Shown piece by piece: positions 1 through 64,000 of a DNA stretch of 64,000 bases; position 1 is the first letter of the stretch; each line of letters begins with the position of its first letter. Source of the stretch: Anthoceros angustus. Taxonomy: Eukaryota > Plantae > Anthocerotophyta. A model generated the notes under the pieces. The model did not search any database, was not told the DNA's origin, and worked only from the letters and a program-made list of their open reading frames with translations. The stretch covers positions 868,001 through 932,000 of the forward strand of contig MU008172.1 of the NCBI GenBank assembly GCA_010909165.1. The letters run 5' to 3'. The position numbers and the translations under genes are program-made.

Positions 1-1493
1 GCATTCCAAACTGCAACATCCCGCTGCTTTACCTTGTCGAACACTAAAATTGCGTCATCCACACATCCACAGGTAGCATACATCTCTATAAGACTAGTAC
101 CGAGGTACGTGTCTATTTTGTATTCCGTTCTATTCACCTCCGCATGAATCTGCCTCCCCTGGTCCACTGCATCAAGGATGGCACACGCCTTCAGCCCAGT
201 AACGAGCGCCACCTTATCTGGCTTTATCCCTTTCTGCTGCATCTGCCAGAACAGGGTTAATGCTTGCACTCCATGCTCATTCTGACAATATGCAGAAATC
301 ATTGCTGTCCATGCCACCACATCACGCTCCTTCACCTGCTCAAACACCCTCTGTGCATCCTCTATGCTTGCACACTTGCCATACATGTCGACAAGAGAAC
401 TCGCAACATGAACATTGCAGTCAAGCCCACGATGCACTACCTCTGCGTGGATCTGCCTGCCCCTCTCCATGGCACCTAATCTTCCGCAAGCTGTAATGAC
501 ACTTGAATATGTGAATGCGTCTGGCAATACCCTCTTCAAGCGCATCTCTTCAAACAAGTCCAGCGCAGCAGCGTCTTGCCCATGTTCCGCATACCCTGCA
601 ATCATCAAGTTCCATCCCAAAACTGTAGGAGCAGACATACTCTCAAACACAAGGCGGGCATCATCCATACCACCACATCTTGCAAACAGCTGAATGCTGC
701 TGCTGGCGACAGCCTCATGAGCGTCTAAACCACACCTCAAGATGTGATCCCAGATGCACCTGCCGCGCTCCAACTCTCCCAAACTGGCACATGCCTTGAG
801 CACCCCCAGAAAAGTACACTCGTTTGGCTCCACTCCTGCACAGACCATCTGCTGATACAAGTTGACGGCCTCTTCACCCCGTCCATGATCAGCATTGCCT
901 TCTATCATGACATTCCAGGAAAACACGTCCCTCGTAGGCAGCTCGTCGAACACTTGCCTGGCATCACAGAGGCAGCCGCACTCTGCATACATGCGAACAA
1001 GGGATTTGTTAAGAAACACGTTGGACTGATACCCCGACTTAACCAGGTGAAGATGCACCCCCCTGCCATCTGATGCTCGTCTCAGTCTAGTACACCCTTG
1101 CAGCAGACAGTCATACATCTTGATGGAAGGCCGGACTCCTTGCTGCCGCAACTGTTCCACCCGATCAAGCGCCTCCTGCAAACGCCCTTCCTGGCAAAGC
1201 CCGCGCAAAACCTCGATATCCAAGAACACTCCAGGCCCCTCACTCCCGCTGGCCTTCTCACCGGAGCCATTCTCAGGCCCCCTGGTGTCCCGCCCTGCAG
1301 ATCCGCCAAACGACTTCACTCCATTCTTACGTGCACGTTTCATGAGACGTAGACTGATACCCTGATTGCAAGGAATACTCAGCACACAAGAGCACGAAGT
1401 GGAGCCTAAGCGGTGCCATCCATCCTGCCTGAGCCTGGTGGTAGCTGCCGAATATGGCAGCCCGAATCTTCCTGTTGTTGCTGTGCCTGCCAT
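1..1493 (-). CDS. PLS-class pentatricopeptide repeat protein (probable organellar RNA-editing factor); 3' end runs off the window
   Basis: Manual minus-strand translation, absent from the ORF track because there is no stop inside the window. ATG at 1493, transit-peptide-like N-terminus, then GRGVHLHLVKSGYQSNVFLNKSLVRMYAECG...ARQVFDELPTRDVFSWNVMI and DTYLGTSLIEMYATCGCVDDAILVFDKVKQRDVAVWNA, typical P-L-S motifs. Confidence 0.92.
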   Translation of the reverse strand, partial: MAGTATTGRFGLPYSAATTRLRQDGWHRLGSTSCSCVLSIPCNQGISLRLMKRARKNGVKSFGGSAGRDTRGPENGSGEKASGSEGPGVFLDIEVLRGLCQEGRLQEALDRVEQLRQQGVRPSIKMYDCLLQGCTRLRRASDGRGVHLHLVKSGYQSNVFLNKSLVRMYAECGCLCDARQVFDELPTRDVFSWNVMIEGNADHGRGEEAVNLYQQMVCAGVEPNECTFLGVLKACASLGELERGRCIWDHILRCGLDAHEAVASSSIQLFARCGGMDDARLVFESMSAPTVLGWNLMIAGYAEHGQDAAALDLFEEMRLKRVLPDAFTYSSVITACGRLGAMERGRQIHAEVVHRGLDCNVHVASSLVDMYGKCASIEDAQRVFEQVKERDVVAWTAMISAYCQNEHGVQALTLFWQMQQKGIKPDKVALVTGLKACAILDAVDQGRQIHAEVNRTEYKIDTYLGTSLIEMYATCGCVDDAILVFDKVKQRDVAVWN

Positions 1494-1645
1494 TCGACAT
1501 CCGCTCTCCGGGTGCCATATGCTGCTACCTCACACCTAACCTCCGTCTTGGCGATGACGGGACGCGAAATTCTGAAGCTCCGGCATTTCCAGGATCGGGG
1601 GCGGGGACGTTCTTGTGATCTTGTGCAAAGGGTGTGGCAAACCCC

Positions 1646-1666
1646 AAACCCTACCAAAGCTTTATT
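1646..1666 (-). promoter_or_regulatory. AATAAA poly(A)-signal candidate (1661-1666) and telo-box-like AAACCCTA (1646-1653) in the 181-bp spacer between PPRD and PPR
   Basis: Motifs read directly from the sequence; function inferred. Confidence 0.4.
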
Positions 1667-1674
1667 AAAGAGGA

Positions 1675-2574
1675 TCAAAGGAGGAAGGGGACCATTGCCG
1701 CCCGGTTGCGCGGGTACTCTTTGAATTCCTGACGATACCATTGATGTGTCTCCAGCGCAACGACGGAGAGGTTGCCCACGACCCACGCCAAGATGAGCCA
1801 GATGATGGCGTCTCGGCCGCCGCTGACGATGAGCAGACCCACGTAGATGACAATCTCAGCCAAGTAGTGCGGGGATGAGACCAGCTGGAACCAGTCTCCT
1901 CTGGGGATGCTGTACCTGCTGCTGCTGCTGTCGTCCTTCCGGCGGAGGGAAGCCAGTATCACGTGGCAACGGTACTGATGCAGGAAGCCCCACAAACACA
2001 CCCCAGCCCCAACCCACTGCCACCAGCTCACGCTGCGCCACAACAGGATCACGTCCAGGCCGTTCTTGGCCGAATTCAGGCGAGCCCAATTCTGCTGCAG
2101 CTTCCAGAAGCTGCCCCCCACGGACACGAGCGAGAGCGGGACCGCCACGTAGTAGGTGACGCCCACCAGGTAGGCCACAAGGTGCATGCGCGCCACGGGA
2201 CTGTACCTGGAAACGAACACGGACTCGTACAGCCTTCTCAGCGCGTGCGCCTCCATGAGCAGCGTGAGCAGCAGCACGGTGGCTGTCTCCTTGTCCGGCC
2301 CTTGGACGCTCGCGCTGGCTGCGACCAGGAGGAGGAGGACGGTGGAGGTGACCACGGCTGTGGCGTAGAAGTGCGTGAAGAATTGCTGGGGCACCGTCCA
2401 CGCCGGAGCCGGAGCCGCCGTGGAGGTGGACTTAATCAGCTTGCCTCGCCGGCTCCAGTGCCGAACAGTCTGTTGCAGGGGCGCGAGATAGGGCAGCAAA
2501 GGCAGGATTCCAAGGATGCAGACGGTCACGCCCGACAACCAGTACGTCCACAGAATCGGGCGCAGAAATTCCAT
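1675..2574 (-). CDS. PPRD: Polyprenol reductase (steroid 5-alpha-reductase/SRD5A3 family), single exon, 299 aa
   Basis: ORF motifs VPQQFFTHFY, HALRRLYES, MHLVAYLVGVTYY, QYRCHVILASLR, YSIPRGDWFQLVSSPHYLAEIVIY, ALETHQWYRQEFKEYPRNRAAMVPFLL. Confidence 0.92.
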   Translation of the reverse strand: MEFLRPILWTYWLSGVTVCILGILPLLPYLAPLQQTVRHWSRRGKLIKSTSTAAPAPAWTVPQQFFTHFYATAVVTSTVLLLLVAASASVQGPDKETATVLLLTLLMEAHALRRLYESVFVSRYSPVARMHLVAYLVGVTYYVAVPLSLVSVGGSFWKLQQNWARLNSAKNGLDVILLWRSVSWWQWVGAGVCLWGFLHQYRCHVILASLRRKDDSSSSRYSIPRGDWFQLVSSPHYLAEIVIYVGLLIVSGGRDAIIWLILAWVVGNLSVVALETHQWYRQEFKEYPRNRAAMVPFLL

Positions 2575-2696
2575 GCTTGCTTTGCTCTCAAGGTGGCCGC
2601 GGGGTGTGCTTCGTTCTTATCCTTCGGGTGGCTGCTCTCCTCTTGCTTCTTTCTTAGGTAACGGCTTCCTGTGGGTAAAAGTGGGTTTCCGTTTCC

Positions 2697-3015
2697 GTGT
2701 CCCTTTCATTGTTTGGTAGCAATCTCAAGGTCCACCTTGAACATCTGCGTAGCTATCCATGTACTTCAAATCTGAGCTTGACGGGTGGGTTGGGTTGTTG
2801 TGTCCCTTTCATTGTTTGGTAGCAATCTCAAGGTCCACCTTGAACATCTGCGTAGCTATCCATGTACTCCAAATCTGAGCTTGACGGGTGGGTTGGGTTG
2901 TTGTGTCCCTTTCGTAGTTTGGTTGTGTCCCTTTTATTGTTTGGTAGCAACCTCAAGGTCCACCATGAAGATGTAGCTATGTACATACTTCAAATCCGAG
3001 CTTAGCGGGTGGGTT
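2697..3015. repeat. About 103-bp tandem repeat, two near-identical copies plus one diverged copy, upstream of PPRD
   Basis: GTGTCCCTTTCATTGTTTGGTAGCAATCTCAAGGTCCACCTTGAAC... starts at about 2697, 2800 and 2925. Confidence 0.9.
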
Positions 3016-3690
3016 TTTCTTTCTTAGCGAATTGAGAGATTTTATAGATATTTCAAAGTATTCCAGACTAATAACAGGTAGCCCCGTATGTGCCTTGAAG
3101 GATGGATGGCACCCCATCCGAGCACTGATCCATGTGCGAGTTGGGTTGTTGCCTTTCTCAAGTGGCCATGTGTTTCTCATGTATTGGTTCTTCCATAAGG
3201 AAGAAACAACTGTACTGCATGTAGTTATAACTTGCAATGCTTGAGGGGACGGTGTTAACCGTTCTTGGGGCGAACTTGGCCTTTCGGCTAGAAGCGATTG
3301 TCGAACGACCATATCGTTTTCCTACTCTGGGGCGGGTTCCCTTCGCATTTTCCTTCACTAAGTTCCAAAGATGCGAATCTGCCAAGTCAGTGTCTAGGCT
3401 GCTTCCTTCCTATGATGGAGAACGCATACCTACCAACCGCTGTTACCACAACCCATGGGTTGAGTCCCAACTCGGATTTAGGATGAATGCAATTAATTTC
3501 ATGTCACGCATGTACAGCGTGGACCTGGAAGCATTCGAGGAGCTTTGAGAAAGGCAGAAGAGAGACACCCACAGAGCTCTGATTATGTCCCCACCACTCC
3601 GTATCTGCTGTAGCCAGACAAACAGCCTGCGTCGACGCTGGAGTGGGCAAGCGTTGTCGCCTTGTCGCAGCAGGTGCACTCCTGGCCAGT

Positions 3691-5509
3691 TCACTCGGAT
3701 GCATGTTTCAAAATTGGGCCTAGTCCAAGGCACACCCCGTGGCTCGCACCTGCGGCCACAGCGATGGCGCGGTGGTGAAGGCCCTCGCTTCTCTGCCTAC
3801 TGTTTTGCAGACTGCATCCCACCGGCTCAGCTTGGACGTCGGGAAGCCCAGGGACGCCCACTTGCCAGTCCCGATTCTTTCCCCAAGAAAATATTTCTCC
3901 CGAATCTGCGAAAAAACCACACCAGACCAGAGCAGAAGCAGGACCGTGTGACGTGGATTGTGGGATAAGATGCTGTAGATGATGTGGGACAAGAAAAGGC
4001 GTGCGTCCAGACAGTCACCTGTAACCGCTACAGTCCACTGCCCACCGCAAGCAAGGTGGACTACGCACTTGTCTGCCAGTGCTTGGACGACAGTGGGCAC
4101 TTTACCGACGTCCAGTGACCCGTGGCCAAGCTGGCCATGTCCACCGTGTCCCCAGGTGAAGACTCTACCGTCCGCTGACAGATGAAGACAAGAGGTGAAA
4201 TGTCACATACACAAACCCATGGCCTAACAGTGAGGAATGGAAGGAACGGCAGCACCATACCTGCTAGTGCAGCAGTGTGATATCCCCCACAAGCGACTTG
4301 TCGGATCTCTACGTTGTCAAGGTGAGCCACAGGCCGAGGTCTCCAGTGACTCCTTCTATCGCCAGTCCCAAGCTCATAGTTGCTGTTTCCTGCAGCAAAA
4401 AGCCAAGCTCAACACCTGTTCCATACAAGCATGAGATGTGACGCTCACTGCAGCAGGCAGCAGCTCACCTCCCCAGGACCAAACTTGTCCTTCGCCGGTC
4501 AAAGCCATGGTGAAAAAGCCCCCGCAAGCAACAGCATGAACCGGTACAGGTAGTGCTTCCACCCTCACGGGTGTTGCCGCACAACCGTCAATCAAATCGA
4601 AGCCAAGGCCTAGTCTGCCTTCCCCCTCATCTCGCCCCCATGTGTACAGCTCTCCTGCTCAGGAAAATAGAATACGAATCACTTTGCATCATCTGCGACA
4701 TGAATTGGGTGCTCGGCTTGGGCCCTAAAAGGCTCGTACCAGCCTGGGTGATGGCTGCAGTGTGAGATCCTCCAGCTGCTACATGTACTGGTTTATCTGC
4801 CCATTCCTGCTTCACTTCACGTGGGAGCACTTCCTTGGTATACACGCCGTGACCCAGAGCTCCAAATCCTCCGAAGCCCCTACACAGTCTTCAAGCAAAG
4901 ACTCCATGAGCGTGCCGCATGGTGGGTGGACGGTGCACGTGAAAACCGCACAGCAACAGATGATCACCATGTGTAGATAGATCCATCCTCCAGCAATGCT
5001 ACCGAGTGCAACCCTCCCAGTGCCAAACTCTTCACCCCATCCAGGTGAGGATTCAAAGTGGGAATATAGGAGGACACCTCGGAACCTAGACCTAATCGTC
5101 CTCCATCCCCTCTTCCCCACATCCACAGCTGCCCACCAGCCCAATATCCTGAATGGAAAAGCCCGCAAGCAATGCCTGCAACAGCATCGGAGTGACGAGC
5201 CTCCTCCTCCGCCTCGCTCCTAGACTGCGACAAGACACCTTGCATGGGGGCCAGCCTTGAAGCCCCTCTGACAGGCAGAGCTGTGACAAAGCGCGGGGAC
5301 TTCTGAGACTCCTCATCCCCGAGCCCCAGCTGCCCGGCATCCCCCCTTCCCCACGCCCACACCTCCAAAACCCTAGTCCGCTCCTCCTCCAAAGTGACTA
5401 TATCCGCTGCCTGTGCCGACAAGCACCGAGCTGCGCAAACACCTGCACCAGCCAGATTTCCCTTCAACACCCTGGTCGCCAGACGCGCAACCCTTCCCCT
5501 CACCATCAT
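3691..5509 (-). CDS. RCC1/UVR8-like repeat protein with predicted organellar transit peptide, multi-exon
   Basis: Exons encode WAWGRGDAGQLGLG, IACGLFHS, WMWGRGDGGRLGLG, LALGGLHSVAL, GFGALGHGVYT, VAAGGSHTAAIT, VACGGFFTMALT, VACGGYHTAAL, WGHGGHGQLGHG, WGKNRDWQVGVPGLP, AVAAGASHGVCL. ATG 5509 (MMVRGRVARLATR...), TGA 3691-3693. Confidence 0.9.
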
Positions 5510-6086
5510 CCTCCCTCCACAGTCTAGAGTACAGCCCGTGATGTCATCCGCTTGCAAGCATGAGGAGACACTGGAGCACTCCGTGTGGCGGCCGGGCCCA
5601 TCTCCTGCACACCCAGACTGGAGGCCGGCAACACCGCACTGTTGTTGGACGCTCCGTCCCGTCCCGTCCCCACAGAAGTTTCCACCCCGTGCCGGATCCA
5701 AGACCGCACCTCACGCGCTTTTACATGGACAAGGCAGAAAAGCACGTCTTCCCAGATTCCAGTTTCCAGCCCGTCCAGGCTCTCATCAACCGTCGTGTGC
5801 AACAGCAGCGGTCAGGTTGTAACAGCCCAATGGCGTGCAGCCGGCCATGGGCCTCGGTTTTGGACCCTTGCCCTTGTCCGGTAGCGGCTCGCCGGAGGCT
5901 GAGCCGGAGGTGAGCTCAGATCCGGCAACGCTACCCACTTCTTCCCCGGCCTGCTTTTAAGTCCAGCCCCTGCTCTATCTGCTCCACGGCAGGGGCTGGC
6001 GGGCGGGCGGCGAAGTGTTGCTGTGGTGGAGAGGGAGCGGAGTGGAGTGGAGTGGAGTTCATTCTCTTCTCTCCTGTCCTGCCCGC

Positions 6087-7328
6087 ATGGCGCATCAAAG
6101 GAGCAGCGGTGCTGCTGGTGGGCTGGACGAGCAGCAGAAGCAAGGCATCCCCGACGACATGAGCCTGGAGCTCTTCCACTTCCCGGACGACCAGAGCGGG
6201 CAAGGGCAAGCCAATCCGACTTCCAACCGCAGGGCGACCAAGCTGGGTCTGGACCTGAGCTTCAAGCACATGGCCCCCGCCCGGGATCTGGGCTTCAAGG
6301 ACCCGGGGGCCGGGGCCGACAAGGGCTCCAAGAAGTACCGGCTGTCAGACAGCGCGATCTTCTCCATCGTGGACTCCGACACGCGGGACATCTACGGGGA
6401 AGAGGCGCTGGAGAAGCTGGCCAAGGCGGAGGACCACGACGCTTCCCTCACCTTCACGCCGGACAACGCGCCCACCCCGTTCGAGATGGAGAGCGTGCCC
6501 CTGTTCAAGCCCCTGCCTCCCAAGCAGGAGCGGGACCGGGGGCTGCCGCTGCTCCCGGAGCAGCCCATGGCCAGCCCCAGGTCGCCCAGTTCCAACGGCC
6601 CGGCTGCGGGGCCTCAATCTCCGACTCACGACTGGGCCCCGAAGTCGCCGCAATGGCGGCCGCAGTCCCCGCAGCCGATGCAGTGGAGGCCAAGTCGCCC
6701 GAGCCGCTGGAGTTCGGGCCCAGATCGCCCAACTACGGCGCGCAGAGGCGGGAGGGATTGGCGGGATGGAGGCGGAACTCAGGAGTCCCAGAGACAGGCG
6801 CAAGCAGGCTCCCGTGGCCAGCAAGCCGGCTACGGCGTCGACGCAGGAGACGAGGACTCGGCGGAAGCTGCAGCAGGCGGTTCCCGACGGAGCTCGTTGG
6901 GGTCGGAGCTCAACATCCGCACCGCCTCCCGACATCGCCATCACAATAAGGGGGGCAAGGCGGCAACGGAGTCGGCAGTGGCTCCCCCACCGTCCCCAAC
7001 GCCGCCAAAAAAAAACGCCAAAATTCCGGGCACGCTCACCCCAAAAAAAACGCCCTGGTTAAGATCCGACAGCGATTCTGCTGCTCCGATTACTTTTAGT
7101 CATTTAGCTCGCTTGCGTCGCTTTGATTGCTTTCGCCGTCACATTATTTTTTCCGCCGTCTTCAACCACCTGCTCCCAGCTTCCGCGTCGCAGAATGTTA
7201 CCATTTTTTCTCTTGTACCTGGTTTTCAGATTTTAATTATATGTCCCTTGGTTCCAAAAATCGATTCTTGTAATTATGTTAAATTTATAAAAGAAATTGT
7301 TGGTGTTATTCTGGGATTGCTGGGTTAA
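6087..7328 (+). CDS. Hypothetical protein, GC-rich single-exon ORF with Pro/Ser/Arg-rich middle; no family recognised
   Basis: Long ORF with strong GC3 bias over 6087-6960. The last ~90 codons are AT-rich and look UTR-like, so the true 3' end is uncertain. Confidence 0.5.
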   Translation: MAHQRSSGAAGGLDEQQKQGIPDDMSLELFHFPDDQSGQGQANPTSNRRATKLGLDLSFKHMAPARDLGFKDPGAGADKGSKKYRLSDSAIFSIVDSDTRDIYGEEALEKLAKAEDHDASLTFTPDNAPTPFEMESVPLFKPLPPKQERDRGLPLLPEQPMASPRSPSSNGPAAGPQSPTHDWAPKSPQWRPQSPQPMQWRPSRPSRWSSGPDRPTTARRGGRDWRDGGGTQESQRQAQAGSRGQQAGYGVDAGDEDSAEAAAGGSRRSSLGSELNIRTASRHRHHNKGGKAATESAVAPPPSPTPPKKNAKIPGTLTPKKTPWLRSDSDSAAPITFSHLARLRRFDCFRRHIIFSAVFNHLLPASASQNVTIFSLVPGFQILIICPLVPKIDSCNYVKFIKEIVGVILGLLG

Positions 7329-7329
7329 A

Positions 7330-8220
7330 AAGCACCCTTGGATTACCTTTTAACTTGATAAGGAGTCTTTATATAAGAAAAACATATGGAAACTTCAATT
7401 TACCCCGAGACGGAACGGGAACAATCCTCAGGACGGCACCAGGCCAAGGGGGACTAGCCCCCACGATCACCCATTTTAAAACTACCTATAGCTCCGAGAA
7501 TGTCGTAGTCCACAAATGAAAGGGCCTGGCTACCACTGGTGATCCCCTACGCTTGTTGTCGTCCTGTACACAGCGTTGGCTAATGCCCTCGGTAGGGTAA
7601 TGGACACTCGTTGCCTGAAGAAAGCAACCACATTAGAAAAGGGGAGACTAATCCCATTCTTGCGGCTGTCGTAAGCCTTGGCACAGGCCTTGAAGTCCTT
7701 GCCCATGGTCTGTGAGTCTCAAGGGCAAGGGGGATCATTGCGTGGCCTTCCTGCATGGGTGAGTACTTGAGAACCGAATTCCCTATCATGCATCCCTATG
7801 CCGCCCAACCTAGGGGGTTGATGATAACATGTTCTCAAACAATGTTCCAAGTAGGGTCTGCTACAACCACATTCGCAGTAAAAACCTAGTCCCCCCGGAC
7901 CAAAAATTAATCAGCACTGAGAGAAACGTTGTTGACCAGAGTACATGGGCGCTCCCTATAGAGCAAGAACCCGCTCTTCCTTGCCGTCGAGAACATAATG
8001 TCGCGGACGGCGGCATGTGTAGCGATGCGCTGCACGCCAGTAGGGCAACAAAGCTAGGTGGGTCCCAGAGTCGTTGAGGGGGGCCCCACCGCTGCAGGTC
8101 AAGAGACAGCATGCTAAAGGTTTGTCCAAACCCAAGCGGAACCTCGTCGCGGTAGAAAAAGAAGCTAATACGATTTGAATAGCCTAGATGCGTAAAGTCG
8201 CGACCTCATCTAGGGCCTCG
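7330..8220 (-). mobile_element. 5'-truncated, decayed non-LTR retrotransposon of the restriction-like-endonuclease (RLE; CRE/R2-like) type
   Basis: Across frameshifts and stops: CSGGAPLNDSGTHLAL-CPTGVQRIATHAAVRDIMF (CCHC knuckle), SAD*FL...ANVVVADPT (PD-(D/E)xK-like), KYSPMQEGHAMIPLALETH, FRQRVSI. The 3' UTR is shared with the copies at 23.5 and 49.9 kb. Confidence 0.8.
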
Positions 8221-9749
8221 ACGCGCTAGCTAGATTTTTTTTCGGGGGGGAGGGGGTAGATTTCTAGAGAGAGAATTGACCATTTGGTCATTATTTTTAC
8301 TCAATATAATAAAATCTATTACAATAGAGTAGAAAACATTCCATGTCGGGTGAAATGGGTCCACCATAAATGTTGAAACCAAGGCAGCAGGGTAGAAAAA
8401 AATAGACACCACGTGAATACCAGGTACATCTAGATAGAAGTTCAGACATAACCTAACAATAAAGCAGTCAGAACACACTAAGCATAGCAGAGATTCTGAA
8501 AACCAGTCCACAGATTTCTGACTTACATTCTCATCACGTTAAACTTGCAGGGGAAATTGACCGCAGGCCTACATAGAACTCAATATGTCAAAACATTTTC
8601 AGGACAAATACCTTTTCCTCATGACCAAACACACTTACATCTTTAGGCTGACTCACAAATACAACTTCCGGAGTCACACTAAGAACAGTTAATGGAAGCA
8701 CACCACACAAGTCATCTTGCATACGGTTGAGTTCTTCATTCAGCAACTCTTTGTAAGATCTTCGTTCTCCAGGCACCAAAACCTTTGCTGTTGCTGCCTG
8801 CTTTGCTTGCCCTGACCGATCATACCTGTGGAATCCACAAGTTATTAGAAAAAAGTACACAACCATCAACAGAGAATAAGCCACCGGAATGTACCTTGAA
8901 AACCCCGGCATCATTTTGTGCGCGAGTAACATACACTGCGTCAGCACAGGCCATTGTTAGACGTAATCATTGTTACACGATAACTCTTGTTGGAGTAATA
9001 GCCTTTAAGACCAATACGCCATTGTCTTTATGTAAAATGGTAATGACACCTTTGAAACACGCAATTTTGCATACCACGCCTGGTGAAACAATTTTGAGTT
9101 AGTGCATTATAGAATAGAACAACTTAAACCAAAGCATTAAACTTACATTTGATCTCCGATTGTCAATTGGCGAGTTGAACAGAAACCCTTGGATACCCTT
9201 ATTTTGGTCACCTTCAGTCCACTTTGGCGAGTGATCAATAACAGCCCTGAAGGTTTGGATCACATCCACCTCATAATTCTTCAGCTTTGGCCGAAAATGC
9301 TCGCTCTGGTAGTTGCGCATATCAACCTTATAATTTTTAGACATTTGTGGAATGGGTTTTTGCATCCGAAGACGCAAAGAGGCCACATTTACCCTCTATG
9401 TCGTTATAGTCCTAGGATTCGATCCCAAGGAAATGGTGTTGTGTCAAGGTGTGCTAAATCTATGGATTCTAGACTACCTGCCGCCACTACCCCACCTTCT
9501 CCAGCTACCGCCCAAACCCACCACTGTAGACTCGGCCACCGAAGGGTTCGCCACCGTGGCGGGTCCACCACGCGGAGTCTATTCGCCACCGCTTCTAACA
9601 CGGACCTAGGGGCTATGGGCATACGGATACCTATATACGCCTCACCTTACTGGAATTTCGCGATTCCACCACACGCCCACTCCACGCTGCTTCCGATTTT
9701 CCCTCACACCTCACAATCCCTCACAGACAACCATTCCTCGGAACCTTCC

Positions 9750-12700
9750 CTTCCCAATGAACTCTCCTCGCCTCACGGGCCACAGACCCCTTTTCCTTGG
9801 CCACACCCTCCTTGGCCACACAGACCCCTCTCATGGAATGAACACACAGTGGCAGCGGTTGGAAAGAGGATCGGAAGAAAACCCCGCGGCTGATCTTCGC
9901 CCAGAAGCCTCCTTCCGCTGCAATCCTACCTCTTTTCGGCCACGGCCACTCACTCCCAGCGTGAGCTTGGCCACCGCCTCGACCATCCGAGATCTTCCGG
10001 CCTTCTTGTGACCAAGACGGTGCTACCAACCCGCTTGATGCGACTGACGCCTCCAATCAACCCCACTGACGGTTCGATACACGGAAGTTCACACCGAAAT
10101 CGTCTGCCTTTGAGAGACACCCAAAGGGTCTCTTATACATCCGGGTGGTCCAACACACCTCACTTTAGTGTCTAAAATTGTAGCTCCTACCACGGCGCCT
10201 TACCAATCTAAGCAACATGACTCTGGTGATGGAACTCCCTATCCTGCACGAAAAACCCGGTCCTAGGCTATCGCGACTCCCCTAAAATCAGCTGCCGCCT
10301 CGCGATTCTTTGCCTCGCCTCGGCCCATGGGGACCCCTCTCGCTCTTGACCTCGCCTCGATCGGCGATTTTCCCCACAACCTCCACCTCACTCTCCTTTG
10401 CTGAATTTCCCTCGCGCCTTCCAGCGGGCGTTGCGCCTTACCTCTATGTCCATTGTCCGCTCCTCCTCATTTGGACAACCATACTGTGCTCCTCCCTCCA
10501 TGCTCGCTGCGCCTCGCTCATCTCTTCCGGCACCACTTGCGGAGGATGGCGCCCGCTCCTACTCGAAGGAACCAGCAGTAGCGCTTTGGCGGTCAAGATG
10601 TCTGACCCGGTGGTTTACGCCCCTCATCCCAACAACCACATACGTTTAGGTGAGCACCGCTCACCATGCGGCGAGCCGGGGACATGAGCATCCTCATCCG
10701 GACGCCGTAGCACTGTCGCCCTTCGATCTGAGGTCCTTACCCTCTCCTCCGTGGACAATCCACAGGCGGTGCGTTGATTCTCGGAGATCTGTCCCTCCAT
10801 CTGCGACACTCCAGTCGGTGACTTCCCCACCTCGGTTCCCGTTCCACGGCGGTGGCTGGTTTAGCCACCGTGGTGGTTACTTCCCACGGTGGTTGCTTGG
10901 CTCTGGTACATTGCTCGGCCTTCTTGGTTTGGCCACCTCTCTCTTGACTCGGCCTAACCCGTCTCTTTCCGCTTGTACCTCTCACTTGACTTCTTGAATT
11001 TCTCCAAGGCGCCATCGCTTCCACTGCTCTGGACTCGCGAGACCTCATCTTGAAGCTCTTCAATTGTAGCATCGCCCCTTGACTGATTTACTAAAGCTTC
11101 TGAGTGGACATGTCCCTCGCTCCTGTGCCTTGCATAAGGCCGCGCCTCCGTCTGCGCTCCTCGGCCGCCTTGCTCTCGCCTTCCGGGCTTTCCAACTTCT
11201 CCTTGAGCAACTTCTCCTGGCCTTGCACACTCGGCGGTGTGAGCCATGGTCGCTTGATCGAGGAGATCACTGCGTCATGCCATGGCAGTCAAACCACCAA
11301 ATCCCCAAATTGGGCTGTCCCTTGCCCATCCGCCTCCACAACAATTCTCGTGTCTGCGGTGTCTCCTATCCCCACCTCGGTAGGACGGTTCGGTGAAATG
11401 TCGCCAAAAATGTCCAGCTCGTTGCGGTCTCGGCTGAAGTTAACCCCTCCTCTCCCTGGGGTTGATGCCTTGCCTCTTCCCCGCTTCATTCTCCCCTAGC
11501 GGCGATTCATCCCCCACGGAGGAGCAACTTGCCATTTCCCTTTATTTTCTCCTCCTTTACAGCGTTCCTGCTTTAGTCTTGACACAGTGACCACAGGTGT
11601 GGTGGTTCCTCCTCTTCTGGCTCCTCCCTCCATGCTCGCCTCGCGCCTCATCTCTTCCAAAGACCACTTATGGAGGATAGGCGCCCGCCCTACTCAAGGA
11701 ACCATCGTAAACGCCTGTGGCCAAGATGTACACCAAGAGTTTCCGCCTCCCCGCCCCAACAACCACATACGTTTAGAGTGAGCACCCACCATGCAGTGTG
11801 TGACATGAGCATCCTCATCCGGACGCCGTAGCACAATACGCCTTCCGACATGTAGGTCCTTACCTCTCCTCCGTGGACAATCTCGGCCGGCTTGATTCTC
11901 CAGAGATCTCCCTCCATCTGCGACACTGCGGACTTCCCCACCTCGCCTCGCTCCACGATTTGGTCGGTTTAGCCACCGGTGGTTGCTTCCACGGTGGTTG
12001 CTCGCCTCGCGGGTCGCCTTTCTGCTTGGCCACCTCTCTTGACTCGCCCTAGCTTCGCCTCTTTCCCGCTTGTACCTCCGCCAGCCTTCTTGAATTTCTC
12101 CAAGGCGCCATCGCCCACCGCCTCGACTCGCGAGACCTCATCCCAAGCTCTTCAATTGTAGCATGCGCCCTTGACCCGACTAAAGGCCTCCTCCGAGTGG
12201 ACATGTCCCTTAACCGCCTCCCTGCCTTGCATAAGGCCGCTCACCCGTCAAGGCCTCGGCCGCTTTGCTCGCCTTCCTGTGCTCCAACTTCTCCTTGAGC
12301 AACTTCTCCTGCTATTTTGCACACTCACCAAGTGAGAGCCATGGTCGCTTGATCGAGGAGATCCGCCTGCGCTATGGTCAAGTCAAACCTCGAAAATCCC
12401 CAAATTTGTCCCTTGCCCATCCGCCTCCACAACAATTCTCAGATGAGTGGTGTCTCCTATCCCCACCTCATGACAAAATGTGTCGCCAAAAATGTCCGGA
12501 GTCTGGGTCTCTCACTGGGTTAACCCCTCCTCTCCTAGGGGTTGGTCCACACGCCTTCCCCGCCTCATTCTCTAGCGGCAGCGATTCATCCTGCACTGAG
12601 GGGAGCAACTTGCCATTTCCCTTTATTTTCTCCTCCTTACCTGCTCGCTGCCTTCGACTGTGACCCCGGTGGCTGGGTTCCTCCTCCGCTGCCTCTCCTT

Positions 12701-13300
12701 CGCCGATCCCTGCTCGACTGCTGCCGCCTTCGCTTCTTACCCTTGGAAACTTCCCCCCTCTTAGAACCTTCGAGGCGCACTCCCAAGCTTTGGAATCCTT
12801 GCAGAATCCTCCTTCAATTCCTCCTCTTCTACCTTGGGTTCCACGGCCCCAGCCATGCGGCGGACCACTTCAACTCGTTAAACACCGGAATGCGCAAATA
12901 CATGAATCGAAAAGGCGAAATCAAGGAGGGCCGAGGGAAGAGAGTAAATTCGCCTTCTCCTCCACAGGCTCTTTGAAAATCATCCTCCCCAATCAATTTG
13001 TGTACCCTTGACCACCTCGTGAAGAAAAACCAAGAAGTGATCCGCCATATGATCCGACTTAGGTTACAGAAACACAAAATCCATTTGGCCAATCCCACCA
13101 TTGTGAACACGAGTTGGCGAGTCACCCCGACCATTGTTCACTCTCACTTCCCAGGCTTCATGGCGCCTGCTGCGGCTTTCAAGGTCTTCTTTCGGTCAAT
13201 CACCAAGCTCCCATCCTCGATGCTTCTCGCCCCACACTCGAAGAGGCCAAATCCAGTTCTGCGGCCTTTCCTCGCGTCACCCTCTTGCGACTTGGTCCTT
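9750..13300 (-). pseudogene. Frameshifted ORF inside the 5-kb insertion, resembling the accessory (Transposase_28-like/coiled-coil) ORFs of plant Gypsy elements
   Basis: Protein-like blocks FTRWSRVHKLIGEDDFQRACGGEGEFTLFPRPSLISPFRFMYLRIPVFNELKWSAAWLGPW and coiled-coil ATIEELQDEVSRV...GALEKFKKS...EVQAE. The family assignment is inference. Confidence 0.45.
10380..12690. repeat. Imperfect tandem duplication of about 1.2 kb inside the 5-kb insertion
   Basis: Shared blocks, e.g. CCCAACAACCACATACGTTTAG at ~10627 and ~11756, and GAATTTCTCCAAGGCGCCATCGC at ~10996 and ~12092. Confidence 0.85.
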
Positions 13301-13900
13301 AATTGCAGGCGCACTCTTGCACCAATGCGGTACATCGTAGCACCATTTCTTCTCCATGAACTTGAGCTCACACGGTGCCGGCTCTCACTTTCCGATGGTC
13401 CATGTTGGGCCCTGCGTGAGTGAGATTTGGCCGCTCGGGCGCCATCTCCTTCTCGTTGTTTCCCAAAACAAAACCTCGACTACCCTTTTGGTGGAAGAGA
13501 AAAAAAATCGAGCGCCCCTCGCGCTCCTTCCGCCTCCTCGCGAACTTGCGGGCGCACTCTTGCACCAATGCGTGTGTAGCACCATTTCTTCTCCATGAAC
13601 TTGAGCCCGGCTCACGGTGCCGGCTCTCACTTTCCGATGGTCCATGTTGGGCCGCTGCGTGAGTAGATTTCGGCGCGGCTCGGGCGCCATCTCCTTCTCG
13701 TTGTTTCCCAAAACAAAACCTCGACTACCCTGCAGTTACGGTGAAGAAAAAAAAAAATCGAGCCCGCCTCGCGCTCCTTCCACGCCTCCTCGCGAACTTG
13801 CGGCGCCGATTTCTCTCCTCCGCGCCCGCTCTGTCACGATCGTCGCGCCTTCCTCCTGCAGGCGAGGCGGTGATTTGGCTGGCGTGTATGGCGCCCCTCT
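13290..13900. repeat. About 240-bp imperfect tandem repeat, 2-3 copies
   Basis: GCGCACTCTTGCACCAATGCG...CTCACTTTCCGATGGTCCATGTTGGGCC...CCCAAAACAAAACCTCGACTACCC recurs at ~13310 and ~13552, with a partial third copy. Confidence 0.85.
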
Positions 13901-16900
13901 TCTGCCCTCGCTCCACGCCCCTCACGGAAAGTCGCGACCTCGTGATCTTGGGTGTGCCCTTCTCCCGATTCGCTCCGTGGTAGTCGCTCCGCCACTAGGG
14001 TTGTAAATTCCCCACAGTGCATGCGTCCGTTTCTCGGCCACCGTGGTGGAACTAGCCACCACCCCACTTGACTACAAGCGTGGCATATTGTGAGCATCCC
14101 TAGCATATATAGACACCTTTTATTCTAAAATTCCCAATACCCAAGGACTCTATTTCTACCCCACCCTCCGGGTCAAACCTAAGGGTCGAAAAATTATTAT
14201 TATCTCCAAGGGCCAAGGACCATTCCGTGATAAAAGACCCGACTCGACGATTCTCAAAGCACTGCTATTCTAACACATCCAAAACAAAAAAAATCGTTCA
14301 CCCTGACACTTGAGAGCGGGGTTAGTGCACATGTGGTCTTCCACAACATTCGTTCCTCATACCTACATACAGTTTACATATCAGCCAGTAGCCAAAAATT
14401 TCAATGACTATAAGTCACATATAAAGGTACAGACATACTGGACATAATTTCCGCCTGAATCTGATCCAAAGGAGAAGTCCTTGATTAGAAGATTGTGCAA
14501 CTCCTCTCCACCACGAACACCAAACCGATTCATACAAAAGTATGCACACTTGCACCATTAAACAACTTGAGCTCAGAAGCAGCATATCTTCAACATAATC
14601 AAAAGTGCAGAGTAGACACAAACCTCTTCTGAGCGCCACGTCCAAATGAAAACTGATGGTCCCTGTGGGCAAGGATCCTCCGCTCGTCATCATCAGAGAT
14701 GATTTTCACCTCCTTCCGGCAAGATACAACTCCAAGGTCCTTGCTGATCTTCATCGAGGCAACCAGGGCAGCCTGTGGCCCATGAAATATACCATGGAAC
14801 ATATTGATAATAGGAACATCACAACCCAAACGGCTATGATCGAGCACACACTTTCTCATGAGAATTCGATTGAACCCTCAAAAGAAGGACATCAACCTGA
14901 AAATAAAAAAAGCTTAGTTGCTAGTATAGCAAGAGACGAAAAACACAATAGGGGAAACACACTTACGTTTCTAGAGAGAACATGGAGTTGTCCTTCAAAT
15001 TGCGCACTTGGTGGAAGAAGGGTATAAGAATCAAGTTAAGATCCCTATGGGGGATATCCTCTACTACTCTATTCCAACCCTTGACACCACTAACTTTCAT
15101 GAAAGCTTTTAGTCTACTACGACACCAATTGTTTTGACGCTTAGACTTATCCTCACCACCACTCAGGGCATCAACAACAGCACCATCAGGAACAGAAGGG
15201 TCAAACCCTTGCTCTCTAAAATTAGCTTCATCCTCAATCTCTTCAACGCCCATTGCAAAATCATCTTCCGGGCACATCTCCGCATCTCAGTCTTTCAAAC
15301 ATATCAAGACACTCTTGATCAGGCACCACTTTAGGATGGAGGACAACCAAAGGCATCGAGAACTCACCTGAGGTTGCGGGGCTGCTGGTTGCTCTGCCTG
15401 GCGCCCGAGACACTTCCAGACATGCCTTGGCAGCATCAAGGACCATGGTGTCATTAGTGATCAAATGATCATTTTCACCAACAAAGACTACTCCCCTCTC
15501 AGAAACAGGAACATAGTTAGTGATCTATGATAACGGGCCTTCCACCAAAGGAACAGGTCGGGTGTCAAGACGTCTTCTCTTTTGAGCAAACTCGGCTGCG
15601 CGTCGAGCAGCCACTTTAGAGGAAAACCGCCTTGGTAACTTTGGACAATTCTTCACTAGTACCAAATATGTTCCCTCACTATGGACAAGAACGCCATCAA
15701 TTTTATCGTCATCATTCAGAGGGTGAGTAGCAATATGTGCAATGGCAGACTTGACACGTTGTCTTGTGAAGGGCTTTGACATGACTTCAGACATAGGTAC
15801 ATGTTTCTTCCCCGGTCTAGCAGGTCCAGTAGGTTTCCTTCTTGGAGCCATCTGAAAAAAAGAATAAAGTAAGACAAGCACTACAGGAACACACAGCAAA
15901 AATGTAAAACAGCACTGTTAGACTTACTTGTGAAAAACAGAATTCGAGATAAAACCGCTGGAAGGTTTAGAAATTGATGATCAAATGATCGAGGCAAAAG
16001 CAAAGGCGATGGTAACAATTGTGACAACAAAAACATATGACGGCGACACCTATGATTTTCTCCTTCGCTTTTTGATGAAAATGCAATAGATAGACATCTT
16101 CCACCTTATTATTCTGAACATGGACGCACTCAAGAAACGCATTCCAATACAATTAACACAAAAAGTGATTAAAACAGTTGACCTCCAAATAGCAAACAAT
16201 AAAACACAAAAGAACATTTGCAAATTCAACGGGCTTCAGGCAACAAACACATATCAAGACTCAATTTTGAAAGGTTTCCCCCAAAGGATTTGAAGCGAAC
16301 CCTCCCAAACGTTGCAATCACCTGCAACAAAAGTAACATTCAATTAATTGAAATATAAATACATGATAAAGCGCCATCTCCTACAAATCACAAGATTGCT
16401 TGCTAACTGCAAATCTAGACATAGACCATGACTTACAGTAGAGGGCACACACAGATACACAATAGAGTAGCTCACAGTTGCCTCAGACACGGCAAAAAAA
16501 AACCTGAGACATACAATTTTTTTACATAAACAGTTAGAGAAATGATGCACACATAGTAAAAAGAAAACATTATAGCAGACAAGTCTAAGAATGACGAGCA
16601 CTAGACAATAATTGTTTCAACGATCTTAAAAAATGCGAGCATTACAAAACGTCACTAAGCGCATAAAAACCAGACCACCAGTCTTCAACGAGTTCAAAAA
16701 AAACATACTGATTGTAAGCAAGCAAAGGACAAATCTTTCAAGATTAAACAGTTTCAGCATTTCAGCATTTGCACGAGAAATCAGTGGGCAAAAACACAGA
16801 AGTGAAACCAGCTAACAAAAGTAACTTAAGGTGGACAGGAGACAGGACAACACTATGAAGAGTACACGAGACAGGACACACTAGACATACCCTATATCAT

Positions 16901-18552
16901 GGCACATAGAAAGACACCGACCTGAACTCAAATTTTTTCTTCATACACAGGAACATGGTAAAAACTTAGTAAGAAAACAACTACAATGCGAGACTGTGAA
17001 CCATAAATAGCGAAGAAACGATGGCAAAACGTTGCAAGGAAAAATTAGGTGACACAAATATCAAACAGCACACTAACTCTAATCGTAAGCATGCAAGACA
17101 TTGGAAACAAAGGGACATCAACACAAAGAATAAAAAGCGACCAAAAATATTCACAAAAAAGAAACACACAACAGACAAGAACCAAATACCAAAAGTAAAT
17201 TCTAAAACTGAAATACTGATTACTGCAATCAAAGTGAAACAGCTTAGAACCTGAGACACAACCAGCTACCCAGTTGAGTAATGAAAACAGATGTTTTTGT
17301 GCACAAGTGTCGCCGATCAAAATGTTTCCAAGTTACGTCCAGACCTGTCCCACCCGCCCACACACTTCTGCAAAGGCGGACAAGGCGCACAGTAAAAAAA
17401 GCAAACACGACTACCAAAGATTGTTTACTCACAGAAACAACAGACCAACACAACCACATAGAAGAAACCAGATTTTCAGCTTAGCCAAACCTCATTGTAA
17501 GAGCAAAAGACAATACATGGAAAAACGCAAACTACAATTACTATCTGTGCTTCAATAACTTACGAATCAGTCATACAATCCCACATTCACGACGATGAGA
17601 CGCCACCTATTACTTCCCAGTGTTTTAGCCAATGGCTAAGCATTGACGGGAGGGTAACAAAGTACAAAACTAATAGGCAAGGGTATTCTAAGTCTGCATA
17701 TATTTCAAGGAAACACAAGGAAAGGATCAAAACTGACAAAATTTATGAAAGAAAGCACTGAACAACAATGGAAAACATGCAGCAAAAGAAAGACACAAGA
17801 TAGAAAGTACATGCAAACAACGTTACTGGAAGACACGACAGAAAACAAAATAAGACAAGCGCGTGCGAAACAACCTACAGAGTCCAAACATAAACACTAA
17901 AAGAAACAAACACTTGCAGACTCAAAAGACCATTGGTCACTATCAGTTTGGAACAGTTGTTTAAACAGACCTAGTATACTCTTCGTTCTTACTTCCAGTA
18001 ATGTCTGCAACATAATGAGCCAGCACTTTACTGAAAGAAAACCGACAGAGTAAGAAACAGAAGTTTGTACCTACAAAGATTTTCAGTCAAGTGTTTGCAA
18101 GCAACAAACAGAGAATAGCAACATTAAAGAACAGAACATGCGAACACTGAGCACAAAACTACTAACCGATAACACGACAAGACAACATAAGCAACAGAAA
18201 CGTCCAACAAACAGAATCGGTACAGAGAACCTTGTAAGGACCATCGGTCCAACAAGAACCTTGATAAGAGACAACGAAAACTTCACAGCATACATAAACA
18301 AAACCAGATCACAGAAAGCTGTGAATACAAGCAACCACTTCGCCATACACATACAAAGAAGCCATAGTAACGCAAAGGGTAAGCAAGCGCTAAAAAGCAC
18401 TACAGTTGTAGCAATCAGTCACAGCGCCGAAAGCGCAAGAAACAGGCAACCGATACCGCGAAACAAACTACAGATAACAACAGAGCCTCGAGGACAGAAG
18501 GCGTACACAAATGCACAACGATGAAGAGGCAAAGAACTTTAAACTATTATAG

Positions 18553-18836
18553 ACCTTGGCCTTCGGTGCCGAAAAACACCTTGGCCTTCGGACAAAACAC
18601 AATCCTTGGCCTTCAAAGGAAAATCTTGAGCTTCGGAAGAAAAAGGCCCCTTGGCCTTCGAAAGGAACCTTCGGAACACAGAAACAAAAGTACCTTGGCC
18701 TTCGAAACAAAGATAGAAGACCTTAGCCTTCGAACAACCAGAAGAAGGCCTTAGCCTCGGAGAAGACCTAAAACAACCTTGGCCTTCGACAAAACAAGCG
18801 GGCTGAAACTTTGGAGCACAACCTACCACCTTGGCC
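18553..18836 (-). repeat. Dispersed array of about 9-10 copies of the motif CCTTGGCCTTCG
   Basis: Copies at about 18554, 18588, 18605, 18649, 18693, 18721, 18749, 18777 and 18829, separated by variable A-rich spacers. Confidence 0.85.
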
Positions 18837-18875
18837 GGACAGGGAGGAATAAAGACCTCAACCTTTCAAGAAGCC

Positions 18876-18900
18876 CTTTATATAGGCATGCAAACCCTAG
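18876..18900 (-). promoter_or_regulatory. TATA box (CTATATAAAGG on minus) with adjacent telo-box (AAACCCTAG); candidate promoter of the leftward transcript
   Basis: Motifs seen at 18876-18885 and 18892-18900, upstream of a T/G-skewed 3-kb leader and the recombinase ATG. Confidence 0.45.
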
Positions 18901-19199
18901 ACGTTCTCCCTCTGTTGGCGCCACCACTCTCTCTCTACCAAAGCTCATTTGAATTTACCAAACCTAAGATTCCAAGCCGACTACCAAACCTACCTAGCAA
19001 CGCCATTCGCTGCCGCCACCGCCCTGCTCAACCAAACCTAATTTTTTATCTTCCAAACCTAGCCTGACAAAACCAAACCTGGTCTCCAAACCCGAAGCAG
19101 CGGGGCATAGGATAAAGCTGCCATCAAATCACAGCCTGCCACAAACGCACCACCGTCGAACCATTTGGAAACCTAGTTTGTGAGTACTTAAAGAGACTC

Positions 19200-19560
19200 C
19201 TTCGAGGCAACCGTGCCCTATTACTTTTCACGCCGCCAGGCTCTGCAGTTGTTGCTGGCGTCCTCACGGTGGTTCTGGTCTTGACGGAGGTCCTCGAGCT
19301 CGGCGTTCAAGCGGTCGGCGGTAGTTCTGGCTTTCACCTATCTGCCTTGCAATCGGCGTCCTGGTGCTCGGCGGAGGTTCTTGCGGTAGTCGGAGGTTCT
19401 AGAGATCGGCGCTGGTGGTTTGGCGGAAGTTCTGAGTGAGCAGAGGTTCTGCCACTCAGCTGCTTGCAAAAGAGCGTCTTGGGCGGTTTTGAAGAAGTCT
19501 TCAGAGAATCGGCCAGTCTTTCATAGCGCCCAACGTCGTGGGCTAACGATGAGCCAGGTA
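19200..19560 (-). pseudogene. Short decayed coiled-coil-like ORF fragment
   Basis: EDFFKTAQDALLQAAEWQNLCSL...KARTTADRLNAELEDLRQDQNHREDASNNCRAWRREK, broken by stops and frameshifts. Confidence 0.3.
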
Positions 19561-20198
19561 CTACCCGCAACGCCTTGCCCTTGCTGCTGAGGGGCCTTTC
19601 GGTCCCCTTTTGTTTTTTTGCTTTCTGGGTATTTGGGCATCTTGGGCTCCTCTTGATTTTGGGCTAACCCCCTGGTTGTCTCATGAGGAAAACGTTTCTA
19701 ACTTCTTTGTTGTTTAGCTGCACAGCGTCCTCTTACTCTCAGCGCATCTTGCGCCAGCACACCGTGACCCAGTGCCTTGCCATTCAGTCATCATCCGCAA
19801 CTGACATGTAACCAGTGCAAGGTACTCCCCACCACGCCAGACAAGCTGATTAGTGGTCTTGTTTAAACTTTGTCCTAACACCTCAGTTCCTGTCCAGGTG
19901 CAAACACTGAAGCCATTCTCACTGAGCAACAATACCAACCAGCAAGGTAAATCTCAATGACCTGTATGCTTGCCGTATGTAACAAAGATGGGTCCGGTGG
20001 AAAGTGTGCGGTGTTAGCTCATAATTTGAGAGTCACTGCATGTTGGTTTTGGCAGCCACAGACAGCAGTAGCAGTCTTTATCCTTTAGTTCTTTTTACCT
20101 TCTTTAACTCTGGGCACTGATTTTCTTTAAGCACTAGTCCCTGTTGCTGCGATCTACTGCATGAGTGGAACCAACATTTCAAGAACAGGCCTGCCCTG

Positions 20199-20296
20199 CA
20201 ATTTTGTCAGATTAACTCTGTTGCATGATAGCCAATTTTTGTCAGATTAACTCTCTTGCATGATAGCCAATTTTTGTCAGATTAACTCTGTTGCAT
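20199..20296. repeat. 35-bp tandem repeat, about 2.8 copies
   Basis: Unit CCAATTTTTGTCAGATTAACTCTGTTGCATGATAG. Confidence 0.9.
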
Positions 20297-20466
20297 ATTG
20301 TATGATGTCAGTACAACAAGTGCAATACGCCAAGAACCATAGAAGAAGGTTACGACTTCAGGTAGCCTTCTTTCTTTGTTTTTCTTCCCTTTGGCGATGA
20401 GTTTTGTACGGTCAAGATGCATTAATACAACTGTCTGATCAAAACAGTTTCCGTTTCTCGTTCAGG

Positions 20467-21970
20467 ATGGAATCGGACAACGAAAGCAACAATGATAAGC
20501 TTGAAATCGAAGAAGGTAATCGTGTAGGTTGTTTGATTGATATTTTGAAATCATGGCTGAAATCTTATTTTACAGAGAGCGACCACAGGAGCTTAAAGCG
20601 ACCAAACATTGATAGTTTGCGATCAGACAAACATGTTCCCACCCGTGGGGATCCAAGATATGGCACCAGACTCGAGATTGAACTTCCATTTCTCGAAATT
20701 CGAAAAATCGTTGAAAAAGGTACCTTGATTCGCAAGAGCATGGTTAGCGATTTTAGGTTTCGTAACTAACTGTTTAGAAACTGTTTCAGTTATTTCAGAG
20801 CACACCATGTTCTTATCCATTAACAAACAAAACTTGCGACGTGCATGCCCAACTTAACAAAATATAAAAGGTAAATACATTATCACAAATTTTTTTCGCA
20901 GCACAAAGCCTTGTCAGGATGCTAGGAAGGTTTATCTAATTTGGCGTTTTACAGGATTTTAAAAAAAAATCTTTGAACAACTGCTCAGTTAGAACTTGAG
21001 ACCATGACTCTTGTCGAGAGGTCCAACGGACATCAAATCTCAATTCAGTCCATATTGGAGGTATGCCATCCAAGTTCACAGTTTCACTCACACAAGTGAA
21101 TTCAAATTGAATAATAGTTTTTCCATCTATTTATCAATATTTACAGAATGCTGGAGAACAAGCAATTGCTGCTAAGGAAATCAAAGATAAGATAGACGCA
21201 ATTGACGAAAAAATTGATCTTTCAGCTATATCAATTCAGGTTCGCTTAAATCAGTCTAAAATATCATCTTTTACATCACACATTTATGCCCGTTACCAAT
21301 ACTAATTTTCTCATTTTGTAGGGCAAGAAAAGAAAAATAAATGACTCCGAGGACAACGCACCAACATACGGCCCTTCAACAGAGTTTACTGAGTACGGCA
21401 AATGGATGAACAACTTTCAATATCCTAAAATGTTCCAAGATTTCAAGAACACTTATGTTCCAATTTGGGAGCATATTCTTAAAGACCCAGCACAACCAAT
21501 CCTAAATGAAGATGGGAGCACGCCAACATTCCAAGAGTATATGGAAATCCAAAGAAGTAAGATCTTGTGGGTTTTTTTTTCGTTGTTGTCTTCTTGATAG
21601 TGTATAATTTCAATTTTTTGTACGCAAAAATATCAGTCGCTATTCAAAATAAGGACCTAAAAACTACAGACTTGATGTCTCTCATGCAAGATCCGGAGAC
21701 AACAAAAAACATCCAAAAGGTATTTCAATTTGGAATTTATTTTGCAATCAAAATAACAATTCTAACATTTGTTCCTTCCAGAATGTAGAATCACACTTTC
21801 GCAGTGTGGGGAATCTTCACAGCACCTGCTTAACATTAGTAAAAAAGGTATATGCAAAGCAGGATCTACTTCGACTTGAAATGGAGGTAAGTTATTAATC
21901 TCATTATATTTTCTTTTGTAGCTATCCAAGAACCAAAGCGAGTTATTCGCACTGTTTGAGATTAGTATTT
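20467..21970 (+). CDS. AT-rich multi-exon hypothetical gene or pseudogene, divergent from the Crypton-like recombinase
   Basis: Protein-like exons bounded by GT/AG: MESDNESNNDKLEIEEG..., AGEQAIAAKEIKDKIDAIDEKIDLSAISIQ, GKKRKINDSEDNAPTYGPSTEFTEYGKWMNNFQYPKMFQDFKNTYVPIWEHILKDP, VAIQNKDLKTTDLMSLMQDPETTKNIQK, NVESHFRSVGNLHSTCLTLVKKVYAKQDLLRLEME. Confidence 0.55.
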
Positions 21971-22289
21971 GAAAGTAAAAAAGTCTACATCAAATATTTA
22001 CAGATTCTCACAGTTGACTTCTGGTTGCAGAAATATTCTCGATTCGACGAGATTTTTGAAATGATAAATTTCCTATTTGGAGCTTACAACATCTCGAAGA
22101 AGAAATTACAGCACCAAAATCACCAGTATACACCCCATCTACATCGGTAGAATATGTGTGAAAACCGAAAACTGAATTAACATGAACACTTGTTATGAAG
22201 TACGAAAGTAGAAACAATGAGAGATTTCTACACTCGAAGAGAGAGGAAGACGAAGTATAGACTGGGTGTGTATGGCAACAACTCTTAAA

Positions 22290-22871
22290 TGTTTAACAGA
22301 CCTCGGCTCTCGCCTCGACCGCATGCTCGCAGCTGCCCTGCCCCGCCTCCCTTACACTGGGGAACAAGCGGCGTCGGGCGACGGCTAGAACGGTCGAGGC
22401 CTAACGGCCTCGACCGTTCTCTGCCGTGACGCCCCTCCGCGCGTCCGTTCCCTAATACAAGATCGAGCCAGAAGCCAAGAACCTACTCCCTTTCCCGAGC
22501 AAGAGCGGAGGCGAGCTCGACTGGGCTGGGGAATGGAGGAATCCAAAAGAAGAGCCAGCTTCACTTGCCCGTTCTCCTCCTCCTAGAGGGAGGCTTGAAG
22601 CCCACGCAACCTAACCTCGCAGAATGAGGAAAAGCAAAACATGATAGCCCTAGCCTCGGAGGATCAAGATCCCCTAGCCATCCTCAAGGACAACTACATG
22701 GGGAAGGCCTCCAAGATGCGGGAATCCCTGATTAAGAAACGAGAGGCCAGGATGGAGGCAGAGAGGGCCCAAGTGCCTAGAAAGGCTGCCGACACAAAGG
22801 CCTTTATGGCCAACACACCTATGCCCCTAAAAGGGACTGATTGCCCTTTAATGGAGGTGGTGTTTACATGA
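22290..22871 (+). mobile_element. GC-rich TE-like remnant containing a perfect 15-bp hairpin (22387-22420) and a short ORF
   Basis: AGAACGGTCGAGGCC-TAAC-GGCCTCGACCGTTCT; ORF 22641-22871. There is an abrupt GC shift relative to the flanks. Confidence 0.4.
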
Positions 22872-23489
22872 TTTGTCATCAAGTATCATAATGTTGTTAC
22901 CACATTCGCCTAGTGCTGTACGCTCTTTGTTCATTAGCACATCTATCAAGCTTTCGAGAAATTTTGTTCTTTGTTCGATAGTATTTGCTCGCAGACATCG
23001 ACATATATGAATATTTGAGAGACCATTTAGTTTGAAATATAATAAGCGTATGAGAAAGGTCGGAATATGTCAGATTTCGAACAACAGTTTATAACTTGAT
23101 GATGTGTTTGAGAATTTAATCCCAGAACATTCACTACTGTTTTGGGATTTTCTCATTAGCAGCAAAATCATGTTTCGATGAGGCACTGTCAATTCTCATG
23201 GTTGAACAACGCTATGTACATATTGTTCTTATTCCCCATCTGGATCGTTTCCTTTTGTAAATGTGCAAATATATCTTCGGATTGAGAAAGAACACCGGGA
23301 TCGTTTAAGCCTGTTAGAAGGCACTCTCATGTAGATAAACTTCATAACATCAATAGTGTTGAGAACACACAATAGACTGCCATCGTAGGATCATTAGAGG
23401 CTTGTTAAAAGGTACTTTTGTATAGAAAAACTTCATAACATTAATAGTATTGAAAACACACATTGGACTGTCATGGTAGAATCATTCGA

Positions 23490-23930
23490 CAAGACTCACA
23501 AGTACTCTCCTATGCAAGACGGCCATGTTTCAATCGCCCTCGCCCTCGAGACTCATGGGGCTATGGGCAAGGACTTCTCTAGGTTAATTAAGGAGTGTGC
23601 AAAAGCCTATCACAACCATAGGAATTGGAGGGGCCTCCCCCTTTCCTCTGTGGTGGCTTTCTTTCGCCAGCGGGTTTCCATAGCTATGCAGAAAGCGCTA
23701 GCTAACTTTGTTTATAGGATGGCTACGTGTGCAGGACTAGCGGCTTCTTCAGCACCGGTGGTAGGTAGGCCCTTCATCATCCCTGATCACGATATCATTG
23801 GTGCAATAGGTAGTTACGGGAAAGGCATTGGAGGGGACTAGAACTTCTCCTTTTACTATTAGCCCTTTTTGGGTTGTTCCTCCTCGGACTTCAGAGGTAG
23901 ATGGGATTTCCCATCTCGCATATTAATAAC
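23490..23930 (+). mobile_element. 3' fragment of the RLE-type non-LTR retrotransposon family
   Basis: KYSPMQDGHVSIALALETHGAMGKDFSRLIKECAKAYH...FFRQRVSIAMQKALAN; 3' UTR GGTTGTTCC...GGTAGATGGGATTTCCC like the other copies. Confidence 0.8.
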
Positions 23931-24567
23931 GTCTACTGTACTTCTTTTTGAATCATTGGATCACATATCACACATGGTTGTGTGTTGTCGTAAAATAATT
24001 AGTTATAACTTAATTATTCATTAATTATTTAATAAATAAATTAGTAATTAATAATTAGGTATTGTCCCTATTATTTAGAATTTGAAGATAGGTAAATGAA
24101 AGGAACCTAGCCGAGGCAACGGGGGGTGCATGGCCAAGCTGAGAATAGCACAACAAGGCAACGATGTCGTAATGAGGGAGATGAAAAGACCTACATTTGG
24201 ATGGGTCGTGCAAGATGCATCTCTCACTCATGTATGAAAGTAAAAATTAGATGCATTTGCTACAGTAAATGAAAACCCAAAGTCAGGGACTCCGTGTGCT
24301 TTCCCTAAGATATAATGATATTACCTATATTTATAAAAATAGTAGGTAATGAAATACTTTCACATCCTTCTACACAAGAAATTCGCCCACAACACAAGTT
24401 GTCCACGCATCTTCGTTGGCTGGGCAGCTAAAGAAGCTAACTAGATTACCTACGCAGTAGAAGGAGAAGAAGTGTATAATAATTCGTAGCTTCATCAAAT
24501 TGAGCGCGGTGAAGGATCTGTCGATGGCAATGAAACGGACACTGAACCAGTCACACTCTACGGGGCA

Positions 24568-26463
24568 ATGAACTGCCCTGCTATGGCTGCTGCCGTCAGC
24601 CTCAGTGGCTCCTTCTCGCGACCTGGTGGGGGGATTCAACGGTGTGACAGGAAGTGCTGTCCATCTGCTCATCGTGGGCCACTTGTCTATGTCCGCTGCG
24701 AGTCGCTGGGTGGGGCACCCGCACAGTCGCAACCTTGTCCCGCTTCCTTCTCCAAGCAGCATTTTGAAGATTTTCTCTTGACGCTGCAGGAGTCGGTTTG
24801 CGTTGCGGTATGCTGTCTTCGGCTCAAGACTGGTCTGTACGAATTGATGCTTGTGTCTGTGTGCCGGGAGAATCAAGTTTCAAATGCTTGCTATTGCACA
24901 TGCACTCGCATGGCTGTCAACTCCTGAAATGTAGCTACGGAATTAGGCTAGAAATTGGATTCATCAGCGTCACAGTGAGAGTCGTCGACCTCACTGTGGG
25001 TTTTCTCAACCGGCATGTGTGACTTCATCTGCTCGGGCTACATTGCAGGCTGCGGAAGCTGACAGCTGTGGCAAGACTTTTTCCTTCGACAAGTGGCAAA
25101 GAGGAAATGATGCTTCTAGTGGGTAGGACAAGCATGGCCTTTCACTTTCTGTCCTTTTCCCGTTTCATGTGCTGATCTGTTTGTTCCCATGACCTTGTTG
25201 CTCAGTACCTTGGAGACTACGAACACCTTCGAAACTACGAGGCTGCTGTTCCGTGGTCTGACAGGAATGTGCATATGTACAGATATGGCATCACGCGGGT
25301 GATGGAAGGTGGTCATCTGCTGGAAAAGGCAGCTACCAATATTTCAATCATTCAAGGGCAACTTTCAGAGACACGGTCCAAGGCAGGTGTGCTTGTGCTT
25401 CTTACGCGCTTGTCGGTGAGAAGGCACAATTCCCTCTCTTTGAGACTCTCTGGTCACCGACAAGTGCATCGTATTTTCTTTAGCAGGCAATGAGCTCAAG
25501 AGGCCGGTCAGTCCAGGCAGGTGATGGGTATTTTGCTGGTGCAATCTCGCTAGTTTTCCATCCTTGTAATCCCTATGTGCCAACGTTTCGTTCTGACGTG
25601 CGCTACTTTCAGGTATGCCTCCATAAGACAGTATTTTGCATGTTTGCGGCTGAGATGACATGTGTGCAACCTGCTGACACATTTTGACGTTGTGTGTTCT
25701 TCTTAGATAGAAGGAGGGCCTGGTTGGTTTGGAGGCGGTGCAGACTTGACTCCTTGCTGTATGCTCCTTTCACATTCACGGGACTGGTGATTTCCTCCTT
25801 GTTGAAGTTTTTATTTGATTAGGGCATCGTTTGATGCATGTTTTGTCACTGCATATTTACAGATCTTATAGAGGAAGATGCCAGAAGTTTCCATTCTTTT
25901 TACAAGCAGATCTGTGACAAGTACCACCAGGATCTATATCAGCACTGTAAAACTGCATGTGACTCCTACTTCTTTCTTCCCGCAAGGAAAGAACACAGAG
26001 GGATAGGAGGCATCTTTTTTGACGACCTTGACAGAGTGGACGGGGAAACTGAGAAAATGGAATCATTGGAGCAGGTGTACTCATTTGTTAGAGAAGTTGC
26101 AAGCGGGTTCATGCCCAGCTTTTTGCCGATTGCAGAGAAGAGGAACAAAACTCAGTTTGGGGAGAGAGAAAGGCAATGGCAGCTACTTCGTCGAGGACGA
26201 TACCTGGAGTTCAATCTTCTCTATGACCGGGGGGTGAGGTTTGGACTTGATGGCGGTCGAATTGAGTCCATCATGGTTTCTGGTGTGCATCTTTCTTAAC
26301 TTGCTCCTTTTACGTCTAGTCAGCTGAGGATCCCATTTCTAACAATTGCCTGCACTGTACAGCACCTCCGCTGGCAGCCTGGAAGTACAACATTGTACCG
26401 GAATCTGCATCTGAAGAAGCTAGGTTGCTAGACGTGTTGAGATCCCCACGCACCTGGGCATAG
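24568..26463 (+). CDS. CPX: Oxygen-dependent coproporphyrinogen III oxidase (HemF/CPX family) with transit peptide, multi-exon
   Basis: Exons encode FEDFLLTLQESVC, GITRVMEGGHLLEKAATNISII, YFAGAISLVFHPCNPYVPTFRSDVRYFQ, WFGGGADLTP, YFFLPARKEHRGIGGIFFDDL, RRGRYLEFNLLYDRGVRFGLDGGRIESIMVS, APPLAAWKY. TAG 26461-26463. Confidence 0.95.
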
Positions 26464-26769
26464 AGAGGAGTATGGCAAAGTTAAAGACGACTAGGAGAAA
26501 AATTTCCAATCGTCAGTGAACCTACTTTCACGTGTAATCACTGTTTAGTTTCAAAGCAACAAGAGGGTCGTTGTGTGACTCCTGGTTCATTCTTAGGCAG
26601 CATTCCGCGAGAAAGGCACACGGGAGGAACCTCACCTTTACGGTGAATTGTGGAAAGCGGTGCAGTGAACAAACAAAAAGCTGGTTGGCAAATGGCCATA
26701 CCACATGTTTGCATCCGACAAACTCAATATTCAATGTGCCCTTGTCGCCCTCAAATCGGCTAGAATCAC

Positions 26770-29010
26770 TTAGACCTGTACAGTATAAACATCACCACTC
26801 CTCTCATCTCTCAAAGCCTCAAGTTCTTGTAAACGGGAGGAAGCAACACGAAGGTTCTCAAGACCACGGCCTAGGCGAGAGAGTTTTGCAGCAGAAGGAA
26901 GGTCAGCGATTACTCTCTCGATACCATCTCCGCAGAACCAAACACTTGAACCTGCCACAACACTGCCCGCAAAAATCAACCAGGGTCTTGCTCCAGCGCT
27001 TTTGCCTTGTCTGTTCCTCATGACACTATAAAACCCCGTCCGTATAGCAGAGAGAGATGCCCTTTCAGCAGCTGCTACTACAGATCTGGCTGCTGCTTTG
27101 GTTTTCTCAGCGCTGGCAAATGTCTTCCATGCGCTAGATATCTTTGCTGACGTCCCCATCTTCGTGGCAGGAGCAAAAAGTGCCTTGCTAGGAGCTACAA
27201 CTGCCTTAAAAGAAGGTACCACGGCCTTTGCAGCTGGAGCTGCCACATTTGTCAGCGTGGCTGCAGCACTTCGTTTTGCAGAAAGCAAACCTAACTTCAC
27301 AAAAGTCGGGACCTTGAAGGTTAGGATCTTAACTACTGTGGAAACTGGGGCCCAATGAGAGATCGAGGCCAGACCAACAGCAGCTGCTGCTCCAGCACCA
27401 ACAACAACAACAGCTGTAGTCTCTTGCTTATCCAGAAGTTTGATGTCATGCGGACCCTCATTTGTGTGTGTCTCCAAGGGAATGAAGAAGCTGTCGACTG
27501 CAGCAGCAAACTCTGAAGGAACAGGAGTACTCCAGTGTTTCCGTATTTGAGCAACACAGCCAGCATCCATGATGGCCACAACTGACCCAAATTGCCGAGC
27601 TTGTTGTTGTAGCGCTTGGGCCAACAGCACATTGCATTGTTCCAAATAAGGGAGTTCCATAAAGTCCAATCCATTGGGACCTGATTCTGATTTTGGCTGA
27701 AGTTTCGGTGGGGCTCTTGCATCCCTGTTTCGTGCCAGTCGGATTGCTTCGACAGCAACACGAAAAGAACGGGCCTCAGCAAGATCACCTGGACTCACGT
27801 CTTGGCCACTCTCGATAGCTGTCAACATCTTTCGGGTGACCACCAGAGCCTGCCGCATGCCAGGAAGCCCTTTGTACAGCTCATGTAGACCAGTAAGCCA
27901 AGGATCTAAAGGAAGAGCAAAGGCTGGACAGACATAAGCAGCAGTTTCAACATTTTCCACAGCGGGTTCACTGTCCACCAGCATAGACTCAAACTTCACG
28001 TGAGCGATGGAAGGAGATAAGCTGGGAGACACAGCCTTGAAGTCAGCCAGTGTTGACCCTGATAATACCCGCCTAGGGTTACCAACACAAGCTCTTGAAG
28101 ACGTGCCTAATGATACTGAAGTCAAAGAGTTTTGGACGCTTCCTTGCAAACGGTCATCTAGTTCCTGTCTCCTGCGTGCCCGAGGAAGGTCTTCTGCACT
28201 ATGCGACCCTGAGCTAGAAGACGATCCCGTACCATGTGCTGATCCTGGGGCTCCATTGAGAGATTTACTGCTTGTCTCCGATGACAAAGAACAAGTACCC
28301 TGAGAAGTGACAGGTGTCTGCACGATAGTTGACGCAGCGTGGGCTGCACTTTCATGTCCTTGACAGGATGCATCTCCTTTCGAGGAGACCTGGTTTCCCG
28401 CCTGAATGCCATTTTCAATTGATCCACCTGAATCTGGTGAACCTGCAGTTTCAGAAGAAGAGGATGTCTCATCCTCAGCAGAGTCAGAAGCGGCCTGCTC
28501 CCTGAAGGGATCTTCCAAATACAAGAATGTTGACTTGGCCAGCGCCGCAGCATGCTTGGCAGCAATAACATGACCGAAAAAGCCTGTGCCAAAAATTGCT
28601 CTCACTACACAAGTGCCAGCTGCATCCTCAAACCTGGCCTCATCCAGAAAGCGTGCCTTAATGACGTCGGAAATTGACAAGGGATAGGACACCTGTTCAT
28701 AATCGGCTTGCTCTTGCAGCAGATCTAACAAGGAATTGGCTTCTATCTGTGCAACCACAAGCTTAGGGTGCACCGCTGCAATAAGCTTCTCGGCGTCCGA
28801 AGCAGACCTCTCAGATAGCTGCTGCGCGACTAACACATAGACCACAGAGCCAGGCGATTGCGGCACTTGCAAAGCTAAAACGAAGGAAGAAGTGTGAGAA
28901 GGCAGATCCAGATTTTGCACTAGCCTGTCGGAAACCGAGAGATCATCACTAGAACGACGATACCTGCTCCACAGCCTTGTCGCCAGGCCCCAAAGATCCA
29001 AAGACGCCAT
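26770..29010 (-). CDS. Conserved-looking plant protein, 746 aa, single exon; degenerate TraB-like N-terminal segment and hydrophobic C-terminal segments
   Basis: Uninterrupted 2.2-kb ORF. VYVLVAQQLSERSASDAEKLIAAVHPKLVVAQI resembles the TraB N-terminal motif spacing (inference). Confidence 0.8.
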   Translation of the reverse strand: MASLDLWGLATRLWSRYRRSSDDLSVSDRLVQNLDLPSHTSSFVLALQVPQSPGSVVYVLVAQQLSERSASDAEKLIAAVHPKLVVAQIEANSLLDLLQEQADYEQVSYPLSISDVIKARFLDEARFEDAAGTCVVRAIFGTGFFGHVIAAKHAAALAKSTFLYLEDPFREQAASDSAEDETSSSSETAGSPDSGGSIENGIQAGNQVSSKGDASCQGHESAAHAASTIVQTPVTSQGTCSLSSETSSKSLNGAPGSAHGTGSSSSSGSHSAEDLPRARRRQELDDRLQGSVQNSLTSVSLGTSSRACVGNPRRVLSGSTLADFKAVSPSLSPSIAHVKFESMLVDSEPAVENVETAAYVCPAFALPLDPWLTGLHELYKGLPGMRQALVVTRKMLTAIESGQDVSPGDLAEARSFRVAVEAIRLARNRDARAPPKLQPKSESGPNGLDFMELPYLEQCNVLLAQALQQQARQFGSVVAIMDAGCVAQIRKHWSTPVPSEFAAAVDSFFIPLETHTNEGPHDIKLLDKQETTAVVVVGAGAAAAVGLASISHWAPVSTVVKILTFKVPTFVKLGLLSAKRSAAATLTNVAAPAAKAVVPSFKAVVAPSKALFAPATKMGTSAKISSAWKTFASAEKTKAAARSVVAAAERASLSAIRTGFYSVMRNRQGKSAGARPWLIFAGSVVAGSSVWFCGDGIERVIADLPSAAKLSRLGRGLENLRVASSRLQELEALRDERSGDVYTVQV

Positions 29011-30271
29011 TCCCTTCCGGTGACAAATCTAGCCAGCGCGCGCTCATTATAGCGGATGTAGGCCGATTAAAACATTTCGCCTGAGAAGATGGGCAGATGA
29101 CTGCGAGAAACCTGGTGGCCAGTTTATTTGCCAAAGATTGTTGCACACTGTAACCCTACCATGCAACCGGGACCGAGCCGCCAAGCTTCATGAGAAGAGA
29201 TAAACTGACAGCTCAAGCTTGGACAGTCAACAAGCCGCGAAATCATAGCTCCGGTAAGCATGAGCTTCCCTGTCCAGATGATGAAGGCTGAAGAAAGACC
29301 AATCATCCTCGATCACTGGTTGGCTGTTCAAACATGGGCAACGTGCAGGTGCAGCTGGAGAGCCCGGTTTGGAAAGTAGATATACAGGGGTCACACACAT
29401 ATGTGTGGCCAAATGGACACACATTTATAAGAACGCCGTGATTAAGCATACTGAAGCTTAGATCGATACTTAGATGGGGTGCCTAAAGGGAATGGATGCC
29501 CTTGGTGTAGCTTAGGACACCATGGTACAAGTTGTTAAGTACCAAGTCCCATGACGGAAATCCATCCTTAGTGGACTTAAATAAAATTCTTCTTCTTCTT
29601 CTTCACACGAACTTGGGTGCCTGGTTTCATCCGGAGAGACCTCCGAGTTCATCTGCCATAACTTCAAGTCTGGATAAACAGTAGGCACATATGTACCGAT
29701 ACTTATGCGCAATTCTCATACACATGCATATACACAGGTATCAATGGCAACTAATAAAAATTATGCTTTAATATTTTTAATTAATATTAATTTGTTTATT
29801 TTATTAATAATTTTTAATTTGATATATACTATTTTATAATTTATTTTCATTCGCTTCTTATGTACCTTACGAAGAACATGTGAAATTTAATATCTTTCTC
29901 ATCTCTTTTTTAATATTAAGTCCATGTTCATTGAATCAACAACCATATATACAATACATATGGTTGCTAAAGGGAGAATAAACAACTCCATTATTGACAC
30001 ATCTTAGTGCTAGTTCTCTTTACTATGTATTGAATAAGATTTTGTAAATTAGATTATTGATCATGTATTCAATACTGCATCTCATGTGAGCTTCATGATA
30101 CAAAATGGTTGAGAACCAAGACCATTATGAGCTAGGCACCTTGACCGTACCTGTTATCGAACGTAAGGGAGTGCTTGAGCCAAGCCTGGGAGATAAACTT
30201 CATTGTAGGCCAAACGTTGGATAGGCCTATGTAATCTCGGCGCCCATCGACATAGAGGGATAGGAGATTTC

Positions 30272-30518
30272 GCATACGACATAATTAAGACATGCAATAG
30301 TATCTCAATAACAAACTGAGTGGTAAGGAGTCTTGTTTACTTTGCATGCTTGAGGTTTAGCATACAACATAATTAAGACATGCAATAGTATCTCAGTAAC
30401 AAACTAAGTGGTAAGGACTCTTGTTTACTTTGCATGCTTGAGGAATCAGGAGACTCCGCATGCGACATAATGTCAATTACAAACTGAGCAGCAAGGAGTG
30501 TTTACTATGCATGCTTGG
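30272..30518. repeat. About 89-bp tandem repeat, two good copies and one degenerate
   Basis: CATACGACATAATTAAGACATGCAATAGTATCTC...TTTACTTTGCATGCTTGAGG repeated. Confidence 0.85.
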
Positions 30519-30774
30519 TGGACACTCAAAGTAAATATCCATTTTCAAGTTTCGAGGGTTGTTTTGAGGGAAGCTTAAAGTGAAAAAGATGTATACTTTC
30601 GTAACCTAAAAAATTGGGTCTTTCACATAAATAGTGCGTTTTTCTCTATCAAATAAAAATTCGCCTACACGTTCTAGTTTTCACTCGTATGTATTCAATC
30701 TCTAGCTATATGATAATTGTGGTTAGGCAACAAGTTAATCATGATGACCTTAAAGAAAACAAATACGTTTTTTA

Positions 30775-30917
30775 AGCCAAGAGTCCAATGTGTGTTTTGC
30801 AACGTAATTAAGATCAAACTTGAGCCAAGAGTCTAATGTGCATTTTCCTGTAAGTAAAATCGAACTTGAGCCAAGAGTCTATTGTGCATTTCCCAAAGTA
30901 AGTAAAATCAAACTTGT
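30775..30917. repeat. About 47-bp tandem repeat, three copies
   Basis: GAGCCAAGAGTCTAATGTGCATTT...AAAATCAAACTT unit. Confidence 0.85.
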
Positions 30918-31319
30918 AGAGTTTGTTGAAGGGCCCCTTTTCTTCCCTCAAGAGAGTTTGTCATTAAATGTTCTCTTAGGCTAGCTCCTTGTTTGGTTAA
31001 TATCATTAATATATTTTTAATCATTCATCATTAATAATTCCTTGCCCTTTTTTGTTATGTCTAGGATTGTATACTTAATTTTTAGTTACTTGTCATTTAT
31101 AATTTCTTGCCCTTTTTCCTGTTAGGCTTAGTATTAAAGACACAAGATACTTACAACCTTTGGTTTAAGTGAAATGTCTCAATTACTTGTCACGTATTAA
31201 TTTCTCGCTCTTTACTAGTTTTAGTGGGGTTGGTGCACCGATAGACTGGTGAATTAGTTCATGATTCCGTTTGATGGGTTTTTAAACGACGCCAGTTCTT
31301 TCAGTCCTAGAAATGGTCG

Positions 31320-31520
31320 CCCAGCCTGCCAATGCAACCTTGTCCTTACAAGCTCCTTTAGTTTTGGTATTTGTTGGGTTGGAGTTAAAGTCTCAACTAG
31401 TGTTGCGTTAGAACTGTTCTCCCAGCCTGCTAATGCAACCTTGTCCTTACAAGCTCCTTTAGTTTTGGTATTTGTTGGGTTGGAGTTAAGTCTCAACTAG
31501 TGTTGCGTTAGAACTGTTCT
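31320..31520. repeat. About 101-bp near-perfect tandem duplication
   Basis: CAGCCTGCCAATGCAACCTTGTCC...GCGTTAGAACTGTTCTC twice. Confidence 0.92.
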
Positions 31521-31977
31521 CGCGTGAAATGCTTCTCTAGTTTGTTGCCAAAATATTTAATTTTTCTTCTAAATAAGGTATATAGTTCAAGAAAAGGCCT
31601 TTTCATGGCCATTGGATGAGTACTTAAGTAGTACCATTTCTTGAGCGGTTTGTGATTTTTTCTAAAGACTCTTTCGCATTTCGATCAAATATACTGATCA
31701 AAAGCTTTCAATTATTCTTCATAATTTAAGGAAATTATTTTCTCCAATTTTATAGAGCAACCTTAAACGAACTCTGCCATGCCAAAATTGTGCACAAGAA
31801 CATGGGTCAAAAGGGTCAATTTGTGGGTTGGGCACTCGGGGATTAAAATAGTTTTTCAAGCATATTTCGTTATTTGAGTTTACTTAGAAAGAATAGGTCC
31901 AACAACTGTGGAGAGTCCCAGCATCGGGACCCCGAGTCCCATACTCGAGACTGCTGGGACTGCCTGCAGGTCTCACA

Positions 31978-32292
31978 TGGGTGGGCACACCTGGTAATTC
32001 AAGTTGGGTACTGCCCACCACCATCACACATGCCACGATGGCGGGAATGGTTGGGCAGGCCCTCGACAGTTATAGTGGGAACCAGTCACTTCCAGGGCAC
32101 ATGCACGCCTATGCCTCCTAGCGTGTGCGGAGCACTCAGGAGCACCCACGCATTCAGCCCACTAACCGCATGAACGTGCAGGTGAACAATACCATGGTGG
32201 ATAACAAGGATGGCTATGTCACTGTGAATGGTTATGCTCCCAAGTTCGTGCTCTTGGACACGGGGGCATAACCGGTGATAATTGGCCAATGT
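31978..32292 (+). pseudogene. Retroviral-type aspartic protease fragment, inverted relative to its host gag ORF
   Basis: ...MVDNKDGYVTVNGYAPKFVLLDTGA*PVIIGQ (DTGA active-site motif). Confidence 0.75.
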
Positions 32293-32520
32293 TGGGACTC
32301 CTCCGGCAGTCCCGAGTATGGGACTGTGGAGTCTCGGTACTGGGACTCTTCCGGCAGTCCCAGGCATGGGACTGGAAGGGCCTGACACTGGGATTCTCCC
32401 AGCAGTCCCAAGTGTGGGACTGTGGAGGCCCGATGCTGGGACTCCCCCAGCAGTCCCGAGTAAAGGACTGTGGAGTCCCAGTGCTGGAACGCTCCCGGCA
32501 GTCCCAAGTATGGGACAACC
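32293..32520. repeat. 48-bp tandem array (two 24-bp hairpin subunits, GGGACT...AGTCCC), about 4.7 copies; inverted partial copy at 31909-31970
   Basis: Units start at 32293, 32341, 32389, 32437 and 32485. Confidence 0.9.
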
Positions 32521-33203
32521 GTTGAAGCTTCAGCCGTCGCCAAGCCCAGCACCTGCTGCAGTTGAGCACGCCCAACACCCATGTTCTGTAGGGAGATCAA
32601 GGGAGTCTCCAACACCTTGCGCATGAACAGGGCTGGGGTGTAAGCCGGTGGCAAATGTGCACGCACACTAGGTTGAGCCCCATGGTCCGGATGTGGAAGT
32701 GCCCTTGCAGTGCTCCATCCAGCTGGTCCTGTCCGTGGACAAGAATGGCCACTCCTGGTGGCAACGAAGTGAAGGATCTGGGCATGGTGGCCCGTGCCTT
32801 GTGCTGCCGAGAAAGGGGATCAACGTCTTCGGCTGCAGCATCCAAGTGCGCCTTCCTCAGGTCACATCCCACCCATGTGGCGGGCAAGGTTGAATCAGGT
32901 TTAGCGGTCACAAGGCAGTTGACAGTGCAGGCTTCCTGTGGCAAGCTTAGGCCGTAATCCTCCTCTTCTTCCTCATAGCGAGGTGCCAATATGGCTGTCC
33001 CAACAGGCTTAGAGGTAGAGGTGCTACCACTGGCAGCTTGGGCTCCTAGCTGAGCTGTGAGTGCTGCCACTGCTGCCTCCAATGCAGCAATCTTGTCCGC
33101 ATTAGGCGCTCCCTTGGCCTTGGCCTTGGCCCCATTCCGCTGCGATCGACCTTTCGACGCACTCGAACTGCTAGCGGCTGTTGTGGGAGTCCCAGCTGAG
33201 TTT
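32510..33203 (-). mobile_element. Distal part of the LTR-retrotransposon gag/gag-pro linker (host of the DNA transposon)
   Basis: NSAGTPTTAASSSSASKGRSQRNGAKAKAKGAPNADKIAALEAAVAALTAQL... continues in frame from the gag on the far side of the insertion. Confidence 0.75.
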
Positions 33204-35424
33204 AACAAGGTCTCCTAAGACCTGGAGACACACCCCTCTTTTTAGAGACAGAGGTCGAAATGACCAAATTTTACATTTGAAATCAAATCAAATCGTGATT
33301 TCGTGGGTTTTTCCAGACACAAGGGTCAAAACACACATCGCAGATAACCTGTGGTTTTCATAACACCATTTCTAGCTTTATCATGCCATTTGATCTTGCA
33401 AATAATGGTCCTCGGTTGGATCAAGTTTGAAAATACCGCGTTTTCACTTTCAAGGACACTTTTCCAAAATCGGTTAGTCTTTCAAAATCGCCAAGTTTGT
33501 GACGCTTTTGAATATATGTACTAAGGGTCAAAGTCCAAACGAGACTAATGTTGTGGATACATTTCATTTCCTTCACATGCCCCTCATGTCCGACATCCCG
33601 AACGGTGTCTTTAAATATGTGGCAACGTGAAAGTTCAAGTTCAATATGTCTCTACATGTCACTATACATAATACAACAAATGCATCAACACATGTCATTT
33701 GGTATCCAAGTGGTGAATTAGATGTATAATTTAGCCAAATGTAAACTAACTAATCGCCTTCTACGCATTTGCCATCCGAAATACACGACACAAGGCGAGC
33801 TTAAAACCCGAACACTCACTAGACCAGATAGGAGCCAGCTGATTTACTTCACTTATAAAAGGGATAGCTTAAACACCGCCAAGTCATGAATGAAAGTCGA
33901 ACGGGACAAGGCGAAGAAAGCAAAACCGGATGTCCGGTGAGCACCACACACAATGCCCATATTGACCATGCTTTAAACGATGTACCCCGTCAAAGACCAA
34001 AGTGTGTGTAAAGGATTCAACAAAAGCACTATTCCGATTGAGTGAGCATCCGCATAGAAACCAAAACCAATAGTGCTCATTCCTAGGCTAGTCTCAAGTC
34101 GTACACTCTATGCTGAATGCACCACGAACAAGAAACCAACACTAGCGGCGGTCAAACCAGGATGTGCCATTTAGCACCGTGCATCAACACCATCAAATAT
34201 CCGCAAGAGAACACAACCACAAGCAAAAAGAAGGATGAAACATCGCCATACAAGAATCTGGCCGAAACCATACTTGCCATCCTCACTGGGCTCGCCTTCA
34301 CGGTCGCTCCCTCCCTCCACTGCCGCCAAGGCCTTCAGTTTCTGCTGCGACCATCACCGTGGCTAGCTCCCTCCGCCTCCTTCTCGCGCCCATACGCGCC
34401 TTCGCATCCAACTCCTCCAGACAACTCCCGCATCTCCGGCTTCACCGCCAAATATGGTCCGAATCAGAGCTCCCTTTCACCGTCTTCACCTCCTCCCGCA
34501 AGTGAGAGGTCACGGGTTATATCCCTTGGCTTTCCACCCTCATCCCTCCGGGAAGGGTCCACACCCTAGCGGCTCCCTTAAGGCCACCCCGACACCCACC
34601 TCCCTTCCGAACCAACAGGCTTGGGGTGAGGAAAACGGTGCCACTGAAGCCCGGATCGCCCAACAGCGACATTGCCTCGCGTGTTGGACCCCGCGAGGCC
34701 CCACCGAGGAGGTCTTCCTCCTAGCCCTCTTCGCTGCGATGTCAGATGTCACCGTGAGGTAGCCGCCGCCTCGCTTCTCATCGCAATCGTGGAGAACTAG
34801 CCGCACAAAGGCGGGTGCCAGTTGTTAGGAAGCACTGCTGCACCAGGCGAGCACCACCAGGCGAGCACCACCAGGCGAGCGGCGAGCACCACCAGGCGAA
34901 GCCTTTTGCGCTCCAATCTCCGATGCAAATGGCGTCCTCCTCAACCAACACGCACCACTCGCTGCCACCCAAGGCCACCACGCCCCGCTCACCCCCAGTG
35001 GCACTCAGTAGCCGCCAGGATCGCCAACCACGGCAAGCGCAGGCTCTTGGAGCGTGATGGAAAATAAAAAGAAGAGTGAGGGGCAAGAGGGGGGGAGTAC
35101 CCGGCTTCGGAGGAGGGTTTACGCTCCGGTCTCTCCCCCATTCCTTCCCATCCTACATACAATTGTCAGAACCGACAGCCCTGCACGCAGCCCGAAAAAA
35201 ACGGTACACCAGGCCATACACCAGACAAGTGTGAAACCTTACAAAAACATGATACGTGTTACAACTGTGCCCCGGATGTCCGGTGGAGAAGCCATAGAGA
35301 CTCAACCCTGTTTGCCAACACTCCAAAAGAGGAGCACACATCCTAATAAAAACAAACCACCTTCACATAACTAGGAAATCACTGTCTATGACCTCAGCTC
35401 TCTCTCCCGACCAACATCAAAATT

Positions 35425-38400
35425 CTAAATTCTAGGTGGGTTAGGATCTGGCTCCTCGCCGGAGTCCACACCTGCCATCAAGTCCACCAAATAATCAACA
35501 GATGCATCAGAGGATTCAATGTTGTCCAGGTCTTCCGAATCAATCCGCTCATCACCGGTTTCATCACCATCAACAGGAGGAAGCATGTACCTTCCTCACT
35601 AGGCTCAGTAACTCAAAGACCTTCCTCTTCAACATATCCATGGTGTTTTGCTTAAAGTCCTGCTCCTCGTCAACACAAAATCGTAACCCATGATCGTGGT
35701 CTCCAAAAGCTTGATGGCTTGGACATGTTTCTTCAAAGGATTCCGCGCCTACCTTTCCGTGACTGGGGGTACTCGACCCATTCCTCCGAGTACCTACCCT
35801 CAAGTGCATTAGGGTTTTCTGCGCCACCGGTGGATTTGTGCGGGTCACAGCCTTCATGGTCCACCTCCACAACCTTGCCTAGCCGAAGGCCGGCCCTCGG
35901 GGTCATCTGCGGCTGGACCGCAATCATCATGCCCGCTTGGATCTCGAATAGATCCTCCGCTTGTTGTTCCAACTGCTCCGCCTAGCGGCGATCCTGCGGC
36001 ACCGATAAATCTCTGGCCCTGTCCAAATATTCGCCTTGCTAGTCTGCATCCACCACTACTTCGAAACATCACGGAGGTTCTTGAGCATGCGCTTCCGGTT
36101 ATACCATGTCCATGCTGCTTTCCAATGGACAAGATGACTGACGCTACTAAACCCGCTATTGCCAATCGCTCCTCCCAAAACCATCCCACCAAGATAGCAA
36201 CGCATTGAAGATTTCGTGGAAGTTCTTAACCGCCTATTGTCTTCCACTCCAGCCATAGCCTCGGGGACATACATGTGGATGCTCCTTTGCTCCTTGCCCT
36301 TCGCCCTCACATGCAGTGGTACCAGTGGAGCCGCAACAATCTCCCTCTCTGGCACTCCATCCCGTAACAGCTGAACACCACCATCTGGGGTCCATTGTGC
36401 AGCCGTGGAAAATTGCTTGCACCTCAGCACCGTCACAAACTCATGACTAGGCAACTCCTCCCGAGTGACCTTAAATTGATGTTGAAAACTGTGGTTGTGT
36501 AGACTGTACGTTGCAGGAGAACCTCCGGGCGGCCATAAATATTGCTTAAAATCGGCACCTCCTTCATGAGATGGACCTTGAGGGAGTATAAGCCCTCCAA
36601 GCAAGCAATCAACTCCCAATGTGTATGCCTCTTTCAAGTTCAAGACAATGTAAAACGGAAAACATTTGATCAATCGATCATGGGTATGGCCAACAATGAG
36701 AAACCCCACTTTAACCTTCTTAAAAATACCAATGGACACCAACATCGCGCAATACGCCAACACCTCCTGGTTCTTGTTACCGTATTGTCCATCTGCAAAG
36801 AGTTTCGTGCAATTGCCCTCCCACAAATTAATCACATGCTGGATTAGCAATTGTGCCGTTAGGATCATTCCAATATTGGGGTAGAGGTACACATAAGTGC
36901 GCATGAATTTGTTGAACACCAAAACCCCAACCACATGGATGTAGATTAGGGCAAGACATCTTTGGGCACTCTACGGAAATGAGGCAACTCAGTTTTTTTC
37001 TGGTCCATACCATCTATCGCAATCCCTATGTACTTGGTCGGTTGAGCCATACACTTCCCGCGATGCTTCGCCATTTTCCTCCGCTCCATCTGTTGTTGAT
37101 CCCGGTGATAATTGAGGAGTTCTCTGTTTCTATCTGCACATACAAGGGCCACCATCAGTACACGCACGCGCAACAACGCAAGTGTTCCTGCACTGTGGCC
37201 CAAAGTCATCTACGTGCCAAACCCTAAGTCTCCTAAGGCCATAGGGTTTGCGCCGCACACTTCTACCAGTACACGGCCATCCAATCACCGGACATCCCGG
37301 TGCTTACAGTGATAAGGTAGATGGATTCTCGGGTTGTACCTTGCTCTTTGTCGTTCCCGGCGTTTTTTATTTTAGCTTTTAACTTCTCACAGATAGCACA
37401 GACGGAGAAGCGGTTGGATCTTGGTATTTTAACAGACCGGCGTCGATCCACAACTTGCGTAAATAGTGTAACATACATGTGCGGTAATCGCTCTTGCCTG
37501 TTGTCTAGCATACTCAATATAAATCTCCTCCTTCGTGAATGTATCAGGCAGGTTAAAGACTTCCCTATTGGGTAGCCTTTCCACATTTCCTTTGAAAAAC
37601 AAATCCATCCACATTACAGCCTGTAGACCATATGAAGTAGGTATTTTTCCTGGCCTGGGCTCAGCGGCAAACCTCGTCCCCTTCTGTACTCGGGTCTGAG
37701 CATTCCGATACCGGAGTGCCCCAATGCAAAACACACGGCAAAATGCCCTCACACACACCGAAACCTTTCCGTGTGGTAGCTTGTTCAACCATCCGGTCAC
37801 GACACGGCCATATCTTCGATCACATCAACTGGGTCCCGCAAATGCTGCTCCTCCCCTTACTCATCGAAAAAGGCACGCGAGCTTTTAGCCGCCATGTCCC
37901 AACTTTCCTATGCACTTTCTCCCACAGACCGCCTCCTCAGTGCACATAGCTTGACTACAAGTCGCCAAAACATTGTCCACCTTATTCCTTGCAGATGGTT
38001 CTTGGTGGAACACATAACCCCATCCATAGACGCAACTCCAACCCCTCGACTTGGGATTAGCAGGAGCGGATTTCGCACACCGGGAGGCCTCGCTCGCCTC
38101 CTCTCCAAACAAAGGTGCAATCGGATCTCGTACCACATTTGGTCTCCCCGCCTTCCACTCCAACCTCCTTCACCCACTCGCAACTCCAAACCAAAATCAA
38201 CAATGCCATGGACCTTCTCACCACAACCGACTCAAAGAACACTCGCTTCCGATTCCGTTATTCTTTGCCAGGCTGCGGTGAAACACAACGTTGAAAATAC
38301 TCCTGCGACCCACACTGGATCCGCTTGTAGGCGCCACCTTGTCTCCTCTCGCGCGAGACACACCCGCTTGGCCCGGGGATTTGGATCTGGGCAAAACATC

Positions 38401-38944
38401 CTCGCCAACTTCTTCGCACCCGGTGACTTGAACAAGCCAGGGTAAATGGTACCTGGCGCAGGCTGCCGAGGCGGGCCAAGATTGCGGATATCGGGGGAGG
38501 GATATCGAGGGCGCCGCCTCTCTTGTTCACGGCGGCGGGCACGAGCTACCGCTCGATCCACATGGTCTGCAATTTCTTGCTGATCGCGCCGCGCTCGTTC
38601 CGGTGTCCACCCAGGATCGAACAAAAACAAGTCTCCATCGCTTGCGACCTCGTCCGCTATACCACCCTGCAGGGCGGTGTCATCCAAGTCGATGTGTGCC
38701 ATGTTCTTCGACTACAGAGACATTCACCGGACGTCCGCGTTCCCTTGGTTGTCCATCATCACCGCCGCCAAGTCCACGATGTCGGACTCGGACACATGCC
38801 CGAGATCTTCATCGCGTACCAGTCCGCTGCTCACCAAATCAAAGAACTCTTCCTCTGCTACCGAGGTCACCGCCATTGTGCGCTACCAAAGAGTAGAAGA
38901 AAGTGCTGCTCACAATGTGCTCGGGTGAAGACGTAGCTAGACAT
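35425..38944 (-). CDS. DDD/E transposase, Sola-like, frameshifted
   Basis: VSVCVRAFCRVFCIG; RFSVCAICEKLK; IAIDGMDQKKTELPHF (37000-37017); frameshift-corrected LQMDNT..NKNQEVLAYCAMLVSIGIFKKVKVGFLIVGHTHD.IDQMFS (36664-36800); C-terminal LGKVVEVD Tudor-like segment. Confidence 0.8.
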
Positions 38945-39166
38945 GTTCAAACTTGTATCCAGCCTCGTGGCCCGCTCCGTAATCAATTATGACTTGACGC
39001 GGATGTCCGAATTGCGGCTCTGATCCCGGCGGCCGTGCCTTAATGATTGCAAGGATCGAGAGCGAGGTTATGCAAAGGCGAAACATGTTTAGCCGGATGG
39101 CAAAACATGGAATATTCTCATAAATATGCTTTACTACTTGTTTTGCGATGTGCCTTTGGAGCGCGA

Positions 39167-42100
39167 ATGAAGGCTAAACTTGGCGACGATCGGGCATTGG
39201 ATGATTTCGCGAGTGGTGGAATTACAGAATTGTCCCGACGATGCCGAGTCTCTTGCACATCGTGACCCCACATAGTCATACTACCTTCCTCCAGCGCTGG
39301 AAGACCGATTTTGGCGCCAACCGAGCCGAGATGGTGGATATATTGAGCGAGGGACAAAGCGATGATTTGTCTCTTATCCTCGATTCGACCGCGAGGAATC
39401 GGAGTGTCTTTCGACCATGTGGTTTCATTGAAGGTCAACACCGCTCCAACCTCACAGGCCATCCGTGTTTCACGAAGAACATACCAGGTCCGCTGATGTG
39501 CGCCGACTTTTCGACAATCCTTAATGCTTGCGATCAATTATGTGCTTCCCTCATGTTATACTTGCTAATATGTCCAATGATCTCCTTGCTACAATGGGTT
39601 GTTTGGCAGATGGGCCCTCAAACAGAAGCGGAGCAAAGGCGCCAAACCCGATGGAGCGCTAGCGGGAGAAAACGGACCAGCGGCAGCCTTTGATTCAGGC
39701 CCCATGGAGACCGTGACATCCGGATCCGGCATCAAGATGCATACCCGACACCGTGAACCCGCGCCCACGACAACGCCCCCAACTAGAGCAACTTTCCAAA
39801 GTCCTTACAAGCAGCGACATCGACATGATCGATGCTTCAGGACAACTCTCCTTCGATATATCCGATGTGAGTTGGATCAGGCAACAACGCCCTGCAGACG
39901 GTTGGTATTTCGCATCTTGGGTGCCGGACAAGCCGATTCAAAGCCCTCATGTCTTGGTGCCGCTTTTGTTCACGCAATTGTGGAGAAGGATGACCAAGGG
40001 TATGTCATTTTTGTGTACATCAAGACAAACTACCAAACCCGACCCCAATGTCGTCCGAGTCTACTCACCGTGATCAAGAATTTTGACATCGTGGCTTGCC
40101 CGGAAGCGTCGTGAAGAATCCGCAGGCTTGCAAAAATGATGGGCATGAGTTTTCCACAAGGTAATGCACCAAGTATGTTTAGAAGGCATTAGGCCGCCGG
40201 TACTGTCGGATTGGTGTAAACCCACCCGTCGCCGCAGGGTGGTAGTGGATCATCGGCCGGTGAAAGGCGATAGACGACATCGACTTGACGGAATTCAAAG
40301 CATCCAAGCGGTGCATCCGCAAGCACACCGCAGCATATCCGCCAGAAGCAACAACAAAAGCATCGTGATCAGCCGGAAGCATCTTCAAGATGGCGGAATC
40401 TCACAAGGGCATCTGCAGGAAAGCAACCAGCCTCACCGGATGCAACCGAGCAAAGGCATCCGAGGGAAGCATCCCGCAATGCCATGGTGGGGAAACATCC
40501 TAGCACCGCATCCGCTCGAGGTCCGCAATACAACCAATTGCAAATGATCCAGAAAGATCGGCCCGGCTTCCGCTGGCCCCCCGAGCTGGTGTGCACCGAC
40601 GTCCGGGTTTTGACTGCCACTGTGACTTTGTGATTCTTCAAGGCCAAGGAAGCTAGCTTGACCGGGTATGACGAGGATATGGAGAACAGGTGAGGACACA
40701 GAGGACTATGGATGGCGCCCCGCCGAGGAGGACGAAGATGATCAAGACGGTGAAGATGGCTCACCTGGAAGGAGACCTGCGAGGCTAATGACGATGAGCA
40801 TGACCTCGAGGTCCTATCCCCACTGCATGATTGCTCACAGCGGTCTTCGTGGCTTGTCTGGATCGCAGGAGGGTGCAGCAGTCGCCGCCGTGGGGAATGC
40901 ATCAAAGGGGCGAGAGGGAGGAGCCGGAGATGGCAAACCAATCGATGAGAAGGCGCAGTTCGCGTAGTGGCAAAGCCAAGAAGGCAAGGGCAAACGGAGA
41001 AGCTGCAATTGCAATTGGGAGCGAAGAGTCGGAGGAGGAGGATGAACCGCTTCCGTGTTTGTGGAGATTGCCAAGGATAGCGGTGGCTACAGACGATGAG
41101 CTTGCGCCATCAAAGCGTATGCAAGCCGGACGTGGAAAGGGACGGTATCGCAATGAAGAGAGTGTGGAGTCTACTGCGCCAATCAAGTGTTGCACTTCGA
41201 GGAAGGCAGCCTGTGGTGAGGAAGTTGGATCTCGCATGGGTAGAGGCTTTGATGCAAAAGATGAAGCATTGTCCCTGGGTGTGTTGCCCATGGTTGTGGT
41301 TGTGGATCCGCACAATGTGCTACACAAGAGAATTTCGGCGTTCAAGGTGGGGAAGGTGGGGATTACATTTTTTCGCCTTAGGGGGAAACCATTCCTTCCA
41401 GGCAAGGTCCCGGCTGTCTCATCTGTACCCACTGGTGGAAGAGTACAAGTGGATGGATGCATATGTGCTCGCTGGACTCACTGAGGACGAGATGAGGATC
41501 GTAGCCACGGACCACAACACCATAGCAGATGCCAGGAAGACATTTACCTTCATGGACCGTGTGCGTTACATCAGAAGTGAGCTGCTGTCTCGGAGGTCGA
41601 AGGGTTTGAAGTGTGACGTGGATTGGAAGTTGGATGTGTATGCACGGTTAGGCAAGATCCCCAAGTGGGATGCAGCCAAGCATGGCCCCAAGGTGCAGTA
41701 TCACCGCCTGGTGGACAATAGGACACTGGATTATTGTGTGGCTAAAGTTGACGAAGAAGTGTGGAGGTATGTGGACGAGATTTTCGAGAAGTGGGAATGT
41801 AAGCAACTACCTGAGCAGATAGACGCTGCCCGAGCACTAGCAGCGAAACAGGCGAAGGCTACAAGGAAGTCGAGGAAATCTGCAGCGAGAGATCTTGTGG
41901 TCATCGATGTGAAGGAATCGGATGTTCCTGTGAGAGTGTGGAAGTGTTTTCAGGGTATCGAGCACTCAGCAGCAGGCAACAACAATTTGAAGACGGCATG
42001 CATGAAGGTTTTGGCTGGAGAAATGAGCTTGAAGCAAATGCAAGAGTGGGTGGAGAAGGCCAAAAAATTGAACCTCATTCACATCACCTCATAAGAACCC

Positions 42101-43849
42101 GAATTGTGAGACTTTCCAGGTTAGGGATCGATACCCTCAATACAAAGACGGTGGAGTAGATCGAACTTTCAACCGGCATTCAAAAATATGGTAAGTGACA
42201 TGGACAAGCACCGCCACCGGCATGTGATATGTACTAAATGTAAATATGCTTGTTTGCGCATGGTTTGTTTCCACGGCTTGGAACTTTGCCATTGCGTGCG
42301 CGGGCCAATGCCTCTCGAGTGGAGTGCACTCGACAATTTCAAGGAACATGTTTTGAAAGCCAAAGCTTGGAGGATAATGGCGATGAGCAACAACAATTTG
42401 AAGATGGCATGCATGAAGGTTTTGGCTGGAGAAATGAGCTTGAAGCAAATGCAAGAGTGGGTGGAGAAGGCCAAAAATTGAACCTCATTCACATCACCCT
42501 TGCGAAGAACACATTGTGAGACTTTCCAGTTAGGGATCGATACCCTCAATACACGGTGGAGTAGATCGAACTTTCAACGGCATTCAAAAATATGGTAAGT
42601 GACATGGACAAGCACCGCCACCATGTGATATGTACTAAGCGAAATATGCTTGTTTGCGCATGGTTTGTTTCCGTCGGCGATTGGAACTTTGCCATTGTGC
42701 GCGGGCCAATGCATCTCGAGTGGAGTGCACTCCACAATTTCAAGGAACATGTTTTGAAAGCCAAAGCTTGGAGGATAATGGCGGATGGCGACAATTGTTG
42801 GAGGCCTCCGATCAAAAAGTTGGACTTTCGTGGATGACGGAGAACCCGCAGGTAGGTATAGTATGTGGCAACATCGTGCAGATGGCCCAGTTTCTAGAAC
42901 CCCGTCCGTTTGCCATGATTCTGTTGGACTTGCCCCGGGGGTTGAATTTGGATGCGAACTCTAGGGAGTATGACACGCGGTTCACTCGTCAGGAATTTGA
43001 GAAGATCATAATGACATTCCAGGGCATCACAACGTCTGAGGTTTTTCGAGTCGTGGTATTCCATTCGCCTGATGATATGTCCATGGTTCGTGAAGTTTTG
43101 CTTGCAGCATGTAAAGGTGGTGTCACGTCCTGCTTCTGGCACAAAACTAATGTGACGGCACCCTCCACAGAGCAGTCAGATGATGCGGTGATTACATCAC
43201 CACGGCGCAGCTCCTTAAAGCGATTGTCCGCCTCAAAGATTTCTCCTCGGCATCACCGATGTTATGAATGACGCAGAGGGTTGACAACTTGCTTTCCGAG
43301 AAGGTCAGGAACATAAGCTATGTTACAACACGGCAGATGATAGGGTGGTTTCCTACCGAAGCCCATTAGATTGTTGAGGAAGTTGATTGAGCTATACAAT
43401 GGAAGGCGAGTGGATCCTAGATGGTTGTGCAGTGCCCGTTCGGTATGGTAGCACCCTCAAGTCCGCCGCAATGGATGATAGACGAGATCCCGAGCGGTGC
43501 AATTCATGGGTTTGCGGCTCAATACGATGGACAACCGCCAAGCGAGGAGGAGGAGGTGGGAGACGTTGAGCGCAGACCCAAGACGTGCGAAAGAGCCCAT
43601 GGTGAACACCGCAGTGGCCGAGGTCGCTTTTGTGGGTCCGGGCGCGTGCATAAGAAGACGCGATGCACAATTGAGGCGTGTCGATCCACTTTCGATCGGT
43701 GTTGTAGGACATCAGCCGACAAGTGCGAGGAGGTTAGTGAGAAAGACGCAGCACATTGGCGAGATGGCGGAAGAGGCTTTTGCCGCAACATTGGGGCCGA
43801 TGGATCGAGGTCCATCCTTGAGACGCCGACCGAGAAGTATGATGGCTGA
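39167..43849 (+). CDS. Large ParB/Srx-like + beta-class amino (N6A/N4C) DNA methyltransferase with a C-terminal Cys-rich (PHD-like) segment; frameshifted, with an internal 411-bp duplication
   Basis: ParB-like: VRKLDLAWVEALMQKM...PMVVVVDP...FFALGGNHSFQARSRL...AGLTEDEMRIVATDHN (GGNHS 41381-41395). Motif IV-like MILLDLPRG (42927-42941), FWHKTN, KPIRLLRKLIELY (43359-43397), then motif I-like GEWILDGCA...GSTLKSAA (43405-43460). This is the IV-TRD-I order of beta-class methyltransferases. Confidence 0.75.
41976..42785. repeat. About 411-bp imperfect tandem duplication inside the methyltransferase gene
   Basis: GCAACAACAATTTGAAGA...GAAGGCCAAAAA starts at 41976 and 42387; the copies differ mostly by small deletions. 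Confidence 0.9.
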
Positions 43850-44789
43850 TTGACTCTCGGACAACTTCCGGACAACTTCCAGGCGGACAAAACAAACTTG
43901 TAGCATCGAACTGGATTGGGAGAGAGTTGTGAGGGCTAGGAAATCTGCAGACGACCGGTTGGTTAACGTTGCTTTTGTGTTGGACTCCAAGCTTTGAGAC
44001 AACTTGCGATGCGCATGACCATGTCTTGCACAACACCGGACAGCCGGTGATAAAGGCTTGCTCGGTGTCCATTGTGTCCAGCTTGATCCAAGCTCTTGCG
44101 TAACCATTTTTGTTCACGATGGCTCGAGCAAGGGAGAAACATGGTCGGCGCTGAACAACATTGCATCAATGAGCATCCTCATGCATATCCTTCAATCGAA
44201 CACCGGAAAAGGGGATTGAGAACTACGCCACGCCGCCCCCAATCGCCATTTCCTGTGCACGCACGCACGGCCGGCGCATTGGTGTGCATGAGTTGGCCCC
44301 TGCGAGGCGGGCGTAGGGAAGGCGAGTGGCACCCGATTCGAGCTTCGTCCATGTGAAGTGTCATGGCCGAGACCTTATCGAATTGCAAATCGATATCGAC
44401 CATGGCGGGCGCTTATACCGGACCAACGAATAGCGAAATGCATTGCTATAAGAAATTGTCAACACGGCCACACGGGTCTGTTGTGGTGGAAAGCCTTCGC
44501 TGGTGATTAGTCGCGACATGATGAATGCATTCATCATATGCATGTAAAGGACGATGTCACGATGCGTGTACGACCGCATTGAACCCGCAATTGTAAATAG
44601 ATTGCCGCACGGTGTGTCCGAAAGGCCAGCGGTATGAAGTTGGAGATTTCATCCAATTTCGGTAGTGCAACCTCGGGCTGCACCGGCTAAAATGGATTCA
44701 TACCATTCGCATTCACGGATGTCCGGGTCATACAAGTACAAGACAATGTGCGCTCTTTTTTCTGTCGGCCTACGGACCCTTAAACTCAT
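43850..44789 (-). CDS. Third transposon ORF (about 310 aa reconstructed): candidate 2OG-Fe(II) dioxygenase (AlkB-like); second copy at about 45320-46260
   Basis: ATG 44789: MSLRVRRPTEKRAHIVLYLYDPDIRECEWYESILAGAGPRLHYRGNWMKSLNF...YSLVRYKRPPWSI.DLQFDKVSAMTLHMDE (HxD at 44347-44355)...DAMLFSADHVSPLPEHVNKNGYARAWIKL (H at 44141-44143, R at 44094-44096). Built from two frameshifted copies. Confidence 0.45.
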
Positions 44790-46745
44790 TTTTGTGGACC
44801 TTTTTAATATCCATTTTTGTGCGGCCTATAAATTGCATGTATCATCTTAAAGAATTGGCGAAATTCATGAGAACTTGGAGGAGTGTAGACCATGTGAAGG
44901 TCTTATTACCTTAAAACCATTGAAATGCATGATTTCATTCTTAAAGTCACATCTTTATCATGCAATTTTTTTAAAAAATTCTGCAAATTATGAAATTCAA
45001 GCTTTTTTGTTTCCAGGTCCCAAATTTCACCCCCTCAAAACCAGAGACGAGGAGCCGTCTCCCACTCTTAGGAGACCTTGTTGTTTGTGGATCCACCTTG
45101 TTGGTATCTGCGCTCCGGATGCTTCTAGAAACAGACTGTAACCAAATGGCCAGTCTTGTTACAGTGAGAGCAATGCAAGCCTTCAACATGAAGCTTGCAC
45201 GCTGGAGCCAAATAATCCGGACTACCACGGCGATTGCACAACGTTGTTAAGATAAACTGCATCTTGATTTGGGCCGGCACGGATGGGCTTGAAACCCCGA
45301 TCCCATGCCTCTCCGGACAACTTCCAGGCGGACAAAACAAACTTGTAGCATCGAATCTGGGATTGGGAGAGAGTTGTTAGGGCTAGGAAATCTGCAGACG
45401 ACCAGTTGGGTTAACGTTGCTTTTTGTGTTGGACTCCAAACAGTTTGAGACAACTTGCGATGCGATACGGCCAGTCTTGCACAACACCGGACAGCCGGTG
45501 ATAAAGGTGATTGTCCATATGATTGATCCAAGCTCGGCTTGCGTAACCATTTTTGTTCACGTGCTCGGGCAAGGGAGAAACATGGTCGGCGCTGAACAAC
45601 ATTGCATCAATGAGCATCCTCATGCATATCCTTCAATCGAACACCTGTGAAAAGGGGATTAGCGAACTACGTCACGCCGCCCCCTCGCCATTTCCTGTGC
45701 ACGCACGTCACGGGCCGACGCATTGGTGTGCATGAGTTGGCCCCCTTGCGAGACTGAGGCGTAGGGAAGGCCGGTAGTGGCACCCGATTCTGAGCTTCAT
45801 CCATGTGCGTGAAGTGTCATGGCCGAGACCTTATCGGAATTGCAAATCGCATATCGACCATGGCGGGCGCTTATACCAGACCAACGAATAGCGAAATGCA
45901 TTGCTATAAGAAATTCGGTCTGAACACGGCCACACGGGGTCTGTTGTGGTGGAAAGCCTTCGCCGCGTGGGTGATTAGTCGCGGACATGATGAATGCATT
46001 CATCATATGCATGTAAAGGGACGATGTCACGATGCGTGGTATGACCGCATTGAACCCGCAATTGTAAATAGATTGCCGCACGGTGTGTGTCCGAAAGGCC
46101 AGCCGGTATGAAGTTCAGAGATTTCATCCAATTTCCACGGTAGTGCAACCTCGGGCCTGCACCGGCTAAAATGGATTCATACCATTCGCATTCACGGATG
46201 TCGGGTCATACAAGTCTGATACAATGTCGCTCTTTTTCTGGTGATCTGGACCCTTAAACTCATTTGTGGACCTTTTTAATATCCATTTTTGTCGGCCTAT
46301 AAATTGCATGTATCATCTTAAAGAATTGGCGAAATTCATGAGAACTTGGAGGAGTGTAGACCATGTGAAGGTCTTATTACCTTAAAACCATTGAAATGCA
46401 TGATTTCATTCTTAAAGTCACATCTTTATCATGCAATTTTTTTAAAAAATTCTGCAAATTATGAAATTCAAGCTTTTTGTTTCAGTCCCAAATTTCACCC
46501 CTCAAAACCGAGGCGAGGCCGTCTCCCACTCTTAGGAGACCTTGTTTGTGGATCCACCTTGTTGGTATCTGCGCTCCGGATGCTTCTAGAAAGCAGATCA
46601 TGGCGGTCTTGTTACGGTGAGAGCAATGCAAGCCTTCAACATGAAGCTTGCAGCCAAATAATCCGGACTACCGCGATTGCACAACGTTGTTAAGATAAAG
46701 CGATTTTGGCACCGGATGGGCTTGGAAACCCCTGATCCCATGCCT
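43867..46745. repeat. About 1.44-kb tandem duplication spanning the transposon right end and part of gag
   Basis: Copy 1 is 43867-45311 and copy 2 is 45312-46745, with TCC microhomology at the junction; the copies differ by many 1-4 nt indels. Confidence 0.9.
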
Positions 46746-47663
46746 CCAGATGTGTTCCCCTTGCTACAAAATATACTTTGATAGTGCGTAAAGGCCTTGG
46801 AAAGCCGAGAAGCATACGCTGAAAATGCAATTTCCTTGTGCTCCAATTCCTCATGGGCCTGTTCCAGGGTGTAGTTGTCCCCATATTTGTCCACCAGCGA
46901 GGTGACATGTTGAAAGTGGAACAATGGATCCCCCCCCAATGCTGTAAGAAACTTCTCGGCTGCCTCTTGGTCAGTCAACATTCTTGTGCCTTCTCGCCTC
47001 TTCTGAAGTCTGCGAAAGGTCATCTGGACAGTCTCATCCTTCTTGTGGACGAGACTGGGCCAGCTCAGCTATCTTCTTGGGAGTCTTGAGCGGAAATGTC
47101 TTCTCAAGGATAGCCATGAACTGCACCACGGGGTTGGAATACTTGGGAGTTTGGATGAACTCTGAGACCCCCACTGTGGCTGCCACTCTCTTAGCAGTAG
47201 TCATACTCACCACAGAGGGTGGCAGGACAGTGGCTGCGACTGTCCTAGTAGCGATTTTCGCTTGGTGGGCACTCACAGCTGTTGCCAACTTGCCTTTATA
47301 AGCAAGCTATAGCGCTCCTTGAAACTGCGGATTCACTGTGGAGATGGTAGAGGACAAATCAGTTTGATATGCCTCATACAAATCTAGCGCCTCGTCCGCC
47401 GAGTAGCTTGAAAGCTGTTCAAACGTGTACTGGTGATTGTAAGCGACACCATGTTTGAACCTGACCCGGCTGATAATGGCATTGAGGGACAGCCAAAAAT
47501 CTCGCAGAGATTGCGTGCCAGGTCTTTTTAAAAATCTGTCCTGCCTGTATGAGGGTACTCCACCTTCCATGGTATTCGAATCCTCCGAAAGATCAGTTGA
47601 TTTTGATCTTATCCCTGTAGGGCTTGAATTGGGACAAGTTTGTCTCGATTGATCTCCCGGCAA
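45083..47663 (-). mobile_element. LTR-retrotransposon gag (proximal part) with a CCHC zinc knuckle
   Basis: ORFs 47307-47663, 47034-47288 and 46598-47023 are collinear; CSHCNKTGHLVTVC at 45131-45172 (CX2CX4HX4C). Confidence 0.75.
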
Positions 47664-47899
47664 GGAGTCGTGCGAGTCTTTGCCGATGTTGAGATCCGAA
47701 AATGGGGACAGCTGGTTGTTGTCTCCAAGGTGGCAGGTGGCGTGCCAAGCTCCTGTAAACCGCTTGCCAACTCCTCGTTTGCTTACCGCAGATGCTGAAA
47801 AGAACGCCTTCTTCTAACTTGTGCCCACTCGGGATTAGTCCGTTGATGGATATCCCGAGTCATCAAGCGGTAGCTAAGACTGGTCTCATGTCCCTCGGG

Positions 47900-48572
47900 G
47901 TGCATCACCCATGTGAGCGAAACACGAGATCAGCGAGCCACTCCAAAGAGAATGGGAAGTAGCAAGCTCCCAAGGACAACTTGCTCCTGTTGCTCAAGCC
48001 TTGTGTGAAAGCTCCTTCTTGCAATCCCGGCCGTGGGACTGTAATGTCCCTTTGCTGGGACTCTCCCAGCAGCCTCGGCGTTGGGGATTTGTCTCAAGCT
48101 AGGACTCTCGGCGATCTCGGCGTTGGGGCCCTACATCCCATTTGGGACTCTCCCAACAATCATGGCGTTGGGATTGTTACATCAAGATGGGACTGCCACC
48201 CGGCGTTGGCGTTGGGGCTATTCGATCCCCAAGCTAGGACTCTCCAGCGATCCGGTGTATCGACAATCCGAATATGGGGCGGTCCGGGACCACAGAGGTC
48301 AGCTAGAAAATATCCCCACCTACATAGGCTTGAATTGCGAGATTCTGCGACTCTGGTAACACTAGCATTGCCCATAGGCTCGAATGGTCTGCTGATTGAA
48401 TAGTTGAAATCAGAAATTCTGGCTAAGCTGCACCCCGCCTATCTCTGATCCATGATGGAGATGGGAAGTGGGACAAACAGGATTCTGCCTCTAGCTGTCT
48501 AGCAAGACTGTAACCCACCTAAGCTAGGAATCTTGGATGCTAAGCTCTACCTCCTTCCCCAGCACGCTCTAC
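47900..48572 (-). mobile_element. Probable LTR/5' leader of the gag element, containing a degenerate TGGGACTCTCCC hairpin-repeat array (47990-48320)
   Basis: TGTAGAG start at about 48572 on minus; the array is related to the one at 32293-32520. PBS not identified. Confidence 0.4.
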
Positions 48573-48639
48573 AATTGAAAATAAATAGCAGACCTATGAA
48601 GAACACGTGTTAGCTCACGAAATCTTGGTCAAACTTCGA

Positions 48640-49075
48640 AATGCCCTGTGGCACAATTTTGAAGACTGAAACCCTCGGATGCTCGCCACTCACTAGCTGT
48701 AGCGGACACCCATACTGTGTGATAACGTTTTCATATAGAAACTTCGCCACCGTACCTGCGGAGTCTGTTCGTGTCAGTGCCGCTTCTACCCATCTAGTAT
48801 AGTAATTCGTGGCCACTAAGATATACTTCTTCTGAGTGTGCCTTGGTATTGGCTATATAGGCCCAACAAAGTCAACTCCCCACTTTTCGAAAGGCGCCTG
48901 TGCCAGAATAGTCACCAATTGCAACTACGTTGCTAGTGTTGGCTTCCTGATCCGCTGATAAGCATCACACCGTTTAATAAATTGATGCACCTCTCCATAC
49001 ATCATTGGTCACTAGTAGCCAGCCCCCAGGATCTTTTTAGCTGTGACCTGGGCTACATAATGCCCCCTAGCCAAT
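48640..49075 (-). mobile_element. Ty3/Gypsy integrase fragment, decayed
   Basis: GGHYVAQVTAKKIL...CDAYQR...PFEKWGVDFVGPI...YILVATNYYTRWVEA...VAKFLYENVITQYGCPLQLVS. Confidence 0.9.
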
Positions 49076-49138
49076 CCCTCATGCATTTCCTTTACCATGA
49101 CCTCCGTTTACGCCGCACCACAAGGGCGCAGTACACCA

Positions 49139-49530
49139 GGCCTTGCCGTCGTGAAGGACGGGGCCACGTCGTGCCCCTGACCACATCCCTGGAGGGGCTG
49201 GCCCGCAGGACGAGTGCAGGCCTTGCCGTCGTGAAGGAGCCCGCGTCGTGCCCCTGACCACATCCCTGGAGGGGCTGGCCCGCGCAGGACGGCATGCCAG
49301 CCGTGCACCGGCGACACCGTGCGCCACGCGCCCGCACCACCGCACTTGCACTCGCGCTGTGCCCGCACCTCACGTTCCACAACACCCACACCTCCCTCGC
49401 TCCACTGTGCTTGTACCTCCGCACTGTTCGCACTTGCACCGCTCCACTGTGCTCGCACGTCCACCACTCCACCACTATCGCACCTGCATCGCTCCACCGC
49501 TTTTGCATCTCCACCGCTCCACCGCGCTCG
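49139..49530. repeat. About 77-bp direct repeat (two copies) followed by degenerate GCACCGCTCCAC-type repeats
   Basis: CAGGCCTTGCCGTCGTGAAGGA...CCCCTGACCACATCCCTGGAGGGGCTGGCCCGC twice. Confidence 0.75.
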
Positions 49531-49879
49531 AAGACATGAGTCAAGTAAGCGACGGCCTCTACCGTAGTTGATACAGCTACCATTAGGCACCTGCTGCCTA
49601 ATGGATCATTCGTTTTGGATGTAGGCTATGAATTTAAAATTTGGGCACTTTATAAAAGATGTATAATTATATATAGAATATATAATATGTACACATATTT
49701 AAGTATATAATGTATTGAAATATCAAATATATAAAAATAATATCCATATTATTATGTAAAAGTAAAGAAAAATTACTTTATGTTGAATGGACATATCATC
49801 TACGATAATGATGTTGAGACGACCTGTTCGTAAGGACCAAGGCGAGCGGTTTCTTTTCTTATAGGTAGTGCCCATATAC

Positions 49880-50440
49880 TCTGCTCAACGATGTTTGTCT
49901 CAGGGCTGATTTATTTCTGACCCGAGGGACCAGGTCTCTTTTGCAGATGTGCTTGTAATAGACCCTATTCGAGATACCGTATGCAAGGATGTCATCATCA
50001 ATTCTCCAGGTTGGGTGGCAGAGGGATGTGCAACAACGAATTCGGTTCACAAGTACTCAACAACGAATTCGGTTCACAAGTACTCGCCCATGCAGGAAAG
50101 CCGCGCCTACCTTCCCCTTGCTACAGAGACTCACGGGGCTATGAGCAAGGATTTTTCAAGGTTCATCAAGGCCTGTGCTAAGGCCTATCATAGCCACAAG
50201 AATAGAGTTAATCTCGCCCTTTCGTGTGTGGTATCTTTTTTCAGGCAACAGGTGTCCATTGGCCAAGGTGGTATATAAGATTGGGAGCCAATGGAGAGGA
50301 CGCGCCATCCTCGGCACCAGCAGTAGGTAAGTCCAGACCATGACATTCTTATGTAGTTTGAAGGTGGGCTAGTCCCCTTGGCCCGGACCCTGGAGAGGTT
50401 GTTCCCCTTTATTGTCGGGGTAGATTGGATTTCCCTCTTT
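49880..50440 (+). mobile_element. 3' fragment of the RLE-type non-LTR retrotransposon family, with an internal 27-bp duplication
   Basis: LNDVCLRADLFL...ADVLVIDPIRD...KYSPMQESRAYLPLATETHGAMSKDF...FFRQQVSI; AACAACGAATTCGGTTCACAAGTACTC twice; shared 3' UTR. Confidence 0.82.
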
Positions 50441-51717
50441 TTGAGGGGCAAGCTTGGCATGTGAGGCCGGCCCGGAGACCCTCCAATATTCGGTGTAGGT
50501 CTATATGCAGCAGCGGTGGTATGATATCTGGGGATTTGAGGAGGAGGAGCAGGAGGAGCAGGAGGTGGAGGTGCAGCAATCGTGGGTACCCACGCCCAGG
50601 GTGTCGGGCACCGGCGGCGAGTTGGGGTCGGGACGTCGGGACAGGTTTCATGTGACAGTGGGAAAGCGGCGGCCGAGGACTGCCGTACGCGCGGGCAAGC
50701 ACAGGCACGGAAGGTGCATGCGGGGGCGGCTGCAAGGTCGGACCGTACGCTTGTGCCGGAGTGCCGGTTGCCGGACGAAGCGGTGGGGCCAGGTCGGAGC
50801 TGGCCAGGCCCCGAGCCCCACGCTGAGCAGCGAGGCCAAGTTGCTGTCGCCCGGAGTCCGCGACTTGCGCGACTCTCGACCCGCGGCGCAATAATTATCT
50901 GCCGGACCGGGTCCTGCCGCGGATGCCTCGCGTTTCCCAGACACATACACTTGCTCTTCGCATATCTGTATCGTCACACGAGCAGTTGGTGATGACATGG
51001 CGTAACGGAACCAACAACAAACGGGATACCCTATTCAACACTGCATGCATCTTTCCTGTCACAGCATCTCCATCAGCATCAACGGCAAGACGCCCGTGCC
51101 CGTGCCCGTGCCCGCTGCCCGCTGCCCGCTGCCCGCATCCCCGCCACCGGATTGCGGATTGCGATTGCGGATTGGATCGAATCGTTTTTTTCCTCCGCCC
51201 GGGGCCCGGGCTCGAGGCGGACGAAAAAAAAACGACCAGCGACCAGCCTGGCCTCACCTGCCCGGAAACTTCCTTCCCCTACCACATACAAGAAGAAGAA
51301 GTTGTTGAAGAAGGAAGGAGTCTATTACAGTCCACTTTCATGGGACTTGGTATGTAACTAAGGGGGCAAAAAGCAAAAACAAAATTAAAAAAAGGTCTCT
51401 CACAAGTCTCGTTCTCACTCAAGTCGAGCCGAAAAAAGGAAAAATAGAAGGCTGGTTTGCAAGGCACATCTTGCGATGTAAGGAACGTGAGGAGAAGCGC
51501 CAGGAGAGAGACGGGACATGACCGGGGAGAGAAGCGCTGTGAAGCTGGCTCGCGCGCAGAAGAAGGCAGCAGCCGGTGTCACCGGGCGCGGAATGCGCTG
51601 GGAATGTCCGCGGATAGCAGAACCGCATAAGGGCAGGCCCGGACTGCAGTCTGCAGTAGCGTCGCGTTGCACTGCACACGGCAACTGTGCCTGTTGAGCG
51701 TCTTGAGCCTGTTGCGC

Positions 51718-51782
51718 GGGCTGTGGGCTGGGCTGGGCTGGGCTGGGCCGGGCCTGGGCTGGGCTGGGCTGGGCGGGGTGGT
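51718..51782 (+). repeat. (CTGGG)n pentanucleotide tract, G-quadruplex-competent
   Basis: About 12 GGG runs spaced by 1-4 nt. Confidence 0.85.
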
Positions 51783-51951
51783 CTGGCCGATGGAGCTCCC
51801 GCGCCTCGCTTCTGCCGTCTGCGGCTCCTGCTCCTGCTCCCGCTCCTGCCCCTGATCCGACTCTTGCTCCGCCACCTACCCTTATCCCTGCTCCCGCTGC
51901 TGCTGCGCGCCTGCATTGCCTCGCAGCCTTCCCAGTCTCCGCCTCCTCCCG

Positions 51952-52218
51952 CCTCACCACCGCCTCCTCCCGCCTGAAGCTAAAGAGGGCCAAGGCCGCA
52001 AGGCAGCTGCTTCACCTCCTGCGCCTCCTCGTCATTCTCATCCTCCTCCTTGCTTCTGCCGCCCGCCGTAGCGTCCTCCTCCTCCTGCCTCACCACCGCC
52101 TCCTCCCGCCTGAAGCTAAAGGGCCAAGGCCGCAAGGCAGCTGCTTCACCTCCTGCGCCTCCTCGTCATTCTCATCCTCCTCCTTGCTTCTGCCGCCCGC
52201 CGTAGCGTCCTCCTCCTC
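51952..52218. repeat. About 135-bp direct repeat just upstream of the GT8 gene
   Basis: CCTCACCACCGCCTCCTCCCGCCTGAAGCTAAAG...GTAGCGTCCTCCTCCTCC at ~51952 and ~52089. Confidence 0.9.
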
Positions 52219-52297
52219 CCGCCTGGATGTAAGCTCGCGCGTGCATTGTGTGCCTGGTGAGTGGTGCGTGGCCGCGGCCCAAGCCCTGCCCTCCAGG

Positions 52298-54205
52298 ATG
52301 AGGCGTCCAGGGCCGCTCGCCTGCGCCGCTGCCTCGCCATGGCGCCTGCTGCTGCTGCTCTCCCTCCTCCTGCCGCTGCTCGCGTCCGGGGTGCGGGCTG
52401 CCTCCGCTCCCGGCCGGGCCAAATCCAGGAACGCCTATGCTACCATGATTTACATGGGGACGCCGCGGGACTACGAATTCTACGTTGCGGCGCGGGTAAT
52501 GCTGCGCTCTCTGGCGCGGCTTGATGTGGATGCGGACCGGGTGGTGATCGCGTCCAGGGACGTCCCCGACAAGTGGATCCAGACGCTGTCAGTCCAGATC
52601 TAGGCTTTTGTTTCATGTTTTCGATGCCTGCGGGCGGTGCACATGGATGCTCACCTCACCGCTTTGCTGTTGCCGCTGGTGCAGGAGGTGGGAGAATGTG
52701 ACGGTTAAAATTGTGGATGACATCGACAATCCTTACAAGAATCAGCCCAAGTTTGATAGGCGCTTTCTCTCTACGCTCAACAAGCTCTATGCCTGGACGC
52801 TAACGGATTACGACAGGGTTGTTATGCTGGATGCTGATAACCTGTTTCTGCGGGCGCCGGATGAGCTCTTCTTGTGTGGCAACTTCTGTGCTTCCTTCAT
52901 CAACCCTTGCATTTTTCACACCGGCCTTTTTGTTTTGGAGGTAAGTCAGTGTTCACACGCCTTGTCATGCTTCTTCCTCGCCGCCTTAACGGCCTCCGGC
53001 CTGCTGCTTCAACCCTTGCTTTCTGCACCTCTGCAGCCTTCCATGGACACTTTTGAGGATATGATGAATGAGCTCACCAGCGGGCGACCCAATCCGGATG
53101 GGGCGGATCAAGGGTTTCTCACCTCGTATTATGCTGACCTTCTGGATGCACCTATTTTCAAGCCCCCCAGCGATGGCGTGCGCTTGAAAGGCAACTATCG
53201 CCTGCCTTTAGGGTATCAGATGGATGCCTCCTTTTTCTGTGAGTGCTCACCTTCACTATCTTAATGCCCCCAGCAGCCACCTCCTTTTGCTTGGGGGGCT
53301 GTGCCTTCGTCTTTGGCTTTTCATCGTTAACAGCTGGGCTTTCCAATCTGTGTGTGCAGATCTCAAGCTGAGATGGAATATCCCGTGTGGTATTAACAGT
53401 GTGATTACTTTTCCTAGCGTCCCATTGTTGAAGCCATGGTACTGGTGGTCCTGGCCTGTTCTGCCTCTGGGCCTAGAGTGGCACTCTCAACGTCTGCGAA
53501 CCATTGGGTAGCTGCTACTACTACTACTACTGCTGCTGCTGCCTTCCAAATCCCATTGTTGCGATTGCTAGCTTTGAATCGGTTGGGTCTGATGCTTACC
53601 ACTAGTTCTCGTCCTCTGCTTGCTGCAGCTATGGCGCTGAAAGCTCTTGGATGATAGCTGGAGCTATATTTTCTCTGGCAACCTTGTTCATCGCAACTAT
53701 AATTAGACGACGCACTCCATCATGTGACAAGCCTCCAATGAAGTCCTGCCTGGGCCGGGGACCTTGCTCAGAGCAAAGTCTTGTATTTCATCCTCTGGTC
53801 CTCAAGGCCATCATTGTGGCCATGATCGTTGCTAGTTTCTTGATGCCCTTCTACATCATTCCAACAACAGTGCACCCATTAATGGGATGGGGGATCTTCT
53901 TACTAAGCTCTTTGGCATTGCTGGCGGTCTTCTTATGCGTGTGTCCTACATTGCCTGCATTGCCCATGCTTACTCCCTGGATATGTGTGACTGGAAGTCT
54001 TTTTGTTATGGCATTCCCCTACTACAGCGGCGGGATCATCAGGGCACTTGCTATTGGAGTATACAGCTTCTTGGTTTCTCCCTTCTTTTGGAAGTCTCTA
54101 ATGGACGTCACCAAAACTGTGGATATTATACCCGAATGGGAGCCATTGATGGGATGGACAGCTGTCAGGTCGGAACCTCAGTCAGAACTCATGAAACTCT
54201 GCTAA
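52298..54205 (+). CDS. PGSIP8: Glycosyltransferase family 8, PGSIP7/PGSIP8-like putative glucuronosyltransferase, multi-exon
   Basis: Signal anchor; NAYATMIYMGTPRDYEFYVA; LNKLYAWTLTDYDRVVMLDADNLFL; FINPCIFHTGLFVL; NPDGADQGFL; RLPLGYQMDAS; LKPWYWWSWPVLPLG; C-terminal multi-TM region. Confidence 0.93.
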
Positions 54206-54991
54206 ACCCATGAAATAGCAGTTGTATAGAGGACAGGGGGTGTTGCAGGCGCGAGGGTTGTTTGTGGTGTCCTGTTTTGTCTCCAAGGTTGCCTACTGCT
54301 GTGGAGGTGATCTGAAGCCTGTGGCAGCGGTTAAGTAGATGTACGTTACGGAGCCTTGACAGTGTTCTGATCACCAGTACGGGGTGAGTGGGTTTTCGTG
54401 TGAGCAATGCATTGGATGCGCATTTTTCTCTCACCGGAGCCGCTGGCGTCAGGTTGGGGACCCTGCCGCAGCTCTCAACATTTACGTGTGGAACTTCGAA
54501 ATGGGAGGAGACGCATTGTTGATTGACCTCTCGGTGTACAATAGGTAGGTAACTTGGGGCACACCCTATGTAGTTGCAGCTCTAGCCAGGGTACATTATC
54601 AGCTCGTAGATTTGTAGGGTGGAGAGGGTATTCTAACAGAAGCTGTTTTTGGTGGGGCTGGGTCTTAACAGCAAATTCATTTACCTGATACAATTCAATT
54701 GTTCTTTTTGTATGTGCGCATCTGAAGCACATGTTAGCACTACAAGCATTTATGTCAGCACCAAAATAATTCATTTGTTGTACATCATGCCTATGCAGAT
54801 GCGGTGTCCTGGGTCCTTTCTCCGTAAGATGCTTGCCGTGTGACCCGATAAGCAGGATGTCTAAAGATTGGTGAGACGGAAAACGATGCATGTGAGGTGG
54901 TCGTATCCAAGTAAACAGACCGCCCGCACTTTAGTTGTCGCAGTTTCCTTTCCCTGCCGTCTCTGCTGTGGGTGTAGGCAGGCTGAAGGGC

Positions 54992-56263
54992 ATGGAGCTC
55001 TCCGTCACCAGTGTGTCGTGTAGCCGTTTTTCAGGATTGTGGAGACCCTTCACAGGTGTAGATTGCCAGTCCCACTCTACGTCCACAACGTTACGTGGTG
55101 CACCTCCTGCGGGGTGCTGCAGTGTCCCTGCGCCCACAAGGATTGCCAAGACGCCCGGGCTTACACTCAGGAGGCGCAGCGTGGTGCTGCCAAGCAGGAC
55201 GCTTCTGTGTGGAAGAGCCTTGGTAGGGATTGCGAGCAACGGGAGCAGGTGGAGCGCCGGCACATGGCTTGACTCCTCGTACGTCCGCCATTTCAATGGC
55301 TCGCTTTCCTTAACCCTAATGCAAAGCCAGCAGGTGGGATGCGGTGTGCCATTTGATGGGGTGACGAGGATGATTTGTGAGAGCGGTGGCGCAGGGCTCA
55401 AGTGGAGACTCAAGTGCCGTTACAAGAGGCCTGGGCTCTGTGGGAAGACAGGGAAGGGGTGAACCGATGGATGCCATGGATTACCTCCGTGGAGGCACGT
55501 ACATACGGGGCAGCTGCTGAGTTATAACCACGCGGCACCCGCATACATACGTGTTGATTCCGGCACTGTTGATGATCCAGGTGCTGAAAGACAAACCGGA
55601 GCTGTCGAAATGGACTCTCAAGTACGAAGCCCTGGGACGGAAGCTGGAATTTTCATGGCTGGCACGAAACATGCAGGTTGTGGCAGATCATCCTAGTCAT
55701 CCTTTATCCCAGCGGCCAGTAATGTCCTGAAACTGTGGTACATTGGCTGTATTGCAGCCGATCCACCACCAGAAGATTCACTGGCGCTCCGTTGACGGCC
55801 TCCCAAACAGGTGTGCTGCGGTATCTCATCTCCTTGTGCTCGCCGTGTGTGCTTTCGAGCGCGTATGTGCTGAAGGAGTTAACTGCCTTGTTGTAGAGGC
55901 GCGGTGCGGTTCTTTCCCCGCGGGCCATCAGCTTGTGCTGTCCAGGTTGGTGAAAGCTCCCCTGGAGATTCAACCCATCCATGGTCCACGGGTCTAATCG
56001 GGTGTGTGGCTAACATTTGCAGCTGACCATCTCCTACGAGGTGCCTGAGCAACTAGCAGGCTTGGTCTCGGTACGTGTGTGCCCTGCCCGGCCAGTATCT
56101 CCAAGATAGTAAAGAAGTAGGTGAAGTGTTGAAACGACTCACAGCTGCTGCCGCTGCCCCTGTTTTTGTGCAGGCCTTGTCGCCGCTGGTAGAAAATGTT
56201 CTGAAAGCGGACTTGGAACGCTTTGCTGAGTTTGCCAAAAACAACCGAGTAAGAGCAGTATAG
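54992..56263 (+). CDS. SRPBCC/polyketide cyclase-dehydrase family protein with plastid-like transit peptide, multi-exon
   Basis: Exons AWALWEDREGVNRWMPWITSVE, KPELSKWTLKYEALGRKLEFSWLARNMQ, PIHHQKIHWRSVDGLPNR, GAVRFFPRGPSAC, LTISYEVPE, LVENVLKADLERFAEFAK. Confidence 0.88.
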
Positions 56264-56869
56264 GCAAGTAGCACAAGCTCATGTGCAATACGTGCACGCT
56301 AGGCGTGTCCGTAAAAGGGACCCGATCCTCACCATGTCTGAATGTTCGAATGAGGTGATGTTTTCTCTTACCCATTTCTGTACTGCAATTTTTCTTGTTT
56401 GTTCAACAACTATGAAATAGGCGGCTGTCCAAGTGTGTTATTCATTCCAGCAATGTTTTATATGTAAACTAGATGAAGCTATATATATCAACTTGTTCAC
56501 ATAGTTGCAAACCTAGTTCAGCATATCCTAGAAAAACAAAGTAATATATAAAATTTTTAATTTAGTTTCAATATATAGTATAGTATAGTATATTATATAT
56601 AAATATTTAGATGATATAGATATCTATTGATAAGGTAAATATTATATTGCTAATAATATGTCATCTAGTTGATATTGATATTATTTGATATGATCTCAGA
56701 GCTTGTTATTGGATGGAGGATAGGCATGAAATATATACTTAAGTAGTCTAGATTAATTCTCTTTAAAATTTTCTGCTTTGAAAAATCTCTCACTAAATCC
56801 ATTACCAATCTAGGTACTCATTCTAATCCCTAAAAAAATTTTCATCTCAATCTGCTGGGCGGTAGTTCT

Positions 56870-57170
56870 TGTTACCCAAGTCAATAAGAAAAAAACAAAA
56901 GATGATAAAAGATGTTAAAAATCCTCGAAATTGGATAGATTTTGTGATACTTCGCACCGCATTGACCAGTGGAAAATGGACCTTGATGCAAAAGATAGTT
57001 AGTGTTGTCCAAGTCAATAAGAAATAAACAAAGATCCTCGGAATTGGATAGGTTCTGTGATACTTCATACCTCATTGGCCAGTGAAAAATGGATCTCGAT
57101 GCAAAAGCTGATGGAGGGAGACTTCACACCTCATTAGCTAGTGGAAAATGGATGTTGACGTAAAAGCTTA
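56870..57170. repeat. Degenerate intergenic repeats (three ~50-bp copies plus two CCAAGTCAATAAGAAA), possible MITE remnant
   Basis: ACTTC.CACC.CATT..CCAGTG.AAAATGGA...GA.GCAAAAG at ~56950, ~57062 and ~57121. Confidence 0.6.
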
Positions 57171-57611
57171 TGGAGGAGAGACGTTGCTACCAACATAGGC
57201 TAAATTAGGTACCTCATTCGACATCCCAAAACACTAGGTATCAATTTCATACAGCTACCTGGTTACAGAAGGAGCTTCAATGAGAGCTTAGGTACTGAAA
57301 ATTCATCGGTTACCCAATCTAGGTGTTTTTCAAGTGTTCACTGTGGCCGAACACGGCAACTTTACAAGGCAACGTGGATGTTTTTTTTTCAATATATGCG
57401 TGTGATCTAAGTTAGGTGGGCACACATGGAGGTAGTGGTGATGCAGCAGGAGCGGACTAGGTTCATTATGAGCAGTTAAGTAGGCAGGAGGTAGGAGCCC
57501 CTCCAGCCGGTGTTGGGGAACTATCAACGGCTCTGGCTCTGGTTTTGGCTCTGGCTGCGGCGCCGGATCCGGCCCCGGCTCGGTTCGGACCGGCCCGGTC
57601 CGGCACGGGCC

Positions 57612-59513
57612 ATGGAAGTGGAATTCCATCCAGCAGCGGCTATGGCCGTCGTGGCGCCCGCATGGGCGGGCGGCCGCGGCAGCCTGCTTGATTCCCATGG
57701 CGCGCTCGTCGGCTGCCGGAGTGTCAGCCAATCAGGGGGCCGGGAGCTGTGGATGGAACCTGGTCCTGTGCATGTCGTCACGCAAGCATCGCAGTTGCCC
57801 GCTGCTTTCCTCAACCCGGATCCTCGTCACCCCCTCACCATCGGCTTCGATTGCGAGGGCGTCGACCTTTGTCGCCACGGGCGTCTGTGCATCATGCAGG
57901 TGTCTCACTTGCTGACCCTTTTTCCTTTGCGACAACCTCAATTTGCTGCTTGCTGGCACCGCAGATCTGCAATTCGTGCAGGCCCGTCCGCCGCTGCCTG
58001 GAAAGCTCATGTGGAATTGGCTCTGCAGCTGGCGCTCTCGGATGGTGTCTACTTGGTGGATGCCGTGGAAGGCGGCGACGCGCTGATGCAAGCTTGCAAG
58101 CTGGGGTTGGAGTCACCGCATGTTACCAAAGTTGTGCATGATTGCAAACGTGACAGCGAGGTTTGTTTCCGGAGCCTGTTGCCATTGGATCTGTTGTGCG
58201 CCAACTTTAGTGTGAAAAGCACATAGAATTGAAGATGCCGCAAGACTCCAACTGGTCTTGGAGTTCACACCAGCTTCTACCTTGGTTGCAGGCTCTTTAT
58301 TTCCAGTACGGGATCCGGTTGAACAATGTGTTTGATACGCAGGTAGACTTTGAGGCACCTCGAGATCTGTCTTTTGAACAGCGTTGTGGATGCCAACAGC
58401 TTAACCCTTGCTGTGGCACTGTCTCAATTGGTGCAGATTGCGTACACTCTTATCGAAGAACAAAATGGGAAAAAGTGGATTCCGGACGACTACATCTCGT
58501 TCGTTGGTCTTCTTGCAGATGAAAGATACTGTGGTATGTGCCGCCACCTTCAGCGTCCCGTTGAAAGACCCCTCCTTTCTCTGAATACTGCTGCTTGAGC
58601 GGGTCATAAGGGTTTAAACGCATCTGTTTTTTCTTGGTCCTTGTTCAGGAGTCAAGTACTGTGAGAAGGAAGAAGTTCGAACGCTTCTAAGAAAGGTGAG
58701 CAGTGAGAGAGAAACTTGAACGGGCCCATGAGTTCAATTCCAGAAGAGAGTACAAGAGTTTGCTGCGAGTTATGACAGTGTGGTGTTGTCTCGGCAGGAT
58801 CCTCTGTTTTGGACTCACAGACCCTGGACCGAAATGATGAAGCGTGTGGCATCCGACGATGTCCGGTTTCTTCCTAGGATTTACCATAAGATGGCTGAAA
58901 AGCTGGGGTCAAACAGTGTGTCCCAACTGTATATCAGAGGAGCACTGTATTGCCGTTGTTTCTGTGCGGGCAATGATGGATTTACAGGATGGCCGCGTCT
59001 ACCCAGTTATCCAGGTACCCCTGGGTTTCAATGGCTGCCCTAGGGCTTCCTGCGTTGCCCGTATTTGTGGCTTGTCCCTGATACTATGCTTTGCAGACCA
59101 TCCGAAATTGGACGAGAACGCCCAAGAAGAAGTTCTGGCAGTTGTTGATGTTCCACAAGGCAAAATGGGTCGCATCATCGGAAAGAAAGGGGCATCCATC
59201 CTGTCCATCAAGGAGTCATGCCGGTATGCACACCTGCTGGAAGTAATGACTTTGTCCCTTTGCCTCCTTGAGCGGGATGCTGAGTGCGCTTCTTGGTGTG
59301 GAATATTCACTTGCAGGGCAGACATTTTCATCGGTGGAGCTAAGGGTCCTCCAGACAAGGTAAGTCTCTCTTGCTGTGCTTCTGCAGCACCTTCACACAC
59401 AATGCTGTTGGGTGGGAATAAATGGAGTAGCACTGTGAACGCAGATTTTCGTCATAGGACTCACCAAGGAAGTGCGGAAAGCGGAAGCTATCATTCGAGG
59501 AAAGATCCTGTAG
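57612..59513 (+). CDS. DEDDy 3'-5' exonuclease + KH-domain protein (EXD1/Egalitarian-like), multi-exon
   Basis: IGFDCEGVDLCRHGRLCIMQ, KVVHDCKRDSE, NNVFDTQ, YISFVGLLADERYCG, FWTHRPWTEMMKRVASDDVRFL, KH: VDVPQGKMGRIIGKKGASILSIKESC; TAG 59511-59513. Confidence 0.92.
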
Positions 59514-60436
59514 CTTCACATGGTGTGGCATCTTGGGGGTTTGGTACTTTGTTATTTAAAGTGCGTAAAGGGTAGTGATCTAGCATCCCAGAAGTGCGGG
59601 AAAGGTTGGCAGTGCTGTAGTAAATGTGTCAAGTACGAGCGCATGCCTGTCCAACGAGGTTAGGCTTGTTTTTTAATTTGGCGTCCCTGCCCCCTATTCG
59701 TCTACTTGCTCTCCAAGGATGCATGTACATATTGCCAGCGATCGAGACTTGGGTTGGCCGAGCAATGATATCTATCTACTGCCAAATCAGTTGGTGCTGC
59801 TGCCTTGAAGAAAGGCACTGAACATCCGGAGGCCCGGACGCGAATGAGCTATCACACTCATGCCTGATGAGTACATGCTGTGCAAACATGCGCAGGCAGC
59901 AGGAACTGTGACTGGGTGTGTACTATACTGGTGTGTGGCCGCAGTTCACATGCGTGTAAGGAAGGCCCGTCAGGATGCTGGAATGCTGGCCCGCTCGCGT
60001 CTCTTTCCTAGCCAATAACACGTCGTGTGGCAGGCTGCGGGAAGGCCTGGGTCCCCTGGCCGCAATGTGAATGAGAAGGCGGAAGCAAGGCAATTGCAAG
60101 CCCCCTCCTCGTCGGTGGCGGAAGACCAAGCTGGTAAGAGACGAGGCTTTTAGCTGACGCGGCCTCAGCCTTCCTCTATTCCCAATGCACAAACGTGCGG
60201 TCAGGTACGGGGGGCCTGGAAAGTCAGCAGCATTGCTGGGCAGCACAAGCCGGGCCCGCTGCCCTCAGCTGCCTGCGTCTTCGCACGAGCCCAACCGTCC
60301 GCCCCCGCCCTGAGCTCTCTCATCAACAGCGCTCCAGGCGCGCCGCCCATCTGTGAATGCGGATAAGCTGCGGTGCCCTCCCAAACATCTTCTTCATGAC
60401 ACAGCTGCGCGCCTGGGGCGTCAGTCACAACACGCA

Positions 60437-63400
60437 ATGGATCGACGGAGGGAGTTCCTGCTTCTGCTCCTGCTTCGCATCCTCGTCTGCCTCCCTCTCC
60501 TGGGACATTCCGCTGCCCAACCTGGTCAGTGCAAGTTGTCACACATTTGGTTACGCTCAGCTTTCTCACAAGCTTCTCAGACAGCCTCGGCCTGCAGGGT
60601 TCTTGAGTCTGGACTGTGGGGCGGCCGAGAGTTATGTGGATCCGACCACCACTATTTCATGGCTCCCTGACACGGGCTATGTTTCCTCCGGCTCCACCGC
60701 CCACGTGGCCGTCGATTCCCCGGCCCCCTACACAAGCACATTGCGCTACTTCGCTTCACCCAACCAAAGCAAGAATTGCTACACTCTGGGACCTGTGAGA
60801 CCACTGCATTTTGCTGCCAATGCAGTGCAGCCCAAGCCCCGCAATTTTGTCAGCTCCAAGGGTTGGGTGCTGGGTGCCAGGTGGTGACTGACTTCACTGA
60901 CTGCATTCTGCAGGTGAATTTGGCAGCCAGGTACCTCATCAGAGCCACTTTCTTACACGGCCGCTACGACGGAGCAGATGTGTACCCAGTTTTCGACCTC
61001 TCCCTGGATGCCACCCTGTGGGCCACGATCCAGATTGTGAATGCATCGCTCACCTACTTTGAGGAAATTATAGCTATTGCCAAGACCACTTCCTTCGCAG
61101 TCTGCCTCATGCAGCGGTCTGTGGGAGTGCCCTTCATTTCTGCCTTGGAGTTGCGCCCTCTGCTGGGGGCCATGTATGCACGGGACTATGAGGCCTACGC
61201 TCACCTTAAGTACACCACTCGCATCAACTTCGGAGCTCGGTCACCAAACCCTGTGCGGTAACACCCCCGAGAATGCCCTCCATAGCCAGCAGCACAATTA
61301 TGAGGATTGTCGGACCCAATTGGAGTCGTGGACATTTTACAAGTCGTACTAATCTCTTCCCTTTGCTTCTCAGGTTTCCTGACGACCCTGTCGACCGCAT
61401 TTGGCTGTCTGATATGGTGCCAGGAGCTGTCCAAAATGAAGCCTTTGGAACCTACGCTGTGAGCACAAACAGGACGGTGGACGTGGGAGTATCGTCTATT
61501 GCGGCTCAGGACAGGCCCCCTGTCAAGGTCATGCAAACGGCTGTTGTTGGGGGAGAGAATAAGCTCTTTTTTGGCATCTATCTGCCGGGTTTCCCAGCCT
61601 CCGCATATGCTTCTGCTTACTTTGCAGAGATTGTCGACTTACCAGCGGGCGAAAAACGGGAATTCACCTTCTCCTTGCTGGGTGGTGACCCCTCTTTGAA
61701 TAATTTTTCCGTCAATCTTGAGAAAAATCAAGGAAGTTATGTGGCCTGGGAGCCGGGATTTGACAATGTCAGCCTTCCTCAGCTGCTGCAGTTCGAATTC
61801 ACATCCACTCCCTCCTCCAACGTCGGGCCCATCTTGAATGCATTGGAGATCCTCAAAATCGTGCCTATTGTTGCCCCCACATTGGATGTAGACGGTGAGC
61901 ACCTGCTTTGTAGCAAGTTTCTGCATGTATTTGACCACTGCTGATCTCGACGCTTGAACTTGGCAGAGGCAGGACTTCTAGAGCTTAGGTCACTTCTAGG
62001 GGAGGTTTGGGAGGGGGACCCTTGTTTACCGATGCCATGGAACTGGGTCGTTTGCAGCTCTACTTCACCACCCCGTGTGACGGATATGTAAGAGCAGCCG
62101 CCCCTTGGGTCCCTTTGAAAAAACTTCTTCCTTGTCAGTCCTGAGCAGCAGCCTCACAACTGGACCTGTAATATCACAGCTACCTCTCAGGAAAGAACCT
62201 AACAGGCCAGATACCCGGAGGCATCTCTCAAATGGCAAGCCTCGTCAATCTGTATGCCCACTGAACCTCAAATTCAGTTGATTTCCAGTTTGGCTTCATT
62301 TCAATGCCTCTGAACATATTACCCATTGTTGCAGCTGGCTGGATAACAATCATCTTACCGGGCCCTTGCCAGACTTGTCTCAGCTGACCAATCTAACAAC
62401 ACTGTAGGTACTCAGTGCTTGCTTTCCCTGGGAGACTTCATTGCCGATGCTTTCGAAACTGCTTGGTTGGTGGGGGGCCTCTTTGTCGAATGTAACTGTC
62501 ACTCCTGCTGTGTTGTTGCAGACATGTCCAGAATAACAGCTTAAGTGGAAGTTTACCACAATCACTTGTGGCTCTGAGTAGATTAAAAGAATTGTAAGCT
62601 TTTACAGGTGCTGAAGTTGGATATCTAGACTGCTTCAAACTTACAAGTTTGTTCCCCCTCCTCAGGCTGTACAAAAAAAAATTTGTCTGATGTAACGACG
62701 TGGTATGTCCAGGTTTGTTCAGAACAACGATTTCAAGGGAACGATCCCACCCGATCTTCTGAGAAAACAAAATCTGAACTTTCTGTGAGTTCCCTTGAAG
62801 CTGATAAACCCTCTGGCCTAGACCCCTTGTGCGGTCGGCCTCTTATCTCTCACTCCACTTCCCAAAACTCTTTTGCAGATGACTGAGCTCATGACTTGTC
62901 TTATGATCCTGGTTGAAATTCTAAAGGTACGATGGTAATTCAAGATTGTGTGCCTCTGGGTGCTCAAAGTCATCGGCTGGAGTTTTGGTGAAAGCAATCG
63001 CTGGGGGAATTGCCGGAGGTCTTGTAGTGCTGGTTGCAGCTATTGCGTTCTACTTTGTCTACATGAGATCACGAAAGAAGAAGCAAGCACACGTAGAAGA
63101 ATCTCTCAAGGGTAGCCATTCACGTTGTTCTTTCCTACGCTTGGATCTCAGCGCTATGGTATTTCTTCTTACATGACGTTCCCGTTGTATATGGACAGAT
63201 CCCCTAAATGATGCAACATCAACATCAACCTTTGCATCAGCATCAGCATCAGCAACAACAACCTCAGCATCAGCCATGTCAGTGGAACGGTTCGGTCAGG
63301 ATGAAGATGGCGCGCAAGCACGTCAGTTTACACGGCAAGAGCTGACTGAGGCCACCGACCGGTACAGAAGGAAAATAGGGCAGGGCGGGTTCGGGCTCGT

Positions 63401-63720
63401 GTACTATGGCAGGTTAAAGGAAGGACAGGAAATTGCTGTGAAAGTTCTGGCTGCTGACTCCCGGCAGGGAGCCAAGGAGTTCTTCAACGAGGTAAGCGCA
63501 CCATGAGCTTCCACTCCGTGTGGCTTGCGTAAATTCTGCTTCAGCAACTGTATGTTGATTAGACACACGTCTCGTTAACACCATGTGTTTCAGGTTGCCT
63601 TGCTTTCCAGGGTGCACCACAGGTGCTTGGTATCTCTCTTGGGGTACTGCAGGGATGACAAAGAGAGTATGCTTGTGTACGAGTTCATGCAGAATGGGAC
63701 CTTGAAGGATCATCTTTGTG
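60437..63720 (+). CDS. Malectin-like/LRR receptor-like kinase (LRR-I type); the kinase domain is incomplete in this window
   Basis: Signal peptide; FLSLDCG; [14 protein letters not shown]; [11 protein letters not shown]; [11 protein letters not shown]; PVKVMQTA; GPILNALEI; [15 protein letters not shown]; LRR exons; TM segment; [49 protein letters not shown]. Confidence 0.93.
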
Positions 63721-63740
63721 GTACGACAGGCTGTGACGCT

Positions 63741-64000
63741 GTCAATCTTGAGAAAAATCAAGGAAGTTATGTGGCCTGGGGCCGGGATTTGACAATGTCA
63801 GCCTTCCTCAGCTGCTGCAGTTCGAATTCACATCCACTCCCTCCTCCAACGTCGGGCCCATCTTGAATGCATTGGAGATCCTCAAAATCGTGCCTATTGT
63901 TGCCCTATTGTTGGATGTAGACGGTGAGCACCTGCTTTGTAGCAAGTTTCTGCATGTATTTGACCACTGCTGATCTCGACGCTTGAACTTGGCAGAGGCA
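63741..64000 (+). repeat. Second copy of RLK exon sequence 61711-61971 (offset 2,030 bp) inside the RLK kinase intron
   Basis: GTCAATCTTGAGAAAAATCAAGGAAGTTATG...GAACTTGGCAGAGGCA is nearly identical, with a 1-nt deletion and a small substitution block. Confidence 0.92.

Follow-up and report, generated by a model that had tools for sequence, protein, structure and literature searches.

The window (the whole 64,000-nucleotide stretch of Anthoceros angustus DNA that was analysed) contains, at 33204-45082, an old, inactivated 11.9-kb copy of a cut-and-paste transposon of the Sola1 superfamily. Very probably, the ancestral element had two genes, for a transposase and for a DNA methyltransferase-like accessory protein; in the present copy both genes are dead, the right end was duplicated after insertion, and a dioxygenase gene is lacking. 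Transposons that bring along DNA-modifying enzymes are of interest for how mobile DNA escapes the epigenetic control of its host or turns it to advantage, and the original prediction had seen here a mobile module able to write and erase a DNA mark. The features of the locus are as follows.

33200-33203, unstranded: left copy of the target site duplication (TSD), GTTT, read directly
33204-33229, plus strand: left terminal inverted repeat (TIR), first 17 nt exact, with an internal small hairpin GTCTCC...GGAGAC
35455-37824 (about), minus strand: Sola1-type (DUF7869) transposase pseudogene, Pfam DUF7869 E=2.3e-14
35455-35987, minus strand: conserved C-terminal block of the transposase pseudogene
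36059-36970, minus strand: core block of the transposase pseudogene
36949-37209, minus strand: DGMDQ block of the transposase pseudogene
37266-37824, minus strand: N-terminal block of the transposase pseudogene
41138-43610 (about), plus strand: accessory gene, whole, divergent from the transposase and homologous to proteins that pass PF01555
41138-42085, plus strand: N-terminal half of the accessory gene, possibly ParB-like, then a helical region; GGNHS motif at ~41380
41976-42783, plus strand: 401-bp tandem duplication in the accessory gene, 2.0 copies, 92% matches
42849-43610, plus strand: beta-class N6_N4 methyltransferase-like domain, decayed, assigned by homology to relatives
43737-44825, minus strand: claimed third ORF ("dioxygenase"); right subterminal DNA, non-coding by every test run
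45057-45082, minus strand: right TIR, aligned with the terminus of the relative L011 (7245-7283), terminal GAGACCTTGTT identical
45083-45086, unstranded: right TSD copy, GTTT, read directly
45312-46746, plus strand: second copy, in tandem, of 43867-45311; it too carries a terminal repeat, at 46521-46546

The element is bounded by the terminal sequences AACAAGGTCTC...GAGACCTTGTT. In a pattern search of the window, AACAAGGTCTCCTAAGA was found exactly at 33204-33220 on the plus strand and at 45066-45082 on the minus strand, with 0.02 matches expected by chance per window. The TIR arms are exact over 17 nt and 88% identical over 26 nt, and GTTT stands immediately outside both as a 4-bp TSD, so that the precise TIRs and TSD described in the original prediction were confirmed. 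The right terminus is conserved in L011 (blastn); the terminal pattern was unmatched at up to three mismatches in seven other loci, and neither parS-like repeat arrays nor shared subterminal motifs were found in the element. A third terminal repeat at 46530-46546 was created by the right-end tandem duplication, which comprises the last 1.2 kb of the element and 229 nt of flank and postdates the insertion. Neither this duplication nor the 401-bp one within the accessory gene had been recognised in the original prediction. Its 1.44-kb duplicates differ by 89 substitutions (6.4%) and 42 indel events, mostly of 1-2 nt. After excision of the element in silico, a 201-aa ORF in the flank runs only 11-12 codons beyond the junction and has no Pfam match.

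The transposase is assigned to the Sola1 type from a motif block compared by eye and from the Pfam DUF7869 model, which the transposase of L011 matches at E=1.7e-49. An alignment of the transposase relatives P0029-P0032 shows the common block LQxDN..xNKN...VGHTHDxIDQxF, and the published Sola1-1_Ec32 transposase carries the matching block VDNTVAENKN...MVGHTHIQIDQIF, with 28 of 52 positions identical to P0029 (counted by eye). The DUF7869 match and this shared block bear out the earlier assignment to a Sola-type TIR transposon. The DDD/E transposase gene that had been proposed is likewise present on the minus strand, but as a pseudogene. Compared with the 619-aa transposase ORF of L011, a near-intact relative, its frame changes at ~36953, 35987 and 35703 and its C-terminal block has gained four stops; in the alignment, four residues are deleted ahead of the second Asp and LIK replaces the IDQ of relatives. 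The DDD catalytic triad is not intact in the window copy, a catalytic Asp having been lost.

By homology, the accessory gene belongs to a family of proteins that are encoded by eukaryotic transposons and resemble beta-class N6/N4 DNA methyltransferases. Relatives pass the curated cutoff of PF01555 (N6_N4_Mtase, 26.7 bits) with 50.1 (P0003), 47.3 (P0008), 39.7 (L011) and 30.0 bits (P0004); for P0003 and P0004, the identity to window 42780-43268 is 50-52%. A family profile compared with the PDB matched HpyAVI/DpnA, RsrI, MboIIA, CcrM and rotifer N4CMT at 5e-12 to 6e-8. Foldseek searches with a P0004 model (core pLDDT mostly 80-97) gave values of 4e-13 to 2e-9, with CcrM, MboIIA, BceJIV and RsrI at the top. 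The beta-class motif order, IV ahead of I, is present in the family alignment. Motif IV departs from the canonical (D/S)PP(Y/F/W): it reads DLPRG in the window (~42936-42950) and in eight representatives; 12 others, Chara (DLPYG) among them, have D[IL]P[YH]G, and P0021 has DIPST. In relative P0028 a single ORF begins in the N-terminal half and continues as far as motif IV, and the two halves are therefore taken to form a fusion protein. The divergent, plus-strand gene with ParB-like and beta-class methyltransferase parts that had been described earlier thus has relatives with the expected profile and fold, but the copy itself is a pseudogene, and no Pfam methyltransferase or ParB model was matched by any of the window's own ORFs. 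PF01555 membership would accordingly be read as a property of the family, by homology, and not of the decayed window copy alone.

The decay runs along the whole gene. Frameshifts near 41281 and 41360 break the N-terminal half, which is 50% identical to a 488-aa ORF of L011 (3375-4841), and the 401-bp duplication splits a region that is one continuous ORF in P0028. The frame of the methyltransferase-like domain is gone after ~43190, three stops lie within 43222-43431, and the remnant of motif I at ~43417-43452 reads DGCAVPVRYGST, having lost the GxG of relatives (DGCSGSGS or DGCAGSGST). A tblastx hint of a second methyltransferase-like stretch at 54.6 kb was not reproduced with tblastn and was dismissed as noise.

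The N-terminal domain of the accessory protein is plausibly ParB-like. Pfam and NCBIfam searches of all members gave no match to Pfam ParB_N among window ORFs or family members, and the sole Pfam signal in this domain was DUF6551 on P0002 (E=0.0045). A profile search of the PDB gave no clear ParB assignment, and AlphaFold models the domain at low confidence (pLDDT 27-59). When the family N-terminal alignment was compared with eight phage ParB_N sequences by hhalign, the two were co-linear at E=0.099, with GGNHS placed on GHxR. Language-model feature neighbours of the domain also include ParB_N families, which is weak evidence.

No gene underlies the proposed dioxygenase, which was thought to complete an intact module in which the methyltransferase installs 6mA/4mC and an AlkB-type 2OG-Fe(II) dioxygenase removes the mark. 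The methyltransferase-like fold of the family is real, red-algal Plavaka transposons, which are reported to carry both an N6A methylase and a ParB-2OG-oxygenase gene, show that the concept exists in nature, and an HMD tripeptide occurs in a 77-aa piece of the segment (44182-44412). However, what had been described as an HxD...H...R ORF consists of four stop-free pieces of 58, 95, 77 and 143 aa in two frames; a stop separates the 58- and 95-aa pieces, which are in frame with each other, and the 77-aa piece is read in a different frame. No Pfam match was obtained at E up to 1 on any stop-free minus-strand piece of 43737-44825, and no 2OG-Fe(II)/AlkB signal was seen among the language-model feature neighbours of the two longest pieces, whose feature recognition (1232 and 995 vs ~2300 for real families) is in the range of shuffled sequence. 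The tandem duplicate of the segment differs from it by many 1-2 nt indels, and 36 of the 42 repeat indel events fall there. In L011, the terminus follows the methyltransferase stop after only 531 nt and the segment is absent; comparison of 43737-44825 with L003, L004, L005 and L011, including the downstream DNA of L005 and L003, gave no match. The segment was thus neither assigned to the 2OG-Fe(II) fold nor found in the relatives compared, and by the criterion that the original prediction had set for itself its dioxygenase half is refuted. With the methyltransferase frame also lost, stops gained and the GxG of motif I gone, a module that both writes and erases is refuted for the window copy, and has next to no probability as an explanation of the locus.

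Chance nesting or Pack-type capture, in which a host or foreign methyltransferase gene landed in one element, is highly improbable. It would fit with the distant homologues L002, L006, L007 (Chara), L009 and L010, beside which a Sola1-like transposase was not detected in the DNA examined (Chara and metagenome contigs). Yet two independent relatives, L005 and L011, keep the methyltransferase gene beside the transposase in the same divergent layout, with proteins 40-60% identical to those of the window; L011 also shares the terminal sequence, and the pairing has been published for Ectocarpus Sola1-1. The methyltransferase-like gene, as judged from these homologues, is family cargo, in keeping with the original prediction that other copies would retain it. 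A JmjC-like gene between the two genes was also considered and rejected: the ten ORFs of 37911-40964 and the intergenic ORFs of L005 had no Pfam match, and no conserved coding was found between L005 and the window in the intergenic region. A further, very improbable reading is that the copy is (nearly) intact and was given its frameshifts by a noisy long-read assembly. In its favour, the TSD and the outermost 17 nt of both TIRs carry no mismatch, and with 42 indel events to 89 substitutions the right-end duplicates have an unusually high indel ratio, so that some of the frameshifts could be assembly errors. Against it stand in-frame stops, found both in the methyltransferase and in the C-terminal block of the transposase, the change of IDQ to LIK with four residues gone before the second Asp, and the replacement of motif I; the 401-bp internal duplication, at 92% matches, is not recent, and the 1.44-kb duplicates have diverged in substitutions as well. 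Frameshifts, stops, the lost Asp, the 401-bp duplication and a wrecked AdoMet motif make both genes of the window copy pseudogenes. Because both are broken, this copy is unable to install any mark, contrary to what had been proposed for it.

The gene set had been thought new for a Sola-type element in a land plant. The pairing is in fact published for Sola1-1_Ec32 of the brown alga Ectocarpus (Genome Biol 2025), in which a gene for a ParB-like/N4C-N6A methyltransferase of 1104 aa lies on the strand opposite the transposase, the TSD is 4 bp and the termini start with AAC (AACCG) (PMC12477816). The window element resembles it in the DN..ENKN / VGHTH..IDQ.F block, the 4-bp TSD and the AAC-initial termini. 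It differs in size (11.9 kb vs 21.5 kb), in TIRs (26 nt vs 282 bp, imperfect) and in host (a land plant vs a stramenopile), and motif IV of its plant clade reads DLPRG; the likeness of the accessory genes is drawn from the published description. Related cargo is also known from giant Plavaka (EnSpm-like) transposons of the red alga Bostrychia, as PAG2 and PAG3 (bioRxiv 10.1101/2025.02.11.637652). Their cargo includes one gene for a DNA amino-methylase-like protein and one with a ParB domain, and they are the published case most like a writer with an oxygenase. Their transposase is of another superfamily. In them the ParB domain forms a fusion with a 2OG oxygenase and the methylase one with a SET domain, whereas the window accessory gene joins its N-terminal domain to the methylase-like domain and an oxygenase is absent. 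Since Sola1 with a ParB-like/amino-methyltransferase gene is known from a brown alga, and similar proteins are reported from green and red algal transposons, the window copy adds a land-plant host and no new principle. New here are this host and the replacement of D-[IL]-P-[YH]-G by a conserved DLPRG.

Bacterial and phage beta-class enzymes (CcrM, M.MboIIA, M.RsrI, M1.HpyAVI, M.PvuII) share with the family the order of motifs IV and I, YQKP, DxxxGSG and the fold, and phage proteins such as that of L008 (991-2256) have ParB_N fused to N6_N4_Mtase in the same order as in the accessory family. Identity between the family and these enzymes is only 13-19%, the N-terminal domain stays below Pfam ParB_N, and the (D/S)PP(Y/F) that the bacterial and phage proteins have as motif IV is replaced by D-[IL]-P-[YH]-G in the eukaryotic family, with DLPRG in its plant clade. 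Marchantia MpDN4MT1a/b, the only land-plant example for which activity has been demonstrated (4mC in sperm; bioRxiv 10.1101/2021.02.12.428880), and bdelloid rotifer N4CMT (PDB 8s9m-8s9o) are, like the family, eukaryotic beta-class amino-methyltransferases of prokaryotic type. Unlike it, they are host genes with the canonical TSPPY and are not described as transposon cargo.

Under the preferred reading of a decayed two-gene Sola1 element, the ancestor would have had two divergent intronless genes, one for a DDD transposase with the conserved C-terminal block, the other for a protein of ~1000 aa with a possibly ParB-like N-terminal part and a beta-class DNA amino-methyltransferase-like domain. 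By analogy with known systems, the N-terminal domain in live relatives most likely recruits the methyltransferase-like domain to DNA of the element itself, and the latter domain would then mark or bind this DNA in an AdoMet-dependent manner. True methyl transfer is uncertain because motif IV of the plant clade is DLPRG. Plant-clade accessory proteins keep the AdoMet-binding motifs DGCSGSG and YQKP, and in motif IV an Arg replaces the base-stacking aromatic residue. DLPRG is kept across copies that are only 36% identical, and may thus be under selection. It is possible, if rather unlikely, that in seed-free land plants the conserved DLPRG protein acts on DNA of transposons, either as a functional enzyme or by binding DNA in an AdoMet-dependent way, and that its chemistry or its target is new. 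Should it prove active, it would represent an amino-methyltransferase-like enzyme that lacks the customary aromatic residue. The window copy, being dead, cannot answer such questions of activity experimentally. The near-intact L011 copies suggest that this lineage has perhaps remained active in a related genome.

The element at window 33204-45082 is a genuine transposon, now dead, that adds a land-plant member to a type already known. Its termini are marked by a 17-nt string, for which a pattern search of the window gave exact matches at 33204-33220 (+), 45066-45082 (-) and 46530-46546 (-), compared with a chance expectation of 0.02 matches per window. The terminal inverted repeat arms reach 26 nt at 88%, and GTTT is found directly outside both ends. 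The repeats and the target-site duplication of the original prediction, the latter of 4 bp, are therefore real, as are the boundaries that they define. The third repeat, at 46530-46546, exists because the right end and its flank are tandemly repeated, as listed here with other features of the element and of its relative L011.

Features of the element (window coordinates) and of the related locus L011
36056-36934, minus strand: transposase open reading frame (ORF; Pfam DUF7869, E=2.3e-14)
41976-42783: 401-bp tandem duplication interrupting the accessory ORF
43867-45311, repeated at 45312-46746: 1.44-kb tandem duplication that takes in 1.2 kb at the element's right end and 229 nt of flanking DNA
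L011 (9.1 kb; Logan SRR33208241, 9089 nt), in order: 619-aa DUF7869 ORF (E=1.7e-49), 488-aa N-terminal ORF, methyltransferase ORFs, right terminus

The right-end duplication came after insertion of the element and is old; its copies have 93.6% substitution identity and are separated by 89 substitutions and by 42 indel events, most of them 1-2 nt long, an unusually high indel share that could reflect age or assembly noise. A small hairpin (GTCTCC, 8 nt, GGAGAC) lies inside each terminal repeat (33204-33229 and 45057-45082), and its GAGACC...GTCTCC core is retained in the L011 terminus. The right subterminal region also contains ATGATGAATGCATTCATCAT, a perfect 20-nt palindrome (44518-44537 and 45987-46006), retained in both duplicates as a single occurrence per copy and forming no array.

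The motif string LYLQxDNTSxxNKN...KVKVGFLxVGHTHDxIDQxF is common to the database relatives of the transposase (P0029-P0032; 30-41% identity in alignment A1). The transposase of Sola1-1_Ec32, a published 21.5-kb Ectocarpus element (PMC12477816, Genome Biol 2025), has its motifs MDGANQ, VDNTVAENKN and MVGHTHIQIDQIF arranged as in these relatives. Given the shared motif block, together with the 4-bp target-site duplication and AACCG...CGGTT termini listed for Sola1-1_Ec32 (PMC12477816), the element is filed under Sola1, with the caveat that Ectocarpus was compared by eye, over 52 residues of which 28 are identical to P0029. From family knowledge, its DDD transposase would have mediated excision and insertion at 4-bp targets. 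In the window, four residues are lost before the second Asp and LIK replaces IDQ; relative to the 619-aa ORF of L011, the frame changes near 36953, 35987 and 35703 and the conserved C-terminal block has four stops. This transposase copy is dead. The C-terminal block, EI..(x)MVAVQ...LGKV..VDH...LEGRYS.E, lies at 35745-35987 (-) and at residues 361-450 of the L011 transposase; it has no Pfam match, and a role in binding chromatin or DNA is possible.

For the accessory gene, a search among 1.84 billion proteins with the translated 42780-43268 region returned 20 representatives, the nearest of which (P0003 and P0004, 50-52% identical) match PF01555 N6_N4_Mtase at 50.1 and 30.0 bits, respectively (cutoff 26.7). 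The family profile matches M1.HpyAVI/DpnA, TTHA0409, M.RsrI, M.MboIIA, M.BceJIV, CcrM and the rotifer N4 cytosine methyltransferase (5e-12 to 6e-8). Foldseek searches with the AlphaFold model of P0004 (core pLDDT mostly 80-97) recovered solved structures also matched by the profile (E 4e-13 to 2e-9), and motif IV is N-terminal to motif I, the beta-class order. Both transposase and accessory genes are homologous to their families. The predicted methyltransferase is thus upheld as a family assignment, with relatives passing PF01555 and matching solved structures, but the window copy is destroyed. Its N-terminal domain is frameshifted near 41281 and 41360, stops follow 42091, the 401-bp duplication intervenes, and the methyltransferase frame is lost beyond ~43190, with three stops in 43222-43431; motif I reads DGCAVPVRYGST, compared with DGCSGSGS or DGCAGSGST in relatives. 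These breaks reflect independent decay and are not introns, because the accessory genes of the related loci L001 and L005 are broken too, at other sites.

The two halves of the gene form one intronless fusion protein, because the ORF of P0028 is uninterrupted from the N-terminal half into motif IV; this architecture is seen in relatives, and the Ectocarpus accessory protein (1104 aa) is also reported as a fusion (PMC12477816). Against the 488-aa ORF of L011, the N-terminal half (41138-42085) shows 50% identity, and its likeness to ParB is plausible. Pfam gave no ParB_N match, its sole signal being DUF6551 (E=0.0045, on P0002), and AlphaFold modeled the domain at pLDDT 27-59. Alignment of the family profile with eight phage ParB_N domains (hhalign) was co-linear at E=0.099, placing GGNHS on GHxR and AGLT..E...HN on the strand and helix that come next. 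In a feature atlas search, ParB_N, DndB and phage ParB-methylase families are among the neighbours of the best match. By analogy with phage ParB-methylase fusions and the Ectocarpus proposal, this domain would target the methyltransferase-like domain to element DNA. In the same atlas, N-terminal domain family features in P0002 residues 190-470 reach scores of 0.94-0.95 with clusters of fungal DUF3723. Giant fungal Starship transposons carry members of the DUF3723 family as cargo; a literature search found no paper linking DUF3723 to ParB.

The remaining novelty is in motif IV. YQKP and DxCSGSG are kept throughout the accessory family representatives. D-[IL]-P-[YH]-G is found in 12 of these, the Chara braunii protein GBG86584.1 (DLPYG) among them, and P0021 has DIPST; DLPRG is shared by the window and eight representatives of its clade, identity between some of them being only 36%. 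Judged from sequence, arginine at the base-stacking aromatic position makes ordinary methyl transfer doubtful and hints at a changed activity.

The methyltransferase gene is family cargo, as originally proposed. Chance nesting is ruled out by its pairing with the transposase in L005, L011 and Sola1-1_Ec32, for which the pairing is already published (PMC12477816): in L005 (16 kb), the accessory gene and the N-terminal exon region of the transposase are arranged divergently across 3.5 kb, an arrangement that the window shares; in L011, two overlapping methyltransferase ORFs (PF01555, 39.7 bits) precede a right terminus (7245-7283) that aligns to window 45044-45082, its last 11 nt being identical. 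Both contigs come from public run SRR33208241. L011 is a compact, nearly intact relative, and the family may have been recently active in its source organism; the P0029 transposase also occurs in run SRR33208242 (L013).

The other half of the proposed writer/eraser pair, an AlkB-type dioxygenase at 43737-44825 (-), is refuted. No single ORF spans the segment; it falls into four stop-free pieces (58, 95, 77 and 143 aa), of which the 58- and 95-aa pieces are in frame with each other on either side of a stop and the 77-aa piece is in a different frame. Pfam searches at E up to 1 gave no match for any of them. Atlas recognition for the two longest was 1232 and 995, where genuine families are usually above 2300, and no 2OG family was among the neighbours of these two. 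The segment is inside the right-end duplication, where 36 of the 42 indel events fall, mostly of 1-2 nt, and the duplicates open different frames. A third gene would not fit in L011, where the methyltransferase stop (6752) and the terminus (7283) are just 531 nt apart, and the segment had no match in the downstream DNA examined in L005 or L003. A JmjC-like gene was not found between transposase and accessory gene (37.9-41.0 kb). No third gene is detectable in the element. The writer-plus-oxygenase idea already has a published counterpart in Bostrychia, where Plavaka elements carry an N6A-methylase/SET gene and a ParB/2OG-oxygenase gene (bioRxiv 10.1101/2025.02.11.637652); unlike these, the window element has no oxygenase. 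No paper was found on a Sola1 transposase and methyltransferase pair in a land plant, although absence from the searchable literature is weak evidence.

In the Chara protein (P0011/GBG86584.1; L007, BFEA01000570.1), annotated at 1825 aa, the possibly ParB-like domain occurs twice, alongside a UPF0020-like methyltransferase stretch and the N6_N4 domain; a search of 49.5 kb of this locus detected no Sola1-like transposase. Downstream of the L005 accessory gene, inside or outside the element, are a Peptidase_C48 (ULP-like) ORF (11918-12892, -) and a RecQ-type helicase fragment (15394-15961, +). In the window, a 746-aa ORF at 26770-29010 (-) matched nothing in Pfam at E up to 0.001, and a 48-bp tandem repeat in the left flank (32293-32516; 4.7 copies, 77% matches) lies within low-complexity ORFs adjoining the insertion site.
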